Source of the DNA: Elusimicrobiaceae bacterium
GTDB taxonomy: Bacteria; Elusimicrobiota; Elusimicrobia; Elusimicrobiales; Elusimicrobiaceae
DNA length: 64,000 nucleotides
Direction of reading: 5' to 3'
Assembly (NCBI GenBank): GCA_045586725.1
Contig: JAZNAY010000001.1
Coordinates: 74,161-138,160 of the forward strand
In this document: piece after piece, positions 1-64,000 of the stretch
Position numbering within the stretch: position 1 is the stretch's first letter
Layout: every line of letters starts with the position of its first letter
Notes under the pieces: generated by a model
Told to the model about the DNA's origin: nothing
The model's database searches: none
The model's input: only the letters and a program-made list of their open reading frames with translations
Translations under genes and position numbers: made by a program

Positions 1-5
1 TGGGT

Positions 6-596
6 TTGCTTTTATCTAGGTGGACAAGCACTTTAACAAAAGCCCTTTTAAACAGAATCAAACTTGATCAGTATACAGAGAAAATCGGCGTAAATGAAAT
101 ACTTTCCCGCATCGGTTTCGGTAAATCACCCACATATGTTTTGGCTTTCATTTTATCTTGGGCGGTAATGATTATCTTTATTATGCTTGCGGCAGATTCA
201 TTACATCTTGCCGTTATCAGCGTAATACTTGAAAAATTCTTAATGTTCATTCCGAAACTTGTTGCTTGTATCATCATTTTGTTCGCAGGTGCATTGTTTG
301 GCAAATTTGTGGAACGCCTAGTTTTAAATTCTGCCCGTGCAAATAAAATTCGCGGTGGCGTGTTTATTGCTAAAATCGTAAACATAGTAGTTTTGGTTTT
401 TACCGTCTTGCTTGCTTTACAACAAATTGATATTAACTTCGTCTTAATTAATCACGTAATCGTTATTGTACTTGCTTCACTCGGCCTTGGTTTTGGCTTG
501 GCTTTGGGGCTTGGTGCAAAAGGTGTAGTTGAAGATTATTTGAGAGAACTTGTTAAAGAAAACGACGAAGAAACAAAAGAAGAAGAAACAAAATAA
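6..596 (+). CDS. membrane protein with conserved TM-helix repeats (CmpX / MscS N-terminal-like); possibly 5'-truncated by the window edge
   Basis: 196-aa ORF with repeated hydrophobic helices (FIPKLVACIIILFAGALFGKFVERLV, IVNIVVLVFTVLLALQQI, LASLGLGFGLALGLGAKG) and an acidic K/E tail. The frame is open to the first base of the window. A hairpin terminator follows. Confidence 0.5.
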   Translation: MLLSRWTSTLTKALLNRIKLDQYTEKIGVNEILSRIGFGKSPTYVLAFILSWAVMIIFIMLAADSLHLAVISVILEKFLMFIPKLVACIIILFAGALFGKFVERLVLNSARANKIRGGVFIAKIVNIVVLVFTVLLALQQIDINFVLINHVIVIVLASLGLGFGLALGLGAKGVVEDYLRELVKENDEETKEEETK

Positions 597-616
597 ATAT
601 TTGTTTATTAAAGAAT

Positions 617-650
617 AACCCCCGTGTTTAAATTTAACACGGGGGTTTTA
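617..650. terminator. bidirectional rho-independent terminator between convergent genes
   Basis: Stem AACCCCCGTGTT / AACACGGGGGTT flanked by A/T runs. Confidence 0.7.
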
Positions 651-664
651 AAATTGATTGTATT

Positions 665-1219
665 TTAATTTACCAAATAGGAATTCGTACCGTTGTGCTC
701 ATCAACTAATGTTCCAATTGAGGCACATATTTTATTACTTTTGGGTCCTATTGCATCGCAGGTCATTTTGTTTCTGGCAGTTTCAACGGCATGGATAGGA
801 GATATTCCTATGTCAAATGAATCTTCGTCGAACTCAAAGTAATGCACACAACTGACGATAGCAACATATTTGCCTTGTGTATCTTGTGTAATTGCATAGC
901 ACTCATCCCAATAATCATTACTACAAACTAAACTATTTCCGCAAGGCTCATTACTATGAACATCTTTCCGCCAATCGGCGGGCCAATTAACGCCTAAATC
1001 TGCAGCGTTGGGGCATTCGTCGTCAGGGCAGAACTCATCATGTTCCAGTTCATATACGTGTAAGGCATCTTGCCAAGCACGTATTAAAGGTAAAACACTT
1101 GCTACTCTAGATTTTGCTACCGCAATTTGATATTGAGGCAAGGCAATACTTGCAAGTATACCTATAATTAAAACTACAACTAATAACTCAAGTAAAGTGA
1201 AACCTTTTTTATTTTTCAT
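665..1219 (-). CDS. prepilin-type N-terminal cleavage/methylation domain protein (type IV pilin / pseudopilin-like), Cys-rich C-terminal domain
   Basis: Starts MKNKKGFTLLELLVVVLIIGILASIALPQY, the class III signal with G|FTLLE and a hydrophobic helix. I moved the start to the ATG at 1219 because the ORF-track start at 1270 lies inside the promoter -35 box. Paralog of 24882..25409 (shared LGVxWPxDW and CSNDYW). Confidence 0.85.
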   Translation of the reverse strand: MKNKKGFTLLELLVVVLIIGILASIALPQYQIAVAKSRVASVLPLIRAWQDALHVYELEHDEFCPDDECPNAADLGVNWPADWRKDVHSNEPCGNSLVCSNDYWDECYAITQDTQGKYVAIVSCVHYFEFDEDSFDIGISPIHAVETARNKMTCDAIGPKSNKICASIGTLVDEHNGTNSYLVN

Positions 1220-1241
1220 AACATTCCTTTTATATACTAAA

Positions 1242-1270
1242 ATTATAGAGGAAAAAAAGAAACAAGTCAA
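1242..1270 (-). promoter_or_regulatory. sigma70-type promoter of the pilin-like gene 665..1219
   Basis: On the minus strand: TTGACT, a 17-nt spacer, then TATAAT, about 20 nt upstream of the ATG at 1219. Confidence 0.55.
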
Positions 1271-1295
1271 ATATATAAAAATAACTAAATAACGA

Positions 1296-2111
1296 CTAAA
1301 TAAGTAAACTGATATCTGCCGATTTTACCGAGTGTGTTAAGCACCCCATTGAAATAACATCAACACCTGTTTTGGCATATTGTTCCAAATTTTCTGGGTT
1401 AATTCCGCCGGAGGCTTCTAAAACTGCACGGCCTTCAACAAAAGCCACAATTTTTTCAATTTCTTTAGGTGTCATGTTATCAAGCATAATAATATCTGCT
1501 TTTACTTTAAGGGCTTCTTTAACTTCTGCCAAATTTTTTGTTTCCACTTCAATTTTATTTGTGTGGCCTATATTTTGCCTTATTTTTTGCACGGCTTTTG
1601 TTATTGAGCCGGCTGCGGTAATATGATTATCTTTGATTAAAACCGCGTCTGAAAGGCTCATGCGATGGTTTTTCGCACCACCTGTTTTTACAGCATATTT
1701 GTCAAATTTTCTTAAGGCAGGTTGTGTTTTACGCGTATCAACAAGCATAACGCCGTATTTCTTACAAACTTCGTTTAATTCCGCCGCTTGTGTTGCAATA
1801 CCTGACATTCTTTGCATAAAATTAAGTACGGTTCTCTCCGCTTTCAAAATACTTAAAGTAGAACCGGAAACAGTTGCAATAACTGCGCCTTTTTTAACTT
1901 TATCTCCGTCGTTAAATTTAGTTTTAAAAACTAAAGTCTGGTCCACATATTTAAAAATTTCTTTAGCCAAATCTATTCCGCATAAAATTAAATTTTGTTT
2001 TGCAACTAAGCGTGCGGTGGTTTTATCTTTATTTGTAAAAATATTTTCGGAAGTTATATCACCTAATGCAGTGTCTTCTTCTAAAGCAAGGGCTACGATT
2101 TTATCTATCAT
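1296..2111 (-). CDS. nadC: nicotinate-nucleotide diphosphorylase (carboxylating) / quinolinate phosphoribosyltransferase
   Basis: 271 aa with the typical NadC layout (ALxEDxxxGDITS N-terminus, KDNH, C-terminal GxLTHS). Overlaps nadA by 11 nt. Confidence 0.9.
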   Translation of the reverse strand: MIDKIVALALEEDTALGDITSENIFTNKDKTTARLVAKQNLILCGIDLAKEIFKYVDQTLVFKTKFNDGDKVKKGAVIATVSGSTLSILKAERTVLNFMQRMSGIATQAAELNEVCKKYGVMLVDTRKTQPALRKFDKYAVKTGGAKNHRMSLSDAVLIKDNHITAAGSITKAVQKIRQNIGHTNKIEVETKNLAEVKEALKVKADIIMLDNMTPKEIEKIVAFVEGRAVLEASGGINPENLEQYAKTGVDVISMGCLTHSVKSADISLLI

Positions 2112-3144
2112 TTTCTGTCTCCTTAAACATATTATCTATTGCCTGTTTGGCTTTTTGTGCTAAATTTGCGTCTAAAGTTATACCTTGTAAATCTTTTAAA
2201 TTATTGAGTACGCTTTCGATATTGTCTAAATTATTTCTTTTCATGCTTGCGCAAATCCTGCCACACGGTAAAAATGTTTTTTCCGGGTTTTGTGCTTCAA
2301 GCATATTTATAAGGCCCCACTCACTAAAAACAGCAAAAGTTTTTGCGTTACTTTCTTTAACAAATTTGAGCATACCTGCGGTGCTGCCTACAAAATCTGA
2401 ATTTGCACAAACCTCCGGCAAGCACTCCGGGTGTGAAATTATTTTTGCTTCCGGATATTTAGTTTTTACTTCGTTAAGTTGCTCAAAAGTAAATTTATCG
2501 TGCACGCAACAAGTTGCACCTGCTGCAATAATTTCTTTTTTGATACCTTTGTTTTTTAAATAAGCCTCTATATTTTTTGCCATATATAAATCAGGTACAA
2601 AAATTATTTGGTCTTGTTTAGTGTTTTCAACAATTTTAAAAACGTTACCTGACGTTACACAAGTGTCACAAACTGATTTAACTTCGGCAGATGAATTTAT
2701 ATAACAAAGTACCTTTGCATTTGGATATTTTTTGCGTAAAGCCAAAACTTCATCAGCCTTTATTCCATTTGCCAGCGAGCAACCTGCCGTCATGGGGGGG
2801 AGAATTACTTTTTTATTTGGATTTAAAATTTTAGCCGTTTCCGCCATAAAAGTAACGCCGCAAAAAATAATATTTTGTTGGGTTGCTTCTTTTGCTTTTT
2901 TTGCCAAGGCATAAGAATCCCCGCAAAAATCTGCAACGCCGAATAAAATTTTAGGTGAGCAATAATAATGCGCTAAAATTAGGGCATCATTTTCTTTTTT
3001 AAGTTTGTTTATTTTTACAACTTGATTGGCAATATTATTTATTTCTTCTAAAGAAAACCAAGCACCTGTTTTGATATTTGTAACCTTGCTTAAATTATCA
3101 AACAGGTACTTGGTTTTATCTTCTGAAAAAATATTTTGTAGCAT
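2101..3144 (-). CDS. nadA: quinolinate synthase
   Basis: 347 aa with a NadA-like ILAHYY motif and conserved Cys ligand contexts (TAGCSLA, ATCCVH, PCGRIC). In an operon with nadC. Confidence 0.9.
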   Translation of the reverse strand: MLQNIFSEDKTKYLFDNLSKVTNIKTGAWFSLEEINNIANQVVKINKLKKENDALILAHYYCSPKILFGVADFCGDSYALAKKAKEATQQNIIFCGVTFMAETAKILNPNKKVILPPMTAGCSLANGIKADEVLALRKKYPNAKVLCYINSSAEVKSVCDTCVTSGNVFKIVENTKQDQIIFVPDLYMAKNIEAYLKNKGIKKEIIAAGATCCVHDKFTFEQLNEVKTKYPEAKIISHPECLPEVCANSDFVGSTAGMLKFVKESNAKTFAVFSEWGLINMLEAQNPEKTFLPCGRICASMKRNNLDNIESVLNNLKDLQGITLDANLAQKAKQAIDNMFKETENDR

Positions 3145-3420
3145 TTAATTTATTTGCACGGCAACCGGTTTCTTCTGCGGTTTTTGCGGTTTTTGAGGTT
3201 TTGCAAGTTTAACCGTGGTTTTGTCTTTAGTTTTGTTTATTTCTTTTATTTGATTTTCGTAGGGGATTTCTTCCTCATAGTCCATTTGCGGGGCGACGAG
3301 TAAATCAAATTCCTCTTCCAAAACGCCATTTTCTTTATAATAGTAATAGCCTTCATCTTTTCTTGAGTTACAAGCACATAACAGAACGCACAATGTTAAA
3401 ACCATAAAAAAGTATTTCAT
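3145..3420 (-). CDS. small lipoprotein with a (PQK)n tail
   Basis: Internal start MKYFFMVLTLCVLLCACNS has a lipobox LLCAC and is preceded by AGGAGGTG. The C-terminus is KPQKPQKPQKKP. Function unknown. Confidence 0.55.
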   Translation of the reverse strand: MKYFFMVLTLCVLLCACNSRKDEGYYYYKENGVLEEEFDLLVAPQMDYEEEIPYENQIKEINKTKDKTTVKLAKPQKPQKPQKKPVAVQIN

Positions 3421-3495
3421 AAAAACACCTCCTATTAAATTGTAACAAATTTTAAATGAATGTACATAATGTTTTAAAAAAAGTATAATCAAATT

Positions 3496-4914
3496 ATGAG
3501 GAAATTATTGATATTTACTTTTTGTTTACTGTTTACTGCCTGCGCAGGAAACAGAACTCTTGACGGAGAAACAACCAAAAATTGGGTTAAAATTGTTTCT
3601 TCTAAGATTGATAGATCTGGCAATATTCAAGATGTCTGTTATGTCTTTGACCTATCTTTTTACCCCGGAACAGTGTATGAAAGGTTAAAAAATAACCCTA
3701 ATACCTGCCTTGAGGAATGTTGTTGGTATTCGGAAAATAAAAGCGTAGATTTTTATTTTAACGATGGTTTTATTAGAGATTTGGAAGAACAAGGTGTCTC
3801 CCGCCGTTATTACCCGGATAATATGAAGATTAACTTAACTTATTCATCTTTTTTGAATCGTTTATCTGCAAAAGCAACTTCTGGTGAAGGTATTTCCAAA
3901 GATGGTGTCGTAAGGCTTGAATATGAAGATATCTATAACCCCGATCTAACAAATGAAGCAGGTACTAAGGCAGTAACTGAAGTTAATACGAGCAATTCCT
4001 CATCTTATAAAACATCAAGCATGAGTGGGCTTAACCGGAAGGAACTTTTAACTAAAGCAGAAAATGAGCAAAGGGAGTATTATACCAAAGCCGTAGCAGA
4101 ACGCTATGACAGCCCGGAAAAAGAATATGTGGAAGATGCATTGTCGTTTAAAGGGCAAGTTTCACCTTTCGTTAAAACAGATAAGGAAGCAAAATGGCTG
4201 TCCAAAAAACCCGTAACGGAAGAAGAAAGAATCAAGCAGCAAGAAATTATTGAGTATAGGAATAAAATAAAAGAAGAACGTGAACAGGCTAAACAGCAAG
4301 CCAAAGAAGAACGGGAAAAAGCCAAACAACAAGCCAAGGAAGAGAAAGAAAAACTTAAGCAGGAAAAAGAAAAACTTAAGCAAGAGAAAGAGCAACTTAA
4401 ACAGGAACAAGAAAAACTTAAACAATCAGCAGGACAACTTAATCAGCAAAAAGTTAATGTTGCGGCCAATGGAAAGGACAAAATGTATGATGTACAACGT
4501 ACTTTGGCACAAGAGGCAAAAATTGTTTATGTAGAACCTGTGATGCCTGAAGAAGTTGATTCTAAAACTTTGGCCAAAAAACTTGATTATGAAAGAAATG
4601 AGGCTGTTAAATTGCTCAAACGTTTTTACGGCGATGATATCGATACTTATCTCCGTGCGTTAGATAATGCTAAAAAGAAAAAGGGGCAGGTTTTGTTTAC
4701 CGATGATAAAGTTTGGCAAGCACAGAAAATAGCTACAACGGTTTATAAAGTTAACTGCAATGTTAAAGGTAAAATTGCTTTGCTCGGAACAAAACCCGAA
4801 ACAGCAACAACAGATTACCCTATTGCTTGCGGAACTTATATCGTTAATTTAGATGAAAAAACCGTCGCGGCAAAGGATAATATCGCTAAAGACATAGCCC
4901 AAAAAAGATATTGA
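3496..4914 (+). CDS. lipoprotein with a central K/E/Q-rich coiled-coil repeat region
   Basis: Signal plus lipobox MRKLLIFTFCLLFTACAG. Central repeats REQAKQQAKEE / REKAKQQAKEE and EKLKQEK x4. No recognisable catalytic motif. Confidence 0.6.
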   Translation: MRKLLIFTFCLLFTACAGNRTLDGETTKNWVKIVSSKIDRSGNIQDVCYVFDLSFYPGTVYERLKNNPNTCLEECCWYSENKSVDFYFNDGFIRDLEEQGVSRRYYPDNMKINLTYSSFLNRLSAKATSGEGISKDGVVRLEYEDIYNPDLTNEAGTKAVTEVNTSNSSSYKTSSMSGLNRKELLTKAENEQREYYTKAVAERYDSPEKEYVEDALSFKGQVSPFVKTDKEAKWLSKKPVTEEERIKQQEIIEYRNKIKEEREQAKQQAKEEREKAKQQAKEEKEKLKQEKEKLKQEKEQLKQEQEKLKQSAGQLNQQKVNVAANGKDKMYDVQRTLAQEAKIVYVEPVMPEEVDSKTLAKKLDYERNEAVKLLKRFYGDDIDTYLRALDNAKKKKGQVLFTDDKVWQAQKIATTVYKVNCNVKGKIALLGTKPETATTDYPIACGTYIVNLDEKTVAAKDNIAKDIAQKRY

Positions 4915-4941
4915 TTCTAATATTTGTAACCATCAATAAAT

Positions 4942-4972
4942 AAACCCCGCTTAACGGCGGGGTTTATTTTAA
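4942..4972. terminator. bidirectional hairpin terminator
   Basis: AAACCCCGC ... GCGGGGTTTATTTT between convergent genes. Confidence 0.65.
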
Positions 4973-4987
4973 ATAGTAACGAAGTTT

Positions 4988-5512
4988 TTAATCTCCTTCT
5001 TCCTCATGCGGTGGGCCACAACTTTGTGTGCTTTCGCAATACCACCAACCTTGATTTCTTAACATGTCACAAATATACTCTCCGACTTGTGTATTATAGG
5101 TGTAACAATAATATAGAGACTGTGTTTTTCCATTTCCGTTTACATTATATAACTCGGTTAAACCGTAAGAGCCATTAGTTCTAATTGCTTCAACTGATGT
5201 GAAATTGTTATTGCTTATTCCATCTCCAAAAATTATATATTCGAAATTGTCAGTGGTATATTGATCGGGTAATTGATTAGGTAATTCTATATCAAGCATA
5301 TCAAAAGTAATATCCATATCTTCTGTATCATCGTTTTCATACATTAGTCTATACAAAGAATTTTCAATACTTTTAAGGGTTGTAAGTGCTTCGGATAATT
5401 TCGCTTTTTCAACCGCTCTTGTATATTGGGGTAAAGCAATACTTGCTAAAATACCGATAATTAAAACGACAACCAATAATTCTAGTAATGTGAAACCTTT
5501 TTTATTTTTCAT
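4988..5512 (-). CDS. prepilin-type N-terminal cleavage/methylation domain protein (pilin-like)
   Basis: Starts MKNKKGFTLLELLVVVLIIGILASIALPQY at the ATG at 5512. Upstream on the minus strand is TTGACT followed by a TATAGT/TAGTAT -10. Cys-rich acidic C-terminus. Confidence 0.85.
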   Translation of the reverse strand: MKNKKGFTLLELLVVVLIIGILASIALPQYTRAVEKAKLSEALTTLKSIENSLYRLMYENDDTEDMDITFDMLDIELPNQLPDQYTTDNFEYIIFGDGISNNNFTSVEAIRTNGSYGLTELYNVNGNGKTQSLYYCYTYNTQVGEYICDMLRNQGWWYCESTQSCGPPHEEEGD

Positions 5513-5632
5513 AATGTTCCTTGTTATCAAAGTGTACTCCTATATACTATAAAAAAAACAGTATTAAGTCAATTTAATATAGGGGGGGAATTTCGAATCC
5601 CTATGAATTCTCCCTACTGTCATTTTTTTATT

Positions 5633-5812
5633 CGGAGAGAGGGATTCGGCCACAAGTCGCCTTACTGACGTGCGGCGCTCGCGGCCCCGCCTCGCCATCC
5701 TCGCCTTTCACGCTCACCTAAACGGCTCGCGTTCAAACTCGGATATGGCTCCGGGCTTCGAATCCTGACGCAATGCCAAGCAGTTGGCATCGCTCTACTC
5801 TCCGAAAAAAAT
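5633..5812 (-). other. GC-rich (about 60% by hand count) non-coding block framed by tRNA-Ser-like acceptor ends; class unknown
   Basis: The minus strand begins GGAGAGTAGAGCG and ends CGAATCCCTCTCTCCG, compared with tRNA-Ser GGAGAGATGGCCG ... CGAATCCCTCTCTCTCCG. It contains a perfect hairpin ATGCCAA-CTGC-TTGGCAT. No ORF of 60 aa or more. Confidence 0.4.
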
Positions 5813-5842
5813 TACCCTCCATAAAAGGAGGGTAAATTTTTT
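5805..5842. terminator. hairpin terminator directly 3' of tRNA-Ser
   Basis: A-run, ACCCTCC ATAAAA GGAGGGT, then a T-run. Functional-looking in both directions. Confidence 0.7.
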
Positions 5843-5933
5843 CGGAGAGAGAGGGATTCGAACCCTCGATACAAGGAATACCTCGTATGACGGTTTAGCA
5901 AACCGTTGCCTTCAACCACTCGGCCATCTCTCC
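5843..5933 (-). tRNA. tRNA-Ser (anticodon GCT)
   Basis: Hand-folded cloverleaf: acceptor GGAGAGA/TCTCTCC, anticodon arm ACGGT-TTGCTAA-ACCGT, long variable arm ATACGAGG/CCTTGTAT, T arm GAGGG-TTCGAAT-CCCTC, discriminator G. CCA is not encoded. Confidence 0.9.
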
Positions 5934-6083
5934 AACAAATTGTAATCTTAAATAACTTTAAGACAATATATTATAACAAATATTGAGATAAAAATAAAAT
6001 TTCAAGTTATATAAAATTCATTTACTTGCATTTCCATATATGATATAATTCAAATGTAGTTACACGTATTATGGGGAGGAAGT

Positions 6084-7715
6084 ATGTTTAAAAAATGGAG
6101 TATATGTTTTGCACTTTTGTTATGTGTGTCAGCATTGTGTGCTAAAGATATTGTAATTTATCATACGTCTGATATACACGGGCAATATTTTGGGAAAGTG
6201 GACGATAACGGCAAATCGTACGGCGGTTTCGCACGCTTGGCCAATGTCCTTAAAAAGACTAAAAAGCCCTTTTTATTGTTAGATAGCGGTGACTTTAGTA
6301 GTGGTTCTTACGAAGCCAATATTTCCGATGGTAAATATTCAGTTGATTTAATGAACCGTATGGGTTATACCGCATTAACAATAGGTAACCATGATACTGA
6401 TTTTGGGGATGTCGGTCTTGGTAATATGCTTTCAGGTTTTAACGGTGACGTTTTAGCAATGAACGTCTCCCAATTCCAAATTCCGGAGAAAGGCCTTAAA
6501 GGGCATGCCGTATATAATGTCGGCGGTATAAAAGTAGGTGTTATAGGTGTTGCAATGGATGGTGCAGGCACAGAACGTATGCACGTTGTAAATGCCCCTA
6601 CAACCGAAGAATTTGAACGCCATATCACCGAACTTAAACAAGAAGGGGCAGACGTAATTGTTGTACTTGCACATGACTCTTTAATTTCAGATACCACAAT
6701 TTCAGTTGATAAACGCACTAACATTTTAGGGCCTCTTTCGGAAGCACCTTCCTTTGCTGATGTCGATTTGGTTTTGGGCGGTCATGCACATACACGCTCA
6801 CTTAACAAAAAAATTATTGACGGGGAAGATAAAGGCCCTTGGTTGGTGGAAGATTCTTCTTACCTTAACAGCATATCTTCAACCGTTATCAGCAAGAGCA
6901 AAAAAGGTGTTACAGTTCATGAACCTACCTTTATTACATTAGACGGTGATGAAGATAAAGACACCAAAGAGTATTTGGAAACTATTCGCGCTACACAATT
7001 AGATAATAAATTGTATGCTAAAGTTCCTAAATTGATTTCCAAATATCCTGCACTTGATCAAGAGGACCGCACTTCCGGCGTATCACGTATTTTTGCAGAC
7101 CAAATGTATGATCAAATTAAACCGCAAGAAGATAAATTAGATTTAGCGGCATATTCACTTAACTCCACAAGAAGTGATTATGAAGTGGGTGATATGACAG
7201 GCCGTTATTTTGCGGAAAAAACACCGTATAAAGAACACGCAGGTACATTTAATATCACAGGTGCCCATCTTTTGAAAGCAATGAATACTTCCGTAGGTTT
7301 CCGTGACGGCAGATGCTATTCAAGTTATGGGTATTCCAAAAATGTTCACATAACCATTTTGTGCGATAAACAGAAAAAGAAAGCCACAGTTTACAGCGTC
7401 ACAATTGACGGTAAAGATGTTAAACTTAAAAAGACTTACCGTATGGCTATGCTAACCCATTTGCCTCAAGGGTATTATGAAGGTAAACCTTTTAAAGTTG
7501 TTGATCCCAGCAACCCAGACAAGAATAAAATCATCAAGCATTATTATACGGTAACTAATGCCGATATGCTTTTTGGTGCTATTGAGCAGATGAAAAAGGA
7601 ACAAGGAAAAGAAATTCCTGTCTTTGAAGCCCCGACAGATGTTCAAGTCGAGGAAATTTACGAAATGCCTAATGCCGCAAAAAAGCCTTACATGTCATTA
7701 TTGTTTGTAGACTAA
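6084..7715 (+). CDS. secreted bifunctional metallophosphoesterase / 5'-nucleotidase (UshA-like)
   Basis: Signal peptide followed by the calcineurin-like motifs HTSDIHG, DSGDF, GNHD and GGHAH. The C-terminal half has the length and layout of a 5'-nucleotidase substrate-binding domain. Confidence 0.8.
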   Translation: MFKKWSICFALLLCVSALCAKDIVIYHTSDIHGQYFGKVDDNGKSYGGFARLANVLKKTKKPFLLLDSGDFSSGSYEANISDGKYSVDLMNRMGYTALTIGNHDTDFGDVGLGNMLSGFNGDVLAMNVSQFQIPEKGLKGHAVYNVGGIKVGVIGVAMDGAGTERMHVVNAPTTEEFERHITELKQEGADVIVVLAHDSLISDTTISVDKRTNILGPLSEAPSFADVDLVLGGHAHTRSLNKKIIDGEDKGPWLVEDSSYLNSISSTVISKSKKGVTVHEPTFITLDGDEDKDTKEYLETIRATQLDNKLYAKVPKLISKYPALDQEDRTSGVSRIFADQMYDQIKPQEDKLDLAAYSLNSTRSDYEVGDMTGRYFAEKTPYKEHAGTFNITGAHLLKAMNTSVGFRDGRCYSSYGYSKNVHITILCDKQKKKATVYSVTIDGKDVKLKKTYRMAMLTHLPQGYYEGKPFKVVDPSNPDKNKIIKHYYTVTNADMLFGAIEQMKKEQGKEIPVFEAPTDVQVEEIYEMPNAAKKPYMSLLFVD

Positions 7716-7737
7716 AGCATAGTTGTTTATTAGTTTT

Positions 7738-7766
7738 AAACCCGCCTTTTTAAGGCGGGTTTTTTG
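7738..7766 (+). terminator. rho-independent terminator
   Basis: AAACCCGCC TTTTTAA GGCGGGTTTTTTG. Confidence 0.75.
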
Positions 7767-7774
7767 TTATATGA

Positions 7775-7811
7775 AAAACCCCCGCGCTAAAAAACGCGGG
7801 GGGAAATTTTT
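7775..7811 (-). terminator. rho-independent terminator of ppdK
   Basis: Minus strand CCCCCCGCG TTTTTTAG CGCGGGGG TTTTT. Confidence 0.75.
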
Positions 7812-7828
7812 GCCAATATCAACTAAAT

Positions 7829-10567
7829 TTATTTAGTCTTTTTGGCTGCGGCTTGTGCTGCTGCGAGGCGTGCTATTGGCACTCTGAACGGAGAGCATGA
7901 AACATAGTTGAAACCTTGCTTGTGGCAGAATTCTACGCTTGACGGTTCACCGCCGTGTTCACCGCAAATACCGATTTTGAGTTTCGGTTTCACTTGGCGG
8001 CCTGCTTTGACAGCATGTTTAATTAAGAAGCCGACGCCTTCCTGATCTAAGATTTGGAAAGGATCGTTCTTTAAAACACCTTGTTCAATGTAGGACGGAA
8101 CAAATGCACCGATATCATCGCGGGAGAAGCCGAAAGTCATTTGAGTCAAGTCATTAGTACCGAAAGAATAGAAATCGGCGACTTGTGCAATTTTATCTGA
8201 AGTAATTGCAGCCCTCGGGATTTCAATCATGGTACCGACATGATATTCAAATTTCTTACCGTATTTTTTGCTAACTTCTTTATAAGCTTCTTCAATTAAC
8301 GGTTTTTGGCTGATGATTTCTTTATCGATACAAACAACAGGAATCATAATTTCCGGTTTAATTTTTAAACCTTCTTTCATAAGTTCTGCTGCTGCTTCAA
8401 AAATTGCGCGTGCTTGCATTGAAGTAATTTCCGGGTAAGTTACGCCTAAGCGGATACCGCGGTGGCCCATCATCGGGTTAACTTCGGCTAAAGCATCTGC
8501 GCGTTTGTAAAACTCAGTTTCGCCGATTTTTAAGGCCTTGCAAATTGCGGCAACGGCATCTTTGCTATGCGGGATAAATTCGTGTAAAGGCGGATCCATT
8601 AAACGAATTGTTACAGGGAAACCTGCCATTGCTTTCAAGGTCGCCTTGATATCGTTCTTCATATAAAGGAAGATTTCATTTAAGGCTTTAACACGTTCTT
8701 CGGTGGTGGTTGATAAAACCATTTTGCGTAAAGCAAATAAAGGTTTTTCTGAATTTGCACCGTAGAACATGTGTTCAATTCTGAATAAACCGATACCTTC
8801 TGCGCCGAAATCGCGTGCTTTTTGTGCATCAGCCGGGTTATCGGCATTTGCGCGGACGCCTAAAGTTCTAACGGAATCGCAGATTTTTAAGAAAGCGGCC
8901 AAGTTTTTATTTGCTGTGCCGCCGTCTAACATGTTAAGTTTACCGCCGTAAACTAAACCGCGTGTACCGTTTAAGGTTAAGTAGTCGCCTTCTTTAAAGG
9001 TTTTACCGGCAACGGTCATTGTGCGTTTTGCTAAATTGACGGAAATATCACTGCAACCGACGATGCAGCATTTACCCCAACCGCGTGCAACGAGTGCAGC
9101 ATGTGAAGTCATACCGCCGCGGGCTGTTAAAATGGCCTCGGCTGCGCGCATACCTTCAACGTCTTCTGGGTTTGTTTCTTCGCGGACTAAAATTGCCGCT
9201 TTGCCTTCTTTGCGTGCTTTGATTGCAGATTCGGTATCAAAGACGATAAAACCGCAAGCGCCACCAGGACCGGCAGGTAAACCTTTTGCTAAAGGTTTAG
9301 CGGTTTTTTCTGCTTTAGGATCTACGATAGGGTGCAAAAGTTCGTCAAGTTGAGCAGGGCTTACGCGAAGTACGGCTTCGGTTTTGTTAATAAGTTTTTC
9401 TTTAACCATATCCAAAGCCATTTGGACTGCTGCAATACCGTTGCGTTTACCGACGCGGCATTGTAAAAGATATAATTTGCCGTCTTCAATGGTAAACTCA
9501 ATATCAAGCATATCTTTAAAGTGTTTTTCAAGGCGTTTTTGAATATCGTCAAGTTGTTTGTATGCTTTCGGCATTACGGTTTGTAAGAATTTATCGTCAT
9601 TACCGTGGCCGGAAACGGACCATTTGTTAATCGGGCTTGGTGTGCGGATACCGGCAACAACGTCTTCACCTTGAGCATTGATAAGATATTCGCCGTAGAA
9701 ATGGCTGTCACCGTTACCAGGGTTTCTGGTAAAAGCAACGCCGGTTGCACTTGTCGGGCCCATATTACCGAAGGCCATTGACTGCACGTTTACGGCTGTA
9801 CCCCAATCGTGGGGGATTTTTTCAATATTTCTGTATGCTACTGCGCGTTTACCGTTCCAAGAGGCAAACACAGCGCCGATTGCGCCCCAAAGTTGGTCCA
9901 TAGCATTATCAGGGAATTCTTTGCCCAAAACTTTTTTGACTTTTGCTTTAAAGGCTTTGCAAAGTTCTTTAAGTTCTGCGGCGGTTAAATCTGTATCTGA
10001 TTTATAATGTTTTTTGGCTTTGACGTTGGCAAGCATACCGTCTAAGATTTTGCGGATACCTTGGTCGTCTTTCGGTTCAATACCGGCGGCCTTTTCCATA
10101 ACGACGTCGGAATACATCATAATTAAACGGCGGTAAGCGTCATAAACAAAGCGTTCATCACCGGTTCTTGCAATCATACCGGGGATGGTTTCTAATGTCA
10201 AACCGACGTTTAAGATTGTTTCCATCATACCGGGCATTGAACTTCTTGCACCGGAGCGGACTGAAACCAAAAGCGGATTTGTTTTTGAGCCGAAAACTTT
10301 GCCTGTTTCCTTTTCAACTTTCTTTAAATTTGCGGCAACTTCGGCTTTTAAAGATTTTGGGTAAGTTCTGTTATTTTTCCAGTAGTAAGTGCAAACCTCG
10401 GTAGAGATTGTGAAACCGGGTGGCACCGGGAGTTTGAGTTTTGGGTGGCCGGCCATTTCAGCAAGATTGGCCCCTTTACCACCAAGTAGTTCCTTCATGG
10501 AACCGTTTCCGTCAGCGCGGCCTGCGCCGAAGGAATATACATATCCTTTATGTTTTTTTACTGCCAT
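7829..10567 (-). CDS. ppdK: pyruvate, phosphate dikinase
   Basis: About 912 aa with an ATP-grasp N-terminus, the phosphohistidine swivel motif GGMTSHAALVARGWGK and a C-terminal PEP-utilising TIM barrel (GICGEHGG). The start ATG at 10567 is preceded by GGAGGAATC. Confidence 0.95.
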   Translation of the reverse strand: MAVKKHKGYVYSFGAGRADGNGSMKELLGGKGANLAEMAGHPKLKLPVPPGFTISTEVCTYYWKNNRTYPKSLKAEVAANLKKVEKETGKVFGSKTNPLLVSVRSGARSSMPGMMETILNVGLTLETIPGMIARTGDERFVYDAYRRLIMMYSDVVMEKAAGIEPKDDQGIRKILDGMLANVKAKKHYKSDTDLTAAELKELCKAFKAKVKKVLGKEFPDNAMDQLWGAIGAVFASWNGKRAVAYRNIEKIPHDWGTAVNVQSMAFGNMGPTSATGVAFTRNPGNGDSHFYGEYLINAQGEDVVAGIRTPSPINKWSVSGHGNDDKFLQTVMPKAYKQLDDIQKRLEKHFKDMLDIEFTIEDGKLYLLQCRVGKRNGIAAVQMALDMVKEKLINKTEAVLRVSPAQLDELLHPIVDPKAEKTAKPLAKGLPAGPGGACGFIVFDTESAIKARKEGKAAILVREETNPEDVEGMRAAEAILTARGGMTSHAALVARGWGKCCIVGCSDISVNLAKRTMTVAGKTFKEGDYLTLNGTRGLVYGGKLNMLDGGTANKNLAAFLKICDSVRTLGVRANADNPADAQKARDFGAEGIGLFRIEHMFYGANSEKPLFALRKMVLSTTTEERVKALNEIFLYMKNDIKATLKAMAGFPVTIRLMDPPLHEFIPHSKDAVAAICKALKIGETEFYKRADALAEVNPMMGHRGIRLGVTYPEITSMQARAIFEAAAELMKEGLKIKPEIMIPVVCIDKEIISQKPLIEEAYKEVSKKYGKKFEYHVGTMIEIPRAAITSDKIAQVADFYSFGTNDLTQMTFGFSRDDIGAFVPSYIEQGVLKNDPFQILDQEGVGFLIKHAVKAGRQVKPKLKIGICGEHGGEPSSVEFCHKQGFNYVSCSPFRVPIARLAAAQAAAKKTK

Positions 10568-10686
10568 GATTCCTCCATACATAATAAATGCGGGGTTTGT
10601 TTACTGTTTCCCGCCTAAATACTTTACAATAAATTATACCATTTTTGGAGATATGAGTTTAGGGTAATAGAATAGAAGTGAAAGGC

Positions 10687-11178
10687 TTATTTGCAAAGTT
10701 TTGCCAATATTTTATTGGCTTCAATCCAAGCATCTTCCACTGATACTGCATGATATTGTTTCATGCTTAAACTGTCTGAAACTATCTTTATTGCCTTAAC
10801 TTTTGGGAAAATATTGGCAATAGTATAAAGTTCCATATCAAAAATGCCTTTATTTTTTGTTTCCGTTACGAAGTTATTTGAAGAATAACATTTTGCACCG
10901 TTTCTGCAAAGTTTAATTTCTTTATATTCAACGAAATTAGATTTAATTTCACTTGCGGAAACTGCCACTTGATGTACTGTTCCCACCGGCGAAATATTTG
11001 AACCGCAATAACCGATATTAAATATTTTATCCTTGCTTGTAATCTTCTTGTTTAGCAGTAATTTGGAAATTGTTTTTATTACATTAAATTCACCCATACC
11101 GGTAAGAATAATCTTACTGTTTGGGATTTTTTTAACTTGTTTTGCTTCGTCTTTTGTGGCGATAATAATTATGTTCAT
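10687..11178 (-). CDS. short phosphorylase-family (PNP_UDP_1 / MTA-SAH nucleosidase-like) protein
   Basis: 163 aa. By eye it aligns to MTAN blocks: LTGMGEFNV ~ KSGIGKVAA, NIGYCGS ~ NTGSAGG, FDMELYTIANI ~ VEMEATAIAHV, IKIVSDS ~ VRAISDV. It is about 70 aa shorter than canonical MTAN. Confidence 0.5.
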   Translation of the reverse strand: MNIIIIATKDEAKQVKKIPNSKIILTGMGEFNVIKTISKLLLNKKITSKDKIFNIGYCGSNISPVGTVHQVAVSASEIKSNFVEYKEIKLCRNGAKCYSSNNFVTETKNKGIFDMELYTIANIFPKVKAIKIVSDSLSMKQYHAVSVEDAWIEANKILAKLCK

Positions 11179-11186
11179 AATTTATA

Positions 11187-11882
11187 CTATAACTTATACA
11201 CAAAAGAAAGTAAAGCATCTTTTGTACCGTCGCGGCGGTAGGAAAAGAAATCTTTTTTATTGCAACTTGTGCATTGGCAATGGCAGCCTTTTTGTATTTC
11301 TTTTTCTTCAACACCGGCGGCGGTAAGTTGCAAAACTATGGCTTTATCAAGGTCTACAAAAATTTTATTTTCCCTATGAATAACTGCTTCTTTGGGGAAT
11401 TTACTTGCAACATCTTCCTTAACTTCAAAGCAACAATCTTTAATATGTGGGCCGATATAAGCTTGTAATTTTTCCGTAGTTTTTGTTTTGATGAGTTCCG
11501 CTGCTTTTCTAGGCAGTTCCTGCACTACACCGCGCCATCCGCAATGCGTTAAAGATACATATTTGCCGTCGCCAGACCATAAATAGAGCGGAACACAATC
11601 GGCAGTTAAAATCATAGTACCTGTTTGCGGTAAAGATAAAAGCCAACCGTCTGCTTCGTGCAAATTTTGTGCATTATAATTTTTTAAATCTTCTTCATTA
11701 TTTATGCTGATAATTTTATCCCCATGCACTTGTTTTAAACCAAGAATTTTGGAGGGGGGGATACCCAAACTTTCAAAAATTTTTGCGGCAATTTCTTTGT
11801 CCCGTGCTGAGCCAAAATCACGCCCAACAGTACCGGAAATTATGCCCAAATTTATTAATCTTTCATCGGAATAAATGTTCAT
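11187..11882 (-). CDS. pgeF: peptidoglycan editing factor PgeF / YfiH (DUF152) family
   Basis: Motifs QVHGDKI, ADCVPL and THCGWRG. Confidence 0.85.
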   Translation of the reverse strand: MNIYSDERLINLGIISGTVGRDFGSARDKEIAAKIFESLGIPPSKILGLKQVHGDKIISINNEEDLKNYNAQNLHEADGWLLSLPQTGTMILTADCVPLYLWSGDGKYVSLTHCGWRGVVQELPRKAAELIKTKTTEKLQAYIGPHIKDCCFEVKEDVASKFPKEAVIHRENKIFVDLDKAIVLQLTAAGVEEKEIQKGCHCQCTSCNKKDFFSYRRDGTKDALLSFVYKL

Positions 11883-12676
11883 TTTGCTAACTCTGCTTTA
11901 ATAGATTTTTGATTTAAAATTATTTTGGCTAGGCTTTCAAAATGTTTGGGTGCGTCACTTGTGTAGGCTTTGATAGCGCCTTTCTTTTTAGCGGTGTTTA
12001 ATAATTTTTTTTGCGCTAAGATATTTTTTGTTTCAAGTGCGGTATTATGTGCAGAATCAATAAGTTTTACTTTAGGCCCTAGCATCTTCGCAATTTGATT
12101 TTTAATTATCGGGTAGTGTGTGCAACCTAAAATCAAAGTGTCTGCCCCACATTTTTTGACAGGTGCAAGATAGTATTTAAGCATTGTCGGAAGTAAAGTT
12201 TTAAGCAATTTCTTATCTTCAATTAAGGGTACTAAAAGAGGGCAGGCAAATTGATAAACTTTTAAATTTTTGTTTAATTTTGAAATGGTATTTTTATAAC
12301 TGTTACTGTTAACCGTTGCTTGCGTTGCTATGACGGCAATTTTGCCGTTTTTTGTCGTTTTTACTGCCTGTTTTGCAGCAGGCATTAAAACACCCAGCAA
12401 ATCAACTTTTGCAATTTTTTTAATGCTCGGTAAAGCCAAAGCGGATGCGGTGTTACAACCCACAATAATGAATTTAACTTTTTTATTTTCCAAAAATTTT
12501 ACGATTTCAGTTGAATATTTTGTAACGGCGGTTTGTGATTTATTGCCGTAAGGAACATGCGCGGTATCACCAAAATAGATAATATCCTCAGAAGGCAAAA
12601 CCTGTTGCAATGCTTTTAAGATAGTAAGCCCACCGACGCCTGAATCAAATAAACCGATGGGGGCTTTGTTTTGCAT
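11879..12676 (-). CDS. murI: glutamate racemase
   Basis: Motifs IGLFDSGVGGLT, GCNTAS and GCTHYP. Confidence 0.9.
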   Translation of the reverse strand: MQNKAPIGLFDSGVGGLTILKALQQVLPSEDIIYFGDTAHVPYGNKSQTAVTKYSTEIVKFLENKKVKFIIVGCNTASALALPSIKKIAKVDLLGVLMPAAKQAVKTTKNGKIAVIATQATVNSNSYKNTISKLNKNLKVYQFACPLLVPLIEDKKLLKTLLPTMLKYYLAPVKKCGADTLILGCTHYPIIKNQIAKMLGPKVKLIDSAHNTALETKNILAQKKLLNTAKKKGAIKAYTSDAPKHFESLAKIILNQKSIKAELAK

Positions 12677-12677
12677 A

Positions 12678-13397
12678 TTAGAACCTTACGCCGAAATTGG
12701 CTTCATAACCGACGCCGTAAGAAGCGAAATTAGCAGCCAAACTTAAGTCCATATAATTAGGTAGTTTAAAGTTTAAGCCTGCTGTTCCACGTGCTGTTGT
12801 TGTGTATGATTTCGTGTCTGCTAAAGCACCGCTTTCCACTGTAAGAATCATATAATCAACACCACCGCCTACATAAGGGGTAACATAAGGTGTTTTGAAA
12901 GATACAACCAAATTCCCACTATAATGTGAAACGGAAAAATCGCGATACACGCCTGATTGCGCTAAAGAGACTAACATAGCCTGGAAAGTGTAATCTTCAT
13001 CACGCGGACGTGTTATACCCCATTTAAGGCCACCGCCGGCTAGTGTTAAACCATCATAGGAAATTGCGCGGATAAAACCATCCAATCTAAACGGTAAACC
13101 GATTTCCCCTTGAATAAGCGGCATAAATAAATTTTTATTGTCATCACCTAAAGCGGTATTTTTTTTATTTAGACGCGGGACATATACACCGTGCATAGAA
13201 AGTTGGAAACCACCCCAACCCAAAATACGCCCCGTGCTGTAAGAAGAAGCCCCTAACATTGCTGCCAAATCTTTTGAAAAATATGGCAAATTTTGTGTCG
13301 TCACATTGGTTCTAAAATTGTCAAAAGAAGATAAAGCCATTGCAAATGTCGGCGTAAAAAGTAAAGTTAAAATTAGAAGTTTTTTAATTGTGTTCAT
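12678..13397 (-). CDS. putative outer-membrane beta-barrel protein
   Basis: Signal peptide ending FAMA, alternating hydrophobic strands, G/Y-rich composition and a C-terminal FGVRF. Confidence 0.5.
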   Translation of the reverse strand: MNTIKKLLILTLLFTPTFAMALSSFDNFRTNVTTQNLPYFSKDLAAMLGASSYSTGRILGWGGFQLSMHGVYVPRLNKKNTALGDDNKNLFMPLIQGEIGLPFRLDGFIRAISYDGLTLAGGGLKWGITRPRDEDYTFQAMLVSLAQSGVYRDFSVSHYSGNLVVSFKTPYVTPYVGGGVDYMILTVESGALADTKSYTTTARGTAGLNFKLPNYMDLSLAANFASYGVGYEANFGVRF

Positions 13398-13426
13398 AAA
13401 TAGTTCCCCTAATAATTATATAAAAA

Positions 13427-13768
13427 CTAAAGCGTAAATGCCAAAGTTTCGTCTTTTTTAAGTCGCCCTTTCAAAGTTCCGGCAGGAAGTTCCACCGTAT
13501 ACTTCGATTTTAAAAACAGCGGGCTTACGCGCCATGGCGGCATATTCTCAATAATATGCAAGACTTTTAAATCTTTGTCTAAAAAAATCACGTCTATATT
13601 AAACCTCATAAAACAAGTATGAATTTGCGTACAAGGTTTTAAAACTATGCCACTACCGGCTGCTAAATTTTTCTTAAACATTAACCCAATTAAACGACTG
13701 AAGTATGTATCATTCATTTTTAAGTCGTCGGCAAAAACTTCTTGCGTTTTGGGGTTAAAACATCTCAT
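13427..13768 (-). CDS. DUF192 domain protein
   Basis: 113 aa with the DUF192-like pattern (RLIGLMF, PCTQIHTCFMRF, DVIFLD, YTVELPAG). Confidence 0.7.
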   Translation of the reverse strand: MRCFNPKTQEVFADDLKMNDTYFSRLIGLMFKKNLAAGSGIVLKPCTQIHTCFMRFNIDVIFLDKDLKVLHIIENMPPWRVSPLFLKSKYTVELPAGTLKGRLKKDETLAFTL

Positions 13769-14301
13769 AACAAATCTTTTGTTTCCTTAATTAGCCAATT
13801 GCGAAAATTATTTTTATATTTTTTATTTATAAATCTAAAGTCTTGCGGTGTAGTTACACGATATAAAGTCTTATTTCCTTTTTGGTAACTTGAAACTAAA
13901 AATGTTGTGCTTATGTCGCTATCAAAAGAAACTTTCGCGATAACTAAATTCTTGTCTTTCACTTTTTTTGTGCTTATTAACGTGTAAGGAATTTTATTAC
14001 AGGCCGTTCTTGTACTTAATACACCTTCAAAACCTGCGATAATTTTATTAGCAATTTCGTTATTCAGCAGTGCAATATTTTCAAATTCTCCGTCATCTTT
14101 TTCAAATATAACAGTTCTTACTACAGAACCCTCAGATAAAGAAACATTTTCTATTTTGAAAATTTTGCAAAAAGTTATGGTTGCTTCACTATCTTTTTCA
14201 CTCTCAAAAGCAGAAATTTCAAGCGCACTTGCACTTGTCGTAAATATTAGGCAAGATAGCAAAACAACGGCAAAAAACTTAGTCGTTAACCCTTTCAACA
14301 T
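13765..14301 (-). CDS. hypothetical secreted protein
   Basis: The only in-frame ATG giving a signal peptide (MLKGLTTKFFAVVLLSCLIFTTSASA) is at 14301. It overlaps the last 23 nt of efp. The ORF-track start at 14370 would lie deep inside efp. Confidence 0.45.
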   Translation of the reverse strand: MLKGLTTKFFAVVLLSCLIFTTSASALEISAFESEKDSEATITFCKIFKIENVSLSEGSVVRTVIFEKDDGEFENIALLNNEIANKIIAGFEGVLSTRTACNKIPYTLISTKKVKDKNLVIAKVSFDSDISTTFLVSSYQKGNKTLYRVTTPQDFRFINKKYKNNFRNWLIKETKDLL

Positions 14302-14845
14302 AGGTATCGGTCCTCGTATCAATTCTGATTTTATCGCCTTCATTGATAAAGAGGGGGACTTTAATTTCAATACCGCCTTCTAAAGTGGCAGGTTTTGTCA
14401 TGTTTGAAACCGTATCACCTTTTACACCCGGTACCGTTGAAGTAACTTTTAAATCTACTTTAATCGGGAGTTGGATGTTAAAAAGTACACCGTCGAAGAA
14501 AAGACCGATAACTTCCATATTGTCAACCAGATATTTTTCTTGTTTACCGAGTTTCGCAAGTGGTACGCCAATTTGTTCAAAAGATTCTGCATCCATAAAA
14601 TAAGCCATATCGCCTTCCTTATAAAGGAAATTATGCGGGCGTTTTTCAATAACGACTTCTTCAAATTTATCTTCAGGGCGGTAGCTGGTTTCAATTAATG
14701 AACCTGTGTTTAAATTTTTGAGTTTAACACGTACAACTGCGCGTGCCTGTGATTTGCGGTGATGTTGATATTCCAAAATTTCAACGAGTTCACCATTTTC
14801 ATTTTTGAAAATTAAACCTTCTTTAAATTGCGGTGTTCCTATCAT
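14279..14845 (-). CDS. efp: elongation factor P
   Basis: 188 aa with the typical EF-P sequence (VRVKLKNLNTGS, KPATLEGG, three OB/KOW-like domains). Confidence 0.95.
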   Translation of the reverse strand: MIGTPQFKEGLIFKNENGELVEILEYQHHRKSQARAVVRVKLKNLNTGSLIETSYRPEDKFEEVVIEKRPHNFLYKEGDMAYFMDAESFEQIGVPLAKLGKQEKYLVDNMEVIGLFFDGVLFNIQLPIKVDLKVTSTVPGVKGDTVSNMTKPATLEGGIEIKVPLFINEGDKIRIDTRTDTYVERVND

Positions 14846-14854
14846 AATATTCTC

Positions 14855-15892
14855 CTATTTAGTTAATTTTATACTGCCTGTTTTTGTTATTAAAAAGGTA
14901 TCTTCATACCTAATACCAAATTTGTTTTTAAAATAAAGCCCCGGCTCTATCGTAGTTAATGCATTTTCTTTTACTGTGTCTTCGCTCTTTTGGGATAATA
15001 TCGGGCGCTCATGTATTTCAAGCCCCAAATTGTGCCCGAGTGAATGTATAAAATATTTTGAAGCATCAAAATTATCTTCAAAATAATTGCGTGCCAAAGT
15101 ATCAAGTTCTTTTGCACCTTTGCCTGATTTAAGGGCTTTGTGTGCGACGGTGTAAGCTTCAAAAACCGCCTCAAAATAATGCTTAAATTCTTGCGAAGGT
15201 TTTTTGCCGAACCAAAAACTGCGCGTCATATCAGAGCAATAACCTTTATATCGGCAACCGAAATCTACTAAGACCGGCATTTCCTGTTTTAATTTCAAAT
15301 TTGAATTTGTATGGTGCGGGTTTGCGGTGTTTTTACCGAAGGCCATAATTGTATCAAAAGCAAGCCCTTGCCCACCGAGTTCTGCCATAATACCTTCAAG
15401 CAATTTTGCAGCCTGAATTTCTGTCATACCTGCTTTTAATTTTTTCTTAAAAATTTCAAAACTTTTTGAGGATATTTCGCAAGCCTTTTTTATAAGTTTT
15501 ATTTCGTCTTTTGTTTTAACTTCGCGGATAATAGAAGTTATTTTTGCCATTTCCTTAACGCCTGCTCTATATAAGGCTATTCCGTTTAAATAAGTGGATG
15601 CACAAGGGTCAAAAACAAAATTTTTGGCTTGTTTACCAAGGTTTTTTATAAGGTCATTAATATCGAGTGAATTTACAAAATTTAAAAACGGGCATTTAGT
15701 TTTTATGTCAATTAAGTACATTTCTTTTGTATAGCAAGTGGCTTTTTTAGGGGTTACTAGTAAAAAAGCATCGCCGTCGCTTACAAAAGTAAAAGAGGTT
15801 AAATAATTAATTGTCAAAATATCTGTAATTACAGCACCGCCGATTTTTTGCGCGGCTAGATATTTTTGAAATTTTTTAAGTGTTTCCGTCAT
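14855..15892 (-). CDS. M24 family Xaa-Pro aminopeptidase/dipeptidase
   Basis: Creatinase-like N-terminal domain plus pita-bread fold metal ligands (DFGCRYKGYCSDMTR, HSLGHNLGLEIHE, TIEPGLY, YEDT). Confidence 0.85.
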   Translation of the reverse strand: MTETLKKFQKYLAAQKIGGAVITDILTINYLTSFTFVSDGDAFLLVTPKKATCYTKEMYLIDIKTKCPFLNFVNSLDINDLIKNLGKQAKNFVFDPCASTYLNGIALYRAGVKEMAKITSIIREVKTKDEIKLIKKACEISSKSFEIFKKKLKAGMTEIQAAKLLEGIMAELGGQGLAFDTIMAFGKNTANPHHTNSNLKLKQEMPVLVDFGCRYKGYCSDMTRSFWFGKKPSQEFKHYFEAVFEAYTVAHKALKSGKGAKELDTLARNYFEDNFDASKYFIHSLGHNLGLEIHERPILSQKSEDTVKENALTTIEPGLYFKNKFGIRYEDTFLITKTGSIKLTK

Positions 15893-16938
15893 TTTATTTG
15901 TTTTGCCCCTGTTTTAGTCATATAAAAACAGTCTTCATGGCGTACGCCGAATTTGCCCGGCAAATAGATACCAGGTTCAATACTAAAGCAATAATTTAGG
16001 CCGATTTTATTTTTGTTTAATTCAGAAATATCTGCAAGTTCATGGTCTTGCATACCGATACCGTGGCCTGTTCGGTGGGTAAAATAGCCCCCATAACCTG
16101 CTTTTTTAATAACACCGCGGGAAAGCGCATCGATTTGTGCACCTGTCATGCCGTATTTTGCTTTTTTTACGGCGGTATCATGTGCTAAAATTGCAAGATC
16201 CAAAATCTTTTGATATTCCGGGTTTACTTTGTCACCAAACCAGAAACATCTGGTAATATCTGAGCAATAGCCTTTATAAACACAACCGAAATCAAGCAAA
16301 ACTGCGGTATTATTTTTTAATTTAGTATCGTCAGGCAAATGGTGTGGGTTTGCGCCGTTTGCGCCAAAGGACACTAAAGGAACAAAAGACATTGCCGTTG
16401 CGCCGCGCTCGCGCATAAACATTTCAATTTTAAGCGCGACTTGCTTTTCCGTCATACCTGCTTTGATTTCTTTTTTAATATAGAGAAAAGCACCGTAAGC
16501 AAGTTGTGCGGCCTCTTTCATTATTTTTATTTCTTGTTCAGTTTTTGTGGCACGAACTAAATTAATAAAATTGGAAACGGTCTTAAAACCGGCTTTTTTA
16601 TATTCTTTTGCTTGTGCAAAAAACTCTTTGTTTTCGTCAAAAGCGACTGCTTTTAATTTGAGTGTTTTTGCCTGTTTAATAATTTCAAAATGCTGGCCCT
16701 GTTCAAGAGGTATAAATTTGGCTTTTGGGAAATATTTTTTTGAATCGTTTTCATATAATGGGCGTGTAACAATTACAAGGCCTTTTTTGTGAATAAGAAG
16801 TGTAGCCTCGCCTTCACAGAAAATCTCTCCTAACAAGTAGTTCATGTCGTGAACATCTGTTAAGATAAGCCCATCTAATTTGTTTTTATTTAGGGCTGTA
16901 AGAATATTTTTAAATTTTGATTGATCAATACCGGGCAT
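15889..16938 (-). CDS. M24 family Xaa-Pro aminopeptidase/dipeptidase (tandem paralog)
   Basis: Same ligand pattern as its neighbour (DFGCVYKGYCSDITR, HRTGHGIGMQDHE, SIEPGIY, HEDC). Overlaps the downstream paralog by 4 nt. Confidence 0.85.
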   Translation of the reverse strand: MPGIDQSKFKNILTALNKNKLDGLILTDVHDMNYLLGEIFCEGEATLLIHKKGLVIVTRPLYENDSKKYFPKAKFIPLEQGQHFEIIKQAKTLKLKAVAFDENKEFFAQAKEYKKAGFKTVSNFINLVRATKTEQEIKIMKEAAQLAYGAFLYIKKEIKAGMTEKQVALKIEMFMRERGATAMSFVPLVSFGANGANPHHLPDDTKLKNNTAVLLDFGCVYKGYCSDITRCFWFGDKVNPEYQKILDLAILAHDTAVKKAKYGMTGAQIDALSRGVIKKAGYGGYFTHRTGHGIGMQDHELADISELNKNKIGLNYCFSIEPGIYLPGKFGVRHEDCFYMTKTGAKQIK

Positions 16939-17011
16939 AAGACCTCTCTACATTATACCAATTATAGAGAGGGTTTGTGTGATAGTTTTACATGTTAATG
17001 TTCCGTAATAG

Positions 17012-17186
17012 GAAAATCTACAGTTTTCATTTTTTGCTAGCGGCGTCTTTTGGGCTAATTTAAATTTTTCCTTTCCTAGAATACCGAAAATCGCTTCGCT
17101 CCTATACTTCTGGGTATTCGTCGTCAAGGAGAAAATTTAAATTATCTCCAAAATACTTGCTAGGTGTGTGTACTTACGGTGCGGCT
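17012..17186 (+). repeat. structured intergenic element, copy C (diverged)
   Basis: Collinear with 54207..54378. Shares the core TCGCTTCGCTCC, GTCGTC, AAAATACTTG and ACGGTGCGGCT. Its arms differ from copy A but stay complementary (TAATTTAAATTTT/AAAATTTAAATTA; GAATACC/GGTATTC). Confidence 0.75.
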
Positions 17187-17249
17187 TTTTTAATATAAAA
17201 CCCCGGTTAAATAAACCGAGGTTTTATAAACTTTCCTTGATTTCCATTT

Positions 17250-17678
17250 TTATTTTTTACTGGGTAATAAGCAGAAAATTAATAATGGCATACCACTCAA
17301 AACCTGTGCAGCATCTATAAAAAGTTTTACTGTTTTAACTTGTGGCACATTTAATGATAGTAATCTCATAACAACTAGTAAAGAGAAAATACAGGATACG
17401 ATTGATGGAATTAATAATAATCCCCAATAGGGATTAAACCCGGTATCTCTTATTCTGCGGACAGTTATAGCCCAATGCGGTATATTATACGCCAACATGA
17501 TTGTTGCCCATATAATACTAAACATTGGATATAACATTATAAACGGTGCGGAAAATAAAGCAATTCCTATCCCAAATATCACAACCCACAAAACAAATAA
17601 CCAGTATTGTTTGCGAGTTGCTTTGCCGCTAAAATCAGCATAATGGTATCTTAGTACATCAATAAAATATTCTTTCAT
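17250..17678 (-). CDS. DUF805 domain inner-membrane protein
   Basis: DUF805 signature: FSGKATRKQYW near the N-terminus, TM helices, and RRIRDTGFNPYW. Confidence 0.8.
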   Translation of the reverse strand: MKEYFIDVLRYHYADFSGKATRKQYWLFVLWVVIFGIGIALFSAPFIMLYPMFSIIWATIMLAYNIPHWAITVRRIRDTGFNPYWGLLLIPSIVSCIFSLLVVMRLLSLNVPQVKTVKLFIDAAQVLSGMPLLIFCLLPSKK

Positions 17679-17690
17679 ACTTAATCTCCA

Positions 17691-19238
17691 TTAAATTATC
17701 AAACTTTCTGCTGTCATGTCTGCCGGTTTTGAAATTTCTAAAAGTTTCAAAACCGTTGGGGCAATATCTGCAAGTTTGCCACCGGTGGCAAGTTTAATAT
17801 CTTTTGCATTATCTGCGACGTATATAAATTCCACGGGGTTTGTTGTATGTGCGGTTTTGGGCATATTGATTTTATTATCCCACATGTCTTCCGCATTACC
17901 GTGGTCGGCGGTGATTAAAATTGCATAACCTGCTTTTAAAGCCGCGTCAACAACTTTACCGCAACACTCATCAACAACTTCAACAGCTTTTTTGGCTGCA
18001 TCAAAAGAACCTGTGTGGCCAACCATATCACAGTTTGCAAAATTCAAAACCACAAAATCATATTTGTTTTTTGAAATTTCCGTAACTGCGCGGTCCGCAA
18101 CAGTGCGGGCATCCATTTCCGGATGTTCGGCGTAAGTAGCAGGGTCAAAAGTGCCTTTGATTTCAATTCTGTCTTCCCCGGCAAAAGGTTTAATAAGTTT
18201 ACCGTTAAAGAAAGATGTAACGTGTTTAAATTTTTGTGTTTCGGCAATTCTAAGTTGCGTTTTGCCGGCTTTTGAAATAACTTCGCCGAGCAAATTATTC
18301 ATACTACCGCCTTCGCTCATCGGGGCAAGGGCATTGTATTTAAAACTATCATAATATTTTGTGAGCCCGCAATAAACAATATTCGGTCTGCGGTTGCGTT
18401 TGAGGGGGAAATCTTCTTCCACGAAAGCACGGGTTAACTGTATAGCCCTGTCTTGGCGGAAGTTGAAAAAGACAATGCCGTCCCCGTCTTTTACGCCGCT
18501 GTAACCTTCAATAACAGTTGGGGGGATATATTCATCCACCATTTTGCTGCCTGATGGTGTTTTATCGTTTTCATAGGAATTTTTAATAGCATCTTCTGCA
18601 CTTTTTGCAACGCGGCCTTTTGCATCAACAATAAGGTCATAGGCCTGTGTTGTTAAATCCCAAGTTTCATTTCTGTCCATCGCATAATAGCGGCCCATTA
18701 AAGTTGCAACGCGGCCAACTCCATATTCTTTAAATTTTTCTTCAAGCATTTTCAAGTAACCGAGAGAACTGTTTGGCGGTGTATCACGCCCGTCGGCGAA
18801 AAAGTGAACCCAAACGGTTTTAATACCAAGTTCCGCGGCTTTTTTGATTATATTATAAAGGTGATCTTGATGGGCGTGCACACCTTCATCTTGCACAAGG
18901 CCCATTAAATGCAAAGCACTGTTATTTTTGATGCAATTATCTAAAACCGCTTTAAAAGCAGGTGTATTATAAATTGAGCCGTCTTCAAATGCATCTTTTA
19001 AACGTTTTAATTCCTGCACGACAATGCGGCCTGCGCCCATATTTAAATGACCGACTTCAGATGAACCCATATAACCGGCCGGTAAACCGACTTCTTCGCC
19101 TGATGCTTCAATTAAAATATGCGGATATTTTGCCAAATAACTATTCACATTTGGTGTACTAGCGTTCAAAACTGCATTATTATTTTTATCTTTTCTTACA
19201 CCCCAACCGTCGCGGATAAGTAAAACAACCTTTTTCAT
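17691..19238 (-). CDS. gpmI: 2,3-bisphosphoglycerate-independent phosphoglycerate mutase
   Basis: 515 aa with iPGM motifs: DGWG near the N-terminus, SEVGHLNMGAGR, ADGRDT, ITADHGNAE. Confidence 0.95.
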   Translation of the reverse strand: MKKVVLLIRDGWGVRKDKNNNAVLNASTPNVNSYLAKYPHILIEASGEEVGLPAGYMGSSEVGHLNMGAGRIVVQELKRLKDAFEDGSIYNTPAFKAVLDNCIKNNSALHLMGLVQDEGVHAHQDHLYNIIKKAAELGIKTVWVHFFADGRDTPPNSSLGYLKMLEEKFKEYGVGRVATLMGRYYAMDRNETWDLTTQAYDLIVDAKGRVAKSAEDAIKNSYENDKTPSGSKMVDEYIPPTVIEGYSGVKDGDGIVFFNFRQDRAIQLTRAFVEEDFPLKRNRRPNIVYCGLTKYYDSFKYNALAPMSEGGSMNNLLGEVISKAGKTQLRIAETQKFKHVTSFFNGKLIKPFAGEDRIEIKGTFDPATYAEHPEMDARTVADRAVTEISKNKYDFVVLNFANCDMVGHTGSFDAAKKAVEVVDECCGKVVDAALKAGYAILITADHGNAEDMWDNKINMPKTAHTTNPVEFIYVADNAKDIKLATGGKLADIAPTVLKLLEISKPADMTAESLII

Positions 19239-19239
19239 A

Positions 19240-19836
19240 TTATCTATCTCCTATAATTTTTAAACCTATTTTTTTTGTTTGTAATTCTACTAAATCTTCC
19301 ACTGTTTGCGCTCCTGCTTGCATAAAGTGTTTTAAGAAGTGGTAAAAAATTTTTTCAGCCATAACGGTATCTGCCATGGCTCTGTGCCAACCCTCGCAAG
19401 AAAAGCCAAGTTCCTGTGCAATAATACCCAAACGGTTTCTTGAAAAGCAACCGTGTGTGCGGGCAAATTTTAAAGTATCTAACGTGGTAACTTCCGGCAT
19501 TTTTAGACCGGCATTTTCAAATTCATATTTAAGGAAAGGTACATCAAAATCAACATTATGGCAAATTAAAATACTATTTTCCAAATGTTCTGCCAAAGTT
19601 AAGGCAATATCTTTAAAATGTGGGGCATCAGTCACCATTTCATTCGTTATGCCGTGTATGGCGGTAATTTCAGGTGTAATATACATGTCCGGATTGATTA
19701 AAGTACTGTAACTGTTTACGCGTTTGCCCTCTTGGCTTGCAAGCAAGGCTACTTCGCAAATACGACCGCCACGCGGAAAACTTAAACCTGTTGTTTCTGT
19801 ATCTAAACAAACAAATTTTGCTTCTTTAATATACAT
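19240..19836 (-). CDS. DnaQ-like 3'-5' exonuclease (DNA polymerase III epsilon family)
   Basis: Exo I motif CLDTETTGL, Exo II HNVDFDVPFL, Exo III HRAMADT. Confidence 0.8.
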   Translation of the reverse strand: MYIKEAKFVCLDTETTGLSFPRGGRICEVALLASQEGKRVNSYSTLINPDMYITPEITAIHGITNEMVTDAPHFKDIALTLAEHLENSILICHNVDFDVPFLKYEFENAGLKMPEVTTLDTLKFARTHGCFSRNRLGIIAQELGFSCEGWHRAMADTVMAEKIFYHFLKHFMQAGAQTVEDLVELQTKKIGLKIIGDR

Positions 19837-20545
19837 TGTAAATCAGCCACCTTACACATAGTGCTATTAAAACGGTTAGAATTGTCCCAGAAACATTTTT
19901 ATGGGACATAAAACTTACTTGTTTTATATTGAATATCACAAATAAACAGCCTATCCATATAAGAGCAATTACGAAAGCAATATAGGATGGTAAAACTAAA
20001 GACATATAAAGCCCGGCACGGTAAATCATGGAAACATATCTTTCATCAAATGTAGGATAGTTTGTATGTACAAAATCTTTGGTAAACAAATGTATTAGAA
20101 CCATTAAAGCATGGGCTGATATTATCAAGCCGTTTAAAATTATTACGAATTTCAAAATCCAAAATGATATGCCGGCTTTATCTGTTAACATAAAAGGTGC
20201 TACTATAAACAAAACGGATATTTCAATGATTTGCCAGCAAATAAACATTAAGGCATTCATACCGATTACGTCGTGGTTATCGGATACATCAATATAGTCA
20301 CTTAACATATGAATAAAGGTAAGCAAAAATATTGTTTCAACCCCGTTAAATGAAACACCGGCAAGTGTAAACCATTTCATCTCAAGATAAGGCAAACAAC
20401 ATACCAGTAAGCAGACCATATATACAAAGCCATGAACAGATAACCCTTTAAAAGGATTTGTAATTTTCTTGCGGTAAATATAATCTGTATGAAAAGTAAA
20501 ATCCGCGAGCAAATGTGCAAGGAGTAAGTGCCAAAAAACAATCAT
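19826..20545 (-). CDS. DUF3307 family membrane protein
   Basis: N-terminus WHLLLAHLLADFTFHTD is typical of DUF3307. Multiple TM helices. Overlaps both neighbours. Confidence 0.65.
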   Translation of the reverse strand: MIVFWHLLLAHLLADFTFHTDYIYRKKITNPFKGLSVHGFVYMVCLLVCCLPYLEMKWFTLAGVSFNGVETIFLLTFIHMLSDYIDVSDNHDVIGMNALMFICWQIIEISVLFIVAPFMLTDKAGISFWILKFVIILNGLIISAHALMVLIHLFTKDFVHTNYPTFDERYVSMIYRAGLYMSLVLPSYIAFVIALIWIGCLFVIFNIKQVSFMSHKNVSGTILTVLIALCVRWLIYNVY

Positions 20546-22572
20546 TATGCTGTCCTCTCTTGATTTATAGGTAAGGTTATTGAAAATGTCGTCCCTTTAT
20601 TTTTTTCCGAAGTAACTTCAATATTTCCTTTATGTGCATCAACAATCTGTTTTACTATGGTTAAACCTAGGCCGTAACCGTTAACATTTCTGTCTGCCTG
20701 GTGATATTTTTTAAATATTTTCGGTAATTCTTCTTTCGGTATACCTATACCTGTATCGCGGACAGTAATTTTATAATTTTTTCCATCTTGTTTTATATCG
20801 ATAAAAACGCCGCCTTTAGAAGTAAATTTAATTGCATTTGATATTAAATTTGAAAATACTCTTTCAAGTAAATTCTTATCCGCGTCGATAGTGAATTTAT
20901 CTTCTGAATTTGTTTTTAGTTCTAAGTCTTTTTGTTTTGCTAGAGGGGTTAAGGTGTAAACAATATCATTAACCATTTTCGCCAAATTAAAAGTAGTTTT
21001 ATTTAAAACCAAAAGGCCTCGTTCGAGTTTTGAAATATCTAAAATATTTTCTACTAAATTTACAAGCATTTTTGAAGAATTAGAAATTGCTTTTAGCATT
21101 TGATTCTGTTCTTCTTTGCTAAGGTTGCCTTCTTCTAAAAGCATAATGTAACCTTGTATACCAAGTATCGGGGCGCGGAGGTCATGTGCAACAGCATTAA
21201 AGACATCATTTTTCATTTCACTGATTTCGTGTTCTGATGTAATATCCCTAAACAAAATGATTGCAACCGCTTCCTGGTTTTGTGGGCGGAAAGTTTCAAT
21301 TACAACTTCAAAATAGGCCGGTTTACCGTCTTTAATATAATTAAAAACGGTTCCACTCGGTACTTTTAATAATTCTTTTAAAGATGGGTCTTCCAGATCT
21401 TCCAAACGGATTGTTTTTTCAAGATTTTTTGCAAAGGCTTCGCTTGTTAAAATATGTTTTGCCGTTTTATTCGCAAAAAGTTCTTTGCCGTCCAATGTGC
21501 ACATTACAATTCCGTCCCTCATTAGGCGGGCAAGCAAATTAACCTTATTCTGTTCTTCAAGTAATTTATCAAGTTGGACGGCTTGATATTCTTTGAGTTT
21601 TACTACCATGGAATTAAAAGTTTTTATCAGCGGGGTAAATTCTTCCAAATACTTATTTTCATCAATGTGTACGGAAAAATTATTTTTTGTTATTTCATTT
21701 GCTGCATCAATAAGTTTATCCATCGGTTCTGCCAAATCTTCCGCAAAATACATAGATGCGAAATAAGATAGAGTTGTCGTCGCTAATACGAAGAAAATAA
21801 TGAGCCAAGAAATGAAATTTATTGTGTAAAATGCTTCCTTTTGGTTTTGAAGTAAAAACAGATAACCTTCACCTATCGGGTTTTTTATATAGGCACCGGC
21901 TAATGTTGAACCTGCCTGTGTTTTAAAATTAGAAATTGTTCCCTGTAAATCTAAATTTTGCTCACTTAAATTTATAATAGGTAGTGTGTTATTGCTTAAT
22001 ACGTGATAACCGTTTTTATCTAGAAAATATAAACCGCCGCTGTTACCTATTTTATGCAATTCCGTTTGGGTAATAAGATTTGTAATGTCTGCAACCATTA
22101 GTAAGATATTTCCATTATCTTGTTTTAAGGTAATAGTTGTGTAAGGGGGGAAAATGTCTTCCGGATAATTTATTTTTACTTGCCTAGATGGAATATCTTT
22201 TAATTCAGTATTTTGGGATAAATCCATAGTAGGTAAATCTTCAAAATTTATATTTTTTGCCCTTGCAAGTTCTTTACCTCCCGGGGAAAATAAAGAAATA
22301 AATAAAATATTTGTATCTTTTATTACCTGATTATTTAAGGTATTCTTTTGTTGTTCTAAAGTTTGATTAACCAGCAAAGCATTTATATTTTGTGCTAACG
22401 TGAGAGCATAATTTTCCAAAGAAAAGGCAAAAATTTCGACTGTATTTAAATAGTTTTGTAAAAGTTCCTTTTTTGCATGTTTCTGATATTGAAATAAAAA
22501 TACGGCAGTTATTAAAAGCGGAGCAATAACAACAAACAGAAACATTCTAAATAATTTCGGAAATATTTTCAT
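20545..22572 (-). CDS. sensor histidine kinase (periplasmic sensor, HAMP, PAS-like, HisKA, HATPase)
   Basis: Two TM segments flank a periplasmic domain of about 230 aa. H-box AHDLRAPI, N-box SNAIKFT, G-boxes DTGIGI and GYGLGL. No response regulator is adjacent. Confidence 0.85.
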   Translation of the reverse strand: MKIFPKLFRMFLFVVIAPLLITAVFLFQYQKHAKKELLQNYLNTVEIFAFSLENYALTLAQNINALLVNQTLEQQKNTLNNQVIKDTNILFISLFSPGGKELARAKNINFEDLPTMDLSQNTELKDIPSRQVKINYPEDIFPPYTTITLKQDNGNILLMVADITNLITQTELHKIGNSGGLYFLDKNGYHVLSNNTLPIINLSEQNLDLQGTISNFKTQAGSTLAGAYIKNPIGEGYLFLLQNQKEAFYTINFISWLIIFFVLATTTLSYFASMYFAEDLAEPMDKLIDAANEITKNNFSVHIDENKYLEEFTPLIKTFNSMVVKLKEYQAVQLDKLLEEQNKVNLLARLMRDGIVMCTLDGKELFANKTAKHILTSEAFAKNLEKTIRLEDLEDPSLKELLKVPSGTVFNYIKDGKPAYFEVVIETFRPQNQEAVAIILFRDITSEHEISEMKNDVFNAVAHDLRAPILGIQGYIMLLEEGNLSKEEQNQMLKAISNSSKMLVNLVENILDISKLERGLLVLNKTTFNLAKMVNDIVYTLTPLAKQKDLELKTNSEDKFTIDADKNLLERVFSNLISNAIKFTSKGGVFIDIKQDGKNYKITVRDTGIGIPKEELPKIFKKYHQADRNVNGYGLGLTIVKQIVDAHKGNIEVTSEKNKGTTFSITLPINQERTA

Positions 22573-22590
22573 TTGCTTTACCTGATTTGT

Positions 22591-23274
22591 TTAAATATCT
22601 TTTATTCCTGCCTTTTCAAAACCTGCTTTTCTTAGACGGCATGCATCACATTTTCCGCAGGGTTTTTGACCGCCGCGGTAACAACTCCAGGTTGAAGCAA
22701 AAGGTACACCTAATTTGGCACCGAGTTTCGCAATTTGTGCTTTGCTTAATTTAAGTAATGGTGTTAAAACTGCTATGCGTGGGCCACCGACTGCAGAACG
22801 TGTCCCTTCAAAAATTGCACGTTCTAACGGGATATAAAATCTAGGGCGACAGTCCGGATAGCCGGAGTAGTCAACTGAATTTGCTCCCAAAACTATTGCA
22901 CTGGCGCCGATACTATCTGCCAAAGATGCTGCAATAGATGCAAAAATTAAGTTTCTTGCCGGTACATATGTTGAAGGTAAACGTCCGATGGCTTTGATTT
23001 TCGACAAAGGTTCATTTGGAATCGGGGTTTTATTCCCTACTAAAGATGTTACTTCTTTAAGCCAAGGTAAATTAAGGCTTATTTCAATTAATTTAACCTT
23101 TAAATCTTTACATATTTTACGGCAGCAATCTCTCTCTTTTTTATGTTTTTGGCCGTAGGCTATATTTAGACAAACGCATTCATAACCTTGATGCAAAGCC
23201 CAATATAAACAAGTGGTGGAGTCAAGCCCTCCTGAGTGTAAAATTATTGCTTTTTTTATTTTTTTTGCAGTCAT
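22591..23274 (-). CDS. queC: 7-cyano-7-deazaguanine synthase
   Basis: PP-loop SGGLDST and a C-terminal zinc Cys cluster (CGKCDACRLR). Confidence 0.9.
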   Translation of the reverse strand: MTAKKIKKAIILHSGGLDSTTCLYWALHQGYECVCLNIAYGQKHKKERDCCRKICKDLKVKLIEISLNLPWLKEVTSLVGNKTPIPNEPLSKIKAIGRLPSTYVPARNLIFASIAASLADSIGASAIVLGANSVDYSGYPDCRPRFYIPLERAIFEGTRSAVGGPRIAVLTPLLKLSKAQIAKLGAKLGVPFASTWSCYRGGQKPCGKCDACRLRKAGFEKAGIKDI

Positions 23275-23714
23275 TATTTCTCCTCGCTATTTAGAGCAGC
23301 GGTGGTTTGTGCGAATTTAGTAATTATTTCAATTTCTTCTTCGCTGAGGTCGTCTAAATATTTAACCAAATTCGTTGCCAAAGTTATTGGGCGCCCATTA
23401 GTATTATCTTCATCAAAATATTGCTTTATTAACAAGGCATTTGCACCGTGGGCTGCCGCAAAATTTTGCAATTTTAAGATGCTGGCTTCAATAATTTTTG
23501 GATCACTCGGTAAGTTTTTTATACGCTGAATGCCGATATTGGACCAAGGTCGTGTAATTTGGTTCACATTCGTAAATACAGGTAAATCTTTGCCTTCAGT
23601 TACTTTAACAGGTAAATTTTGTGGGCCTATTGGAATATAATCTGATTTGCCTTGCATGGAAGCACAGGCCGTTAAAGAAAATAGAACTAAAGTTAAGAAT
23701 AAATATTTTTTCAT
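23274..23714 (-). CDS. lipoprotein of unknown function
   Basis: Signal and lipobox MKKYLFLTLVLFSLTACAS. 146 aa. Confidence 0.55.
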   Translation of the reverse strand: MKKYLFLTLVLFSLTACASMQGKSDYIPIGPQNLPVKVTEGKDLPVFTNVNQITRPWSNIGIQRIKNLPSDPKIIEASILKLQNFAAAHGANALLIKQYFDEDNTNGRPITLATNLVKYLDDLSEEEIEIITKFAQTTAALNSEEK

Positions 23715-23722
23715 ATAATCTC

Positions 23723-24748
23723 CTAATTTTTTGCAGCAAGTTGCCCGCAGGCGGCTGCGATATCTGCACCTAAACTTTTGCGGACAGTTACTTTAATATT
23801 CATTTTTTCTAAGGCCTCAGCAAAAGCATAAACAGCCGCGGCAGGCGGTGTTTTGGCTTTTGAAGTAGCCTCGTTACAAGCAATTAAATTGACGTGCAAA
23901 AGATAATTATCTCTAAAAGAATTTATCCATTTGCCGAGTTTTCTAATGTGTGCTGGTAAATTATTTACTCCGTCTATAACAGTATATTCTAAAAAGACCT
24001 CGCGCGCATTTAATTTCAAATAATTTTCAAGTTCTTTTTTTAAGATATCAAGGTTATATTTGCGGTTTATAGGCATTAAAGCGGAACGTTCTTTATTATC
24101 GGCATTATGTAAAGAAAGAGCCAAATTTACTTGTGGTAATTCTTTTGCTAAATTTTCAAATTTATCGGCAATACCGGATGTGGAAATTGATATATGGCGT
24201 TTTCCTATATTTAAATAGTCTTTGTTTGATAGAATTCCAACCGCCTGTTTGACTTCGCAGTAATTTAAAAGAGGTTCGCCCATCCCCATAAAAACAATAT
24301 TTGAAACATGTTCACCTTTAAATTCTTTTTGTAAAAATTGGTGCCAAAATAAAACTTGGTCTGAAATTTCTTCCGCAGTTAAATTGCGTTTAAAACCTAA
24401 TTTACCGGTTGCACAAAAGGCACATCCCAAAGGGCAGCCTGCTTGGGAAGAAACACAAACACTCCAAAATTTGCCGGGTTTCATTAAAACGGTTTCTATT
24501 TTAGGACCGTCGTGTAATTTCAGTAAAGCTTTATAAACTCTATCTAGTTTTGAACTTTGTAATTTTACAAGGTCAAAAGATAGAATTTTGAAATTTTTAT
24601 TTAAGGCTTCCTGTAAATTTTTAGGTAAAGTTTTTATATCGTTCCAAGAACTTTTGCCGTCAACAAAAACCCCTTGCCTGATTTGATTTAGGCGGTAAGC
24701 CGGGAAATTTTGTTCTTTTACAAAGTTTTTTATTTTGATAAAGTCCAT
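23723..24748 (-). CDS. rlmN: 23S rRNA (adenine2503-C2)-methyltransferase, radical SAM
   Basis: Radical SAM motif CPLGCAFCATG and C-terminal ACGQL. I prefer the ATG at 24748; the ORF-track start at 24766 is a TTG. Confidence 0.9.
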   Translation of the reverse strand: MDFIKIKNFVKEQNFPAYRLNQIRQGVFVDGKSSWNDIKTLPKNLQEALNKNFKILSFDLVKLQSSKLDRVYKALLKLHDGPKIETVLMKPGKFWSVCVSSQAGCPLGCAFCATGKLGFKRNLTAEEISDQVLFWHQFLQKEFKGEHVSNIVFMGMGEPLLNYCEVKQAVGILSNKDYLNIGKRHISISTSGIADKFENLAKELPQVNLALSLHNADNKERSALMPINRKYNLDILKKELENYLKLNAREVFLEYTVIDGVNNLPAHIRKLGKWINSFRDNYLLHVNLIACNEATSKAKTPPAAAVYAFAEALEKMNIKVTVRKSLGADIAAACGQLAAKN

Positions 24749-24811
24749 ATATAAACATTTTATCAAATTTACGGGGATAAGGTTTCTTTTATTTATAATT
24801 TTAACTTTTGA

Positions 24812-24839
24812 TTGACATTTTTTTTTTTTTTCTTAAAAT
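24812..24839 (+). promoter_or_regulatory. promoter of pilin-like gene 24882..25409 with a T14 homopolymer as spacer
   Basis: TTGACA (24812-24817), then T14 (24818-24831) plus CT, then TAAAAT (24834-24839). The spacer is 16 nt. This is the longest homopolymer I saw in the window. Confidence 0.55.
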
Positions 24840-24881
24840 ACATTTATACTCAAATCTTATAAAATGAGCAAGGGAGAAAAT

Positions 24882-25409
24882 ATGAAAAATAAAAAAGGTT
24901 TTACTTTACTTGAATTATTGGTAGTAGTTTTAATTATAGGTATATTGGCAAGTATTGCTTTGCCGCAATATCGTATGGCAGTAACAAAGGCAAGAGTTGC
25001 AAGTATATTACCACTAATGCGAAGATGGTATGACGCTATGGCAGAATATAGATTACAACATGGTGATTACAATATTAATGATGCCTCTGCTTTAGGTGTA
25101 TCTTGGCCAACTGATTGGAAAATAAGTGGTTCTAATAATCTTTGTGATGATCATGTAGAATGTTCAAATGATTATTGGTATTGCTTCGCTAATGAAGAGC
25201 TCTCGGGGCAGGTTTATTGTGATCACACTACAAATGATGGCGCTTTTGCAATAGTTTTATTTCAACCAGATGAACCTCTTTATAAAAAATGTCAAGGTAA
25301 AATAGCTTGTTATGCTGATGGTGAAGATGCCAATAAAGTTTGCAAAGCATTAGGTGGTACAATTGTCCGAGGTACAGGTATTACTTGGGAATATGTCTAT
25401 TTGTTATAA
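24882..25409 (+). CDS. prepilin-type N-terminal cleavage/methylation domain protein (pilin-like)
   Basis: MKNKKGFTLLELLVVVLIIGILASIALPQY, with RBS AGGGAG upstream of the ATG at 24882. The C-terminal domain is paralogous to 665..1219. Confidence 0.85.
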   Translation: MKNKKGFTLLELLVVVLIIGILASIALPQYRMAVTKARVASILPLMRRWYDAMAEYRLQHGDYNINDASALGVSWPTDWKISGSNNLCDDHVECSNDYWYCFANEELSGQVYCDHTTNDGAFAIVLFQPDEPLYKKCQGKIACYADGEDANKVCKALGGTIVRGTGITWEYVYLL

Positions 25410-25430
25410 ATAAGATCGCGATACAAGGAT

Positions 25431-25485
25431 AAAAATTTACCAAAAAGACGTCGCTGCCACAAAACTTAAATTGCGAAAATTCCTA
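25431..25485 (-). repeat. left-arm fragment of the structured intergenic element (copy D)
   Basis: The reverse complement reads GAATTTTCGCAATTTAAGTTTTGTGGCAGCGACGTCTTTTTGGTAAATTTTT. This matches the first ~55 nt of copy A (GAAATTTGCAGT...GTCTTTTTGGTAAATTTTG), after which similarity stops. Confidence 0.55.
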
Positions 25486-25524
25486 CTTTTTGCCTATTTG
25501 TCCCAAAAAATATAAAATATATAC

Positions 25525-26376
25525 ATGAGACAAATAAACCTAAACTCAAATCAAGGTTCTAAATGGTTGCCGACGGTATATATTATAATTTCCTTGGCTT
25601 TAATGATACTGCCGCTTCAGCAAACTGTCAATTCCGTTAGGGCAGTACTTGCTTATTTGTTCATACCCCAACTGCGTTTAGCCCACCAAACAAAAGAATA
25701 TTTTAAAGATATCAACGAAGGAACACAAACTTTATTAAATGTCGCTTTGGAAAATTTTGAACTTAAAGAAAAGTTAAAAAAGATTCAAATTGAAGCACTG
25801 GAATTACCTACTTTAAAAGAAGAAAATGACCGCTTACGTAAAGCATTGAATTTAAAAGAATCAATAAAAATCAACGGTATTTGGGCAAAAGTGGCTTATA
25901 AAGAACCGAATAAAATGTCCAGCCTTATTATTGATAAAGGGGAAGAAGATGGTATTTCCTTGCGTTCCCCGGTTATCGCTTTAACATTAGATGGTACACC
26001 GGCTTTGCTAGGTATGATTGTTGAGATTTCAAAAAACACATCAAAAGTTTTACTTTTGCCTGATGAAGATTTTAATGCTTATGTTTACCTTGGAAATACA
26101 AAAACCGAAGGACTTTTAAAAGGCCAAGGTTTAAGAGCTGTGATTTTAAAATATCTGCCTTTGGAGGAAGATTTAAAAATTGATACACCTGTTTTTACAT
26201 CTTCTTCAAGTGCATTGTTCCCGGAGGGATTGTTAGTCGGTTATCTTTTAAATGACGGTATGGAAGGTTTGACAGGTGCTTCAACTTATAAAGAGCCTAC
26301 ATTAAAGCCCGCTTTGAATTTTGATACGGTCAAAGAGGTTTTTGTTTTGTCTTATAAGGGGGCAAATAATGCTTAG
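25525..26376 (+). CDS. mreC: rod shape-determining protein MreC
   Basis: N-terminal TM segment, coiled coil (ENFELKEKLKKIQIEALELPTLKEENDRLRK), then a beta-barrel domain. Sits in mreCD-mrdA-rodA gene order. Confidence 0.85.
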   Translation: MRQINLNSNQGSKWLPTVYIIISLALMILPLQQTVNSVRAVLAYLFIPQLRLAHQTKEYFKDINEGTQTLLNVALENFELKEKLKKIQIEALELPTLKEENDRLRKALNLKESIKINGIWAKVAYKEPNKMSSLIIDKGEEDGISLRSPVIALTLDGTPALLGMIVEISKNTSKVLLLPDEDFNAYVYLGNTKTEGLLKGQGLRAVILKYLPLEEDLKIDTPVFTSSSSALFPEGLLVGYLLNDGMEGLTGASTYKEPTLKPALNFDTVKEVFVLSYKGANNA

Positions 26377-26869
26377 AATATTAAACCTCGTTTTAGTTTT
26401 TATTGCCGCAACCATTTTTTATTGGCTCGGTTTAATTGTATTTGCTCCGCTTGAATTATCAGTTAATATGATGCTTGCTTTCAGTATAATAATTGCAGTA
26501 ATACTGCCGCAAAGATATGGGTATACTTTTGCATTTTTCAGTGGTTTATTTTTAGATTTTTTGGGTACTTCACTTTTTGGTTCGCACGCACTTGCTTTTA
26601 CCGTACTTATGGTTTTTTTCTATCAAGTTAGAGATAAAATTGATTTTAAAGAAAGCATACCTCAAATGGTTATAACAGGGATGCTTAATATTTTGTTTAT
26701 CATTATTTTTGGTTTGCTTTCCAAAGTGTTTACAGGTTTCTTTGTATGGCAAGGGTGGAAAGATTTAATTTTCAGTTCTATCGTTTTAGGTTTAATTATG
26801 CCCTTATTTTACAATATAACCGATAAACTTTTGATATTTAATGTATTAAAAAAAGTAGATGAAAACTAA
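26369..26869 (+). CDS. mreD: rod shape-determining protein MreD
   Basis: Polytopic small membrane protein directly after mreC. The ATG at 26369 is preceded by AAGGGGG and overlaps the mreC stop. Confidence 0.7.
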   Translation: MLRILNLVLVFIAATIFYWLGLIVFAPLELSVNMMLAFSIIIAVILPQRYGYTFAFFSGLFLDFLGTSLFGSHALAFTVLMVFFYQVRDKIDFKESIPQMVITGMLNILFIIIFGLLSKVFTGFFVWQGWKDLIFSSIVLGLIMPLFYNITDKLLIFNVLKKVDEN

Positions 26870-28658
26870 ACTTAATTTTAATAATCACCGTCTTATATTT
26901 ATGTTTATTTTAGCCTTGCTTTGTGGGGCAGTGATAGCATACAGACTGATTTTTATACAATTTATTTCACATCAAAAATATACTTCCCAAGCAGAAAAAA
27001 ACAGAACACAAATTTTATACCAAACAGCCCCACGTGGCCAAATCTTAGCAAAAGGGGGGGAAGTTTTAGCCTCAAATCAGGCGGCGTTTTCGTTATATTA
27101 TTTACCGCCTTTTGAAATGCCTGAAGAAAAAACTTTAATGGAAATGGCAGAAGCAGTTTCCAAAAATACTTTTAAATCACAAAAAGATATCTTGCAAGCC
27201 ATAAAAAAATCTCTAAAAAGCGGTAAGGCAGCATTGCTTATAGATAATTTGGCACCTAAAAATGTTTTTGCTTTGGCTGAACTTCAAAACTTTTACCCCG
27301 GATTATATTTGCTTGAGGAAACAAAACGTTATTATCCATTCGGTGCAAGTGCTGCACATTTACTCGGTTATATCGGCACTATGGAAAAAAGTAACTGGAA
27401 AGAACTTTCCGGTGAACTTGACTATCGTTTAAATTCCAAAATAGGTAAAAGCGGTATAGAAAAACGTTATGAAAAAGAATTAAAAGGCCGGGATGGTGGC
27501 TTGTTTTTGGAAGTTAATTATAAAGGGCGCGTAACACAAATAATGAAAGATAACCGCTGGCGTAAAGGTGCTGATGTCTACACGACTTTACTTGCACCTG
27601 TCCAACAAGCAGCGGAAGATGCTGTTCGTAATTCTTTGACGGGGCGTGGCGCAGCGGTAGTATTAGATGTTAAAACCGGTGCAGTTCTTGCAATGGCCTC
27701 TTTACCTGATTGGGACCCAAATATTTTTACTCCTTATAACACCGGTAAAAATAATGAAAGTAAAATAAAAATACCGGAATATAATTTGGCGATACAAGGT
27801 CTTTTTCCGCCGGCTTCAACTTTTAAAACCATTACCGCATTAGCGGCTTATGAAAATGGTACACTTGACCTTAAACATGAGGATAATTGTACCGGCCATA
27901 TTTACTTAAACGGGCGTGAATTTAAATGTTGGAAAAATCATGGTCCACATATAGATTTTATCAAAGGTATGGAACAAAGTTGCGATACCTACTTTTATAA
28001 TTTAGGTTTGAAAACAGGTTCTTATAATATTGAAAAGATGCAACGTAAGTTCCGATTTGGGCGTAAAACGGGTATTGATTTACCCGGGGAAAAATCAGGT
28101 AATATCTATGGTCCTACAAAGCGCGCTAACCTAAAAACATACTGGTTTGGCGGGGATACTTTAAATTTGTCTATCGGGCAAGGTGAACTTTTGCTAACAC
28201 CTTTACAAATGGCAGTATATGCTGCTGCGCTTGCTTCAAAAGGTAAAATTTGGAGGCCTTACTATATTGAGAAAGTAGTTTCGCCTACCGGTAAAGTTTT
28301 AGAAGAAGGTAAAAGTGAACTTATAGAACAGGTCGAGCTCAAGGAAGGCGCTTTTGAGTTAATACACAAAGCCTTAAAAAGCGTTGTTGATAATGCAACA
28401 GGCCGCGGCGCAAAAATTAAAGATATAGCGGTTTACGGTAAAACAGGAACCGCGCAAAACCCACACGGTGATGATCACGGTTGGTTTTTGGCTTTTGCTG
28501 GTGAAGAAAACGGTGAACCGGAAATTGCAGTTTCCGTTTTAATTCAATTCGGTAAAGGCGGTGGCGCACAAGCAGCACCTGCAGCTCGTAAAATTATTCA
28601 GGCTTATTTTGATTTAAAACATAGCAAGGATAAACAGGAAAGTAAAGATGTTAAATAA
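26859..28658 (+). CDS. mrdA: penicillin-binding protein 2 (elongasome transpeptidase)
   Basis: N-terminal TM anchor, SxxK motif (ASTFK) and KTGTA. Confidence 0.9.
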   Translation: MKTKLNFNNHRLIFMFILALLCGAVIAYRLIFIQFISHQKYTSQAEKNRTQILYQTAPRGQILAKGGEVLASNQAAFSLYYLPPFEMPEEKTLMEMAEAVSKNTFKSQKDILQAIKKSLKSGKAALLIDNLAPKNVFALAELQNFYPGLYLLEETKRYYPFGASAAHLLGYIGTMEKSNWKELSGELDYRLNSKIGKSGIEKRYEKELKGRDGGLFLEVNYKGRVTQIMKDNRWRKGADVYTTLLAPVQQAAEDAVRNSLTGRGAAVVLDVKTGAVLAMASLPDWDPNIFTPYNTGKNNESKIKIPEYNLAIQGLFPPASTFKTITALAAYENGTLDLKHEDNCTGHIYLNGREFKCWKNHGPHIDFIKGMEQSCDTYFYNLGLKTGSYNIEKMQRKFRFGRKTGIDLPGEKSGNIYGPTKRANLKTYWFGGDTLNLSIGQGELLLTPLQMAVYAAALASKGKIWRPYYIEKVVSPTGKVLEEGKSELIEQVELKEGAFELIHKALKSVVDNATGRGAKIKDIAVYGKTGTAQNPHGDDHGWFLAFAGEENGEPEIAVSVLIQFGKGGGAQAAPAARKIIQAYFDLKHSKDKQESKDVK

Positions 28659-29988
28659 TAACTCAGGGATAAAAACAAGGAAATTAGACTGGCCTTTAAT
28701 ATATGCCTTAATAGGTTTATGTGTGATGGGCTTTTTTACTATTTTGTCTGCCGTAAGCGGAACAAAGGAAATGGTTTCAATAATGCGTACCCACATAATT
28801 GCTTTGCCGGTAGCAATTGCTGCTTTTGTTTTTGGTTGGCTTTTTAATTATCAAATTTATGCCGAACATTACAAGAAACTTTATGCTTTTGTCATTTTTT
28901 TACTTGCTGCCGTTCTTGCTTTCGGTATTGTTGCGCGCGGTTCTCATTCTTGGTTTAGGTTCGGCGGATTTTCTTTCCAACCGGCTGAACTTTGCCGTAT
29001 TGCTTTAATTGTTATAACTGCTGCTTTTTTGGCAAGCAGGCCAAGGCAAATAAAAAGTTTTAAAACACTTGCGATATTCGGTATGTTTATTTTGCCTGTT
29101 TTTGCACTTATTATGATGCAACCTGATTTCTCTTCGATAGTTGTTACTGCACCAGCCTTACTTATTTTATTATTTGTTGCCGGTGTAAATATTTATTACT
29201 TTGTTTTAATTATTGCTTTTGCTTTGATGGCAGGCATTTTCCCGATACTTTGGACTTATATTGGTTTGTATCCTGAAGTTTTGGATAATTCCGTAATTTT
29301 AGGTTGGGTAAATTCTTTATCTTTTGATATAGTGCCCTGTTTAATTTTCAGTGGTGTAATACTAACTTTATTTATAGTAGGTTGGTTTGTGCTTAGGTAC
29401 TTCCGCCTTATTGTTCCTTTCAGTTTAACTATGGTTTTGGCTTTTAGTATGATTGCAGGTTTCTTTGGCGGTTACTTTGTTAACAAACATATAAAATCTT
29501 ATCAGAGAAAAAGAGTTGAGGCCTTTTTGGCCCCATCGGCAGACCCTAAAGGTGCAAGTTATAACGTTTTGCAGGCACAAATTGCTATGGGTTCCGGTGG
29601 TGTGTTAGGGAAAGGTTTTTTCTCCGGTACACAATCTAGGCTAGGCTTTGTCCCAGAAAGACATACCGATTTTATTTTAGCAATTTTAGGTGAAGAAAAA
29701 GGCCTTATGGGTACTTTATTTGTTTTAGGTCTGTACATTTTGATGTTATGGCGTATAGTCTTTATAGCACGCAATTCAAGCGATTTGTTTGGTTATCTTC
29801 TTTGTTCCGGCATTTTCGCTATATTTTTTGTGTATATGGCATTTAACTTCGGCATGCTTATTGGAATTGTACCTGTGGCTGGTATTCCCTTGCCATTTAT
29901 ATCATATGGGGGATCCAATCTCGTTTCCAGTATGTGGGCAATGGGTTTGGTGGAAGGTGTTTATTTTAGGCGCCTTTCTTTGATCTAA
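28648..29988 (+). CDS. rodA: rod shape-determining protein RodA (SEDS family)
   Basis: Polytopic FtsW/RodA/SpoVE family protein with PERHTDFI and PFISYGGS motifs. Confidence 0.9.
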   Translation: MLNNNSGIKTRKLDWPLIYALIGLCVMGFFTILSAVSGTKEMVSIMRTHIIALPVAIAAFVFGWLFNYQIYAEHYKKLYAFVIFLLAAVLAFGIVARGSHSWFRFGGFSFQPAELCRIALIVITAAFLASRPRQIKSFKTLAIFGMFILPVFALIMMQPDFSSIVVTAPALLILLFVAGVNIYYFVLIIAFALMAGIFPILWTYIGLYPEVLDNSVILGWVNSLSFDIVPCLIFSGVILTLFIVGWFVLRYFRLIVPFSLTMVLAFSMIAGFFGGYFVNKHIKSYQRKRVEAFLAPSADPKGASYNVLQAQIAMGSGGVLGKGFFSGTQSRLGFVPERHTDFILAILGEEKGLMGTLFVLGLYILMLWRIVFIARNSSDLFGYLLCSGIFAIFFVYMAFNFGMLIGIVPVAGIPLPFISYGGSNLVSSMWAMGLVEGVYFRRLSLI

Positions 29989-29997
29989 AAAAATGCT

Positions 29998-30603
29998 ATG
30001 ATAGATATAGACACCGCTTTTAGGTATAGATTAAGATTAAATAAATCAGCGGGGTTTACGTGCCATAAGTTTATACAAGTTTTGGCTAATGCAGTAACTC
30101 AAAGTGGTTTAGATTATTCATTAAAAAAGAACCGTCCGAGAGTTTATGTATATTCAGGGGCTTTGGAAGATGAGGAAAGCCGTGCGGAAATTGCGGAGAT
30201 TTTCTTTAAAACTTACATAGACCCAAAAGAAGTAAAAATAAAATTGTTGCCGTTTTTAAAGGGCAGCGGTTTTGAATTAAAAGAAGTTGAGACGTTACCC
30301 TATCACTTAAGCAATGTGCAAAATTTAATAAGCCACGTTTGCTATGAAATAGAGGGTGTTAGGGGCAGTATTAGTAGGGCGCTTTCTTTATGTCCTAAAT
30401 CTGAAAGGAAGCACCTTTATAGCATAGAGCGTTTAGACGCTAAAAAAATTAAAGTAGTAATGAAACTTAATCCTTCTGGAAGTTTTAGCCCTGTGCTGGA
30501 GTTATTGACGTTGCTCAGGTTAGATGTTAAGAAGGAAGATTATAAAGCCACCCGTATAGCCCTCTATTGGGCAGATAAACAAGGGGTTTTACAATCCGTG
30601 TAA
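29998..30603 (+). CDS. DUF2344 / TIGR03936-like protein (radical-SAM-associated family), without its usual radical SAM partner
   Basis: 201 aa. Position immediately upstream of an Rne/Rng gene and a loose N-terminal pattern (FRYRLRLNKSAGFTCHKFIQVLANAV) match that family. The assignment is tentative. Confidence 0.4.
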   Translation: MIDIDTAFRYRLRLNKSAGFTCHKFIQVLANAVTQSGLDYSLKKNRPRVYVYSGALEDEESRAEIAEIFFKTYIDPKEVKIKLLPFLKGSGFELKEVETLPYHLSNVQNLISHVCYEIEGVRGSISRALSLCPKSERKHLYSIERLDAKKIKVVMKLNPSGSFSPVLELLTLLRLDVKKEDYKATRIALYWADKQGVLQSV

Positions 30604-30615
30604 GTGGGAGAAAAA

Positions 30616-32139
30616 ATGAAAAGATCACATCTTAAAGCAGTAAGAGCAGTAAAAGAACAGAAGCAGCAGCCTATTAGGCCGGCTTATCTTAATGATGACG
30701 GTAAAACAGAAGTTGAAGTGTTAGTAAATACCGCATTTGAAGAAACCAGAATCGCCATTTTGGAAAACGGTGTTTTGGTTGAACTTTTGTGGGATAGAAG
30801 AAATACAGCCTTAAATTTAGTAGGTAACATTTATAAGGCAACTGTGGAAAATGTTTTACCCGGTATTAATAGCGCATTTTTAAATATAGGTTACGAAAAA
30901 AATGCTTACCTTTATATAACAGATACCATTGAAGGCGGTAAGAAACCGATTGATGAAATCTTATATAAAGGCCAAGAAATTATGGTGCAGGTCGTTAAAG
31001 ACAGTATCAGCACAAAGGGTATGAAAGTAACGATGGATGTTACTTTACCCGGCAGATATTTAGTTTTAACACCTAATCAAAAATATGTCGGTGTTTCCAA
31101 AAATATTGAAGATCTTGAAAGGCGCGATCAGTTAAATGCTTATGTGGAACGTTTAGCAGAAAAATATCTTGAAGGTATGGGCTGTATAGTTCGCACCGAA
31201 GCAGAAGATGCAACTGATGAAGAACTTGAAAAGGAAATCAAATATTTGTATCGTCAATGGAAAACCATTATCACTCGTTTTGAGAATCAACCAGCCCCTT
31301 CAATGCTGCATGAAGATATGGGTAGTGTCTTGCAAGTTTCAAGGGATATTTTGACGGAAAATGTACGCCTTTATATGCTTGATAACAAAAAAGATTATGA
31401 TAAAGTCGTAGATTTTGTCAGTAAAATTTCACCCGAACTTGTAGACAGAATTAAACTTTATACCGGCAAAACACCTATTTTTGAGGCCTATAATATCGAT
31501 CAAGAAATAGAGCGTATGCGCCGTATTAAAATACCTTTAGCCAACGGCGGAAGTATTATTATTCAAGAAGCTGAATCTTTATGCGCTATCGATGTAAATA
31601 CAGGCAAATTTACAGGTGAAAATTCCCAAGAAGAAACAGTAACCCGTACCAATATCGAAGCGGCTTACGCAATTGCAAGGCAACTTCGTTTAAGAAATAT
31701 CGGCGGTATTATTGTTATTGACTTTATTGATATGCGCAAGGCCTCAAACCGTCATAAAGTTGTTGATGCTTTGAATGATGCTACAAAACGCGACAGGGCA
31801 AAAATTCGCATTTTACCGATAACACGTCTTGGTTTAGTTGAAATGACACGCGAACGCAGAACACGCAGTACCGGTAATTTGATTACTGAAGAATGTCCTC
31901 AATGTCATGGTAGTGGGCGTGTGTTATCTGCCGAAACTATGCGCATTAATTTGCAACGCGAGATTTATGATTTAACACAAGGCAAACCCGGCGGTACTTT
32001 AAAACTCGTTGTACACCCGGCATTATCCGAGCATTTGCGCCAAAAATTAAGTTTGGTGGAAAAGAATATTAACCGTACAATTAAAATTACGGCTGATCCG
32101 CAAATTGCGTGGGAAGATTATAAAATTATTTTAGAGTAA
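30616..32139 (+). CDS. rng: ribonuclease G/E family endoribonuclease
   Basis: S1 domain followed by the RNase E/G catalytic core (AIDVNTGKF, IIVIDFIDM) and a zinc-link CPQCHGSG. The ATG at 30616 follows GGGAGAAAAA. Confidence 0.9.
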   Translation: MKRSHLKAVRAVKEQKQQPIRPAYLNDDGKTEVEVLVNTAFEETRIAILENGVLVELLWDRRNTALNLVGNIYKATVENVLPGINSAFLNIGYEKNAYLYITDTIEGGKKPIDEILYKGQEIMVQVVKDSISTKGMKVTMDVTLPGRYLVLTPNQKYVGVSKNIEDLERRDQLNAYVERLAEKYLEGMGCIVRTEAEDATDEELEKEIKYLYRQWKTIITRFENQPAPSMLHEDMGSVLQVSRDILTENVRLYMLDNKKDYDKVVDFVSKISPELVDRIKLYTGKTPIFEAYNIDQEIERMRRIKIPLANGGSIIIQEAESLCAIDVNTGKFTGENSQEETVTRTNIEAAYAIARQLRLRNIGGIIVIDFIDMRKASNRHKVVDALNDATKRDRAKIRILPITRLGLVEMTRERRTRSTGNLITEECPQCHGSGRVLSAETMRINLQREIYDLTQGKPGGTLKLVVHPALSEHLRQKLSLVEKNINRTIKITADPQIAWEDYKIILE

Positions 32140-32163
32140 TTTTATTTAATTTTTATGTTAAAA

Positions 32164-32196
32164 ACCTCTTGTGCCGATTAGTACAAGGGGTTTTTA
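32164..32196 (+). terminator. rho-independent terminator
   Basis: CCTCTTGT ... ACAAGGGG TTTTT. Confidence 0.7.
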
Positions 32197-32198
32197 TA

Positions 32199-32229
32199 TA
32201 GGTCTTTTGGGGTTCTTTTACTTAGGTCC
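32199..32229 (+). promoter_or_regulatory. TAGGTC-N18-TAGGTCC composite motif (candidate operator)
   Basis: TAGGTCTTTTGGGGTTCTTTTACTTAGGTCC lies 67 nt upstream of ORF 32296. By my count 25 of 31 positions are identical to the reverse complement of 59524..59554. Confidence 0.45.
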
Positions 32230-32295
32230 TTTTTCCCTTGTGGGAACATTTAAATAAAAATAAAATATAAATACAGGAATGCATAGGAGGCATTT

Positions 32296-33048
32296 ATGAA
32301 AAAGAAAGTTTTATCTTTAACTCTAATGAGTTTTGTTTTGCTTACATCTTTAGTTTTTGCTAAAGATAGTGAAGAATTGATTAATAGAAAGGAATTGAGT
32401 TTAGAAATTGAAACTCAAATTCATGATAATTTACCGGCAAGGCCTGAAGGTAACTATTTAAATGAAGATCCCTTAGGGTATTTGTCTATAACAGAGATTA
32501 AGGAACTATCCTATGAGATAATAAATATTTTGCAAAGTGAAGGGCCATTATTGTTGAATATGTCAGATCTGTCCCAGTTTAACGTTATGAGTTATGTGGT
32601 GGATATGAATGATAAAAAAATCTTTAAATCAATAATAAAAATCGGATACAGTCCAAAAGTTAGGGTTGAGTTACCTACAAGAAATGCAAATATTTTTACC
32701 CAAATAGTTTTGTCCGAAAACAAAGATGCTTTAGATTATCTATATATTTCCTTACCAAATGAAACTTTAATTAATGAAATGTATTATGCCTTGCAATCCT
32801 TGATTAAAACTAGTAATAAGGACAAGGAATTGAGTGATGATTGGTACTCAAAAACAATATTTAAGTATCGTAAGAGACCTGCCCTCGGGGAAGATTTAGC
32901 ACAAGCAGTTTTATATGGTAAAAAAGAAGGGCTGGAAGAATTAAAAATCGCTTATAGAAATTTACCTACAGAAACGAGAGCACAAGAGTTATATAGGGCT
33001 TTGTTAATTTTAATTTATTATCATATAGATAACATCGGTAAAAAATAA
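32296..33048 (+). CDS. secreted protein with degenerate ankyrin-like helical repeats; paralog of 43295..44101
   Basis: Signal peptide. Blocks shared with 43295..44101: NIFTQIVLSENKDALDYL ~ LLNQAVFAENKEALRLL, and DLAQAVLYGKKEGLEEL ~ DLVQAVLHNSQYDLATI. Confidence 0.5.
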   Translation: MKKKVLSLTLMSFVLLTSLVFAKDSEELINRKELSLEIETQIHDNLPARPEGNYLNEDPLGYLSITEIKELSYEIINILQSEGPLLLNMSDLSQFNVMSYVVDMNDKKIFKSIIKIGYSPKVRVELPTRNANIFTQIVLSENKDALDYLYISLPNETLINEMYYALQSLIKTSNKDKELSDDWYSKTIFKYRKRPALGEDLAQAVLYGKKEGLEELKIAYRNLPTETRAQELYRALLILIYYHIDNIGKK

Positions 33049-33067
33049 TATAAGTATTGGTATTTTA

Positions 33068-33106
33068 GAAAAGGGTTGCCAGATAATTTTCAGGCAACCC
33101 TTTTTT
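33068..33106. terminator. bidirectional terminator
   Basis: GGGTTGCC ... GGCAACCC flanked by A and T runs. Confidence 0.7.
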
Positions 33107-33117
33107 ATAATTAATTT

Positions 33118-36100
33118 TTATGCTTCGCCGAAGTTTTTTATCTCATCTGATTTTAGTTTTATATAATCTGTTTTACCTGTTCCGCCTAAAGGTATTTCTT
33201 CAACTACGCGAAGTGTTTTCGGTATCCAAAGTTCACTAAAACCTTTATCTTTTAAAGCTTGCTGTAAAACTTTTAAATCGGCATCTTGTTTTTGTGTGTA
33301 AGCAATAAGTTGTTCACCGCGTTTTGCATCGGATTTGGAAATTACAGCATGTTTAATATCGGGCCAAATTTCCGTCATAGCAAATTCTATTGCGGTTAAT
33401 GAAACCATTTCACCCGCAATTTTTGCAAAACGTTTTGCGCGGCCTTTCATAACAACAAAGCCGTCGGCGTCAAAGTCCACAATATCGCCGGTATCATACC
33501 AACCATCTTTGAGCGGTTGAATAACACCCGGGTTATCTTCTTTTAAATAACCCAGCATTACATTATCACCTTTAATAAACAGGCGTCCGCCTTCATTAAC
33601 ACCTTCAATTTTTTCAATGCGTGCTTGCATACAAGGTAATAGTTTGCCGACTGTTCCACGCCTGTAATACATTGGTGTGTTAAAAGAAACAACGGGGCTT
33701 GCTTCAGTCGTACCATAGGCCTCTAAAATACGTATACCGAATTTTTCTGTCCATAAAGCAAAAGTTTCATCTTTTAACTTTTCGCCGCCGATGCCTATGT
33801 ATTTAATGTTATAGAAGTCATAAGGATGCGCTTGTTTACCGTAAGCATTTAAGAAAGTATCCGTGCCAAAGAAAACATTTGCGTTTCTATCGTAAACAAG
33901 TTCCGGTATCGCTTTGTAATGCAAAGGTGAAGGATATAAAAACACTGATGCACCGTTTAAAATAGGTATAAATAAACCGCATGCCAAACCGAAACTATGG
34001 AACATCGGCAAAGCGTTAAAGAATTTATCCTGTAAGCCCATTTGAATTAAACTGGACATTTGGTATCTGTTCATATTTAAATTCTTGTGGCTTAACACTA
34101 CACCTTTTGGTGCGCCCTCAGAACCGCTTGTAAATAGCACAACGGCAGGTTTATCTGGGTTTCTATCTTTGCAGGTCATTTTATAAGCCTGGTGGGGGAA
34201 AGCACTTTGTAAAACTGCTATAATTTTGTCAGTTATATTTATAGTTTTCTGTATATCTTCAAGGTAAACTATTTTTGTATCTGTTTGATTTATTGCCTCG
34301 ATAATATTGCCCAGTTCCGCTTTTTGTATAAATGCTCGTGAAGTCACAAGCACTTTAATTTGTGCAACTTTTAATGCAAGCAAAATGTTTTTCACACCTG
34401 CGGAAAAGTTTATCATAGCCGGTACTCTGCCGTATGCCATAAGCCCGAAAATGCTTAAAGCACAAGCGTTAACATTTGGGAGCATTAAACCGATAAACTC
34501 GCCTTCTTTAGAAAATTGTGTAAACTTTCGCCCAAGTAAGAAAGAGCCTGTAAGTAAAGTTCCAAAGGATACGGTTTTACGTGTCATATCTTCCAAAGCA
34601 CGCGTGGAACGGCGTGCAAGGTCCACCGCTTCAATTAAGCAACGGAAAATTGTGTGTTGTAAATTGAAACTTTTTACTTTCATTTCAAGTAATAAATCAT
34701 ATACGGCATCTTCCGCTTTATAGCGGCGGTTGCGGCCTTTTAAAGTGCTTGAAATATTTAATTTTCTTGGCGGTAAAACATTTATTACATATTCCAAATT
34801 ACTGGGCAAATGTCTAAGTTTGCGCCCATAATAAGACCAACGCGTATATTGTGTATTTTGAATAAAAATCGGTAAAACTTGTGCTCCGGAACGTTCAACA
34901 ATCATAGCCGGGCCGGGGTAAACTTTCATTATACCGCTTGTAGTACTCATGCGGCCTTCCGGGAAAATTACAACTTTTGTTCCTTTTTTGACTCTATCAA
35001 TAATTGTTTTAACAGCGATAGCATTTGTAGGGTCAACGGGAATATGGCGAACATATCTCAAAAATATACGTACCCAAAAACGTTTTGCGATAGTGCTGTC
35101 CACCATAAAGACAATGTCTTCCGGTAAAAATGCGGCAAGCAAAAGCGGATCTAAAAATGAATTGTTATTTGCAACTATTACTGTCGGGCCTTCGGCTTTG
35201 GAATAGTTTTCCATACCAACTAATTTAATTTTATAAATACTGTTTAAAAAGAAATATGCTGCAGATCTTAAAACATAATCAGGCAAAAGTGTGCAAGTGT
35301 AAATTGCAATAATAAGGTTTGCCGCTGCAAGAACGGTAATTATCGCCGGTGTGCCAAGCCCTACGTATAATAGAGCATAGGCCACTAATCCGGCAAAAAC
35401 CATAAAGAAAGCATTTAAGAAATTACAGGTTGCAAGCATACGTGTTCTGAATTTATCTGAAAGCATCACCTGCAAATGTGCATTAAGCGGAACAATATAA
35501 AGGCCCCCGCAAATTGAAAGCATAATTATACCCATTGTTAATGCAATGCCGAAGGGGGAACTTAAAAAGAGCGGTAAAGTTATAGGTGCAGCAAAATCTG
35601 GCATTAAGGCTAAAATGAATGCAATAAGCAGTAATGATAGAGACATCCCCACCGTGCTGAAGGGGACATATTTTATGCTGATTTCCGTTTTAACTAAACG
35701 ATAGCAAGCCAAACACCCAATACCTACGGAAACACAGAATACTGTTATCAAAAATGTATAAACTTCCGGTGCAAGATTCAAAATTGAATTTGTAACGCTG
35801 TTAAGTTGTGAAAGTAAAATTGCGGCCACAACCCAAAACCAGTTAATTGCCAAAATTGCCAAAAATAATTTTTTTGATTGATTTGCCCTTGATAAATTGC
35901 GCCAAGTGCTTTTAAAAATGTTTGGAGAAATTTTTACGGCATCTGCAATCGGTGCTAACGGTGTAAACAAACGCGTAACAAGGTAACCAGCAACAGACAA
36001 AATAAGCATAAAACCAAACATTATGCCTAAGTTTAATTTAGGTTCAGCTAAATGTAAACCTATAATTGTACCCAGTAAAATTGCAATATATCTGCTTGAT

Positions 36101-36549
36101 TCTAGCAAAGCGTTACCGTCAATAAATTCGGTTTTCTGCAAAACTTGTGTCATCACGGCATATTTGATAGGCCCAAAGAAAGCGGATTGCGTTCCCATAA
36201 TAAATAAAGCACAGAGCAAAATTATTACAGAGTTTAGATAAAACCCTAAAGCAACAATTAAAACGGTAAAAATTTCAGAAAATTTAATTATACGGGTGAC
36301 TTTTGTTTTATCGTATTTATCACCGATTTGGCCTGCTAATATAGAAAAGATGAAGAACGGTAACATATAAATACCGATTATCATTAAAACTAATTTTGCA
36401 GTTTGCCCACCGTGTAAAGTTAAAATATGTGCGGCAATTAAGGCGGTTAAAGCGGTCCTTATCAAATTATCGTTAATTACACCGCAAACCTGTGCCCAGA
36501 ATAATGCGGCAAAGTCTTTGCCTGCAAGTAATTTTAAAAGTCTTTTCAT
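33118..36549 (-). CDS. triple fusion: MFS lysophospholipid transporter (LplT-like) + 2-acyl-GPE acyltransferase + acyl-ACP synthetase (Aas-like)
   Basis: 1143 aa. The first ~420 aa form 12 TM helices. A PlsC-type acyltransferase block follows (NNNSFLDP ... FPEGR). The C-terminal half is an AMP-binding domain (TSGSEGAPKGV, GYGTTE-like YGTTEAS, GWYDTGD, GKTD). Confidence 0.85.
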   Translation of the reverse strand: MKRLLKLLAGKDFAALFWAQVCGVINDNLIRTALTALIAAHILTLHGGQTAKLVLMIIGIYMLPFFIFSILAGQIGDKYDKTKVTRIIKFSEIFTVLIVALGFYLNSVIILLCALFIMGTQSAFFGPIKYAVMTQVLQKTEFIDGNALLESSRYIAILLGTIIGLHLAEPKLNLGIMFGFMLILSVAGYLVTRLFTPLAPIADAVKISPNIFKSTWRNLSRANQSKKLFLAILAINWFWVVAAILLSQLNSVTNSILNLAPEVYTFLITVFCVSVGIGCLACYRLVKTEISIKYVPFSTVGMSLSLLLIAFILALMPDFAAPITLPLFLSSPFGIALTMGIIMLSICGGLYIVPLNAHLQVMLSDKFRTRMLATCNFLNAFFMVFAGLVAYALLYVGLGTPAIITVLAAANLIIAIYTCTLLPDYVLRSAAYFFLNSIYKIKLVGMENYSKAEGPTVIVANNNSFLDPLLLAAFLPEDIVFMVDSTIAKRFWVRIFLRYVRHIPVDPTNAIAVKTIIDRVKKGTKVVIFPEGRMSTTSGIMKVYPGPAMIVERSGAQVLPIFIQNTQYTRWSYYGRKLRHLPSNLEYVINVLPPRKLNISSTLKGRNRRYKAEDAVYDLLLEMKVKSFNLQHTIFRCLIEAVDLARRSTRALEDMTRKTVSFGTLLTGSFLLGRKFTQFSKEGEFIGLMLPNVNACALSIFGLMAYGRVPAMINFSAGVKNILLALKVAQIKVLVTSRAFIQKAELGNIIEAINQTDTKIVYLEDIQKTINITDKIIAVLQSAFPHQAYKMTCKDRNPDKPAVVLFTSGSEGAPKGVVLSHKNLNMNRYQMSSLIQMGLQDKFFNALPMFHSFGLACGLFIPILNGASVFLYPSPLHYKAIPELVYDRNANVFFGTDTFLNAYGKQAHPYDFYNIKYIGIGGEKLKDETFALWTEKFGIRILEAYGTTEASPVVSFNTPMYYRRGTVGKLLPCMQARIEKIEGVNEGGRLFIKGDNVMLGYLKEDNPGVIQPLKDGWYDTGDIVDFDADGFVVMKGRAKRFAKIAGEMVSLTAIEFAMTEIWPDIKHAVISKSDAKRGEQLIAYTQKQDADLKVLQQALKDKGFSELWIPKTLRVVEEIPLGGTGKTDYIKLKSDEIKNFGEA

Positions 36550-36602
36550 AAATACTCCTTAAAGGGTAAAAACCCCATAGAATAATTATATAAAATTAAG
36601 GG

Positions 36603-36631
36603 TTGAAATTACGTGTTGTATTCATTATAAT
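36603..36631 (+). promoter_or_regulatory. sigma70-type promoter of pilin-like gene 36662
   Basis: TTGAAA, a 17-nt spacer, then TATAAT. A strong RBS AAAGGAGGGG follows. Confidence 0.55.
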
Positions 36632-36661
36632 ATAAGTATAGGGATAAAGGAGGGGATTTTT

Positions 36662-37243
36662 ATGTATAAAAAAGGTTTTACTCTTATAGAATTGCTTATG
36701 GTGGTGTTAATTATTGGCATTTTATCAGCAATTGCTTTACCCCAATATAAGAGGGCAATTGAAAAGTCAAGATATGCAGAAATAGAAGAAATGATACACA
36801 ACATACTTAGTGCGGAGCAAAGATATTATCTTGACCATGGCACTTTCACTGACACTTTTAACAAGTTAGATACCGATTTTTCAATCAGCAATGGCGTAAT
36901 ATCCGGAAATCTGTTGCGTACTGATAATATGGAAATTTCAATAGACGCAAAATATATTGAGGCAAGTAGAACTAAAGGAACGCCTAGGGTTGATCTTACT
37001 AGTGTGTATACCATATATGGGGATATGGAAACGGGGAGAATTTTTTGTCAAGATGATATTGAGAAAGATGATATAACTTGTAAATGGTTTGGGCTTGATG
37101 AAATGAAGATGTGTTATGATGACGTCGTTGTAGGTGTAAAAGATCATTGCCCGGACGAGATTTCATCGCAAGAGTCATGCGAAAAGAACGGTTGTTATTG
37201 GGATACTAGTACGAAACCGGAAAGTTGTACATGTAAACCGTAA
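36662..37243 (+). CDS. prepilin-type N-terminal cleavage/methylation domain protein (pilin-like)
   Basis: MYKKGFTLIELLMVVLIIGILSAIALPQY. The C-terminus is Cys-rich (CPDEISSQESCEKNGCYWDTSTKPESCTCKP). Confidence 0.85.
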   Translation: MYKKGFTLIELLMVVLIIGILSAIALPQYKRAIEKSRYAEIEEMIHNILSAEQRYYLDHGTFTDTFNKLDTDFSISNGVISGNLLRTDNMEISIDAKYIEASRTKGTPRVDLTSVYTIYGDMETGRIFCQDDIEKDDITCKWFGLDEMKMCYDDVVVGVKDHCPDEISSQESCEKNGCYWDTSTKPESCTCKP

Positions 37244-37339
37244 TAAAGTATCTTAGGTTAATTTCTAGGGGTTTGTTGGGCTAAAGTTGTACGCTATATT
37301 CATTATGATGTGGATATGGTAATAGAAGAAGTGATTTTT

Positions 37340-37999
37340 ATGTGTAAAAAAGGTTTTACATTAATAGAAATGTTAATTGTTGTTCTTATAATAGGTATTC
37401 TCGTTACCTTGGTATTTCCGCAGTATATGAGATCACTTGAAAAATCAAGGTATTCAGAAGCGGCTGAACTTCTGCGAAGTATCTATACTGCCGAGCAAAG
37501 ATATGCCTTGGAACATAGTGGCTATGCGGAAGATTTTGATGATTTATATCTTGATTTCAGTGATGTTGCTTTGGAAAGGGAGGATAAGTCTACGATTGTC
37601 GTTAAGAATTACAAAATCACGTTACAAAATGCAAATGCTGATATTCCTCTTGTACAGGCAATAAGGGCAAAAGGTGGTAATAATATTTATGGAATATACA
37701 AAAATTTAAGGACAGGTGCTATATTTTGTGAGGATATGTTAGAAAAGGACAATATAACCTGTGATTTGTTTGGTATTTGGAGTTCCCTTAAAACTTGTGA
37801 AGATGGTTCTGTAATTGATAATGGGGAAGAATGTCCGAAAGAAGAACAACAAGAGGAGACACATGTGTGTCCAAATAATTTCGAATGGAATTCTAGCCAA
37901 GGAAAATGTACGCAAATATGTGCTAATCCTCCATGCAAAAAAATCAAGGCGGTTTGTCCATCCGGGTATTCATGGAATCTTACAGAGTGCGTGCAATAA
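37340..37999 (+). CDS. prepilin-type N-terminal cleavage/methylation domain protein (pilin-like), tandem paralog
   Basis: MCKKGFTLIEMLIVVLIIGILVTLVFPQY from the ATG at 37340. Shares EKSRYxE...AEQRY and IFCxDxxEKDxITC with 36662..37243. The C-terminal Cys-rich extension is longer. Confidence 0.85.
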   Translation: MCKKGFTLIEMLIVVLIIGILVTLVFPQYMRSLEKSRYSEAAELLRSIYTAEQRYALEHSGYAEDFDDLYLDFSDVALEREDKSTIVVKNYKITLQNANADIPLVQAIRAKGGNNIYGIYKNLRTGAIFCEDMLEKDNITCDLFGIWSSLKTCEDGSVIDNGEECPKEEQQEETHVCPNNFEWNSSQGKCTQICANPPCKKIKAVCPSGYSWNLTECVQ

Positions 38000-38019
38000 G
38001 ATAATTAACAAAATTTTTT

Positions 38020-38048
38020 AACCCCCGGTTAATGCCGGGGGTATTTTT
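38020..38048. terminator. bidirectional terminator
   Basis: CCCCCGG TTAATG CCGGGGG with T-rich flanks. Confidence 0.7.
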
Positions 38049-39000
38049 ATTTAATAAGTAAAGGGGAAACAAAATTCATAAAGTAGCCAAGCACGATTAT
38101 ACCGATTAAAACTGCCAGGAAAAATGTCGCAAGAAGTTTAATTTTCATTGCACCGCGAAGTATTACGGCTTCGGGCAAACTCATTGCGGAAACAGACATT
38201 AAAAATGCAAGCACCGTTCCAAGCGGTAAGGGGCGCTCAAAAAATATCAAAGCAATAGGTACAACACCGGCGCAACTGCCGTAAATCGGTGCGCCTAAAA
38301 TTGCGGCAAGCGGAACGCTGAAGATACCGCCCGCATTAACTATTTTAACAATACTTTCATCTGAAACATAAATGTTTAAAACTGCACCAAGAGCAACGCC
38401 GGCAAGTATCCAAACCCATAAGCGTTTAACAATTTTTGAACCTTCGTTTGTCCCAAATTTAAGGCGGGCTTTAAAATTTTTATATTCTGGAAAAGTTGGT
38501 TCTTCTTCTATGAAAGCAGGCTCAAGATATTTTGCAAAACCGAGTTTTTCAAGTGTCCAACCAGCTATCATACCTACTGTTATTCCCCCGATAATATAAG
38601 CAACAGTTACAGTTAGACCAAAATATTTCGGCATCAAAACAACCAAATATTCATTGACGAGAGGGGAAACTGCCAAAAAACAAATTGCCGATGCGAACGG
38701 TACGCGCAGTTTAACTAAACTTAAAAATATAGGCACTGATGAACAAGAACAAAAAGGTGTAAAAATAGCAAACATGGCTGCGGCAAAACTGCTTAAAAAT
38801 CGATGTTTGCTTGCAAGATATTTTTCCATCGTTGCTTTTGAAAGATAAGTGCGCAAAACGCCGATAGCACTTATTGCAATAAATAGGATAAGTATGATTT
38901 TAATTGAATCACTAATAAACATTACCGCTGCTTGCCCCCAAGTTGAAGCGGTATCTATGCCAAGCCAAGTAGCCAAAATATAATTAGTTAAAGCGTGCAT
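38047..39000 (-). CDS. ArsP_1 / YraQ-type permease with a vicinal-cysteine motif
   Basis: Polytopic 317-aa protein carrying TPFCSCSSVPIF, the CxC motif characteristic of the ArsP-type permease family. Confidence 0.75.
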   Translation of the reverse strand: MHALTNYILATWLGIDTASTWGQAAVMFISDSIKIILILFIAISAIGVLRTYLSKATMEKYLASKHRFLSSFAAAMFAIFTPFCSCSSVPIFLSLVKLRVPFASAICFLAVSPLVNEYLVVLMPKYFGLTVTVAYIIGGITVGMIAGWTLEKLGFAKYLEPAFIEEEPTFPEYKNFKARLKFGTNEGSKIVKRLWVWILAGVALGAVLNIYVSDESIVKIVNAGGIFSVPLAAILGAPIYGSCAGVVPIALIFFERPLPLGTVLAFLMSVSAMSLPEAVILRGAMKIKLLATFFLAVLIGIIVLGYFMNFVSPLLIK

Positions 39001-39119
39001 TATTCGGCCTTATGATTTTTCTTTTGGCAGTTGCCCTTACCGTCAGCACAATGACAACAGGTGTCTTTTGATTTCTTTTTTAGATAGTTATCTAACTTTT
39101 CAAGTAATTTTTCAAACAT
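39000..39119 (-). CDS. unannotated 39-aa Cys-rich microprotein, translationally coupled to the permease
   Basis: The minus strand encodes MFEKLLEKLDNYLKKKSKDTCCHCADGKGNCQKKNHKAE. AAGGAG lies 7 nt upstream of the ATG. Its stop overlaps the permease start (TAATG). Too short for the ORF track. Confidence 0.4.
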   Translation of the reverse strand: MFEKLLEKLDNYLKKKSKDTCCHCADGKGNCQKKNHKAE

Positions 39120-39229
39120 AAAAACTCCTTACAACTAAACAAATTTTAGCATTTTAGGAGACATAGAACAATTAAAAGAGCGTCAAATTTGGTACAATAT
39201 ACTTGTATAAATTCATTAAAGGAGATTTT

Positions 39230-39931
39230 ATGAGTTGCGAAAAATGTACACCCCACATTGCAAATATGTGCAGTGTCTGTAAAGGCGCAAAACATCAACC
39301 TGCCCCAATTCCCGAAGAAGGCAAATGGGTTTGCGCTAAAGAAATTAAAGATATCAGCGGTTTAACGCACGGTATCGGTTGGTGCGCACCACAACAAGGT
39401 GCTTGCAAATTAACTTTAAACATCAAAAACGGTGTTATTAAAGAAGCTTTAGTTGAAACTTTAGGCTGCAGCGGTATGACACACTCCGCCGCAATGGCAG
39501 CAGAAATTTTGACAGGCAAAACAATTTTAGAGGCATTAAATTCTGACCTCGTTTGTGATGCCATCAATACTGCTATGAGGGAACTTTTCCTTCAAATCGT
39601 ATATGGCCGCTCACAAAGTGCATTTTCAGAAGGCGGTTTAACTATCGGTGCAGGGCTTGAAGATTTAGGTAAAGGCCTCCGCTCCCAAATCGGCACGATG
39701 TATGCAACCGAGGCTAAAGGCCCGCGTTATCTTGAAATGGCAGAGGGCTATGTTCTTGAAGTCGGCCTTGATAAAAACAATGAAATTATCGGCTACAAAT
39801 TTGTAAACCTTGGCAAAATGATGGACGCTATCAAAAAAGGTGAAGATCCAAAAATTGCCTATGAAAAAAATATCAGCAAATACGGGCGCTATGACGAAGC
39901 CGTCAAGAAAATTGACCCGAGGAAGGAGTAA
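39230..39931 (+). CDS. NifU/IscU-like Fe-S scaffold-domain protein with an N-terminal CxxC-x7-CxxC extension
   Basis: The ATG at 39230 follows AAAGGAG. N-terminal Cys knuckles (CEKC...CSVC). IscU-like block ETLGCSGMTHSAAMAAEILTGKTILEAL. Confidence 0.65.
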   Translation: MSCEKCTPHIANMCSVCKGAKHQPAPIPEEGKWVCAKEIKDISGLTHGIGWCAPQQGACKLTLNIKNGVIKEALVETLGCSGMTHSAAMAAEILTGKTILEALNSDLVCDAINTAMRELFLQIVYGRSQSAFSEGGLTIGAGLEDLGKGLRSQIGTMYATEAKGPRYLEMAEGYVLEVGLDKNNEIIGYKFVNLGKMMDAIKKGEDPKIAYEKNISKYGRYDEAVKKIDPRKE

Positions 39932-39934
39932 ACT

Positions 39935-40930
39935 ATGGTAACTTTTGAAGGTTATGAAAGAAGAATTGAGAAAATAAATTCCGTCTTAAAAGAATACGGT
40001 ATTGCCTCCCTTGAAGAAGCAAAAGAAATCTGCACCAAAAAAGGTGTTGATGTCGAATCTATCGTCAAAGGTATTCAGCCTATTGCTTTTGAAAATGCTG
40101 TTTGGGCTTATACAGTCGGCGCTGCAATCGCAATTAAAAGCGGTGTAAAAACAGCAGCGGAAGTAGCAGAAAAAATCGGCGTCGGTTTACAAAGTTTTTG
40201 TATCCCCGGCTCAGTTGCTGATCAACGCGCCGTCGGTTTAGGCCACGGTAATTTGGCTGCAATGTTACTTAGGGAAGAGACAAAATGTTTCTGCTTCTTA
40301 GCAGGCCATGAAAGTTTTGCCGCCGCAGAAGGCGCAATCGGTATTGCAAAAACCGCAAATAAAGTCCGCAAAACACCGCTCCGCGTAATTTTGAACGGGC
40401 TTGGTAAAGATGCGGCTTATATTATTTCAAGGATCAACGGTTTTACTTCTGTTGAAACTAAATATGATTATTATACCGGCAAACTTGAAATTGTTTCAGA
40501 AAAAGCATTTTCCGACGGTGACCGTGCAAAAGTTAAATGCTATGGCGCTGATGATGTAAACGAAGGTGTTGCCATTATGAGGCATGAAGGTGTAGATGTT
40601 TCCATTACTGGTAACTCTACAAACCCGACACGCTTCCAGCACCCCGTTGCCGGCACATATAAAAAATGGGCTGTGGAAAACGGCAAGAAATATTTCTCCG
40701 TTGCATCCGGCGGCGGTACAGGCAGAACTTTGCACCCCGACAATATGGCGGCAGGCCCGGCTTCTTATGGTATGACTGACACCATGGGCCGCATGCATAG
40801 CGACGCACAATTTGCAGGTTCTTCATCAGTTCCCGCACACGTTGAAATGATGGGGCTTATCGGTATGGGTAATAACCCGATGGTAGGCGCCTCAGTAGCA
40901 GTCGCAGTAGCAATTGCCGAGGCAAAATAA
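39935..40930 (+). CDS. GGGtGRT-motif protein (uncharacterised family)
   Basis: 331 aa containing the literal motif ASGGGTGRTLHPDN. It starts 4 nt after the NifU-like gene stop, so the two are probably co-transcribed. Confidence 0.7.
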   Translation: MVTFEGYERRIEKINSVLKEYGIASLEEAKEICTKKGVDVESIVKGIQPIAFENAVWAYTVGAAIAIKSGVKTAAEVAEKIGVGLQSFCIPGSVADQRAVGLGHGNLAAMLLREETKCFCFLAGHESFAAAEGAIGIAKTANKVRKTPLRVILNGLGKDAAYIISRINGFTSVETKYDYYTGKLEIVSEKAFSDGDRAKVKCYGADDVNEGVAIMRHEGVDVSITGNSTNPTRFQHPVAGTYKKWAVENGKKYFSVASGGGTGRTLHPDNMAAGPASYGMTDTMGRMHSDAQFAGSSSVPAHVEMMGLIGMGNNPMVGASVAVAVAIAEAK

Positions 40931-41047
40931 ATAAGTATTTTACTTAACAATAACTCCCCTACGAAAGTGGGGGAGTTTCTTGTTTCTAGTACGGAAATTG
41001 TTAAAGGTTTAATTTTTTTGTAAAATGTGTGTATGCGCACAGTAATT

Positions 41048-41599
41048 ATGAAAAATAAGAACGGTTTTATGTTAATCGAAATATTAGTGGTAGTTTTGAT
41101 TATAGGCATACTTGCAAGCATTGCTTTGCCGAGATATCAAATGGCAGTTGATAAAACAAAATATACAAATCTAATGCCGATAACAAAAACCATACTAGAA
41201 TCTCAATTACGGGCTTTATTGGAAACAGAAAACCCTTCTTTCGAAGATTTAGATATCGGTATACCTGGAAATTGTACGCTGGTTGATGGTCATCCGTGGG
41301 CCATTACTTGTGATGATGGTAGATGGGGTTGCTTAATGAGGAGAAGTGGTGGTACTCCTGTTAGATATTGGACTCGTTGTACTGATGTAGGACTTAATGC
41401 TTCTTATTTTTATACCATAAACATGGGGTCATCGGATGTTTCTGCGCGATGTTATGCCCATACTACGGAAGATGATGATAGGCCCAATCGTTTATGTAAG
41501 GCACTTACAAATAAAGAAAATCGTGAAGCAAGGGAAGGTATTGCCATGTTTTGGCAACCTAACGGCCCTTGGGTTCAATCAAACGGATATTCTTTTTAG
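41048..41599 (+). CDS. prepilin-type N-terminal cleavage/methylation domain protein (pilin-like)
   Basis: MKNKNGFMLIEILVVVLIIGILASIALPRY from the ATG at 41048. A C-terminal LCKAL motif is shared with 24882..25409 (VCKAL). Confidence 0.85.
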   Translation: MKNKNGFMLIEILVVVLIIGILASIALPRYQMAVDKTKYTNLMPITKTILESQLRALLETENPSFEDLDIGIPGNCTLVDGHPWAITCDDGRWGCLMRRSGGTPVRYWTRCTDVGLNASYFYTINMGSSDVSARCYAHTTEDDDRPNRLCKALTNKENREAREGIAMFWQPNGPWVQSNGYSF

Positions 41600-41696
41600 A
41601 ATATAAATTTAAATAATAAAAGCCTCTTAATAATCTAATTTTTTACAATAGAATACTCCATACACTAATCATAAAATATGCTATAATATATATGTT

Positions 41697-41769
41697 GGGC
41701 CATTAGCTCAGTTGGTAGAGCAGACGCCTCTTAAGCGTAAGGTCGAGAGTTCGAGTCTCTCATGGCCCA
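41697..41769 (+). tRNA. tRNA-Lys (anticodon CTT)
   Basis: Cloverleaf: GGGCCAT/ATGGCCC acceptor, D arm GCTC-AGTTGGTA-GAGC, anticodon loop CTCTTAA, T arm GAGAG-TTCGAGT-CTCTC. A TATAAT lies about 10 nt upstream. Confidence 0.9.
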
Positions 41770-41791
41770 TTTTTTTACTATTTAAATTGAG

Positions 41792-41873
41792 GGACGGGTG
41801 GCGGAATCGGCAGACGCGTACGCCTTAGGAGCGTATGGAGCAATCCGTGAGGGTTCAAGTCCCTCTCCGTCCA
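41792..41873 (+). tRNA. tRNA-Leu (anticodon TAG)
   Basis: Acceptor GGACGGG/TCCGTCC, anticodon arm TACGC-CTTAGGA-GCGTA, 13-nt variable arm, T arm GAGGG-TTCAAGT-CCCTC. Confidence 0.9.
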
Positions 41874-41891
41874 AACTATCAGGAGCATAAA

Positions 41892-43163
41892 ATGTCAGAA
41901 GACGGAAAACAAAATATTACCACAAAACAAATTTCAAAAGAAGGCTGCACCGTTGTTTTAGCAGTTACCGCTAATGCAACTTTGGTTAATGAGTGCTTTC
42001 ATAATGCCACATTACAAGTACAAAGCCGCGCCCAAATGCAAGGTTTTAGGGCAGGTAAAGTTCCTTTAGATTTAGTTAAGAAAAATTTTTCAGGCCATAT
42101 TATTGAGCGCACTTTGGATACCATTATCCGCCGTGCTTCTTTAGTTGCCTTACAAGAAACAAAATTAAATGCAGTTATGGCACCTACCGTCAGCAAAGCA
42201 GATTTCAGTGCTTTAAAAGAAAATGAACCCTTTACTTTTGAAATGACAGTAGACATCGCCCCTGAATTTGAACCGAAAGACTATATCGGTATTAAAATTA
42301 CTAAAAAAGACAATGCCGTTAAACCTGAAGATATAAAAAACCATATCAATTCTGTCCTTGAAAATAATGCTACTTTGGAAGCCGCTAAAGAGGATGAAGG
42401 CGTTTGTGATACAAGTTATGTAATCGTCAGTTATACAGGTAAGAAAAACGGTGAGCAAGACAAAAAATATACCGCGAGAAGCGAAATGATTGATATGTCT
42501 GCCCCGCAAACAATTGCCGGCCTTGCCGACAATTTAAAAGGTATGAAGAAAGGGGAAACAAAAACTTTTGAAATCAAAGAAGAGGAAACCCCTGTTGAAA
42601 TTACCGCTACTGTTGAAGAAATTAAAAATAAAGTTTTGCCTACTTTAGATGATAAATTTGCTAAAGATATGGGCTTTGAAAATGTTGAAAAACTTGAAGC
42701 ACATGTCAAAGAGGCTTTGGAACATGAAGCAAAACATAAAGCCGATAGGGATGTAACCGCTCAAATTGAAGATGCTTTGGTTAAAGCCAATGATTTTGCT
42801 TTACCTAAATCTTTAGTTGATTATCACACCAATTTGTCCGTTGAAAACTTTATTCAAAGGATGTTCGGCGGCAGAACGGCAAATATCCCTGAAGAAAACC
42901 GCAAAACATTTGTTCAAAAGATGCGCCCTTCCGTTGAAAAAGATTTGAGAATCGGCTATATCATCCACGCCATTGCAAATAAAGAAAATATCGCCGCAAC
43001 AGATGCTGACCTCAAAGAAGAAATGGATAATGCCTTGAAAAATTCCCCTAAAGAGGCGGAACAAATCAAGCAATTCTTCGAAACACGCAAAGATGATATT
43101 TTAGCAACAATTAAAGAAAGAAAAGTGTTTACTTTCTTAAAAGAAAAAGCAAATATTGCTTAA
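41892..43163 (+). CDS. tig: trigger factor
   Basis: 423 aa from the ATG at 41892 (RBS AGGAG). Ribosome-binding N-domain motif GFRAGKVP, then PPIase-like and C-terminal arm regions. The longer ORF-track start overlaps tRNA-Leu. Confidence 0.9.
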   Translation: MSEDGKQNITTKQISKEGCTVVLAVTANATLVNECFHNATLQVQSRAQMQGFRAGKVPLDLVKKNFSGHIIERTLDTIIRRASLVALQETKLNAVMAPTVSKADFSALKENEPFTFEMTVDIAPEFEPKDYIGIKITKKDNAVKPEDIKNHINSVLENNATLEAAKEDEGVCDTSYVIVSYTGKKNGEQDKKYTARSEMIDMSAPQTIAGLADNLKGMKKGETKTFEIKEEETPVEITATVEEIKNKVLPTLDDKFAKDMGFENVEKLEAHVKEALEHEAKHKADRDVTAQIEDALVKANDFALPKSLVDYHTNLSVENFIQRMFGGRTANIPEENRKTFVQKMRPSVEKDLRIGYIIHAIANKENIAATDADLKEEMDNALKNSPKEAEQIKQFFETRKDDILATIKERKVFTFLKEKANIA

Positions 43164-43183
43164 GTCAAATTCCTTACAGTTAA

Positions 43184-43214
43184 AAAGCCCCTCTTAAGAC
43201 GAGGGGCTTTTTTA
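43184..43214 (+). terminator. rho-independent terminator of tig
   Basis: AGCCCCTC TTAAGAC GAGGGGCT TTTTT. Confidence 0.75.
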
Positions 43215-43294
43215 AATATAGGTCTTAAGTCCCACCCACTTGAAAAATAGTCAAACTTCCGTTAAACTATAACTATCTTTAAAAGGAGGTTGTC

Positions 43295-44101
43295 ATGGTA
43301 AAAGGAGGAGAAATTATCAGTATGATTTCCATACTGATACTGTTGCTCTCTCCACCTGGAGTGGCAGCAGAAAATAAAGGGTTGTTTGACAGCAAGCAGT
43401 TCACTAAACAAGTTAAGTTAGAATTAAAAGTAGCACAGGTTACAAAACACCCGTTACTCGTTCGCGGGCCTTTAGATTATTTGGCTGAAGGCGGTAGGGC
43501 TGTTGCGGACGATAATAATGAGGCATCATATTACTTATGTAAAGATAAACCCATATTGACCGATGAAGGCACTTTGGCTGAAATTGCCAAAGAAGTTGCC
43601 TCTGTGCCGAATTATCAAATTAGAGAATTAAAGTCAAAATATTACTGTTATAGGTTCGATATATTAAGTTATTTTATTGCCGAACATCAAAATAATGCCT
43701 TAAAACGCGCATTGGACGGGGGATTTGATGAATATTTTATAGTGGTAAAAAATCCTAACCCATATAATTTGCTTTATTTGCTAAACCAGGCTGTATTTGC
43801 GGAAAATAAAGAGGCTTTGCGTTTGCTGGCGGATAGGAATAGTCAATATCTATATTTAGCCTTACTTAATTTTGTTCCGCAAAATGACGAAAAATTTATT
43901 GATTGGCCCGCCGAAATTAAAAAGCGTGCACATAAGTATAAAAATCGTAAAGTAGATTATAATGATTTAGTTCAGGCGGTTTTGCATAACAGCCAATATG
44001 ATTTGGCTACCATTAAAGAATTTATTCCAAAAGACTCACGTCAGGCAGAATATGTGAAGGCTTTAAATTCTTTAATTGATATAAGATTACATTCAAAATA
44101 A
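43295..44101 (+). CDS. secreted protein with degenerate ankyrin-like repeats; paralog of 32296..33048
   Basis: Hydrophobic N-terminus and RBS AAAGGAGG. ANK-like blocks ILSYFIAEHQNNALKRALDGGFD and LLNQAVFAENKEALRLLADRN. Confidence 0.5.
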   Translation: MVKGGEIISMISILILLLSPPGVAAENKGLFDSKQFTKQVKLELKVAQVTKHPLLVRGPLDYLAEGGRAVADDNNEASYYLCKDKPILTDEGTLAEIAKEVASVPNYQIRELKSKYYCYRFDILSYFIAEHQNNALKRALDGGFDEYFIVVKNPNPYNLLYLLNQAVFAENKEALRLLADRNSQYLYLALLNFVPQNDEKFIDWPAEIKKRAHKYKNRKVDYNDLVQAVLHNSQYDLATIKEFIPKDSRQAEYVKALNSLIDIRLHSK

Positions 44102-44160
44102 TTTAAATAAAAACAAAAACCCCCGCAGTAAACGCGGGGGTTTTATATCTTTATTTTTTC

Positions 44161-46848
44161 TTAAATTTTACCTTCGTAGGCATCAAGGTAAATTTGTTTA
44201 ATATCCTTAAACAAAGGATAAACAGGGTTTGCAGCGGTACATTGATCATCAAAAGCAAGTTCTACAAGTTCGTCAAGTTTTGCCATAAAATCTTTGCGGC
44301 TTATACCGTAATCTTTTATTGAAGCCGGCAAACCGATATCCTTTTTGAGTTTAATGATGGCTTTAAGTAAGAGTTTTACTTTTTCATCATCATTTTTACC
44401 GCCGAGTTTAAGTTCATCGGCAATTTGCCCATAGCGTTCTTTTGCGCAAGGATATTTATATTGCGGGAAAGTTGCTTGTTTTTGAGGGCAATCGGTAGCG
44501 TTATATTTAATAACTTGGCAAATCAAAAGTGCATTTGCAACACCGTGCGGAATATTAAACATTGCCCCAAGTTTATGTGCCATAGAGTGGCATATACCTA
44601 AGAAAGCATTTGCAAAAGCCATACCGGCAATAGTTGCCGCATAGTGCATTTTTTCGCGTGCCAGAGGGTCTTTTGCACCGTCTTTATAAGAGCGTACCAA
44701 ATATTTGAAAACAAGTTTTGTTGCTTCTAAGGAATTTGAGTTCGTAAAGTTTGTTGCCATGCTTGAAACATATGCTTCTAAACAATGTACCAAAACATCA
44801 ATACCTGATGCTGCGGTTAAACCCTTTGGCATATTATCAACAAAGTTAGGATCTACTATTGCCATGTCAGGTGTTAAAGCATAGTCTGCAAGAGCATATT
44901 TGATATGGGTTTCGTCGTCGGTAATAATTGAAAACGGTGTTACTTCTGAACCTGTACCGGAAGTGGTAGGAATTGCAACCAAATTTGCTTTTACGCCAAG
45001 ATCGGGAATTTGGCAAATGCGTTTTCTAATGTCCATAAAGCGCATGGAAATATCTTCAAAATTAGTTTCCGGCTGCTCATACTTAAGCCAAATAACTTTT
45101 GCAACGTCCATCGGCGAGCCGCCACCAAGTGCGATAATCAAATCAGGCTCATACGGGTTAACAATATCCATTGCCTGTTTAACAGTTGAAAGGGTTGGAT
45201 CCGGTTTAACATCAAAGAAAATTTGATAATCAATATCAAGTTCTTCTAAAACATCGGTTACTGCGGAAACCGCACCTGAGTTAAATAAAAACCTGTCTGT
45301 AACGATAAAAGCACGTTTTTTGCCTTTTAAAACACGCAGGGCCAAATCAACCGCGCCCCTCTTAAAATAAATTTTCCTTGGAACTTTAAACCAAAGCATA
45401 TTCTCTCTCCTTTCTGCAACTGTTTTATAATTAAGAAGGTGTTCAACACCAATGTTTCCGCTGACGGAGTTACCGCCCCAAGAACCGCAACCTAAAGTCA
45501 AAGACGGTTCCAATTTGAAATTGTATAAGTCCCCTATTCCACCTTGTGAGGAGGGGGAATTGATAATCAAACGACAAGTAGGTATCTGGCCTGAAAAATA
45601 ATTTATTCTTGCCTGATTTAAGGGGTTTGTATAAAATGCGGCACTATGGCCTGCTCCGCCGAGTAAAACGAGTTTATGTGCAATATCAACTGCTTTTTTA
45701 AAATCTTCAGCACGATATAAAGCAATAACGGGGGAAAGTTTTTCATGCGCAAAGGGATTTAAGAAGTCGTAAGTCTTTTCTTCACCGACTAAAACCTTTG
45801 TCTCTTCCGGTACTTTTATACCGGCAAGTTTTGCAATCGTATGTGCTGTTTGACCGACGATTTTAGGGTTAACACTTGTGCAACCGCATTTTAAAGCGGC
45901 TTTTAAAGCGCCTGCACTGCAAGCAGCACCTTTTGTGCGTGGGTCAATTAAAAGGATTGAAGAAACTTTCTTTTCTTCTTTTGCATTTAAGATATAAGCA
46001 CCGCGTTTTACTAGTTCTTTTTTTACTTGGTCGTAAACCTTATCAACAACAATGATTGATTGTTCTGAGGCACAAATCATACCATTATCAAAAGTTTTTG
46101 AAAGTAAAATTGAACTTATCGCCATTTTAATATCTGCAGTTTCATCAATTACTGCCGGAACATTACCCGGCCCTACGCCGAGTGCCGGCCTGCCGGAAGA
46201 ATAAGATGCTTTGACCATCCCTGTACCGCCTGTTGCTAGAATAGTGGCAATATTTTCATCGTGTATTAAGTAGGTTGTCAGTTCAAGGGTGGGCTCATCT
46301 ATCCAGCCTATAATGTTTTCCGGTGCGCCTGCTTTTACGGCGGCATCTAAAACAATTTTTGCTGCTGCGATAGTGCTTTTTTTAGCGCGCGGATGGGGGG
46401 AGAAAATTATTCCGTTCCTTGTTTTTAAACAAATAAGAGATTTAAAAATTGCGGTGGATGTGGGGTTTGTTGTTGGGATAATTCCTGCGATAATGCCTAA
46501 AGGTTCGGCAACAATTTTTGTGCCGTTGATTTTATCTTCTTTAATAATACCGCAGGTTTTGACATTTTTGTGTTTATTAAAAATATATTCGCTGGCATAG
46601 TGGTTTTTGATAACTTTATCTTCCACCACGCCCATACCGGTATCTTCCACAGCCATTTTGGCAAGCGGTATGCGTGCTTTATTTGCGGCTGCTGCTGCTG
46701 CTTTAAAGATTGCATCAACTTGTTCCTGACTGAAAGTTGCAAAAATCTCTTGTGCTTTTTTGACTTTTTGAATTAAATTTTCCAAAGATTTAATTGAATC
46801 TACTTTTGTATTGTTTGTTTTAACGGTTTTTATTTCTTTTTTTGGCAT
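44161..46848 (-). CDS. adhE: bifunctional acetaldehyde-CoA / alcohol dehydrogenase
   Basis: 895 aa: N-terminal aldehyde dehydrogenase domain plus a C-terminal iron-type ADH (GGGSPMDVAK and His-rich metal site). Confidence 0.95.
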   Translation of the reverse strand: MPKKEIKTVKTNNTKVDSIKSLENLIQKVKKAQEIFATFSQEQVDAIFKAAAAAANKARIPLAKMAVEDTGMGVVEDKVIKNHYASEYIFNKHKNVKTCGIIKEDKINGTKIVAEPLGIIAGIIPTTNPTSTAIFKSLICLKTRNGIIFSPHPRAKKSTIAAAKIVLDAAVKAGAPENIIGWIDEPTLELTTYLIHDENIATILATGGTGMVKASYSSGRPALGVGPGNVPAVIDETADIKMAISSILLSKTFDNGMICASEQSIIVVDKVYDQVKKELVKRGAYILNAKEEKKVSSILLIDPRTKGAACSAGALKAALKCGCTSVNPKIVGQTAHTIAKLAGIKVPEETKVLVGEEKTYDFLNPFAHEKLSPVIALYRAEDFKKAVDIAHKLVLLGGAGHSAAFYTNPLNQARINYFSGQIPTCRLIINSPSSQGGIGDLYNFKLEPSLTLGCGSWGGNSVSGNIGVEHLLNYKTVAERRENMLWFKVPRKIYFKRGAVDLALRVLKGKKRAFIVTDRFLFNSGAVSAVTDVLEELDIDYQIFFDVKPDPTLSTVKQAMDIVNPYEPDLIIALGGGSPMDVAKVIWLKYEQPETNFEDISMRFMDIRKRICQIPDLGVKANLVAIPTTSGTGSEVTPFSIITDDETHIKYALADYALTPDMAIVDPNFVDNMPKGLTAASGIDVLVHCLEAYVSSMATNFTNSNSLEATKLVFKYLVRSYKDGAKDPLAREKMHYAATIAGMAFANAFLGICHSMAHKLGAMFNIPHGVANALLICQVIKYNATDCPQKQATFPQYKYPCAKERYGQIADELKLGGKNDDEKVKLLLKAIIKLKKDIGLPASIKDYGISRKDFMAKLDELVELAFDDQCTAANPVYPLFKDIKQIYLDAYEGKI

Positions 46849-46892
46849 AATTACTCCCTATATATATTTTACCAAAAAAGGAAGTGGAAAAA

Positions 46893-49268
46893 TTAAAAGC
46901 CAAATAAAATTCCGAATCTATACACCAAGAATGCTACAAGCCACGCGACCCCGCATTGAAACAAAACTACACCAAGGGCATAACGTCTGCCAAGTTCGCG
47001 CCGTACAGTCGCAATCGCGGCAACGCAAGGTGTGTAAAGCAAGCAAAAAACCAAAAAGACAAATGCGGTAAGTTGTGTAAATAAAGTTGGCAAAGCATCA
47101 ACATTTCCGCCCAGCAGAACGGTCAAAGTGCTGACAACACTTTCCTTTGCCATAAAGCCCGTTAGGAAAGAAGTGGAAATGCGCCAATCATGCATACCAA
47201 GCGGCGTAAAAATCGGCGTAATTAAGTTACCCAAAAAGGCAAGTATGCTGTTTGAAGAATCTGTTACTAAATTCAGACGTGTATCAAAACTTTGTAAAAA
47301 CCAAATTATCAAGGACGCAACAAAAATTATCGTAAATGCCTTTGTTATAAAACCTTTTGCTTTTAAATAAATCAGGCGCAAAACATTTATTGCACTCGGC
47401 AAACGGTAGTTTGGAAGTTCCATTACAAAGGGGGTGGCCTCGCCTTTATACACAAATGCTTTAAGCAAAAGTGCCATAATTATGCCGACTATTATCCCTA
47501 GCAAATATAAACTCAAAATCACAAGCACGCGGTTTTGCGTAAAAAATGCGGCAGTAAAAAACGCGTATATCGGCAGTTTGGCAGAGCAACTCATAAACGG
47601 TGTTAGCAAAATTGTCATTTTCCTATCCCTTTCAGATGGTAAAGTGCGGGCTGCCATGATTGCCGGAACGGAACAACCAAAGCCAATAAGCATCGGTACA
47701 AAACTGCGGCCGGAAAGCCCAAGTTTGCGAAGTGCCTTATCCATAATAAAAGCAACACGCGCCATATAACCGGTATCTTCCAAAATTGAGAGGAAGAAAA
47801 ATAAAACAACAATAATAGGCAAGAAACTTAAAACACTCCCAACACCTGCAAAAACACCGTTGATTATTAAAGAGTGTACAACGGGGTTTAAACCGTAAGC
47901 TGTTAGGCCTTTATCAGCAAGTGCGGTCAAATAAGCAATACCGCCGTCCAACCAATCTGATAAAACTCCGCCTACAGGCCCGAAAGTTAAATAAAAAATC
48001 ACGCCCATAATTGCCAAAAATGCCAAAAGCGCGGTGTATTTGCCGGTTAAGAAGCGGTCAATTTTAGTTGAAAGTTTATAACCTGCAGTTTCATAAGGGC
48101 GGCTAACAAATTGTTTGCATAAATTTTCAATAAAAGCAAAGCGCATATCAGCAAGTGCGGCGCTGTTTTCAAGGCCGGTTTCTTCTTCCATTTGTTCAAT
48201 AATATGGGTGCAGGTTTCCTTCTCGTTTTTATCAAGGTTTAAGGCTTTTAAAATCAGTTCATCATTTTCCGCTACTTTTGAAGCGGCAAAGCGGGGGGGT
48301 AAATCAGCGGCTTTAGCGTGGTCCTCAATTAAATGAACTATTGAATGCAAACATCTGTGAACTGCGCCTTCTTTGGTGTTAGTACTTGCGCAAAAATCTA
48401 AACGCGTGGGACGCTCTTGATAACGTGCAACATTTATAATATGTTCCACAAGTTCTTCAATACCCTGATTTTTTGTAGCAGATATTGCCACCACCGGCAC
48501 ACCTAGTGCATCTTCAAGGCCGTTTACGTCAATACTACCGCCGTTTTTGGTGACTTCGTCAATCATATTTAACGCAATAACCATCGGTACATTAACTTCA
48601 ATAAGTTGAGTTGTTAAAAACAAATTGCGCTCAATATTTGCGGCGTCAACTATATTTATAATGGCGTCCGGTTTTTGCTCCAAAATAAAATTGCGGGAAA
48701 TTATTTCCTCTTGTCCATAAGGGGAAAGGGAGTATATGCCCGGCAAATCTGTTATGGTCATATCGGGGTGCTGTTTGATTTTACCGTCTGTTCTGCTTAC
48801 TGTTACGCCAGGGAAGTTTCCTACCCTTTGATGTGCGCCCGTAAGACGGTTAAATAAAGTCGTTTTGCCTGAATTTTGGTTTCCGATTAAAGCCAAATGT
48901 AAATGTTTTTTGGGATTAATTAATTTTTTTGTTTGATAATAACTGCCCTCACCTTTTTGGGAGTGTGAAAGGTTCGAATCAAAATTTCTTAAATTTTCTT
49001 GTTTTTTGGCGTGTGTGGCTTTTTTGATATTTGTAATTAAAATTTTTTCTGCTTCGCTTTTGCGGAGTGTTAAAACATAACCTCGAATTTTAAATTCCAA
49101 AGGGTCACCAAGCGGTGCTGCCTTAATTAAAGTAACTTTAACACGTGGCGTTAAACCCATATCCAAGATATGGGTGCGCAGATGCGGATCACTACAATTT
49201 ATTGAAACTATTTCCGCCTCATGCCTTTTCGGTAAATCTGCAAGGGTTAAAAATTTTTCTTTATTCAT
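46893..49268 (-). CDS. feoB: ferrous iron transporter, FeoA-FeoB fusion
   Basis: N-terminal FeoA-like SH3 domain of about 80 aa. It is followed by a G domain (GNQNSGKTTLFN, DLPG) and a polytopic gate domain. Confidence 0.9.
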   Translation of the reverse strand: MNKEKFLTLADLPKRHEAEIVSINCSDPHLRTHILDMGLTPRVKVTLIKAAPLGDPLEFKIRGYVLTLRKSEAEKILITNIKKATHAKKQENLRNFDSNLSHSQKGEGSYYQTKKLINPKKHLHLALIGNQNSGKTTLFNRLTGAHQRVGNFPGVTVSRTDGKIKQHPDMTITDLPGIYSLSPYGQEEIISRNFILEQKPDAIINIVDAANIERNLFLTTQLIEVNVPMVIALNMIDEVTKNGGSIDVNGLEDALGVPVVAISATKNQGIEELVEHIINVARYQERPTRLDFCASTNTKEGAVHRCLHSIVHLIEDHAKAADLPPRFAASKVAENDELILKALNLDKNEKETCTHIIEQMEEETGLENSAALADMRFAFIENLCKQFVSRPYETAGYKLSTKIDRFLTGKYTALLAFLAIMGVIFYLTFGPVGGVLSDWLDGGIAYLTALADKGLTAYGLNPVVHSLIINGVFAGVGSVLSFLPIIVVLFFFLSILEDTGYMARVAFIMDKALRKLGLSGRSFVPMLIGFGCSVPAIMAARTLPSERDRKMTILLTPFMSCSAKLPIYAFFTAAFFTQNRVLVILSLYLLGIIVGIIMALLLKAFVYKGEATPFVMELPNYRLPSAINVLRLIYLKAKGFITKAFTIIFVASLIIWFLQSFDTRLNLVTDSSNSILAFLGNLITPIFTPLGMHDWRISTSFLTGFMAKESVVSTLTVLLGGNVDALPTLFTQLTAFVFLVFCLLYTPCVAAIATVRRELGRRYALGVVLFQCGVAWLVAFLVYRFGILFGF

Positions 49269-49370
49269 ATTATATGTTAGTCCTACCTAACAATATTATA
49301 GCATATATTAAGTGCTGATTTTTGATATAATTAAAATATAGACGTAAAATTTTAACCGGAGATATTTATA

Positions 49371-50150
49371 ATGGATAATCAAGAACCTAATATTCCGTTT
49401 TATCTTTCTTTTAATAAACTCGGCAGGAATAATGAAGATTTCAGCCAAAATGTAAAGAAGACAAAAGCAGTTTTATATATTATGATTCCGATATTTTGTA
49501 TTTTTGGAATAGTGGCTATAATATGGGGTAGTGTATCAAGATCACTCGCCTGCACTTATAACAATAATGCTGCTTATGATTGCCGTATAATTTCAAACAA
49601 TATTTTTACAGGGAATAATACCAAAAATTATTCTAATATCCGTGGCGTGACTTTGGCAAGCCAAAGAGGTAGTCAATCTACTATGTACCAAATTCAATTA
49701 GTTGATAATAAAGGAAATCAACTTTCTTATACAAATACTTGGGAAAGCCCTGCAACTTCATTAAGAAAGAAAGTAGATGAACTTAATAAGTATTTTAATT
49801 CCAATAAAAATTTTTCTTATGATTTTGGGGTTGAATGGATACTTATTTGTATGGGTTTGGCATTTATAATTGTACCCTTTATTATATTAGCCGTTTTTAA
49901 ACATTATACAGATAATTATATTTTTGAAAAGGTAAGGCCCGGCTATTATAAAGCCGTATTAAAAGCAAAAGGCATAGGTAAAATGAATTTGAATGAAGAA
50001 CAAATGAAAACGATTTTGCATCAGTCTTTAGAAGGCGGACAAAAAACGCCGGAACAAGTTTATGAAGAATCTTGGAACAAAAAAGATCAGGCTTTTAAAG
50101 ATAAGGATGTTGAAGATTTAACAAAACAATTTTACGAGGATGAAAAATAA
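49371..50150 (+). CDS. hypothetical two-TM membrane protein
   Basis: 259-aa ORF with two hydrophobic helices and no recognisable motif. Confidence 0.45.
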   Translation: MDNQEPNIPFYLSFNKLGRNNEDFSQNVKKTKAVLYIMIPIFCIFGIVAIIWGSVSRSLACTYNNNAAYDCRIISNNIFTGNNTKNYSNIRGVTLASQRGSQSTMYQIQLVDNKGNQLSYTNTWESPATSLRKKVDELNKYFNSNKNFSYDFGVEWILICMGLAFIIVPFIILAVFKHYTDNYIFEKVRPGYYKAVLKAKGIGKMNLNEEQMKTILHQSLEGGQKTPEQVYEESWNKKDQAFKDKDVEDLTKQFYEDEK

Positions 50151-50151
50151 T

Positions 50152-51186
50152 ATGAAAAAATTATTAGTACTTTTAACTTTTATTTTTTGTGCCGGGTTTT
50201 TATCAGCACAATCGGGGAAACAACTTTTAAATCAAATCGGGCGCGCGCCTGTAAAAACGGTAAAACCGAAAGGCGAAATGCGCATTTTTGTTAAAGATGG
50301 GGAGGAAGTTATAACAAATTTCCCATCAAATTATTTGACTACTACACCCAAAATTCATATAGTTTTTCCTTCTGAAAATTCCGAACGCAAGCCATCAATA
50401 TATATAATTTCACCTGAAGAACTTGATAAATCAAAAATTGAAGAAATGTACCCCGCATTTTACGGTAAATATTATTTTATAACCGTTAAATTAGAGGAGG
50501 GGGAAAATAAATTCGCGCAATTTTTAACTACCGAACTTTTGCCTTATATTGAAGTAAATTATGCCATTTCTTCTAATCCGCAAGACCGCACCTTAATTGC
50601 AAAAAATTCTTACGCGGTAAGTTTTTTGGCTGATTTAAAAAATGTTTCCGCTTACTTAAAAAATGCGGCACTTGGGTTTGATTATTCTTCACCTTTACCA
50701 AAAATCGAAGCGGTGCAGGGCCTTAATTTGTGGGCGGAGGGCCCCGTAGATAATATGGCTGCTTTGCACGCTGCGCTTGCCAAACAAAATTTAGTTTATC
50801 TAAAAGATTTTGCTTATGATATTGTCGCAGGTGGTACAAAGCATTTTGATAATTTGGAATTTTTATTTAATAAAATCGGCCGTAAAATTACAAAAATTAC
50901 GACGTACCAACAATTTGAAACGCTTGATTTAAGCAAAGATTTTGAATCACTTTTCTGGCTTAATTTAAAGTCAAAAAGCGGTTATAATTTAGCGTATGTT
51001 CCGCAAGATTTACGCATTGCGCCACCTTTGCTTAATTGGAACAAGGAGCAGGCTTCATTTAACATAATTTCCGGTGCAAATGAGGGAAAAGTCAAAATTT
51101 ACGGTAGAACCGAGTTCGGCAAGAAATTTACTGCTAAATTTAATCTTATTGACAGTGCAAAACAAGCAAAAAACACTAAAAATTAA
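50152..51186 (+). CDS. hypothetical secreted protein (faint esterase-fold resemblance, no GxSxG)
   Basis: Signal peptide MKKLLVLLTFIFCAGFLSAQ from the ATG at 50152. The ELLPYIEVNY segment resembles the putative-esterase family, but the nucleophile motif is absent. Confidence 0.45.
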   Translation: MKKLLVLLTFIFCAGFLSAQSGKQLLNQIGRAPVKTVKPKGEMRIFVKDGEEVITNFPSNYLTTTPKIHIVFPSENSERKPSIYIISPEELDKSKIEEMYPAFYGKYYFITVKLEEGENKFAQFLTTELLPYIEVNYAISSNPQDRTLIAKNSYAVSFLADLKNVSAYLKNAALGFDYSSPLPKIEAVQGLNLWAEGPVDNMAALHAALAKQNLVYLKDFAYDIVAGGTKHFDNLEFLFNKIGRKITKITTYQQFETLDLSKDFESLFWLNLKSKSGYNLAYVPQDLRIAPPLLNWNKEQASFNIISGANEGKVKIYGRTEFGKKFTAKFNLIDSAKQAKNTKN

Positions 51187-51199
51187 CCCAAAAAGGGTA

Positions 51200-51210
51200 A
51201 GTTATCCACA
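51200..51210 (+). promoter_or_regulatory. perfect DnaA-box 9-mer within the 11-mer AGTTATCCACA
   Basis: TTATCCACA at 51202-51210 matches the consensus exactly. Confidence 0.4.
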
Positions 51211-51235
51211 ATTTATAGATATTTTTAATTATTGT

Positions 51236-51266
51236 GCCCTAAAACATGGGTTTTAGGGCTTTTGTA
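51236..51266 (+). terminator. rho-independent terminator
   Basis: GCCCTAAAAC ATGG GTTTTAGGGC TTTTG. Confidence 0.7.
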
Positions 51267-51325
51267 TTGGGGAAATTTGCTTAAATACTGCTTATTTTAA
51301 TCACAAAAACTAACCTAATTTAATG

Positions 51326-51336
51326 AGTTATCCACA
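51326..51336 (+). promoter_or_regulatory. second perfect DnaA-box 9-mer within an identical 11-mer AGTTATCCACA
   Basis: TTATCCACA at 51328-51336, on the same strand, 126 bp from the first. Confidence 0.4.
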
Positions 51337-51365
51337 GTTTCTATGCAAAAAGGGTTAGAAATTGG

Positions 51366-53387
51366 CTATTTTTTCTTTTTTCTGTGGATTTTGCTAGCAG
51401 GTAAGGCCATCTCTTTAAGGTCAAATAAGCGGTCGCGGAGTTCTGCGGCAAGTTCAAAGTTTAAATTATCGGCGGCATCAAGCATTTGCTTTTCTATTTC
51501 TTTAATTAGAAGCGGAATATTTTTTGCCTCGGGCAAAACTGCACTTTCATTATGAATCAATGCAAGTGAAGATTCACGTGAACTTTCCTCAAATTCCTTT
51601 AACTCAACTTCTGCTTTAACAATACTTTTCGGTGTAATATGGTGCTCTTCATTATACGCGGTTTGAATTTTACGGCGGCGTTCCATTTCCGCAAGCGCAT
51701 ATTTTATTGCCGGTGTTTCTTTTTGGGCATACAAGACAACCTCGCCTTTTGCATTACGTGCGGCGCGGCCTGCAATTTGAATAAGCGTTGTTTCATTTCT
51801 TAAAAAGCCTTGATTATCGGCTTCTAAAATCGCAACAAGGCCGACTTGCGGAATATCAAGCCCCTCGCGGAGTAAATTTATCCCGACTAAAACATCATAT
51901 TTTCCTTTTGTGAAATCTTGCAAAATATCAATTCTTTCAAGCGCATCTAAACTGCTATGCAAATAAGTTGCTTTTAAACCTTTTTCCAGAAGGTAAACTG
52001 ATAAATCTTCGGCAGTCTTTTTTGTTAAAGACAAAACCAAAACGCGTTGTTTTTGTTTGATTTTTTCTTGTATGCGTGTAAGCAAATCTTCAAGTTGCCC
52101 TTGGGCCGGGCGGATGATTACAGGTGGATCAATTAAACCGGTAGGGCGGATAATTTGCTCCACGATATTATTGCCGCTTACCGTTAGTTCATAAGGCCCA
52201 GGCGTAGCGGAAACAAAGACGGTATTTGGCAGTAAGCTTTCCCACTCATCAAATTTTAAGGGGCGGTTATCTAATGCACTTGGCAGACGGAAACCAAAGT
52301 CAATAAGCATTTGTTTTCTTGCACGGTCCCCGTTAAACATACCGCGTATTTGCGGAACGGCAACATGTGATTCATCAACAAAAACCAAAAAATCTTTAAA
52401 GCGTTTAAAGTAATCAAATAAACAGTTTGGTCTTGCACCGGGTTGACGGTGCTCAAGCACGCGCGAATAGTTTTCAATACCCGCGCACATTCCGCTTTGG
52501 CGGAGCATGGCAAGGTCATAATTTGTGCGCTCTTTAATGCGTTGCGCCTCAAGCAATTTGTTTTGGCTTTCAAAATATTTTATGCGCTCATCACGTTCAC
52601 GCTCAATATCCGCAAGGGCGCTTTCAAAGCCTTCTTCGCCCTGCACAAATTGTTTTGCAGGGGAAAGCCAAACATCATCAAGTTCATTTACAACTTCCAT
52701 CGTTAATGGGTTAATTTCTTGTAAAGTTGTGACGGTATTTAAGTTTAAGCCGATGCGCAAAGCCGTCTGTGAATATGGGGGGAAAACATCAATAAAAGCG
52801 CCCCTTATGCGGAAAGTGCCTTCATGGAAATCCATTTCGTTTCTTTCATATTGGATTTTAATTAAGTGTTTTGTAAAAGCAGTTCTGTTTAACTGCGCGC
52901 CGCGTTTTAAATAAATACGCAATTTCTCAAATTGTTCCGGCGATCCAATATTATAAATAGATGAAACGGATGCGATAACAATAACATCATTTCTTGTAAG
53001 CAAAGAGTTTGTGGCTTTTAGGCGTAACTTTTCAATATGGCTGTTAATTGATGCGTCCTTTTCAATATAACTGTCAGTTTGTGGAATATAGGCTTCCGGC
53101 TGATAATAATCGTAGTAAGAAATAAAATATTCTACGGCATTTTCCGGGAAAAACTGTTTAAATTCGGCATATAATTGTGCCGCTAAAACTTTGTTTGGGG
53201 ACATTATTAAAGTCGGGCGCTGCAAGTTTTCAATAACACTTGCCATAGTAAAAGTTTTACCTGAACCAGTAACGCCAAGCAAAGTTTGGCGTTTAGCATC
53301 AGCCAAAATATTATTTGTTAGTTTTTTTATTGCTTCCGGTTGAGAGCCTGCCACCTTAAACGGCGCAACAAGTTTTAATTTCTGCAT
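51366..53387 (-). CDS. uvrB: excinuclease ABC subunit B
   Basis: Walker A GVTGSGKTFT, helicase motifs, and a C-terminal UVR domain (ELAAELRDRL). Confidence 0.95.
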   Translation of the reverse strand: MQKLKLVAPFKVAGSQPEAIKKLTNNILADAKRQTLLGVTGSGKTFTMASVIENLQRPTLIMSPNKVLAAQLYAEFKQFFPENAVEYFISYYDYYQPEAYIPQTDSYIEKDASINSHIEKLRLKATNSLLTRNDVIVIASVSSIYNIGSPEQFEKLRIYLKRGAQLNRTAFTKHLIKIQYERNEMDFHEGTFRIRGAFIDVFPPYSQTALRIGLNLNTVTTLQEINPLTMEVVNELDDVWLSPAKQFVQGEEGFESALADIERERDERIKYFESQNKLLEAQRIKERTNYDLAMLRQSGMCAGIENYSRVLEHRQPGARPNCLFDYFKRFKDFLVFVDESHVAVPQIRGMFNGDRARKQMLIDFGFRLPSALDNRPLKFDEWESLLPNTVFVSATPGPYELTVSGNNIVEQIIRPTGLIDPPVIIRPAQGQLEDLLTRIQEKIKQKQRVLVLSLTKKTAEDLSVYLLEKGLKATYLHSSLDALERIDILQDFTKGKYDVLVGINLLREGLDIPQVGLVAILEADNQGFLRNETTLIQIAGRAARNAKGEVVLYAQKETPAIKYALAEMERRRKIQTAYNEEHHITPKSIVKAEVELKEFEESSRESSLALIHNESAVLPEAKNIPLLIKEIEKQMLDAADNLNFELAAELRDRLFDLKEMALPASKIHRKKKK

Positions 53388-53388
53388 G

Positions 53389-54069
53389 CTATTTCATTAT
53401 ATGCAAATAGTCGGGGTTAATTAGGTTTGGTATAAGTTGGGCTACACCTTCAATAACAAATTGTACTGCGATTGCGCAAAGAATAAGCCCCATAGTTCTT
53501 GAAACGATTTGCATACCGTTCCTTCTTAAAATTTTAAAGAACCATCTTGAAAGATATAAAGCAGCACCTATAATCACGCAGGCAACTGCAGCGGCAATTA
53601 CCATAAGCATTTTGGTACCGGCACCGTCTGCACGTTGTGAGAACAAAATAACAGTTGTCATTGCACCGGGGCCAAAGAAAACCGGTGTAGCAACAGGTAC
53701 CATAATTGAACTGAAACGGTTTGTGGCGACTGACAAAGCATTATCATTTTTAGTTGTATCCATACCGTCGGGATCAAATTTAGGTTTACCGTTTAAGATG
53801 CGGAAACCAATCATCATGATAAGTATACCACCGGCGATTCTAAAGGCCGGTATCGTTATACCGAATAATGATAGTAAAGGTTGACCTGTAAAATAGAAAA
53901 TTATGATTAAAGCAAAAATCGCAATTGCTATAAGTATAGCAACATTTTTTTGTACTTCGGCTGTTTCGGAGTTGACGTGTTCCATAAATATCGGTATATT
54001 ACCGATAGGGTTTAATATAGCAAGTAATGCTATAAAAAAGTTTAGGGCTAAAGAAAAATCTATGTTCAT
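53389..54069 (-). CDS. MarC family (UPF0056) integral membrane protein
   Basis: Starts MNIDFSLALNFFIALLAILNPIGNIPIF at the ATG at 54069. The ORF-track extension to 54153 runs through tRNA-Val. Confidence 0.85.
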   Translation of the reverse strand: MNIDFSLALNFFIALLAILNPIGNIPIFMEHVNSETAEVQKNVAILIAIAIFALIIIFYFTGQPLLSLFGITIPAFRIAGGILIMMIGFRILNGKPKFDPDGMDTTKNDNALSVATNRFSSIMVPVATPVFFGPGAMTTVILFSQRADGAGTKMLMVIAAAVACVIIGAALYLSRWFFKILRRNGMQIVSRTMGLILCAIAVQFVIEGVAQLIPNLINPDYLHIMK

Positions 54070-54095
54070 TTTATCTCTGTTTACACGAGAAATTT

Positions 54096-54167
54096 TGGGC
54101 AGTACAGGGTTCGAACCTGTGACCTTCCGCGTGTGAGGCGGACGCGCTACCACTGCGCCAACTGCCC
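54096..54167 (-). tRNA. tRNA-Val (anticodon CAC)
   Basis: Minus strand: GGGCAGT TG GCGC AGTGGTA GCGC G TCCGC CTCACAC GCGGA AGGTC ACAGG TTCGAAC CCTGT ACTGCCC A. Confidence 0.9.
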
Positions 54168-54206
54168 TTGTCTTTACTATATTTTAGCAAATTATTTGTG
54201 CGTTTT

Positions 54207-54378
54207 GAAATTTGCAGTATCCATTTTCTGCCACCAAAGTCTTTTTGGTAAATTTTGATTTTTCTACTCCTAAAGTACCGAGAGTCGCTTCGCTCCCGTT
54301 CTTCTTTGTACTTGTCGTCGTAGTAAAAATTAAAATTTCCTCAAAAATACTTGTCGGACTTTAGCACACGGTTTGGCT
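54207..54378 (+). repeat. structured intergenic element, copy A
   Basis: 172 bp, nearly identical to the reverse complement of 59172..59343. Long hairpin AAATTTTGATTTTTCTAC / GTAGTAAAAATTAAAATTT and AAGTAC / GTACTT around the core TCGCTTCGCTCC. Confidence 0.8.
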
Positions 54379-54418
54379 CCATATAATGACTTATAAACGC
54401 TAAAAATGGTAAAATATA

Positions 54419-54757
54419 TGTGCTGGAAAGCCGCTGGAAACAGAGGAACTTCCGAACTTCATAGGGCAACGGGCTAACTGAAAAGTTAGGGAGATAGGGC
54501 CATATACCTATTTGACGGACAGTGCCGCAGAAAACAAACCGCCCGCAAGGGTAAGGGTGAAAAGGTGGGGTAAGAGCCCACCGCGTGTAAAGCAATTTGC
54601 ACGGCAAGGCGAACCCCCCGTGAAGCAAGGCCAAGCCAGTTGCGCTGCCCGCGCTGGAGTAATCCATAAAAGACAAAGTAGGCCGCTTAGATAAATGGCT
54701 TTCACCTTTCGGGCTTTAGTCCGAGGGGGACAGAATTCGGGGTACAAGCAAGACCAC
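54419..54757 (+). ncRNA. rnpB: RNase P RNA, bacterial type A
   Basis: Conserved blocks aligned by eye to E. coli M1 RNA: GAGGAACTTCCGAACTTCATAGGGCA (P4 5' strand), GGGTAAGGGTGAAAAGGTGGGGTAAGAGCCCACCGCG, AGCAAGGCCAAG, GATAAATGGCTTTC, ACAGAATTCGGGG (P4 3' strand). TAAAAT lies just upstream and a terminator hairpin at the 3' end. End coordinates are good to about 5 nt. Confidence 0.85.
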
Positions 54758-54786
54758 CCACTAAAAAATAACGTGGGTGGTTTTTA
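54753..54786 (+). terminator. terminator at the rnpB 3' end
   Basis: ACCACCCAC TAAAAAATAAC GTGGGTGGT TTTT. Confidence 0.7.
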
Positions 54787-54828
54787 AATTTTGTATAATT
54801 ACCTTATCTTTACTATCAAGGAGATTTT

Positions 54829-55800
54829 ATGAAAAAAATAATTATACTGTTATCGTTTTGTTTAATTTTGAATATTACCGCTTGCCAAAAGAGTGAAAAT
54901 AGTAATAAAGGTAACATAATTCCTAAATCAAGTCAACAAAACAATAATGAAGAAGTAAGAGAACAAGATAATGCGAAAAAAGCCATAAAAAATTTAGCAG
55001 AGCCATACACTGTAAACAAACAACTAATTGATGGTGTAAAAAAAGGAGATTTATATCTTGTTGAAGATGCTTTAAAACAAGGTGCGAATATAAACACAAG
55101 AGATCATGAAGGCAGTGAAACCGTATCTGAAATAAAAGTAAGTAGTTATACCCTTGAAACACTACCGGACGGAACTGGCCTTATTAAATATCAAGGGGAA
55201 GAACTTGTTAAACGATGGACTCCGTTAATGTGGGCTTGTTATGAGGGTAAAAAAGATATGGTAGAGTTTCTCATATCAAAAGGTGCAGATCTTGAGGCTG
55301 TTGATTTAAAAACAGGTGATACACCCCTCATATTGTCTTTTGTTGAATCATTTGATAATGTCGATATTACCGAATTATTACTTGACAAGGGTGCGAATAT
55401 AAATAATAAAAATAAAGATGGTTTTTCGCCTTTAGCATTAGCCGTTGATGTTAATAATGTCAAGGCAACAAAATTATTATTGGACAAAGGGGCAAATGTT
55501 AATACGACTAATAATTGGGATGAAACCCCTTTAATGACAGCAAGTGGTTTAGGTTTAAAAGATATAGCTCAACTTTTGTTGGACAAAGGGGCAAATGTCA
55601 ATATGAAAAGTGATATTGGTGTAACTGCTTTACTATTGGCTACTAATGAAAATCAATTTGAAATAGTTAAGTTGTTGCTTGAAAACGGTGCAGATACTAG
55701 TATTGCAAATAGAAGTGGATACACTCCTTTAAAAGTGGCTATGGAAGATGGCAATACTAAAATGATAAAGCTTTTGAAATCCTACGGTGCAAAGAAATAA
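54829..55800 (+). CDS. ankyrin-repeat lipoprotein
   Basis: Lipobox LNITAC, then at least five canonical ANK repeats (TPLMWACYEGKKDMVEFLISKGADL, SPLALAVDVNNVKATKLLLDKGANVN, TPLMTASGLGLKDIAQLLLDKGANVN and others). Confidence 0.85.
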   Translation: MKKIIILLSFCLILNITACQKSENSNKGNIIPKSSQQNNNEEVREQDNAKKAIKNLAEPYTVNKQLIDGVKKGDLYLVEDALKQGANINTRDHEGSETVSEIKVSSYTLETLPDGTGLIKYQGEELVKRWTPLMWACYEGKKDMVEFLISKGADLEAVDLKTGDTPLILSFVESFDNVDITELLLDKGANINNKNKDGFSPLALAVDVNNVKATKLLLDKGANVNTTNNWDETPLMTASGLGLKDIAQLLLDKGANVNMKSDIGVTALLLATNENQFEIVKLLLENGADTSIANRSGYTPLKVAMEDGNTKMIKLLKSYGAKK

Positions 55801-55867
55801 GGTTTTCGGATTTTCCTCTTTAAATATGCTATAATTATATTGTATCTTTATAGATATAATTTAATAG

Positions 55868-55939
55868 GAGCAAGTTTGGCTCTTGCTTGGTATAAGCGTT
55901 TTTTGTCAGGCAACACACTTCGCAGCGCGGTGCTTATAC
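55868..55939 (+). promoter_or_regulatory. structured rpsO 5' leader (candidate S15 autoregulatory element)
   Basis: Hairpin GAGCAAG-TTTGGCT-CTTGCTT, then an 8-bp helix GTATAAGC (55890-97) / GCTTATAC (55932-39) enclosing a GC-rich insert. Located 30 to 100 nt upstream of the rpsO ATG and downstream of TATAAT boxes at 55830 and 55855. Confidence 0.4.
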
Positions 55940-55971
55940 TCGGTAAAAAGCCCTAAACTTGAAATGAAAAA

Positions 55972-56238
55972 ATGTTAACGAAACAAGACAGAAAAGATAT
56001 TATCTCAAAATTCCAACAAAGTGATGCTGACACCGGTTCACCGTCAGTACAAGTTGCTTTGATTACTGAAAGAATTCGCTACATATCAGAGCACCTCAAA
56101 CAAAACCCTAAAGATTTTGCTGGTGAAAGGGGTTTAACCCGCCTCGTCGGGCAACGCAAACGCTTGCTTGCTTATTTAAAGAAAAATGATTTCGCTAAAT
56201 ATCAAGCATTAACAAAAGAACTTAAATTAAGGAAATAA
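55972..56238 (+). CDS. rpsO: 30S ribosomal protein S15
   Basis: 88 aa with the typical S15 sequence ([36 protein letters not shown]). Confidence 0.95.
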
Positions 56239-56240
56239 TA

Positions 56241-58337
56241 ATGAGTAATCTAGGAAAATTTAGCCACAGCGTAGAAGTCGGTGGCAAAACTATCACGCTT
56301 GAAACAGGTGTGATGGCCAAACAAGCCGACGGTGCTGTTATCGCCCGCATCGGCGATACTATGGTACTTGCAACCGCTGTATGTGATAAAGTACAAAAAC
56401 CCGGTTTGCAAGATTTTGTACCTTTAACCGTTAACTATAAAGAAAGAACCTATGCCGCGGGTAAAATCCCCGGCGGTTTTTTTAAACGCGAAACAAAGGC
56501 AAGCAAAAAGGAAACATTATCATCACGTCTTATTGACCGCTCTATGCGCCCGCTATTCCCTGAAGGGTTTGCATGTGAAGTCAATGTCACCGCAATGGTA
56601 CTTTCTGCCGATGGTGTAAATGACAGTGATGTTTTAAGCATTGTTGCTTCAAGTGCTGCAACGGTAATTTCTTCAATTCCGTTTACACAACCTGTTGCAG
56701 GCGTCCGCGTTGACCGCGTTGACGGCAAATATATTATTAACCCGACTGTTCAAGAACGCAAAGTTGCCGATATGGACCTCGTAATTGCAGGTACCATGCA
56801 AGGCATTATGATGGTTGAGGGCGGTGCACACGAAGTTGATGAAGAATCACTCGTAAAAGCCATTGAAATCGCACAACCTGAAGTCAAAAAACTTTGCCAA
56901 GCACAACTTGAACTTCGCGAAAAATGCGGTAAAGCAAAATTTGAATTTAAAGCAGAAACTTTACCTCAAGAAGTTTTAGATATGGCAAACAACACATATC
57001 GTGCAAAAGTTGCGGAAATTTTACATAAATTTTCCGACAAACAAACACGTGATTGTGATATTGCCAACTTAAAAGAAGCTTTTAAAACCGAATTAACCGA
57101 AAAATACCCGGAAGAAGGCGCAATCTACGCCGATTTTGCTATGGAAATGCTTGCTTATGAAGAATCCCGCAAAATGGTATTAAATGAAGGCATCCGCGTA
57201 GATGGTAGAAAGACTGACCAAATCAGACCTTTAAGTTCTATGGTCGGTGTTTTACCTTGCGCACATGGTTCCGCTTTATTTACCCGCGGTCAAACACAAT
57301 CACTTGCAACCGCAACTTTAGGGACATCAAGTGATGCCCAAATGGTGGAAGGCCTTGAAGAAACTTATGATGAAACTTTTATGCTTCATTATAACTTCCC
57401 CGGCTTTGCTACCGGTGAATGTAAACCGGACCGCGCACCCGGCCGCCGCGAAATCGGCCACGGGGAACTTGCACGCCGCGCTTTAATGCCGCTTATTCCA
57501 AGCCAGGACAAATTCCCTTATACTATTAGGGTTGTTTCCGACATTATGGAATCAAACGGTTCATCTTCAATGGCAAGCGTCTGCGGTGGTTCTTTAGCCT
57601 TATTTGATGCAGGCGTTCCTATGAAAGCCGCTTGCAGCGGTATCGCTATGGGTTTAATTACCGAAGGTGATAAATATGCCGTACTTTCAGATATTATGGG
57701 TATGGAAGATCATCTTGGCGATATGGACTTTAAATTAACCGGTTCCCGCAAAGGTATAACCGCTTTCCAAATGGACTTAAAACTTGCAACAGGTATTTCC
57801 TTAGACGTTTTAAGAAAAGCCATTGCACAAGCCACAAAAGGCCGCATGTTCATTATGGACCATATGGATTCCGTTATCAGCGAACCGCGCAAAACTTTAC
57901 CGAAAAATGCACCTATGATTTATACTATGATGATTCCGCAAGATAAAATCGGCGCCTTAATCGGCCCCGGCGGTAAAAATATCAAACGTATTACCGAAAC
58001 CAGCGGTGCAAAAATTGATGTTGATGAAGACGGTAAAGTTGTAATTGCCGCCCCTAACGCCGAAAAACTTAACCAAGCAAAAGCGGAAGTTGAACTTTTG
58101 ACTAAAGAAGTTGAAGTCGGCCAAATATATGAAGGGAAAGTTGTTTCCATTCAACCTTTTGGCGCTTTTGTTGAACTTTTACCGGGTAAAGACGGTTTAT
58201 TACATATTTCACAAATTGCAAATGAAAGAGTTGCAAAAGTGGAAGATGTTTTACAACTCGGCGATACCGTAAAAGTCAAAGTTGTTGAAATTGACAATAA
58301 CGGCAAAGTTCGCTTATCAAGAAAAATTTTGTTATAG
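56241..58337 (+). CDS. pnp: polyribonucleotide nucleotidyltransferase (PNPase)
   Basis: 698 aa: two RNase PH domains, a KH domain (IGPGGKNIK) and a C-terminal S1 domain ([14 protein letters not shown]). Confidence 0.95.
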
Positions 58338-58368
58338 TTGATATAACTTAATTTAAAAATAAAATTTA

Positions 58369-58394
58369 AAAGCACCCGGAAGGGTGCTTTTAAA
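58369..58394 (+). terminator. rho-independent terminator of pnp
   Basis: AGCACCC GGAA GGGTGCT TTT. Confidence 0.7.
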
Positions 58395-58424
58395 TTTCGT
58401 GGTTAAAGTACAATTTATAAATTA

Positions 58425-59111
58425 TTATTTGCGTGTGGTATTTGAAGAACTTTTCTTAAAGGGCGGCGTATTTTTCTGTTCTGTACATCTTTCATAACCT
58501 GATATGACAGTAGAGCTTGTTGCTGTAAGGAAATTAGATGGAGTATCACATGGCATACAACGTCCTTCTTTATGTCCATCAATAATTAACGGTTTATCAT
58601 CCGGACAATTAAGATAACAGCTATTACCTTTTATTATTTTATTTGGGCATTTTTCACAACCAAAAACATTTTTTATATTTTTCAAATTTTTATACTCGTT
58701 ACATGCCATACATTCTCCGTTAACATATAATGGTTTATCATCAGGACAGTTTTTTGGCTTTATCCACGATTGAGTGTACTCATCAAAATAAAAATCCGGC
58801 CCCGGAGCATCCTTTAATACACAATAAGTACTCCATATATCAGTAGCTCCGAAATATGCTTTTATAGTACTTTTTCTATTCGGACAAATTTGAGAGCAAA
58901 AGTCACCAGTATAACTAGGGATCATAAAAGAATGAACATCATTACATGAGATGCATCCATATTGTGTATAAAGCGGTTTATCAGCGGGGCATTTTGCCAA
59001 CTTATCTTCATATTCTTTTTGCCATTTTTCTACATACTCTTTTGGTGGTTTTATTGCAAGAGCCGGCATTGTAATAATTAAACAAAGCAGAACAATAAAA
59101 AATTTTTTCAT
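58425..59111 (-). CDS. secreted Cys-rich protein with three CP[AD]DKPL...CxxC modules
   Basis: Signal peptide, then KCPADKPLYTQYGCISCND, NCPDDKPLYVNGECMACNE and NCPDDKPLIIDGHKEGRCMPCDT. Each is followed by further CxxC(P) pairs. I do not recognise the domain. Confidence 0.55.
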   Translation of the reverse strand: MKKFFIVLLCLIITMPALAIKPPKEYVEKWQKEYEDKLAKCPADKPLYTQYGCISCNDVHSFMIPSYTGDFCSQICPNRKSTIKAYFGATDIWSTYCVLKDAPGPDFYFDEYTQSWIKPKNCPDDKPLYVNGECMACNEYKNLKNIKNVFGCEKCPNKIIKGNSCYLNCPDDKPLIIDGHKEGRCMPCDTPSNFLTATSSTVISGYERCTEQKNTPPFKKSSSNTTRK

Positions 59112-59171
59112 AAAATCTCCTTAAATAAAATTTTAATAATGTTTTCTAAATTATATCAAAATTCTTAATAA

Positions 59172-59343
59172 AGCCAAACCGTGCACCTAAACCCGGCAAG
59201 TATTTTTGAGGAAATTTTGATTTTTACTGCGACGCGAAGTACAAAGAAGAATGGGAGCGAAGCGACTCTCGGTACTTTAGGAGCTGAAAAATCAAAATTT
59301 ACTAAAAAGAATTAGCCGGCAAAAAACAAAAACTGCAAATTTC
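59172..59343 (-). repeat. structured intergenic element, copy B (inverted relative to A)
   Basis: The reverse complement is collinear with 54207..54378 over 172 bp. The A/T arm is perfect in this copy (AAATTTTGATTTTT / AAAAATCAAAATTT). Confidence 0.8.
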
Positions 59344-59500
59344 ATATCCCAAAAAGACGACACAAAAGGGAAGGCAGCCTAGGGGTTCGGCTGCCTTGGG
59401 GTATAAATTAGTATCGTACCAAAAGGAGGAGGTAATTACTAATTTATTCTTTGTTATACTTATAGTTTATAACAAACTGTGATATTTTAAAAGGGTTCTT

Positions 59501-59554
59501 GGACCTATTTCAACCTATTATTTGGACCTAGGCAAAATTACCCCGAAGGACCTA
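59501..59554 (-). promoter_or_regulatory. three phased TAGGTCC repeats (candidate operator) upstream of birA
   Basis: GGACCTA at 59501, 59524 and 59548 (spacing 23 and 24 bp), plus AACCTA at 59512. The reverse complement of 59524..59554 matches 32199..32229. Confidence 0.45.
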
Positions 59555-59634
59555 GATTTAAAAGTAAAATAAATATTCAAAAATTAAGTGTTTTTACCTC
59601 TGATTTTAACGTCATAATTTGATATAATATTATT

Positions 59635-60306
59635 ATGAAGATTTTCGGTTTTGATACATTACCTTCAACCAATACTTACTCTGTAGAAAATTTTGATAGT
59701 TTTGAAAATCAAGATATTATTATGGCAGAAATTCAAACAGCAGGTAAAGGAAGGAAGGGCCGTAAATGGTCTTCAGAAACAGGCGGTTTATATTTTACAA
59801 TAATTTTAAAACCGTATGAAATTAAACCGGAACAGGCAAGTTCACTCACGCAAATTATGGCAATAAGTGTTTGCAAAACCGTCAGAAATTTGGGGGTTAA
59901 GGCTTATTTAAAATGGCCAAATGATGTGCTTTTTAAAGGTAAAAAATTTTGCGGTATTTTAAGTGAAGCCGTTACTAAGAATAATGTTTTAGAAGGTGTT
60001 GTTATCGGCGTAGGAATAAACATAGAACAAAAAAATATAGTCTCTGAAAAACCTTTTACCACTTTGGCGGAAATGGGTCTAAAAGTTTCAAAAAGCGGTT
60101 TAGTTGAAGACATAATTTCAAATTTTAATGAGATGCAAAATAAAGATTTTATTAATGAATTTAAAAAACTTTGCCCGACAATAAATAAAGAAATTATCAT
60201 TGACGGTAAAAAAGGTATTTTTGAAGATATTGATAATGCCGGCCGTATGATTTTAAAAACGGAAAAAGGTCGTGAAATTATAATAGCTGGCGACGTACAA
60301 TTTTAG
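59635..60306 (+). CDS. birA: biotin--[acetyl-CoA-carboxylase] ligase (group I, no HTH domain)
   Basis: Motif GKGRKGRKW (GRGRxGRxW-type biotin/ATP loop) and KWPNDV. At 223 aa it lacks an N-terminal repressor domain. Confidence 0.85.
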   Translation: MKIFGFDTLPSTNTYSVENFDSFENQDIIMAEIQTAGKGRKGRKWSSETGGLYFTIILKPYEIKPEQASSLTQIMAISVCKTVRNLGVKAYLKWPNDVLFKGKKFCGILSEAVTKNNVLEGVVIGVGINIEQKNIVSEKPFTTLAEMGLKVSKSGLVEDIISNFNEMQNKDFINEFKKLCPTINKEIIIDGKKGIFEDIDNAGRMILKTEKGREIIIAGDVQF

Positions 60307-60327
60307 TATTTAAATGAGGTGTAATTT

Positions 60328-60564
60328 ATGAATTCAGAATTATTTGCCAAAAGTGTTGAACTTATGGCCGTCGGTATGGGGATGACATTTTCCTTTCTCA
60401 TACTTCTTGTACTGATGCTTAATGTGCTTAAGCGGGGGGTAAAATTGTTGAATAAATTTTTCCCCGAACAAGTTGAAGTTGCAAAAGCACCTGCTTTGGC
60501 AGTTCAAGACGATAAAAAACTAAAAATCGCTATTGCTTTAGCAGCAATTAAGGCGGCAAAATAA
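60328..60564 (+). CDS. oadG: sodium-pump decarboxylase gamma subunit (OadG-like)
   Basis: 78 aa with a single N-terminal TM helix and an Ala-rich tail, positioned directly before oadA/oadB. Confidence 0.7.
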   Translation: MNSELFAKSVELMAVGMGMTFSFLILLVLMLNVLKRGVKLLNKFFPEQVEVAKAPALAVQDDKKLKIAIALAAIKAAK

Positions 60565-60588
60565 TTTTAATATTTAAGGAGAAATCAA

Positions 60589-62394
60589 ATGAAGAAAATT
60601 AAGTTTATGTTAACTGCTTTTAGGGATGGCTTTCAATCTGTTTACGGTACAAAAGTAAGAAGCGAGGACTTTTTACCCGCCGTTGAAGCCGCTAAAGAAG
60701 CAGGCGTCAGGCATTTTGAATCTGCCGGCGGTGCAACATTCCAAAGTGCTTTGTTTTTTAATAAGGAAAACCCTTATGATGTTATGGATGCCTTTAGGAA
60801 AACCGTCGGGCCGGATGTAAATTTGCAAAGTTTGGCACGCGGTGTTAATGTCGTAGGTTTAAATTCTCAACCCAGTGATGTAATTAAATTACACGCTCAA
60901 ACTTTCAAAAAACACGGCCTTACAACTATTAGAAATTTTGATGCTTTAAATGATGTTAACAACTTAATTTACAGTGGTAAATGTATAAAAGAAGCCGGCT
61001 TAAAACACGAAGTTACCGTTACAATGATGTCCCTTGCACCGGGTTGGGATAAGACGGGAAAATTCCATACACCGGAATTTTATGAAGGCGTATTAAAAAA
61101 CATTATTGCAAGCGGCATAGAATTTGACAGCGTTTGTTTTAAAGATGCATCAGGCACTTCTACACCGCAAACTGTCAAGGAAACAATTGCAAGAGCAAAA
61201 AAAATATTACCGCCGGAAGTTGAAGTCGTTTTCCACACCCATGAAACAGCTGGAACAGGCCTTGCCTGTTATTTAGCCGCTATTGAGGGGGGAGTTGACA
61301 GAATTGATTTATCCATGGCGCCTGTAAGCGGCGGAACTTGCCAAACAGATATAATTTCCATGTGGCATGCACTTCGCGGCAGTAATTATACTTTAGATAT
61401 TGATATCGAAAAAATTCGCAAAGCAGAAAGTGTGCTTAAAGATTGTTTAAAAGATTATGTTTTAAAACCCGAAGCCATGAGAGTTGAACCTACAATTCCG
61501 TTTTCACCTCTTCCGGGTGGTGCTTTAACAAATGCTACTAGGCAGTTAAGGGAAATCGGGCAATTTGATAAATATCCTCAGGTTCTTGCTGCTATGGAAG
61601 AAGTTGTAAGGCGCGGTGGTTTCGGTACTTCAGTTACACCTGTCAGCCAATTTTACATACAACAATCAATGCAAAATGTTATACAAGGGCCTTGGAAAGC
61701 CTTTGCACCGGGGTATGGTAATATGCTTCTTGGATATTTTGGTAAAACACCGACTCCGCCGGACCCGGAACTTGTAAAACTTGCTTCTGCTTATATGAAA
61801 AAGGAACCCACAACAAAAACAGTTTTGGAACTTAATGATGCCGATCCTAAAAAAGGTGTTAAACCTGCAACAGAACTTCTTAAAAAGAATAATTTACCTG
61901 TTACGGATGAAAACATCTTTATCGTTGCAGCCTGTAATGATGCGGCAAACGGCGTTAATAAAGGTTTAGATTTCTTACTCGGTAAAGCAAAATGTTTGGT
62001 GGAAAAGAAATCTGCAACAACTGAAACCAAATTAAAAGGAAATGCTTTCACAGTTTCCGTAGGTGGTGAAACTTTTAACGTCGAACTTAAAGATAATAAA
62101 GCAACAGTTAACGGCGAAACTTATGACATTTCAGTTAAAGAAGGCTTAAGTGAAAAAGCACCGGAAAAACAAAATTCCGGCGGCGGTGCAGAAGTTAAAG
62201 CCCCGATGCCAGGTGTAATTATGCGCTTTTGTGTCGCAGAAGGTGCACAAGTTGCAAAAGACCAAGCCATCATCATAATTGAAGCAATGAAAATGGAAAT
62301 GGAAATTAAAGCAACTGCGGCAGGTAAAATTCATTTTACCTCCGCTACCGGCGATCAAATTCAAACAGGCAATGTGCTTGCTTTAATTAAATAG
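60589..62394 (+). CDS. oadA: oxaloacetate decarboxylase alpha subunit (carboxyltransferase + biotinyl domain)
   Basis: HMGL-like/pyruvate carboxyltransferase N-domain (FRDGFQS, HTHETAGTG) and a C-terminal biotinyl-lysine motif EAMKME. Confidence 0.9.
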   Translation: MKKIKFMLTAFRDGFQSVYGTKVRSEDFLPAVEAAKEAGVRHFESAGGATFQSALFFNKENPYDVMDAFRKTVGPDVNLQSLARGVNVVGLNSQPSDVIKLHAQTFKKHGLTTIRNFDALNDVNNLIYSGKCIKEAGLKHEVTVTMMSLAPGWDKTGKFHTPEFYEGVLKNIIASGIEFDSVCFKDASGTSTPQTVKETIARAKKILPPEVEVVFHTHETAGTGLACYLAAIEGGVDRIDLSMAPVSGGTCQTDIISMWHALRGSNYTLDIDIEKIRKAESVLKDCLKDYVLKPEAMRVEPTIPFSPLPGGALTNATRQLREIGQFDKYPQVLAAMEEVVRRGGFGTSVTPVSQFYIQQSMQNVIQGPWKAFAPGYGNMLLGYFGKTPTPPDPELVKLASAYMKKEPTTKTVLELNDADPKKGVKPATELLKKNNLPVTDENIFIVAACNDAANGVNKGLDFLLGKAKCLVEKKSATTETKLKGNAFTVSVGGETFNVELKDNKATVNGETYDISVKEGLSEKAPEKQNSGGGAEVKAPMPGVIMRFCVAEGAQVAKDQAIIIIEAMKMEMEIKATAAGKIHFTSATGDQIQTGNVLALIK

Positions 62395-62401
62395 GTGAAT
62401 T

Positions 62402-63598
62402 ATGTTAGCAGATATTTTAAATTCTTTGCAAACACTTTGGGGCACAAGCGGCCTTGCAAATTTCACCGGCGGGCAAGTAGTAATGATTATCGTGTGTCTG
62501 ATAATCTTATGGCTCGGTATTGTCAAGCAATTTGAGCCTTTGCTTTTGATACCTATCGGGTTTGGCGGTTTGCTTTCCAATATTCCCGTCGCAGGAATTG
62601 CGGCTTTAAGCGTTACCAGCGTTGATCCTACCGGCACAGTTCATACTGTTTTCGGTGGTTTTTTAGGGCAAGTATATGGTTTTGGTATAGAGTCCGGCTT
62701 ATTTCCTTTGCTTATTTTTATGGGCGTTGGTGCTATGACGGATTTCGGGCCTTTAATTGCTAATCCTAGAACTTTACTTTTGGGCGCGGCAGCACAATTT
62801 GGTATATTTTTTACCATCTTCGGTGCTTTGATGCTTGGCGGTATTTCACCTGATTTAAGTTTTAGTATGAAAGAGGCAGCTTCTATCGGTATAATCGGCG
62901 GTGCAGACGGGCCGACTGCTATATTTTTAACCTCAAAACTTGCGCCTAATTTGCTTGGTGCAATTGCGGTTGCGGCTTATTCTTATATGGCACTTGTTCC
63001 GATAATTCAACCGCCTATAATGAAGTTTTTAACAACACCCGAAGAACGTAAAATCAGGATGGAACAACTTCGCCCCGTAACTAAAAGGGAAAAGATTATT
63101 TTTCCGATAATGGTTTTGCTTATGTGCGCAATGTTTATACCTGATGCTACGCCGTTAATCGGTTGTTTGATGTTTGGTAACTTAGTGAAAGAGTGTGGTG
63201 TTGTAAACCGACTTGCAAAAACAATGCAAAATGAGTTAATCAACATTGTTACCATTTTACTTGGTTTGGCGGTTGGCTCAAAACTTTCTGCAGATAAATT
63301 CTTGCAATTTAAGACGGTAGCAATTGTAATACTCGGTTTATGTGCTTTCTGTATTGGAACGGCTTCCGGTGTTTTGATTGCAAAGTTTATGAACTTATTT
63401 ACTAAAAATAAAGTTAACCCGCTTATTGGTGCGGCCGGTGTTTCCGCTGTTCCTATGGCGGCGCGTGTTGCAAATAAAGTTGGTCAAGAATTTGATAAAC
63501 AAAATTACTTGCTTATGCACGCAATGGGCCCCAATGTCGCGGGCGTAATCGGTTCTGCAGTGGCGGCAGGTATTTTGCTTGCTATGCTTGGTAGATAA
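62402..63598 (+). CDS. oadB: sodium ion-translocating decarboxylase beta subunit
   Basis: Polytopic 398-aa protein with OadB-family blocks ([29 protein letters not shown]). Confidence 0.9.
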
Positions 63599-63620
63599 GT
63601 AATTTGTAATTCTAACATTT

Positions 63621-63660
63621 AAAATACCCCCGCGCAAAATATAACGCGGGGGTATTATTA
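63621..63660. terminator. bidirectional terminator
   Basis: ATACCCCCGCG ... CGCGGGGGTAT. Confidence 0.7.
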
Positions 63661-63670
63661 TTGTAAATAT

Positions 63671-64000
63671 CTATTTAGCTTTTAAATACTGTACACTTCG
63701 TCCATTTTGTATTTGAACAGCGTTTATAATATCTTTGTTTATACGTAATCCTATATTATAATATCCTTCGGGAGCATAATCATCTACTTTATTATCGTGA
63801 GCAATATGTATTCCAATAATTTCGTCCGGTCTTTTCTTGAGAACGATAGGACCTCCACTGTTACCTGGGAGTGTATCCGCATTATGTCCAAAAGTATTGT
63901 TAGTATATACTTTCCAAAAACCTATGGAACCTTCTGATTTCCATAAAGTATCGTCCGGTTTATCATAGGGGCGGCCCATAGTTATGATGTTAGCAAATTT
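63671..64000 (-). CDS. trypsin-like (S1 family) serine peptidase, C-terminal part only (gene runs off the window)
   Basis: Active-site serine motif LPGNSGGPIV. The catalytic His/Asp region must lie beyond position 64000, and the reading frame is open to the window end. Confidence 0.55.
   Translation of the reverse strand, partial: KFANIITMGRPYDKPDDTLWKSEGSIGFWKVYTNNTFGHNADTLPGNSGGPIVLKKRPDEIIGIHIAHDNKVDDYAPEGYYNIGLRINKDIINAVQIQNGRSVQYLKAK

Follow-up and report, generated by a model that had tools for sequence, protein, structure and literature searches.

The sequence at positions 17012-17190 (plus strand) of the window, the whole 64,000-nucleotide stretch of an Elusimicrobiaceae contig analyzed here, is a copy of a dispersed intergenic repeat built around a long imperfect hairpin, and the base pairing of this hairpin is kept by purifying selection. 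The repeat probably represents a new family of the ERIC, bcr1, BOX and REP type, whose hairpin would act in cis within read-through transcripts. The family is apparently undescribed so far and, as far as the scans show, restricted to gut and rumen Elusimicrobiaceae. A pattern scan of genomes returned 77 loci, 71 of them in 12 Elusimicrobiaceae MAG species, while the 6 loci from other phyla were without profile support. Altogether, 82 full copies and some 35 partial ones were found, and a single MAG carries 22 or more of the full copies. Mosaic copies and tandem partial modules were seen, including tandem modules of about 65-72 nt (3′ arm plus 3′ flank) following a full unit and orphan tandem 3′ halves. 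Closely spaced copies stand in inverted orientation, and copies are otherwise dispersed. The repeat is non-coding, without a conserved ORF; a small candidate ORF was dropped, as its ATG is found in only a minority of copies.

The repeat unit consists of a 5′ flank, an imperfect hairpin of about 130 nt with four helices, and a 3′ flank, totaling about 175 bp. The inverted repeat is internal, with no inverted repetition between the terminal 25-30 nt of the two sides, and the arms, which are not small palindromes in their own right, form a single hairpin. In the copy at 17012-17190 (copy C; nhmmer match 17013-17187, 169 bits; all parts given on the plus strand), the 5′ flank module at 17011-17035, delimited by column mapping and folding, forms a small and weak hairpin (GAAAAT..TTTTC) with a T-run after it; locus L042 has a canonical terminator-like hairpin in its place. 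Further upstream, an outer 5′ module, TTTTACATGTTAATGTTCCGTAA (16986-17008), is part of a still longer hairpin in related “type II” copies. Helix 1 pairs CTAGC (17037-17041) with GCTAG (17159-17163), and helix 2, the A/T-rich outer arm carrying a -10-like CTAATT/TAATTT, pairs 17046-17069 with 17131-17155. These are followed by helix 3 (CCTT, 17070-17073, with AAGG, 17126-17129) and helix 4 (GAATACC, 17079-17085, with GGTATTC, 17113-17119). The 5′ internal loop TCCTA (17074-17078) is invariant in 77/80 aligned copies, and the 3′ internal loop GTCGTC (17120-17125) in 69/80, with CGTC present in nearly all. The apical loop (17086-17112) contains the core TCGCTTCGCTCC at 17091-17102, which is nearly invariant across the 80 copies, and 78/80 have AAAATACTTG at the base of the 3′ arm (17150-17159). 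The 3′ flank module of copy C (17164-17191, ..ACGGTGCGGCTTTTTT) forms a weak hairpin; in most copies this flank has a terminal GGTTTGGCTTTATTT with a -35-like TTGGCT/TTGACT. Compared with shuffled sequences, copy C folds stably as plus-strand RNA (-44.7 kcal/mol, z -3.2), minus-strand RNA (-39.2 kcal/mol, z -3.5) and DNA (-22.7 kcal/mol, z -3.6).

Two other full copies are present, giving three per 64 kb. Copy A (54205-54383, plus strand) lies between tRNA-Val (minus strand) and the RNase P RNA gene (plus strand), and copy B occupies 59167-59345 on the minus strand. Truncated copy D (25426-25476, minus strand; nhmmer E = 5e-5, model positions 8-58) retains only the 5′ flank and the beginning of the 5′ arm, adjoining the 3′ end of a pilin-like gene upstream of mreC. 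A probable 5′-flank remnant upstream of the rpsO promoter (55790-55825, minus strand) was recognized by eye and by synteny, as four relatives (L032, L061, L071, L081) have a full element at this site. An exact-protein look-up succeeded with the S15 protein, and with the neighboring aminopeptidase it returned no contig.

The initial annotation had proposed a selected hairpin from paired differences between the arms of copies A and C, and these joint changes are indeed present in the outer arm (TAAATTTTGATTTTT / AAAAATTAAAATTT in copy A, CTAATTTAAATTTTT / AAAATTTAAATTA in copy C) and in the inner arm (AAGTACC / TGTACTT and GAATACC / GGTATTC, respectively). Besides the additional truncated copy D, two details needed correction. 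The change from CTAC/GTAG in copy A to CAGC/GCAG in copy B is real, although it lies in the third of the four helices rather than the innermost, and copy B has an A.A mismatch there. The supposedly fixed GTCGTC reads CGCGTC in copy B, CGTC being the part fixed across copies A, B and C. For the three window copies RNAalifold predicted 45 pairs, among which 10 had changed on both sides, with a similar result for the opposite strand. Alignment A4 extends this to 80 full copies, drawn from the window and 11 Elusimicrobiaceae genomes, on which a 37-pair structure was scored. Pairing was found in 94.9% of cells compared with 86.4% in shuffles, and 19 pairs (268 cells) showed changes on both sides. 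The covariation score was 0.269 compared with 0.118 in shuffles, a value reached by 0/500 of them, and every slid-partner control scored at or below 0.072. In helix 1, pair 49/194 is CG in 43 copies and UA in 33, and pair 50/193 is GC in 56 and AU in 19; helix 2 has 21 pairs (97.9% paired) with double changes in 8 of them, and double changes were found in 4/4 pairs of helix 3 and 4/7 of helix 4. It had been foreseen that a wider alignment might leave the arm substitutions uncorrelated or reduce them to two sequence subfamilies. They remain correlated over the 80 copies, and two subfamilies are inadequate because helices 1-4 carry 3, 9, 9 and 4 perfectly complementary haplotypes, respectively, reassorted into 63 combinations.

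The imperfections of the hairpin are conserved as well. A C.T mismatch and a further pyrimidine-pyrimidine mismatch are each kept in 78/80 copies, and a bulged T in 74/80. Paired changes, many haplotypes and near-invariant loops, mismatches and bulge together show that the hairpin is under selection, as initially proposed. Complementary arms could also arise with no structural selection, by quasi-palindrome template switching or gene conversion between arms or copies; the correction of quasi-palindromes is well established as a mutational mechanism. Copies of this family clearly undergo conversion or replacement among themselves, as seen in an arm-swap chimera (L036) and in subtype switching at orthologous loci. 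However, correction would erase asymmetries, whereas 69-78/80 copies across all subtypes retain the two mismatches, the bulged T and two dissimilar internal loops, and the stems vary while the loops do not. Chimeras also look rare, with one clear case noticed among 80 copies; its 96% identity to L007 shows that this half-element replacement is recent. In addition, subtypes are 96-98% identical across species, compared with 83-89% for the aligned, mostly coding flanks of the same species. The conserved imperfections thus argue against plain palindrome homogenization, an explanation that we consider very unlikely.

The family is old and divided into many complementary-arm subtypes common to several species, which are swapped or replaced at given loci. 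The nearest match to copy C (L005, 98.5% identical) sits at a different locus of a different genome, whereas the positional orthologs of copy C, L050 and L051, reach only 87-88% identity. Loci L029, L059 and L024 have three subtypes with one common 5′ flank. Mean identity is 0.804 within genomes and 0.81 between genomes, and the nearest relative lies within the same genome for only 17/80 copies. There have been no recent bursts, because within- and between-genome identities are equal. The initial annotation had set selection on structure against a recently spread selfish repeat; the absence of recent spread stands, but the opposition itself fails, since this is a high-copy interspersed repeat with mosaic tandem modules.

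Base-pair chemistry is neutral as to strand. Mismatches in the 80 copies comprise 51 G.T (29 of them at one helix-end pair), 76 A.C and 74 others. No G-U excess was found on either strand, nor did wobble pairs depend on the likely transcribed strand of neighboring genes in this set. The tolerance of G-U far above A-C expected of structured RNA was thus not seen, and the earlier view that G-U pairs leave the strand undecided was borne out. A purely RNA-level constraint would predict a preference for G-U, and the mismatches show none for either strand. An RNA gene is not upheld: there is no Rfam match, no wobble excess, and only a weak 3′ flank hairpin (~-6 kcal/mol, z ~0). A DNA cruciform appears unlikely, because about 45 central bases, with the 27-nt loop and the 7-bp inner helix that closes it, would need to open. 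The family is a cautionary case: strong covariation around an invariant loop should not, by itself, be taken as proof of an RNA gene. With Rfam release 15 at gathering thresholds, the whole window matched only RNase P RNA and four tRNAs, without a match to the repeat, and a permissive scan of 16900-17300 gave only sub-threshold matches far under each gathering score. BLAST searches against phages and plasmids gave no match to the repeat, and the literature on the loop sequence and on Elusimicrobia repeats yielded nothing relevant. The lone pattern match in a viral contig was an unrelated terminator.

Only the orientation of the copies points to a strand, namely the minus strand. Repeat copies are intergenic without exception and occur in all four gene-orientation contexts. 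Between co-directional genes they are antisense in a ratio of 26:4 (p = 6e-5, with orthologous loci counted more than once), and stricter gene calls gave 13:0 and 8:0. Orientation is independent of GC skew, used over 8 kb as a proxy for replication direction (39 negative and 38 positive; 15 and 17 at strongly skewed loci). Most copies have their 3′ end at the stop codon of one gene and their 5′ end just upstream of the promoter of the next. Copies directly adjoin stop codons in both orientations, starting 0-30 nt past them without room for a terminator, and small TPR genes have their stop codon within the 3′ end of the element. The start of copies so close to stop codons, together with the orientation bias, is indirect evidence that the element may be transcribed as part of neighboring mRNAs. 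The constraint may be tied to transcription, because orientation follows neighboring genes and not GC skew; the element would then most likely work as a cis-acting hairpin carried on read-through transcripts. This hairpin would be the minus strand, as an mRNA 3′-end or intercistronic structure that stabilizes, processes or insulates; comparable roles have been proposed for REP, ERIC, BOX and bcr1. The fixed loops and mismatches could be what a protein recognizes when it acts on the folded single strand, and donated -35 boxes and promoted rearrangements may be side effects on neighbors. About 10 copies lie between convergent genes, without a promoter nearby, and about 20 between divergent genes (a third of classifiable copies), which leaves no positional role common to every copy. 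The element is not a canonical terminator, because neither strand has a U-tract past the hairpin, and no intrinsic terminator was scored for copies A, B or C. The idea of an orientation-specific terminator separating the element from the preceding gene was discarded, since stop codons are abutted in both orientations.

The proximity to promoters raises the possibility of an element working as double-stranded DNA in promoter architecture, either as a protein-binding palindrome or cruciform or as a UP-like or -35-donating module. In 39/80 copies an extended -10 promoter is located 8-37 nt beyond the 5′ end, so that about half have their 5′ end immediately upstream of a neighbor's promoter. The 5′ edge of copy A and the 3′ end of copy B (TTGGCT; 16-nt spacer, TG-TATAAT, promoter of the downstream gene) were scored as -35 boxes, the arms are rich in A-tracts, and strand-neutral mismatches are what a cruciform would predict. 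However, a protein binding double-stranded DNA requires fixed rather than co-varying half-sites, the copies in convergent spacers have no promoter to serve, and extrusion would face the cost described above. The promoters lie outside the unit, because their offsets vary from 8 to 37 nt, and the idea that the unit includes a promoter at a fixed flanking position was discarded accordingly. This explanation has very little probability. An invertible promoter was ruled out by the central region, which has the same orientation in 80/80 copies, and sigma-54 and Bacteroidetes-type promoter motifs were unmatched on inspection.

The only conserved promoter-like site of the repeat lies within the co-varying 5′ arm. 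It could drive plus-strand small RNA genes, with TTGCYR, a 15-16 nt spacing and TGGTAAATT as promoter, C/U-rich loops as anti-Shine-Dalgarno seeds and the 3′ flank as terminator. Native promoters of the host belong to the TGnTAAAAT / TGnTATAAT type. The 5′ arm conserves TGGTAAATT, whereas the mirror position on the opposite arm reads TGAGGAAATT, a conserved asymmetry, and the loops contain CUCC and UCCUA. Nevertheless, such a transcript would begin after the 5′ arm, yet this arm co-varies with the 3′ arm; no terminator was scored in the weak 3′ flank, and at least 20 copies per genome together with orphan tandem 3′ halves do not suit independent genes. Together with the lack of wobble excess and of an Rfam family, this makes small RNA genes extremely unlikely.

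A further explanation is a non-autonomous single-stranded DNA mobile element, whose hairpin and CGTC loop would be the substrate of a trans-acting HUH (Y1) transposase of RAYT or IS200/IS605 type, or of another structure-specific recombinase, with compensatory changes keeping the single-stranded hairpin. No target-site duplication was found among direct repeats of 3, 4, 5, 6 and 8 nt at all boundary offsets (best 13/80 against a background of 7; a 2-nt TA duplication could hide in the A/T-rich DNA), as such an element would predict. Copies also differ in presence even where neighboring genes are 93-95% identical: copy A, with positional orthologs at L048 and L079, is absent in L084 and L080, and similar differences separate L037 from L060, and L052 and L013 from L067. 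The strand-neutral mismatches would fit, as would the unpaired CGTC beside a stem, which recalls CGTC-tagged REPs (PMC3733652) in resemblance only. However, the replication-orientation bias of IS200/IS605-type elements was not found, the bias following neighboring genes instead. No transposase-like family recurred in the 1125 ORFs within about 4 kb of the 77 loci plus the window, and no RAYT-like gene family was seen in loci of about 8 kb around copies. None of the five presence/absence cases showed a clean empty site, the boundaries being fuzzy and the “empty” sites holding unrelated filler or 5′-flank remnants. Recent bursts are absent, and the unit is 4-6 times the length of a REP. We therefore regard a mobile single-stranded element as rather unlikely. 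Classical MITE traits are partly present, the repeat being short, non-coding, multi-copy (82 full copies) and 94.9% paired in its arms, but target-site duplications are missing and the inverted repeat is internal rather than terminal.

As an imperfect palindrome of 100-200 bp that is intergenic, multi-copy and maintained by compensatory changes, the repeat agrees with ERIC, bcr1 and BOX-like elements, in keeping with our preferred reading of a new intergenic repeat family. The 127-bp ERIC (IRU) of enterobacteria are likewise imperfect palindromes of this size class with conserved loci in related species, and are thought to act when transcribed; they are unrelated in sequence and host, and the copy density is higher here. 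Integron attC sites, imperfect palindromes 60-140 bp long whose extrahelical bases are conserved, follow the stops of small variable genes and are recognized as folded single strands. The TPR-gene stop codons inside the 3′ end and the variable gene slots beside some copies resemble this arrangement. However, inspection of the consensus on either strand revealed no R″/R′ pair (RYYYAAC / GTTRRRY) and thus no core sites, no same-orientation arrays exist, and variable genes also occur in slots without the element, so the attC assignment was rejected. The bcr1 repeat of the Bacillus cereus group (~155 bp) is an interspersed intergenic repeat of similar size whose long hairpin or cruciform-like fold is kept by compensatory changes, and its distribution varies between related strains (PMC3184786). 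It differs in being flanked by 5-bp direct repeats, in its unrelated sequence and in its phylum, and the Elusimicrobiaceae repeat has subtypes common to several species without recent bursts. Pneumococcal BOX (boxA, boxB n times, boxC) shares the modular mosaic with tandem repeats of one module, complementary end modules in a stable stem, an intergenic position and possible effects on neighboring genes. BOX is believed to be mobilized by an IS, as cited in PMC3184786. In contrast, no IS partner was seen for the Elusimicrobiaceae repeat, there is no sequence similarity, and its hairpin is longer, with invariant internal loops. REPINs share long vertical persistence with this repeat but consist of two inverted small palindromes, which this unit does not. 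REP, BIME and REPIN sequences are, similarly, high-copy extragenic palindromes forming mosaics without target duplication, with an unpaired conserved tag by the stem (PMC3733652). In REPs this tag is GTAG or CGTC at one end of the stem; here an unpaired GTCGTC, which includes CGTC, lies beside helix 3 in 69/80 copies, although within the internal loop of a far larger fold. REPs are also short (20-40 bp), G+C-rich and located mainly between unidirectional and convergent genes (PMC3733652), whereas this unit is 175 bp, A/T-rich and frequent between divergent genes.

The repeat adds a well-defined family for a poorly studied phylum, with unusually rich natural covariation in its nine arm haplotypes, conserved mismatches and invariant loops. 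Should a protein partner or a role at the transcript level come to light, the rules of recognition could be tested directly on the conserved loops and the natural stem variants. More speculatively, the repeat might be, instead of a passive or selfish palindrome, the nucleic-acid half of an undescribed structure-specific system, in which a dedicated protein would read TCCTA, GTCGTC, TCGCTTCGCTCC, the pyrimidine-pyrimidine mismatches and the bulged T, with arm subtypes as specificity variants or “addresses”. Such a system could be a novel chromosomal hairpin element serving cassette exchange or recombination at hypervariable slots, or a cis-regulatory RNA module employed at dozens of sites in each genome; we consider it unlikely. 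The family marks intergenic hot spots, where pilin-like, ankyrin and small TPR genes are gained or lost and synteny breaks between related species, and it can therefore inform studies of genome plasticity and of breaks in the assemblies of gut and rumen Elusimicrobiaceae. Some copies border on variable gene slots, and the same slots hold variable genes without the element at L079, L080 and L082.

Three full copies of the unit of about 175 nt, each consisting of a 5' flank, a four-helix hairpin and a 3' flank, are present in the window. Copy C (17012-17190, +) lies within a spacer of 311 nt. On one side this spacer is bounded by the start of an Xaa-Pro aminopeptidase gene (15889-16938, -), on the other by the end of a DUF805 gene (17250-17678, -), whose bidirectional terminator (~17199-17229) stands between the copy and the gene. 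Copy A (54205-54383, +) is placed between tRNA-Val (-), whose promoter -35 overlaps the 5' edge of the copy, and the RNase P RNA gene (+), while copy B (59167-59345, -) is found upstream of a 228-aa ORF, with its terminal TTGGCT scored as the promoter -35 of the ORF that follows. The profile search also detected a truncated copy (25426-25476, -), reduced to the 5' flank and the beginning of the 5' arm. The 5' part of the repeat profile also matches very weakly at 51084-51140 (-; E = 0.33), which may be a decayed remnant; two loci of relatives, L032 and L071, carry extra sequence including a partial repeat at this spot. The aminopeptidase gene beside copy C belongs to an adjacent pair of paralogs (14855-15892 and 15889-16938, both -), which overlap by 4 nt and share ~70-85% identity over short stretches.

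The hairpin of this element is under selection. Copy C folds with -44.7 kcal/mol as + strand RNA (z -3.2), -39.2 kcal/mol as - strand RNA (z -3.5) and -22.7 kcal/mol as DNA (z -3.6), and the consensus of the three window copies has 45 pairs, 10 of them changed on both sides. Covariation was tested on 37 named pairs of the four helices, numbered from foot to apex, in an 80-copy alignment (A4), where 94.9% of the cells were paired, against 86.4% in shuffles, and double-sided changes affected 19 pairs (268 cells). The covariation score of 0.269 (0.118 in shuffles) was reached by none of 500 shuffles, controls in which the pairing partner was shifted by 1-3 columns gave at most 0.072, and RNAalifold independently recovered 33 of the 37 pairs, 16 with compensatory changes. 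The variable pairs of helices 1 to 4 form 3, 9, 9 and 4 perfectly complementary haplotypes, in 63 helix combinations among the 80 copies, so the paired arm changes reported in the initial annotation are still correlated in the larger sample and do not reduce to two sequence subfamilies. The main arm types of helix 2 are TTTTGATTTTT/AAAATCAAAA, TTTTAGTTTTT/AAAACTAAAA, TTTAAATTTTT/AAAATTTAAA, TTTTAATTTTT/AAAATTAAAA and TTTCAATTTTT/AAAATTGAAA. The arm sequences quoted in that annotation were accurate; GTCGTC, listed there as fixed, reads CGCGTC in copy B, and CTAC/GTAG, described as innermost, belongs to the third of the four helices.

Loops and imperfections are near-invariant across all arm subtypes. 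These include the apical core (G/A)TCGCTTCGCT (~74 of 80 copies), the internal loops TCCTA on the 5' side (77) and GTCGTC on the 3' side (69), the 3' arm foot AAAATACTTG (78), a C.T mismatch (78), a pyrimidine-pyrimidine mismatch (78; T.C in 52, C.T in 17) and a bulged T (74). That the structure is under no selection is very improbable, as imperfections conserved in 69-78 of the 80 copies argue against compensation by palindrome correction alone; they point to a defined shape that would be recognised by some partner.

A scan of one genome per species for TCGCTTCGCTCC followed, after a gap of 36-56 nt, by AAAATACTTG yielded 77 loci, of which 71 belong to 12 MAG species labelled Elusimicrobiaceae, Elusimicrobia or Elusimicrobium, mostly from rumen or gut where the source is stated. 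The six matches in other phyla had no profile support and were discarded as chance. In these loci and the window, nhmmer identified 82 full and ~35 partial copies, with at least 22 full copies in one MAG, a lower bound since only pattern-bearing loci were fetched. The window shares 80-95% identity with these MAGs and metagenome scaffolds over syntenic stretches, and the abundance of type IV pilin-like paralogs in it is in keeping with this clade. The element was not found in phage and plasmid collections.

No recent bursts are seen, and subtypes are common to several species. Copies are on average as similar within genomes (mean identity 0.804) as between genomes (0.81), and only 17 of 80 copies have their nearest relative in the same genome, which bears out the view that this is not a recently spread repeat. 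The nearest match of copy C (98.5% identity) is L005, another locus in another MAG, whereas its positional orthologs, the copies at the corresponding place ahead of the aminopeptidase gene in L050 and L051, share 87-88%. Three MAGs carry three subtypes on one shared flank (L029, L059, L024), and in L036 the 5' half has been replaced relative to its 96%-identical neighbour L007, giving the only clear case of a mismatched chimera noticed in the set of 80. Copy A is common to L048 and L079 and missing from L080 and L084; across the neighbouring genes, L084 shares 94-95% identity with the window. The absence sites have unclean boundaries and unrelated filler in place of the element; other presence/absence cases show the same pattern or retain 5' flank remnants. 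No target-site duplication was detectable, and no transposase family recurs within the examined loci.

These palindromic repeats, interspersed between genes, very probably form a new family of the same broad type as bcr1, ERIC, BOX and REP/BIME. The family resembles bcr1, for which maintenance of the hairpin by compensatory changes has already been described (PMC3184786); mosaic arrangements and unpaired tags are known from REPs (PMC3733652). The 3' arm and 3' flank (~65-72 nt) also occur alone, in tandem after full copies, and a "type II" variant combines a different complementary arm pair (TTTTTTATTTTT/AAAAATAAAAAA) with additional outer modules that pair into a ~190-nt hairpin (DNA fold -36.7 kcal/mol, z -5.0); the first of these outer modules precedes copy C (16986-17008). 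In four copies (L021, L052:6300-6524, L013, L010) the 5' arm is interrupted at one common position (A4 columns 81-97) by an insert of 17 nt, CTACGGGTAGAATTACC. This sequence occurs elsewhere in reverse orientation as well (8 matches in 7 loci; also L016 ~7480-7500) and may be a tiny independent repeat. Many copies are followed by further modules, among them G+C-rich hairpins.

Every copy is intergenic, and all four gene-orientation contexts are represented. Between co-directional genes, 26 copies are antisense and 4 sense (p = 6e-5, with orthologous loci counted repeatedly and events not independent); stricter gene calls gave antisense:sense ratios of 13:0 and 8:0. Orientation is unrelated to local GC skew (39 vs 38), which makes a single-stranded-DNA mobile element unlikely and, with the gene-linked bias, indicates that the constraint seems tied to transcription rather than replication. 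A stop codon often abuts the 3' end of the element, and in the 133-aa TPR protein family the TAA stop lies within its terminal ...GGCTTTATTT; in 12 or so cases the + orientation abuts a stop codon too. Given the orientation bias and the abutting stop codons, the element would most likely work as a cis-acting hairpin in - strand read-through transcripts. A transcript-level mechanism is a tentative proposal, and the neutral wobble spectrum weakens it: among the pair cells (37 pairs x 80 copies), 2758 are Watson-Crick, 51 G.T (29 at one helix-end pair), 76 A.C and 74 other mismatches, roughly the transitions and transversions expected without wobble tolerance on either strand. Splitting copies by the strand that the neighbouring gene would transcribe left this picture unchanged. 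A new palindromic repeat family combined with a transcript-level mechanism is, taken together, a reasonably probable interpretation.

The 5' arm conserves an extended -10-like TGGTAAATT, mirrored by TGAGGAAATT in the 3' arm, and a TGnTAnnnT promoter serving the next gene is typically found at a variable offset of 8-37 nt from the 5' end (39 of 80 copies); an element of double-stranded DNA or promoter architecture is nonetheless a quite improbable reading. An sRNA gene is more doubtful still, because transcription from TGGTAAATT would leave out the 5' arm, the covariation partner of the 3' arm. Rfam has no matching family, terminator scoring of copies A, B and C placed none in the element, and the 3' flank hairpin is weak (~-6 kcal/mol, z ~0). 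The initial annotation thus stands as to selected structure and non-recent spread; the element is still a high-copy repeat, and the search for RNA-gene evidence found none.

Two gene families accompany the repeat. TPR proteins of ~103-180 aa (most ~133-154 aa), with several paralogs per genome, have their TAA stop inside or at its 3' terminus (L003, L005, L028, L050, L051, L061), and the small TPR gene and the repeat may duplicate together. In relatives, the largest gene family around the repeats is that of the pilin-like ORFs (34 ORFs, 22 loci), which often converge with their 3' ends on the 3' end of the repeat. The conserved 5' end of the type IV pilin-like genes, with the N-terminal methylation motif (GFTLLELLVVV...), forms a second repeat family in the window (1035-1220, 5396-5522, 24875-25066, 36652-36794 and 41041-41183). 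The G+C-rich hairpin module (..TAATTCCCCGCCCCTTTG...CAAAGGGGCGGGG..) that often follows the hairpin repeat constitutes a further repeat family in these genomes, with 29 matches in 22 loci (L016 7440-7900; L021 1-330, reverse strand; L032 2790-2930; 19 further loci), and is all but missing from the window.

Window 54786-55817 is a hypervariable gene slot. It holds an ankyrin-repeat gene (54829-55800), which the closest relative, L084, lacks, its RNase P RNA gene directly adjoining the rpsO promoter; other relatives have a hairpin repeat, pilin and sulfatase genes, or an inverted RNase P gene there. In L080 (ERZ28633654 scaffold_1530), apparently two inverted RNase P RNA genes (1542-1944, +; 3577-3959, -) flank three small genes, one pilin-like. 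The pnp-birA slot (58365-59360) contains the 228-aa ORF, which has no Pfam match, and copy B; L079, L080 and L082 have a pilin-like gene in this slot, and in L081 it measures just 34 nt and has a different terminator. Tandem repeats of 21 and 33 nt at 4270-4444, rich in AAG, GAA and CAA codons, are probably a Lys/Glu/Gln-rich repeat region within a gene. At ~22000-26000, GC skew turns from negative (before ~22 kb) to positive (after ~24 kb) and gene orientation switches too, as would fit a replication origin or some other point of skew reversal.

What the first reader, a model, noticed from the sequence alone, without database searches (positions are those of the whole stretch)
39230..40930. 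NifU/IscU-like scaffold protein paired with a GGGtGRT-motif protein: a conserved but functionally uncharacterised two-gene module
Two tightly linked genes with a 3-nt gap.

- The first has an IscU-type block (LGCSGMTHSAAMAAEILTGKTILEAL) plus an extra N-terminal CxxC-x7-CxxC knuckle and several more Cys.
- The second (331 aa) carries the literal SGGGTGRT motif that gives the GGGtGRT family its name. It also has conserved Cys/His contexts (FCIPGS, KCFCFLAGHES). To my knowledge no biochemical function has been assigned to that family.

No other isc/suf/nif genes are nearby. The pair therefore looks like a self-contained Fe-S or metal/sulfur-handling system rather than part of general cluster biogenesis.
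Basis: partly seen in the sequence, partly recalled or inferred. Interest (0 to 1): 0.65.

Follow-up and report, generated by a model that had tools for sequence, protein, structure and literature searches.

The report
Conserved two-gene iron-sulfur enzyme candidate
Two back-to-back genes in a gut Elusimicrobia genome encode an IscU-like cysteine-rich protein and a 'GGGtGRT' protein; the pair always travels together, is almost unchanged across many phyla of strict anaerobes and is very abundant in gut bacteria, yet its function is still unknown.

Summary
39230-39931 (233 aa) and 39935-40930 (331 aa) form a two-gene operon with a 3-nt gap, a ribosome-binding site for gene 2 inside the end of gene 1, and a terminator.

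- **Gene 2:** a full-length PF14057 GGGtGRT protein (E = 4e-199).
- **Gene 1:** only a distant IscU relative, just below Pfam's cut-off. It lacks IscU's Asp39, LPPVK and His105-Cys106. It has four invariant Cys, one invariant His and an extra 120-aa C-terminal domain.
- **Pairing:** in 80 species from about ten phyla plus a methanogen, the partner lies directly upstream wherever the contig allows (77/77). No third gene recurs.
- **Conservation:** 43% of GGGtGRT positions are invariant, but it has no invariant Cys.
- **Structure:** the AlphaFold model (pLDDT 80) shows a helical domain plus a Rossmann-like domain. It has no significant match in PDB. The most conserved 45 residues are not confidently modelled.
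- **Literature:** function unknown up to 2026. The proteins are abundant, strongly iron-induced and dispensable in vitro in B. thetaiotaomicron.
- **Divergent clade:** it sits in operons with phosphoglycerate mutases and phosphatases.

Best reading: a two-subunit iron-dependent enzyme, not a cluster-assembly scaffold, possibly acting on phosphoglycerate-type compounds. This copy is an ordinary member of a known, uncharacterised family.

The parts
39218..39224 (+). Shine-Dalgarno AAAGGAG, 5 nt before the ATG of gene 1
   Evidence: Read directly from the sequence. Upstream regions of homologues show the same strong GAAAGGAG-type sites and short leaders.
39230..39931 (+). Gene 1: IscU-like partner protein, 233 aa
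   Evidence: ORF. NifU_N 21.2 bits against cut-off 22. Thousands of homologues, 79-99% identical among the best 120. Directly upstream of GGGtGRT in 77/77 informative loci.
39236..39280 (+). N-terminal CxxC-x7-CxxC knuckle (C3, C6, C14, C17), a clade-specific decoration
   Evidence: Coordinates. Present only in the Elusimicrobia-type rows of alignment A3; absent from the Clostridia, Bacteroidales, Akkermansia and divergent-clade rows.
39359..39568 (+). IscU-like core (residues 44-113) holding invariant H47, C52, C59, C80 and C109
   Evidence: A profile of A3 against PDB hits IscU/NifU chains at best E = 2.8e-4, over residues ~44-113 only. Invariant columns.
39569..39928 (+). C-terminal domain of the partner (residues 114-233), no known family
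   Evidence: No Pfam hit even at E <= 10. No PDB sequence relative. Contains invariant Y125-G126-R127, E172-G173-Y174 and others.
39920..39928 (+). Shine-Dalgarno AGGAAGGAG for gene 2, inside the last codons of gene 1; implies translational coupling
   Evidence: Sequence reads ...AGGAAGGAG TAA ACT ATG.
39935..40930 (+). Gene 2: GGGtGRT protein, 331 aa
   Evidence: PF14057 E = 3.8e-199, model positions 1-327 of 327. 92-99% identical proteins in Elusimicrobiaceae.
39935..40270 (+). GGGtGRT N-terminal all-helical domain (residues 1-112), including invariant G101-x-G103-H104
   Evidence: AlphaFold2 model 2: helices 7-112, pLDDT mostly 75-97. Invariants.
40271..40705 (+). Rossmann-like alpha/beta domain (residues 113-257). 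Conserved strand-end loops: AGHESFAAAEGA (123-134), GLGKDAA (155-161), TGNSTNPTRF (225-234).
   Evidence: Secondary structure and pLDDT. Best local Foldseek match is T. brucei phosphofructokinase: prob 0.97, 152 columns, TM 0.25, E 0.03, not significant. Invariants.
40706..40846 (+). The most conserved stretch (residues 258-304): SGGGTGRTLHPDN...GMTDTMGRMHSDAQFAGSSSVPAHVE. Predicted as an unstructured loop.
   Evidence: Nearly every position is invariant across 80 species and in the divergent clade. pLDDT is below 50 for residues 260-303 in the better model.
40847..40927 (+). C-terminal helices (residues 305-331), including the invariant GNNP of GMGNNPMVG
40952..40987 (+). Intrinsic terminator: 11-bp stem (6 GC pairs), 4-nt loop, T-rich tail, 22 nt after the stop of gene 2

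Best explanation
The two genes form one operon and encode the two subunits of a conserved, abundant, iron-dependent enzyme of strict anaerobes. It is not a general Fe-S assembly system.

- **Small subunit (inferred).** It has an IscU-type fold that has been turned into a permanent holder of an Fe-S (or other metal) centre. The ligands would be four invariant Cys (C52, C59, C80, C109) and His47. It has lost the features that make IscU a transient scaffold. It has gained a 120-aa domain that probably docks it on the large subunit.
- **Large subunit, GGGtGRT (partly shown, partly inferred).** It has a helical domain and a Rossmann-like domain. The invariant loops at the strand ends (AGHES, GLGKD, TGNSTNP, SGGGTGRT...HPDN...MGRMH...AGSSSVPAHVE) would form a pocket binding phosphate and metal. 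The 45-residue invariant loop would fold only around the partner's cluster and/or the ligand, giving a composite active site.
- **Substrate class (least certain step, about 0.2 on its own).** A phosphorylated three-carbon acid such as 2- or 3-phosphoglycerate, in or beside lower glycolysis.

Shown here: operon anatomy, family membership, strict pairing, conservation pattern, and the lack of a known fold. Inferred: complex formation, cluster binding, catalysis, substrate.
For: Operon:
- 3-nt gap, internal SD and terminator.

Pairing:
- 77/77 adjacency across about ten phyla.
- The pair is also present in a Methanobacteriaceae contig.
- It is retained in the divergent clade.
- The two proteins' pairwise-identity matrices are correlated (r = 0.67; 0 of 999 permutations reach it).
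- No third recurrent neighbour, and no cysteine desulfurase among the recurrent families.

Partner is not a canonical scaffold:
- Below the Pfam and NCBIfam cut-offs.
- C59 is followed by K-L where IscU has G-D39.
- The LPPVK/His105-Cys106 segment is missing.
- Four Cys and one His are invariant.

GGGtGRT looks like an enzyme:
- 43% of positions are invariant over 80 species. The invariant positions concentrate in loops after the beta-strands of a Rossmann-like domain.
- No invariant Cys.

Iron dependence and abundance (literature):
- B. thetaiotaomicron BT0173-74 is down 11-13-fold on iron depletion (PMC10434189).
- The C. pasteurianum GGGtGRT protein is 7.1-fold higher with iron (PMC5395762).
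- It is highly expressed in vivo in several phyla (PMC11204068; PMC7035244).
- It was the target of a monoclonal antibody reactive to S. copri (PMC12078515).

Not the housekeeping Fe-S system:
- Transposon mutants of BT0173-4 grow normally on glucose (PMC13081976).

Substrate hint:
- In five divergent-clade operons, whose GGGtGRT proteins are 65-70% identical to the query P0267, the pair sits with ApgM-type iPGM. ApgM passes the NCBIfam equivalog cut-off twice.
- One of these operons also has GpmI-type iPGM (656 bits against a cut-off of 331). They also carry histidine phosphatases and a phosphoglycolate-phosphatase-like HAD enzyme.
- BT0173-4 insertions came out of the same glucose-signalling screen as pfkA.
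Against: - No experiment shows a complex, a cluster or an activity.
- The complex could not be modelled here.
- AlphaFold gives no confident structure for the key loop, and Foldseek finds no homologous enzyme to lean on.
- The main clade, including this window, shows no recurrent link to glycolytic genes.
- The phosphoglycerate hint comes only from a small divergent clade in what look like accessory or mobile regions (HTH, transposase).
- The B. thetaiotaomicron effect on Roc is only 2-fold and may be indirect.
- Iron-dependent expression fits any iron protein.
- Four Cys on an IscU fold could bind Zn (as in SufU) rather than Fe-S.
Confidence: 0.45

Rival explanations
1. The pair is a dedicated Fe-S (or iron/sulfur) assembly, carrier, storage or repair system, essentially the first reader's view. 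The IscU-like protein assembles or holds clusters from free sulfide and iron. GGGtGRT acts as its accessory factor, for example a nucleotide-driven loader or releaser, serving abundant Fe-S clients in anaerobes.
For: - The partner's only detectable relatives are IscU/NifU/SufU.
- Gly-rich SGGGTGRT and GLGKDAA loops could bind a nucleotide.
- Expression follows iron supply.
- The pair is confined to anaerobes, many living in sulfide-rich guts.
- It is dispensable when SUF is present.
Against: - Scaffold hallmarks are missing: Asp39, LPPVK, His105-Cys106, and the family cut-offs.
- No cysteine desulfurase, chaperone or client gene recurs next to it in 130 neighbours.
- SGGGTGRT is not a Walker A motif: Arg replaces Lys, and no confident helix follows it in the model.
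- Very high cellular abundance and extreme conservation of the whole 331-aa protein are unusual for an assembly factor (the last point is inference).
Confidence: 0.25
2. The pair is an abundant redox or stress-protection protein of anaerobes, in the manner of rubrerythrin, flavodiiron protein or Hcp. It would detoxify oxygen, peroxide, nitric oxide or a related reactive species. The IscU-like subunit would feed electrons to a His/carboxylate metal site in GGGtGRT.
For: - Invariant His104, 125, 267, 288 and 302, with invariant Asp/Glu and no invariant Cys, would suit a non-Cys metal site.
- It is co-listed with rubrerythrins among commonly and highly expressed proteins.
- It is co-regulated with Fe proteins, and discussed alongside hcp in the B. 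thetaiotaomicron iron study.
- Neighbours include rubredoxin in the archaeal locus and flavodiiron-type genes upstream in 3 loci.
- It is strictly anaerobic in distribution.
Against: - No fold or sequence similarity to any known detoxifying enzyme.
- The neighbour links are sporadic: 3 of 64, and 1 locus.
- The phosphate-type Gly-rich loops and the phosphoglycerate-mutase operons of the divergent clade are not explained.
- No stress-regulation data were found.
Confidence: 0.15
3. The two proteins work independently and are merely co-transcribed, for example an unrelated enzyme next to a small metal-binding protein.
For: No direct evidence of physical contact was obtained. No natural fusion was found; the only 'fusion' in the databases is an assembly chimera.
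Against: - 77/77 adjacency in the same order and strand across phyla and in archaea.
- Retained in the 55%-identity divergent clade, where the genes overlap.
- Coupled translation signals.
- Correlated divergence.
Confidence: 0.05

Closest known systems
PF14057 GGGtGRT family with its NifU-like neighbour, e.g. Bacteroides thetaiotaomicron BT0173-BT0174
   Same: Same family (full-length HMM match) and the same two-gene arrangement. The Bacteroidaceae and Bacteroidales loci recovered here are 81-85% identical. BT0173-BT0174 itself is described in PMC10434189 and PMC13081976.
   Different: Nothing essential. The Elusimicrobia partner has an extra N-terminal CxxC-x7-CxxC knuckle that most other members lack. 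The family itself has no assigned function.
IscU / NifU N-terminal domain Fe-S scaffold (PF01592, TIGR01999) and SufU
   Same: Detectable similarity over about 60-70 residues, including the GC(S/G)G loop with the Cys63 equivalent (C80) and a Cys-bearing loop near the Cys37 position.
   Different: - Below all curated cut-offs.
- No Asp39, LPPVK or His105-Cys106.
- The third and fourth Cys (C52, C109) are at new positions.
- It has a 120-aa C-terminal domain of unknown fold.
- No desulfurase partner recurs among the neighbours.
Two-subunit [4Fe-4S] (de)hydratases of anaerobes, e.g. L-serine dehydratase alpha/beta, tartrate dehydratase TtdAB, two-subunit class I fumarase. This is an analogy from general knowledge, not homology.
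   Same: Two co-translated subunits of roughly 220 and 300 aa. These enzymes are oxygen-sensitive, iron-dependent and abundant in anaerobes, and act on small hydroxy-acids. This is what the pair may 'work like'.
   Different: No sequence or fold relationship was found. In those enzymes the cluster Cys lie in the catalytic subunit. Here all invariant Cys are in the small IscU-like subunit.
Phosphofructokinase-type and other Rossmann-like phosphate-binding domains (best local Foldseek matches)
   Same: The alpha/beta domain (residues ~118-257) superimposes locally on T. brucei PFK: prob 0.97, 152 columns. The domain has Gly-rich loops at its strand ends.
   Different: E = 0.03 and TM 0.25, which is not significant. 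The PFK GGDGS motif is not conserved at the position I matched to it by eye: YGADD here, YGAHS in the divergent clade. The N-terminal domain and the 258-304 loop have no counterpart.
Divergent GGGtGRT clade (P0267, P0391-P0407) in operons with phosphoglycerate mutases
   Same: The same two proteins, at 55-60% and about 50% identity, with all the active-site-type loops invariant.
   Different: Embedded in operons with ApgM, a ~320-aa membrane-anchored protein, His_Phos_1, and sometimes GpmI or a HAD phosphatase, next to HTH regulators. The window's copy stands alone.

Membership tests
PF14057 GGGtGRT | Full-length match to the family HMM above the gathering score | tested here: met
   660.9 bits against a cut-off of 27, model positions 1-327 of 327.
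PF14057 GGGtGRT | The eponymous GGGtGRT motif and a length of about 330 aa | tested here: met
   SGGGTGRT at residues 258-265, 331 aa. The motif is invariant in 48 diverse members.
IscU/NifU_N scaffold (PF01592; TIGR01999, TIGR03419, TIGR01994) | Score above the curated family cut-offs | tested here: not met
   Pfam 21.2 against 22. NCBIfam 20.5-26.1 against 92.5-192.4.
IscU/NifU_N scaffold | Three cluster-ligand Cys at the canonical positions (E. coli C37, C63, C106) with His105 | tested here: not met
   - C80 aligns with C63.
- C52 and C59 flank the C37 position but do not coincide with it.
- The alignments end before the His105-Cys106 region, and no Cys or His follows C109.
IscU/NifU_N scaffold | Cluster-labilising Asp39 and the LPPVK chaperone-binding motif | tested here: not met
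   The sequence after C59 is K-L. There is no LPPVK-like segment in any of 20 aligned partners. The residue roles are from general knowledge of IscU.
IscU/NifU_N scaffold | Genomic association with a cysteine desulfurase (IscS/NifS/SufS) or other isc/suf/nif genes | tested here: not met
   None among the window genes checked from about 25.5 to 53.4 kb. None among the families that recur in 64 upstream and 66 downstream neighbours. Single occurrences outside the top-25 lists cannot be excluded.
P-loop NTPase (Walker A GxxxxGK[ST]) | Walker A consensus between a beta-strand and an alpha-helix | tested here: not met
   SGGGTGRT has Ser at position 1 and Arg in place of Lys. It follows strand 254-257, but the segment after it is not modelled as a helix.
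Phosphofructokinase / GGDG-motif kinases | Significant fold match and a conserved GGDG(S/T) motif | tested here: not met
   Foldseek E = 0.03, TM 0.25. At the position matched by eye only G204 is invariant; the sequence is YGADD or YGAHS.
Any solved protein fold (PDB) or viral predicted fold (BFVD) | Foldseek E <= 1e-3 or a PDB sequence hit | tested here: not met
   0 matches at E <= 0.001 in PDB for both models, and 0 in BFVD. No PDB sequence or profile hit. Caveat: residues 260-303 are poorly modelled.
Heteromeric Fe-S enzyme (proposed working class) | Physical complex of the two proteins and a bound Fe-S cluster | not testable with these tools
   Only indirect support: 77/77 adjacency, coupled translation, correlated divergence. 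No multimer prediction was available, and no biochemistry.

The most novel reading that the evidence does not exclude
An IscU-fold protein has been recruited as the permanent cluster-bearing subunit of a previously unrecognised two-subunit enzyme. Its large subunit (GGGtGRT) has no known fold relative. The enzyme would carry out an iron-dependent step on phosphoglycerate-type intermediates in the central metabolism of strict anaerobes, which would explain why it is among the most conserved and abundant proteins of gut bacteria.
Probability: 0.25. Interest if true: 0.85.

Novelty: new member of a known kind. Interest (0 to 1): 0.55.

Why it matters
**A conserved, abundant unknown.** GGGtGRT and its partner are a 'known unknown' of unusual weight.
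- They occur in at least about 600 species.
- Members include Clostridia, Bacteroidales, Akkermansia, Treponema, Elusimicrobia, Melainabacteria, Planctomycetes, Actinobacteria, Deltaproteobacteria-type lineages and gut methanogens.
- They are 75-90% identical between phyla.
- They are repeatedly seen among the commonly detected or highly expressed proteins in gut and rumen metaproteomes.
- They respond strongly to iron.

**What assigning a function would do.** It would fill a gap in the metabolic maps of most gut anaerobes. It could also show a new use of the IscU fold.

**What this work adds for experiments.** It narrows what to test:
- the four invariant Cys and one His of the partner;
- the absence of invariant Cys in GGGtGRT;
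- the invariant loop that stays unmodelled;
- the phosphoglycerate-mutase link in a divergent clade.

Tried and rejected
1. **PDB relatives of GGGtGRT.** Single-sequence and profile searches found nothing usable.
2. **Fold search.** I ran it on two AlphaFold2 models.
   - The first used a 12-sequence alignment (pLDDT 64.6) and was too poor.
   - The second used 48 sequences including the divergent clade (pLDDT 80.1). It still gave no hit at E <= 1e-3 in PDB or BFVD.
   - Weak recurring hits to thymidine phosphorylase/TrpD, CooS-V, GT-B transferases and PFK were considered. I did not accept them as homology.
3. **Domain-wise Pfam scans at E <= 10.** These covered the three GGGtGRT segments and the partner's C-terminal domain. 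No second family appeared.
4. **Third conserved gene.** ORF clustering and Pfam counts of 130 neighbours found none. PduL, SecA, TyrRS and flavodiiron genes recur only 3-6 times, consistent with local synteny among related Clostridia.
5. **Defence-system reading.** No meaningful PADLOC hit: none for seven of the eight proteins scanned, including both window proteins, and one marginal PtuB hit (E 0.0056) for a neighbouring 304-aa protein.
6. **Riboswitch or leader upstream.** Rfam found none in 36-44 kb of the window. Homologues have short leaders with plain promoter-like boxes.
7. **Natural fusions of the two proteins.** The only candidate (P0269) is a chimera joined at a microhomology. Several longer database entries are duplicated or frameshifted assemblies.
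8. **RNA-seq evidence of co-transcription.** Only DNA metagenome runs hold this sequence.
9. **Literature.** Searches for 'GGGtGRT', PF14057 and BT0173/BT0174 returned only omics mentions and explicit statements that the function is unknown.
10. **Motif readings rejected.** Walker A, radical-SAM (no CxxxCxxC) and pyruvoyl self-processing were rejected. For pyruvoyl: the antibody clone name SC-L10B5-35K1 hints at a ~35-kDa band, which I read as suggesting an unprocessed protein. This is weak.
Full report
**1. What is in the window**

Positions 39230-39931 (+) encode a 233-aa protein and 39935-40930 (+) a 331-aa protein.
- The ORF listing starts the first ORF at a TTG at 39203.
- Gene 1 ends ...AGG AAG GAG TAA. 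Then come ACT and the ATG of gene 2. Gene 2's ribosome-binding site therefore lies inside gene 1 and the gap is 3 nt.
- A good intrinsic terminator (11-bp stem, T tail) follows 22 nt after gene 2.

This is a two-gene operon. Its neighbours are unrelated:
- Upstream and divergent: an ArsP_1-type permease, preceded by a 39-aa Cys-rich ORF.
- On both sides: type IV pilin-like genes.
- Downstream: two tRNAs, then trigger factor, AdhE and FeoAB.

The closest proteins are from Elusimicrobiaceae ('Candidatus Avelusimicrobium') of animal guts. The DNA is found only in gut metagenomes.

**2. Family placement**

Gene 2 is a textbook PF14057 GGGtGRT protein: E = 3.8e-199, full model length. No NCBIfam model covers it.

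Gene 1 is only a distant IscU relative.
- NifU_N scores 21.2 bits against a cut-off of 22.
- NCBIfam IscU, NifU and SufU models score 20-26 bits against cut-offs of 92-192.
- A 20-sequence profile hits IscU/NifU chains in PDB at E = 2.8e-4, over residues ~44-113 only.

Alignment of 20 partners, including the most divergent ones, shows invariant H47, C52, C59, C80 and C109.
- C80 is the GC(S)G cysteine of IscU.
- C52 and C59 flank the position of IscU Cys37 without coinciding with it.
- The residue after C59 is Lys, not the Gly-Asp39 of IscU.
- The LPPVK/His105-Cys106 segment is absent.
- Residues 114-233 have no detectable relative.
It is confined to Elusimicrobia-type sequences.

**3. The pairing is strict and the module is self-contained**

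- The 80 loci kept come from Elusimicrobia, many Clostridia, Bacteroidales, Akkermansia, Melainabacteria/Gastranaerophilales, Planctomycetia, Treponema, Eggerthellaceae, Polyangiaceae and Desulfobacteraceae.
- By tblastn the partner is directly upstream on the same strand in 77. The other three are truncated by a contig end.
- A Methanobacteriaceae contig carries an archaeal-type DNA ligase. It also has the pair, with a rubredoxin gene downstream.
- The pairwise-identity matrices of the two proteins are correlated (r = 0.67; 0 of 999 permutations reach it). They diverge, or are transferred, as a unit.
- Clustering all ORFs of the loci, and Pfam counts of 64 upstream and 66 downstream neighbours, reveal no third recurrent gene. 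No cysteine desulfurase appears among the recurrent families. PduL, SecA, TyrRS and flavodiiron genes recur 3-6 times, and phage integrases occur 5 times downstream.

**4. Conservation is extreme, and it corrects one point of the finding**

- In a library clustered at 50% identity the whole family collapses into very few full-length representatives. Most other listed entries are fragments, frameshifts or chimeras.
- Across the 80 species, GGGtGRT proteins are 75-92% identical to the window's and partners 62-90%. 43% of GGGtGRT positions and 36% of partner positions are invariant.
- When the divergent clade is added (48 sequences), about 95 positions stay invariant. They include H104, H125, H267, H288, H302, K158, K244, several Arg, Asp and Glu, and almost all of residues 257-318. 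No cysteine is among them.
- C89 of FCIPGS, and C118 and C120 of KCFCF, are replaced in other members.

All the invariant Cys of the system are therefore in the small subunit.

**5. Structure**

- With 12 close sequences AlphaFold2 gave pLDDT 64.6.
- With 48 sequences including the divergent clade it gave pLDDT 80.1 and pTM 0.81.
- The better model has a helical domain (residues 7-112) and a Rossmann-like alpha/beta domain (118-257). The invariant motifs AGHESFAAAEGA, GLGKDAA, TGNSTNPTRF and SGGGTGRT all follow beta-strands.
- The most conserved 45 residues (260-303) stay below pLDDT 50. Two C-terminal helices follow.
- I read the unmodelled invariant loop as a segment that orders only on a ligand, metal or partner. 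This is inference.
- Foldseek found no match at E <= 1e-3 in PDB or BFVD. The best local similarity is to the PFK Rossmann-like domain (prob 0.97, TM 0.25, E 0.03).
- PDB sequence and profile searches were empty.

**6. What the literature says**

- No paper in the library assigns a function. Papers from 2024 and 2025 say explicitly that the function is unknown.
- BT0173-BT0174 of B. thetaiotaomicron are down 11-13-fold on iron depletion (PMC10434189).
- The C. pasteurianum protein is 7.1-fold higher with excess iron (PMC5395762).
- GGGtGRT and 'NifU' are highly expressed in vivo in several phyla (PMC11204068, PMC7035244).
- A monoclonal antibody reactive to S. copri recognises it (PMC12078515).
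- Transposon insertions in BT0173-4 do not impair growth on glucose. They raise the Cur-dependent Roc protein 2-fold, in the same screen that recovered pfkA (PMC13081976).

**7. A divergent clade gives the only functional context**

- Searching with the 54%-identical representative P0267 revealed a small clade (P0391-P0407).
- Five of its operons were examined; their GGGtGRT proteins are 65-70% identical to P0267.
- All five keep the partner. It is about 50% identical to the window's, lacks the knuckle, and its gene overlaps the GGGtGRT gene.
- At least four add a ~320-aa protein with no family match, which by inspection has an N-terminal hydrophobic segment. The fifth contig is cut off just after the GGGtGRT gene.
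- All also add an ApgM-type cofactor-independent phosphoglycerate mutase (517 and 491 bits against the equivalog cut-off of 489) and a histidine phosphatase.
- One locus adds a GpmI-type iPGM (656 bits against 331). Another adds a phosphoglycolate-phosphatase-like HAD hydrolase.
- HTH regulators lie nearby.
- Gene order differs between these loci, so the link is not one copied island.
- All the active-site-type loops are identical to those of the main clade. The chemistry is probably shared, but whether the substrate is shared is uncertain.

**8. Interpretation**

The most economical reading is a two-subunit, iron-dependent, oxygen-sensitive enzyme.
- The IscU-fold subunit carries a permanent Fe-S (or metal) centre on four Cys and one His.
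- GGGtGRT supplies a phosphate- and metal-binding pocket built from its strand-end loops.
- The invariant loop closes over the partner's centre.

Evidence against a general or dedicated cluster-assembly role:
- The scaffold hallmarks are missing.
- No desulfurase or chaperone neighbour recurs.
- The proteins are highly abundant.
- The B. thetaiotaomicron mutants are viable.

A stress-protection role is possible but has only sporadic support.

A substrate of the phosphoglycerate type is suggested by the divergent operons and, weakly, by the glucose-signalling phenotype. I give that step about 0.2 on its own. No part of the mechanism has been shown experimentally.

**9. Verdict**

The pair is a self-contained, uncharacterised module. 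'Scaffold' and 'conserved Cys in GGGtGRT' do not hold.
- This copy is an ordinary member of a known but functionally unassigned family pair, so it is not new as a kind.
- Its interest lies in how conserved and abundant this unknown is, and in the concrete experiments that the anatomy now suggests.

Noticed in passing
window 39000-39119 (-) and 38047-39000 (-): A 39-aa Cys-rich ORF (MFEKLLEKLDNYLKKKSKDTCCHCADGKGNCQKKNHKAE). Its TAA stop overlaps by one base the ATG of the downstream ArsP_1-type permease (PF03773; weak SaoE and SO_0444 Cu/Zn-efflux similarity). This may be a small metal-binding peptide translationally coupled to an efflux permease. It has no Pfam hit. It is divergent from the pair, and the linkage is not conserved: the related Elusimicrobiales locus L001 has a different upstream gene.
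   Followed up: partly
L081-L094 (e.g. L081:3997-8606, L089:391-6859, L093:842-6141): A divergent GGGtGRT/IscU-like clade sits in operons with one or two cofactor-independent phosphoglycerate mutases (ApgM, GpmI). These operons also carry a histidine phosphatase, sometimes a phosphoglycolate-phosphatase-like HAD enzyme, a ~320-aa protein with no family match and a likely N-terminal membrane anchor, and Xre-type HTH regulators. One has a transposase nearby. Several phosphoglycerate-mutase-type genes in one cassette is odd and unexplained.
   Followed up: partly
loci L001-L080, immediately downstream of the GGGtGRT gene: Phage-integrase-family genes are the nearest downstream neighbour in 5 of 66 loci. 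In the window two tRNA genes lie about 770 nt downstream (41697-41769, 41792-41873). Nearby tRNA genes, rather than the GGGtGRT gene itself, may be the integration targets.
   Followed up: no
protein database entries P0241, P0269, P0352, P0345, P0408, P0409: Many 'GGGtGRT' entries in public protein sets are internally duplicated, frameshifted or chimeric. P0269 joins the partner to GGGtGRT at a short microhomology. These are probably assembly artefacts: the gene is nearly identical in co-occurring species, which confuses metagenome assemblers.
   Followed up: partly
window 36662-37243, 37310-37999, 41027-41599 (+): Three type IV pilin-like genes with N-terminal methylation motifs and Cys-rich C-termini flank the operon. 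From memory this fits the many pseudopilin genes of Elusimicrobia.
   Followed up: no
window 33118-36549 (-): A 1143-aa fusion of an MFS transporter, an acyltransferase and an AMP-binding domain. From memory it resembles Aas/LplT-type lysophospholipid transport and re-acylation proteins.
   Followed up: no
window 41792-41873 against 41835-43163 (+): The mechanical ORF for trigger factor starts inside the second tRNA gene. The true start is probably the later Met (MSEDGK..., about 41889).
   Followed up: no
L088:4048-6138: A Methanobacteriaceae contig carries the same pair at about 80% identity to bacterial copies, next to a rubredoxin gene. This points to inter-domain transfer among gut anaerobes.
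   Followed up: partly

Follow-up and report, generated by a model that had tools for sequence, protein, structure and literature searches.

The window considered here is a stretch of 64,000 nucleotides (64 kb) from an Elusimicrobiaceae bacterium, and it contains three full copies and one remnant of a repeat of roughly 180 bases, which is previously undescribed and of the same general kind as REP, BOX and ERIC. Copy A (54200–54384) is situated between the promoter of a tRNA-Val gene and that of rnpB, and has the minus strand as its sense strand, a term used here for the folding strand. This copy was found by nhmmer at 54200–54380 (+) and by covariance model CM R1, which was built from 71 copies from other genomes and the window and was run over the window with filters off, at 54206–54384 (−), scoring 187.8 bits as compared to 25.4 bits on the opposite strand. 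The orthologous copy in locus L060 is 92% identical. A promoter-like site for tRNA-Val (54181–54209, minus strand; TTCAAA-17-TAAAAT, preceded by TG) has a −35 hexamer that overlaps the sense 3′ end of copy A. Copy B (59166–59350; nhmmer 59350–59170 (−); CM R1 59166–59344 (+), 199.7 bits) has the plus strand as its sense strand and lies between an ORF for a Cys-rich secreted protein (58425–59111, minus strand) and the leader region of birA. A putative promoter of the Cys-rich ORF (59150–59177, minus strand; TTGGCT-16-TATAAT, preceded by TG), recognized by consensus match only, has its −35 hexamer inside the conserved GGTTTGGCT tail of this copy. Copy C (17007–17192, sense strand minus; nhmmer 17007–17188 (+); CM R1 17012–17192 (−), 187.4 bits) belongs to the 'type 2' arm subfamily, has orthologous counterparts in L065 and L064, and is placed between the terminator of a DUF805 gene (17250–17678, minus strand) and the promoter of an M24 peptidase gene (15889–16938, minus strand), gene, element and gene all being co-directional (neighbours by Pfam). 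The remnant (25422–25482, plus strand) comprises only the sense 3′ part, i.e. the last arm and the A-rich tail, and was detected by nhmmer (25477–25426, E 2.8e-4), by the covariance model (21.6 bits, E 0.005) and as an inverted match to copy A (73%). It is located between a pilin-like gene (24864–25409, plus strand) and mreC (25525, plus strand), co-directional with both. A comparable 3′-end remnant is present at the orthologous, 'nearly empty' site of L076.

Complementarity between copies A and B amounts to 85% over 184 nt, and identity between copies A and C to 74% over 146 nt. The 12-mer TCGCTTCGCTCC, which on the sense strand reads GGAGCGAAGCGA, occurs exactly three times in the window (mean of shuffled sequences 0.08; none of 100 reached 3), once in each full copy, at 54285–54296 (−), 59254–59265 (+) and 17091–17102 (−). 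With CM R1, only the three copies (188–200 bits) and the fragment (21.6 bits, E 0.005) were recovered from the window. The initial annotation of this DNA had proposed these same three full copies and one fragment, at positions that agree to within a few bases, together with a covariance-model search that has now been carried out on the window, and the neighbouring genes that it named (tRNA-Val, rnpB and those for the M24 peptidase, BirA and MreC) were confirmed, the protein genes by Pfam, which also identified MarC, DUF805 and a pilin-like protein among the neighbours. Its statement that the element is not recognizable as any Rfam family likewise stands: at gathering thresholds, Rfam 15 finds only rnpB and four tRNAs in the whole window, and a permissive scan of 54150–54420 on both strands gave only animal and plant miRNA or lncRNA models with E values of at least 0.25, far below thresholds.

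A scan of species-representative genomes, with matches confirmed by nhmmer, yielded 84 near-full and some 35 partial copies, all in loci from about 12 metagenome-assembled genomes (MAGs) of gut and rumen Elusimicrobiaceae, with at least 24 copies in one genome. The copies are always intergenic across the scanned genomes, and TPR-like, pilin-like and secreted paralogues are recurrent neighbours. Pattern matches outside the family Elusimicrobiaceae (Lachnospiraceae, Planococcus, Bacteroides and others) must be due to chance, since none was confirmed by nhmmer. A phage origin was rejected: the single match in a viral contig (L096) also is a chance match in GC-rich coding DNA without nhmmer support.

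Read as the reverse complement of copy A, which is its sense strand, the unit measures about 178 nt and is built of a conserved A-rich 5′ tail (AAATAAAGCCAAACCG), a central imperfect hairpin of about 130 nt with four stacked helices and an almost invariant apex (GGAGCGAAGCGA), and an A-rich 3′ tail. In copy A the hairpin spans 54231–54357 (−), as indicated by RNA and DNA folds and the consensus helices. The apex is about 99% conserved over 82 copies. Internal-loop motifs of the hairpin are conserved as well (GACGAC opposite UAGGA), and the invariant GTCGTC lies inside the unit, in the loop that separates helix 2 from helix 3. As RNA, the hairpin of copy A folds better than shuffled sequences on both strands (z −3.3 and −3.2); as DNA, the sense strands of the window copies reach z values of −4.6 to −5.3. 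In the alignment of 71 copies, the consensus comprises 40 pairs, with compensatory changes on both sides at 20 of these. Paired cells amount to 97.6%, as compared to 89.7% in shuffles and 41–58% when partners are slid, and the covariation score of 0.290 (shuffles 0.141) was reached by 0 of 500 shuffles, statistics that overstate independence because the copies are mutually related. The hairpin is maintained by compensatory change. The earlier description of a structured repeat family with an invariant core and an extended hairpin of about 130 nt agrees with the covariation and the fold statistics, and the order of motifs that it listed is visible in an alignment.

The pairing is not symmetrical with respect to strand. 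On the sense strand there are 105 G·U cells and 19 A·C cells, G·U exceeding A·C at 19 pair positions and the reverse being found at 5, which means that wobble pairs are tolerated on the sense strand only. The sense strand is also the more stable one in RNA folding of 58 of the 79 copies and in DNA folding of all three window copies; for copy A the DNA fold has −21.0 kcal/mol (z −4.6) on the minus strand as compared to −16.9 on the plus strand. This asymmetry bears on the notion that each copy is an independent sRNA gene read in the orientation of copy A, starting at the symmetric −10 box of a divergent promoter, ending at the G/U-rich tail GGUUUGGCUUUAUUU and using the C/U-rich apex UCGCUUCGCUCC for seeding on Shine-Dalgarno sequences. 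In many copies, AT-rich, near-palindromic −10 boxes indeed lie 10–25 nt from the left end in copy-A orientation, and a conserved U-rich right tail following a weak hairpin is formed on the copy-A strand only. That tail hairpin has a mean energy of only −2.9 kcal/mol, however, with −5 or lower in just 10 of the 71 copies, selection maintains the main hairpin on the opposite strand, and no promoter is conserved at a constant distance. Trans-acting sRNA genes, furthermore, do not typically come in 24 or more diverged copies per genome with presence/absence differences and mosaic forms, and we consider this explanation very improbable. Among the 71 copies a −10 motif upstream of the sense 5′ end was found once, and a general terminator, as a stand-alone sRNA would have, was not found. 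An intrinsic terminator would require a U tract directly after a stable hairpin, but what follows the long hairpin on the sense strand is rich in A. For the family as a whole, the sense 5′ module was also rejected as a terminator of the upstream gene: the hairpin preceding GUAUUUUUG has a mean MFE of −1.6 kcal/mol, as compared to −1.9 for shuffles, it reaches −5 or lower in only 6 of 71 copies, and a good hairpin before a U run occurs in a handful (L095, L007, L019). A small protein encoded by the element was also considered; the 50-aa ORF at 54212–54364 starts with TTG, and frame-shifting indels among the copies argue against it.

Surviving copies are oriented with their folding strand co-directional with the adjacent genes. 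When gene, element and gene are co-directional, the element is in sense orientation in 30 cases and antisense in 6 (p = 7e-5). Of 75 copies, 51 point with their sense 3′ end towards the start of a gene, and in 46 of 74 the sense 5′ end is turned towards the end of one. All these orientation counts rest on crude gene calls (longest-ORF greedy). The initial annotation had considered the orientation of copy B meaningful, which is supported both by its being the folding strand and by its agreement with flanking genes; its further claim that each copy precedes a co-directional gene is true of about 68% of the copies across genomes (51/75) and is not a universal rule. In about 20 cases the element begins within some 36 nt of the upstream stop codon, so that it must be included in the transcript of the upstream gene. 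Divergent genes flank 20 of the 65 classifiable copies, copies A and B included. Orientation follows local genes rather than the replication strand, since neighbouring copies at the same locus (within 8 kb) have the same orientation in 6 cases and the opposite in 7; a replication-strand bias can thus be rejected. Copy C and the fragment, 8 kb apart and on opposite strands, each match their own local genes.

There are 30 occurrences of the extended −10 motif on the sense strand, 25–60 nt past the hairpin foot, as compared to 10 on the antisense strand and a single one upstream. These downstream motifs read away from the element at variable distance, and in many copies the sense 3′ end abuts or overlaps the −35 of co-oriented promoters. 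Surviving copies occupy the few tolerated spots of compact genomes, mostly after a stop codon or terminator and directly upstream of the next core promoter. This position raises the possibility of an element acting at the DNA level, with a duplex or cruciform that binds a nucleoid or regulatory protein, an A-rich sense 3′ tail that is UP-like, or an insulator upstream of core promoters. Between divergent genes, extrusion of a cruciform would be helped by negative supercoiling, and the 20 copies at such positions are in agreement with this view, as are some orthologous copies that are conserved far above the adjacent spacer. On the other hand, in L066 and L017 the element also ends against the −35 of a tRNA promoter, and that promoter is unchanged at the empty site of L084 and hence does not need the element. 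Together with the variable spacing to the −10, this also rules against a promoter carried within the element; at the copy-A left end, reading of the sequence reveals a TTGACA-like hexamer with no usable −10 at 16–18 nt. Moreover, adjacency to promoters may be trivial, as insertions tolerated in compact genomes end up beside them, and a duplex site would not give the 105:19 asymmetry of G·U over A·C. A DNA-level role at promoters is therefore quite unlikely in our view.

Filled and empty orthologous sites could be compared for L066/L017 and L084, for L046 and L036, for L045 and L076, and for copy B and L097–L099, the latter being three element-less metagenome contigs of which the homology with the copy B region starts at the sense 3′ end, around 59345–59364. 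One site can carry distinct subfamilies (L089 as compared to L077/L039, identity 76–77%). A variant with an 18-nt insert is present at three loci of one genome, nesting with other repeats was observed, and composite 'type 3' forms and mosaic copies also occur. Tandem partial units of about 68 nt, representing the right half (GTCGTC...GGTTTGGCTTTATTT), follow full copies in L022, L020, L023, L057, L089, L061, L077, L030, L034 and L036; they are contiguous, without spacers, and all start at the invariant GTCGTC. Presence/absence, modular and mosaic variants, tandem partial units and nesting place the family among interspersed repeats such as BOX, ERIC, BIME and REP of bacteria, and it is not a dedicated regulatory RNA. 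It is also an old one, since copies within one genome differ by at least 10%. For only 10 of 71 copies is the closest relative found in the same genome, as many as expected by chance, and nearest identities are mostly 83–93%; this excludes recent transposition bursts and within-genome concerted evolution. Some orthologous copies are 98–99% identical, while coding flanks are 78–88% identical and the adjacent spacer is unalignable. Copies were also noticed at contig ends and at synteny or inversion breakpoints around rnpB, rpsO-pnp and birA.

A MITE would have terminal inverted repeats, but in the alignments the two ends of the unit, AAATAAAGCCAAACCG at the sense 5′ side and CTGCAAATTTCC(TAT) at the 3′ side, show no complementarity. 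The arms that do pair lie inside the unit, between conserved tails that do not match each other as inverted repeats. The three filled-versus-empty comparisons and that of copy B with L097–L099 gave no clean target-site duplication, with diverged junction spacers in which duplications of 2–3 nt could hide. In the roughly 600 kb around the copies no transposase-like ORF is adjacent to any copy, and no integrase, as expected for an integron attC array, is adjacent to the copies either. The absence of inverted repeats at the ends, of target duplications and of a nearby transposase had been noted from the window before, as had the fact that this is not a CRISPR array; both observations are supported, that on target duplications within the comparisons given above. 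Copies are kilobases apart among housekeeping genes, and the tandem partial units lack spacers. Palindrome-associated elements derived from IS200/IS605 have neither terminal inverted repeats nor target duplications, use strand-specific DNA hairpins as a recognition signal, carry two subterminal hairpins and show a replication-strand orientation bias, with the active strand on the lagging-strand template. The Elusimicrobiaceae repeat likewise has no terminal inverted repeats and no clear target duplications, and a strand-specific DNA hairpin would be its recognition signal, but it has one central hairpin and no such bias.

One alternative explanation is hairpin-directed mobile DNA, similar to REPINs or IS200/IS605-derived elements. 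The single-stranded sense strand would fold, and an enzyme of the HUH/Y1 type would read the apex and a nearby cleavage motif, e.g. GTCGTC, which would account for the absence of terminal inverted repeats and target duplications in a family that does show presence/absence at orthologous sites. Folding is strand-specific with G·T tolerated, the DNA form of the sense strand is the more stable one in all three window copies, and the tandem partial units all start at GTCGTC, as if a nuclease used an internal site. Palindromes tagged with CGTC and GTAG are a known class (PMC3733652), and the sense-strand apex includes GCGAAGC, a motif that as d(GCGAAGC) forms a very stable DNA mini-hairpin and is found at sites of single-stranded DNA replication and transcription initiation (PMC13037366). 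However, a phmmer search with three unverified Y1 queries (IS608, IS200 and RAYT), which is a weak test, gave no Y1/RAYT-like protein and no TnpA among the approximately 1900 ORFs in about 600 kb around the copies. Further, close neighbours are opposite and same in 7 and 6 cases, unlike what is seen with IS608-type elements, the lack of near-identical copies within a genome implies that there is no recent activity, and the single 130-nt hairpin differs from the short GC-rich REP stems or two subterminal hairpins of known classes. We thus regard mobility of this type as rather unlikely.

It is useful to compare the family with better-known repeats. BOX elements of pneumococcus, described together with RUP and SPRITE, have the organization boxA-boxB(n)-boxC (Croucher et al. 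2011, PMC3049150). Both families consist of short AT-rich intergenic repeats forming extended stem-loops, are modular with an internal module in tandem arrays of variable number and end modules that pair, are often clustered with or nested in other repeat families, and are confined to one lineage with ancient proliferation and few recent insertions. Orientation-dependent effects of co-transcribed BOX copies (PMC3049150) would apply to the Elusimicrobiaceae repeat by analogy. The modular architecture can be called BOX-like as a functional analogy only, with no homology claimed. There is no evident sequence similarity, and BOX differs by its ISSpn2-like terminal inverted repeats and its candidate transposase, neither of which was found for the Elusimicrobiaceae family; the latter is distinguished by a hairpin apex as its best conserved part and a strong strand bias of wobble pairs. 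With REP, BIME and REPIN it shares the lack of terminal inverted repeats and of clear target duplications in extragenic palindromes, mosaic combinations of modules (PMC3733652), a position mainly downstream of coding regions, plausible RNA hairpins, and an invariant short unpaired CGTC motif (GTCGTC here) beside a stem. REPs (Di Nocera et al. 2013, PMC3733652) are 20–40 bp long and end in an unpaired GTAG or CGTC tag, their GC-rich stem having 8–9 bp and their loop 4–5 nt. The present unit, with its length of about 178 nt, its AT-rich hairpin of some 40 bp and its internal motif, falls outside this definition of a REP. In addition, REPs are rare between divergent genes, where 20 of 65 classifiable copies of the present family are found. 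ERIC/IRU of enterobacteria and Correia elements of Neisseria (about 125–155 bp) are likewise intergenic repeats that form long hairpins in transcripts, as predicted here; their effects on mRNA stability are orientation-specific, through RNase E for ERIC and RNase III for Correia, and Correia insertions can lie at or create promoters (PMC3049150). Both have terminal inverted repeats, and Correia a TA duplication, neither of which is seen in the Elusimicrobiaceae family, and no sequence relationship was found.

The explanation to which we give about an even chance is that of an old, lineage-restricted interspersed palindromic repeat that is structurally constrained and probably acts as a hairpin in read-through transcripts. 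It would have spread anciently by a copy-and-paste process that leaves no terminal inverted repeats or obvious target duplications; as no mobilizing enzyme, terminal repeat or target duplication was found, only the distribution of the copies speaks for such a process. Selection would then act on a single-stranded form of the sense strand, most likely RNA produced by read-through of the upstream gene, in which the element would be a 3′-UTR or intercistronic hairpin. Such a hairpin could alter mRNA decay or processing, possibly with a protein that reads the invariant apex, in a way comparable to REP/BIME, ERIC, BOX and Correia. Some findings argue against read-through, however. It is not expected between divergent genes, where 20 of 65 copies are located, and copy A, between the divergent tRNA-Val and rnpB promoters, may perhaps not be transcribed at all. 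At copy C an intrinsic terminator separates the upstream gene from the element, and transcription into this copy may be low. The asymmetry of G·U over A·C, moreover, suits a single-stranded DNA form equally well, the apex d(GCGAAGC) being an unusually stable DNA mini-hairpin.

A bolder and in our opinion unlikely proposal is that the repeat is more than old selfish DNA, namely a strand-specific structured signal retained by the host. A dedicated protein would recognize its apex GGAGCGAAGCGA and its internal loop (GACGAC opposite UAGGA), and could be either a hairpin-directed nuclease or recombinase, or a factor that binds RNA or single-stranded DNA. In the former case, it would be an enzyme that moves elements without terminal repeats or target duplications; in the latter, the repeat would be a gene-boundary signal for insulation or mRNA processing, placed between the end of one transcription unit and the next promoter, in at least 12 Elusimicrobiaceae species.

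This is, as judged from Rfam 15 and the searchable literature, apparently the first interspersed repeat family for the phylum Elusimicrobiota, and its recognition aids annotation and assembly of Elusimicrobiaceae MAGs. It also offers a clean case for asking if repeats of this sort are parasitic or have been domesticated as signals, since its copies are old, retain their pairing by compensatory change on one strand only, are oriented according to local transcription and have an apex that is better conserved than the neighbouring genes. Should there be a protein partner or hairpin-directed mobilization, the invariant apex provides a direct handle to find it.

The full copies of the element in the window lie at 54207-54378 (copy A, first placed on the plus strand, with the minus strand as its sense strand), 59172-59343 (copy B, on the strand opposite to A) and 17012-17186 (copy C), and a fragment lies at 25422-25477. 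The ordered motifs of A and B can be read directly, and the two are 85% complementary over 184 nt. Copy C is 74% identical to A over 146 nt, and the fragment is a 73% match to the reverse complement of the left arm of A. Re-reading of the four places that the initial annotation had assigned to one structured family gave the same motif order in every one. The window contains precisely three occurrences of the 12-mer TCGCTTCGCTCC, where 0.08 would be expected. A covariance model of 71 copies, run over the window, recovered A, B, C and the fragment and nothing else. With Rfam 15 at gathering thresholds the window, which has a base composition of 37% G+C, yielded only rnpB (54419-54760) and four tRNAs, and a permissive scan of both strands of the element returned noise, in agreement with the earlier failure to recognise an Rfam family. 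The element region folds better than shuffled sequences on both strands. The family is real and was correctly described.

A genome scan of one representative per species, queried with the two best-conserved blocks, produced 95 loci; the three window copies supplied the nhmmer profile with which these were checked. The representatives leave out the species of the window itself, and the best syntenic matches are 82-90% identical. The confirmed family comprises 84 near-full and about 35 partial copies, all in about 12 rumen or gut MAGs labelled Elusimicrobiaceae, Elusimicrobium or Elusimicrobia, with at least 24 full copies in MAG JAZRHA. Scan matches in other phyla, as well as a single viral match to the scan pattern, were due to chance, the former by the nhmmer check.

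For an alignment of 71 full copies in sense orientation, RNAalifold predicts a single extended, imperfect hairpin whose 40 pairs form four stacked helices. For 20 of the 40 consensus pairs both sides have changed with pairing kept, as in the outer helix, which alternates between GCCGGC/GCCGG, GCTAGC/GCTAG, GCTGTC/GACAG and GCTGGC/GCCAG. Pairing is maintained in 97.6% of cells, compared to 89.7% in shuffles and 41-58% after sliding the partners 1-3 columns; the covariation score is 0.290 against 0.141 for shuffles, and none of 500 shuffles reached the observed values. Since the copies are related to one another the shuffle figures overstate independence, but the variety of pair types and the slid-partner controls make the hairpin secure despite this kinship. 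Conservation is highest in the apex GGAGCGAAGCGA, in the two internal-loop motifs (GACGAC and UAGGA) and in the tails on either side.

The initial annotation had taken the orientation of copy B as the meaningful one, and several asymmetries bear this out. On the reverse complement of copy A, G.U cells outnumber A.C cells by 105 to 19, and G.U exceeds A.C at 19 pair positions against 5 with the reverse. This strand is the more stable one as RNA in 58 of 79 copies (mean 2.9 kcal/mol), and its Alifold consensus energy is -27.1, compared to -19.0 for the copy-A strand. DNA folding gave the same preference for copies A (-21.0 vs -16.9), B (-25.2 vs -17.3) and C (-23.7 vs -20.7). The rarer apex variant CGAACGGAGUGAGUUUG, as read from its bases, pairs through G.U on the sense strand only. 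The strand preference weakens another reading, a small-RNA gene in the orientation of copy A, as does the lack of a real terminator or a fixed promoter for such a gene. The asymmetry is compatible with an RNA or a single-stranded DNA form and does not discriminate between them. The sense-strand apex includes GCGAAGC, which as DNA is an 'extraordinarily stable mini-hairpin' that melts at a Tm of 76.5 C (PMC13037366). Together with the absence of terminal inverted repeats and of clear target duplications, this would suit a rival reading, in which an HUH-type enzyme recognises the element as mobile single-stranded DNA.

The placement of the copies is relevant to this rival. By crude longest-ORF greedy gene calls around 84 copies, 51 of 75 have a gene start on the side of the sense 3' end (p = 0.002), and 46 of 74 have the end of a gene on the side of the sense 5' end (p = 0.047). 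By the same crude calls, co-directional gene-element-gene settings are sense in 30 cases and antisense in 6 (p = 7e-5), and divergent pairs host 20 copies and convergent pairs 9. Neighbouring copies in one locus are opposite in 7 cases and of the same orientation in 6, and copy C and the fragment, only 8 kb apart on opposite strands, each agree with their own neighbours; orientation therefore tracks local transcription and not the replication strand. This weakens the single-stranded-DNA reading, as do the absence of recent copies and a weak enzyme search that turned up none.

In about 20 cases the element starts no more than about 36 nt from the upstream stop codon, and in several copies that codon lies inside the element's own TAAATAAAG. 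The possibility that the sense 5' module acts as terminator of the upstream gene was rejected by test, bar a few copies. On the downstream side, 25-60 nt beyond the hairpin foot, the sense strand has 30 instances of an extended -10 (TGnTAnnAT); the other strand has 10, and there is a single instance upstream. Because an ATG follows many of these promoters by 6-7 bases, the downstream genes look leaderless, which explains the short element-to-ATG distances. Many such genes (e.g. at scan loci L004, L020, L031, L080, L007, L090, L095, L051 and L016) have TGnTAAAAT or TGnTATAAT with the ATG 6-7 nt on and no Shine-Dalgarno sequence, which suggests frequent use of leaderless mRNAs in the lineage.

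In the window, copy C is preceded by a gene and a terminator and followed by a promoter and a second gene; the fragment separates a pilin-like gene from mreC, and A and B each occupy a spacer with divergent promoters on its two sides. Copy A overlaps the -35 of the tRNA-Val promoter with its sense 3' end, and a promoter-like site of the Cys-rich ORF draws on the conserved tail of copy B. Such placement beside -35 boxes could point to a promoter-proximal element acting as DNA, but the spacing is variable, the strand asymmetry is not accounted for, and the promoter is intact at an empty site: at L066 and L017 the element immediately precedes the -35 of a tRNA promoter, and at L084 the same promoter occurs without it.

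Pilin-like genes (10) and TPR-like paralogues (13) are the commonest upstream neighbours of the element in related genomes, of about 74. A prepilin N-terminal methylation motif (KKGFTLLELLVVVLIIGILA...) is present in many proteins of the window, and the paralogous 5' gene ends encoding it (1035-1220, 5396-5522, 24864-25066, 36652-36794 and 41041-41183) form a second repeat family there; 24864-25406 matches Pfam N_methyl. An ORF near 4.3 kb contains in-frame tandem repeats of 21 and 33 nt (4270-4444), AAG/GAA-rich and encoding a K/E-rich coiled-coil-like stretch.

Presence and absence of the element vary between orthologous sites. It lies between stop codon and terminator at L046 and is missing at L036; L045 carries it, and L076 has a short sense-3'-end remnant that resembles the fragment in the window. 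Three metagenome contigs reached through BirA lack copy B and have a different upstream gene, and their homology to the window starts exactly at the sense 3' end of copy B. No clean target duplication was seen in such filled and empty site comparisons. These contigs share with the window a conserved structured stretch (59365-59480; GGGAAGGCAGCCTAGGGGTTCGGCTGCCTTGGGG...CCAAAAGGAGGAGG...) between copy B and birA at 59635, in which a stem has changed on both sides in one contig (L099) and still pairs (GGCAGCC/GGCTGCC to GGCGGAC/GTCCGCC). It has no Rfam match. On the minus strand it looks terminator-like, with a stem followed by CCCTTTTGTGTCGTCTTTTT; alternatively, it could serve as a leader, or encode a small RNA, ahead of birA-oad.

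Copies A and B flank rnpB, an ankyrin ORF, rpsO-pnp and the Cys-rich ORF in inverted orientation (4.8 kb; 54200-59350). In a comparison of L039, L060, L077 and L089, rnpB (L039, L089) or rpsO-pnp (L077) is reversed relative to tRNA-Val and birA, and the junctions carry elements; this is consistent with inversions through recombination between copies. The ankyrin-repeat lipoprotein-like ORF adjoining rnpB (54829-55800; Pfam Ank, E 4e-44) has 99-nt periodic repeats at 55373-55632 and is missing from the syntenic loci of related genomes.

Copies are also modular. One site can carry different subfamilies (L089 vs L077/L039, 76-77% identical), and a variant with an 18-nt insert (GGGTAATTCTACCCGTAG) is found three times in one genome and, at an orthologous locus, once in another. 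At ten loci, right-half units of about 68 nt, each from GTCGTC, stand in tandem behind full copies, and a 'type 3' composite has a common inner module within differing outer arms. A G+C-rich interspersed repeat with arms such as TACTTCCnATAAnTCCCCGCCCC ... GGGGCGGGG often adjoins the element, as at L020 7430-7900, L079 1075-1990 and L073 about 3170-3230 and in the right-hand flank of many copies. A very small hairpin unit, GGGTAATTCTACCC with GTAG after it, occurs eight times, four at one shared position of the element and four within the GC-rich repeat. Diverged relatives at L089 513-632 and L082 1218-1337 keep the outer arms (GTCTTTT... / ...AAAATACTTG) and differ in their interiors, the former with an unrelated G+C-rich centre and the latter with the TCGCTTCGCTCC core amid otherwise different sequence; this suggests that elements with shared arms make up a broader superfamily.

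Only 10 of 71 copies have their nearest relative in the same genome, which is chance level, and nearest-relative identities are mostly 83-93%; there have thus been no recent bursts and no within-genome homogenisation. Some orthologous copies are nevertheless 98-99% identical, with coding flanks at 78-88% and an unalignable adjoining spacer (L066/L017, L079/L094). Combined with the pairing kept across diverged copies, this speaks for ongoing selection that preserves the fold locus by locus, and against plain decay of dead insertions.

In its behaviour the family resembles interspersed palindromic repeats known from other bacteria, being lineage-restricted, intergenic only and modular; it nests with other repeats and is found at rearrangement junctions. 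It stands apart from classical MITEs and from REPs. It has no terminal inverted repeats, no visible duplication and no partner transposase beside its copies. REPs are 20-40 bp with a GC-rich stem and a terminal tag, whereas this element spans about 178 nt, its AT-rich hairpin is about 40 bp long, and its tag is internal. The closest analogy is pneumococcal BOX, which also has pairing end modules, an internal module of variable tandem number, proliferation long ago and orientation-dependent effects. In the favoured model the element is an old copy-and-paste repeat, presumably mobile at its origin, and selection maintains its sense-strand hairpin. In read-through transcripts it would most likely serve as a 3'-UTR or intercistronic hairpin influencing mRNA decay or processing, with the invariant apex as a candidate protein-binding site. 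The data directly establish the family and its age, the hairpin and the strand that folds, the bias in orientation and the variable occupancy of sites; that the element is transcribed, acts on mRNA and was once mobile is inferred. Literature searches gave no account of such repeats in Elusimicrobia, and the family adds a hitherto undescribed member to a known kind, the interspersed structured repeats of bacteria. It is unusual in its near-invariant apex, its one-strand constraint, its coupling to the direction of transcription, and a conservation at orthologous sites above that of the neighbouring genes.
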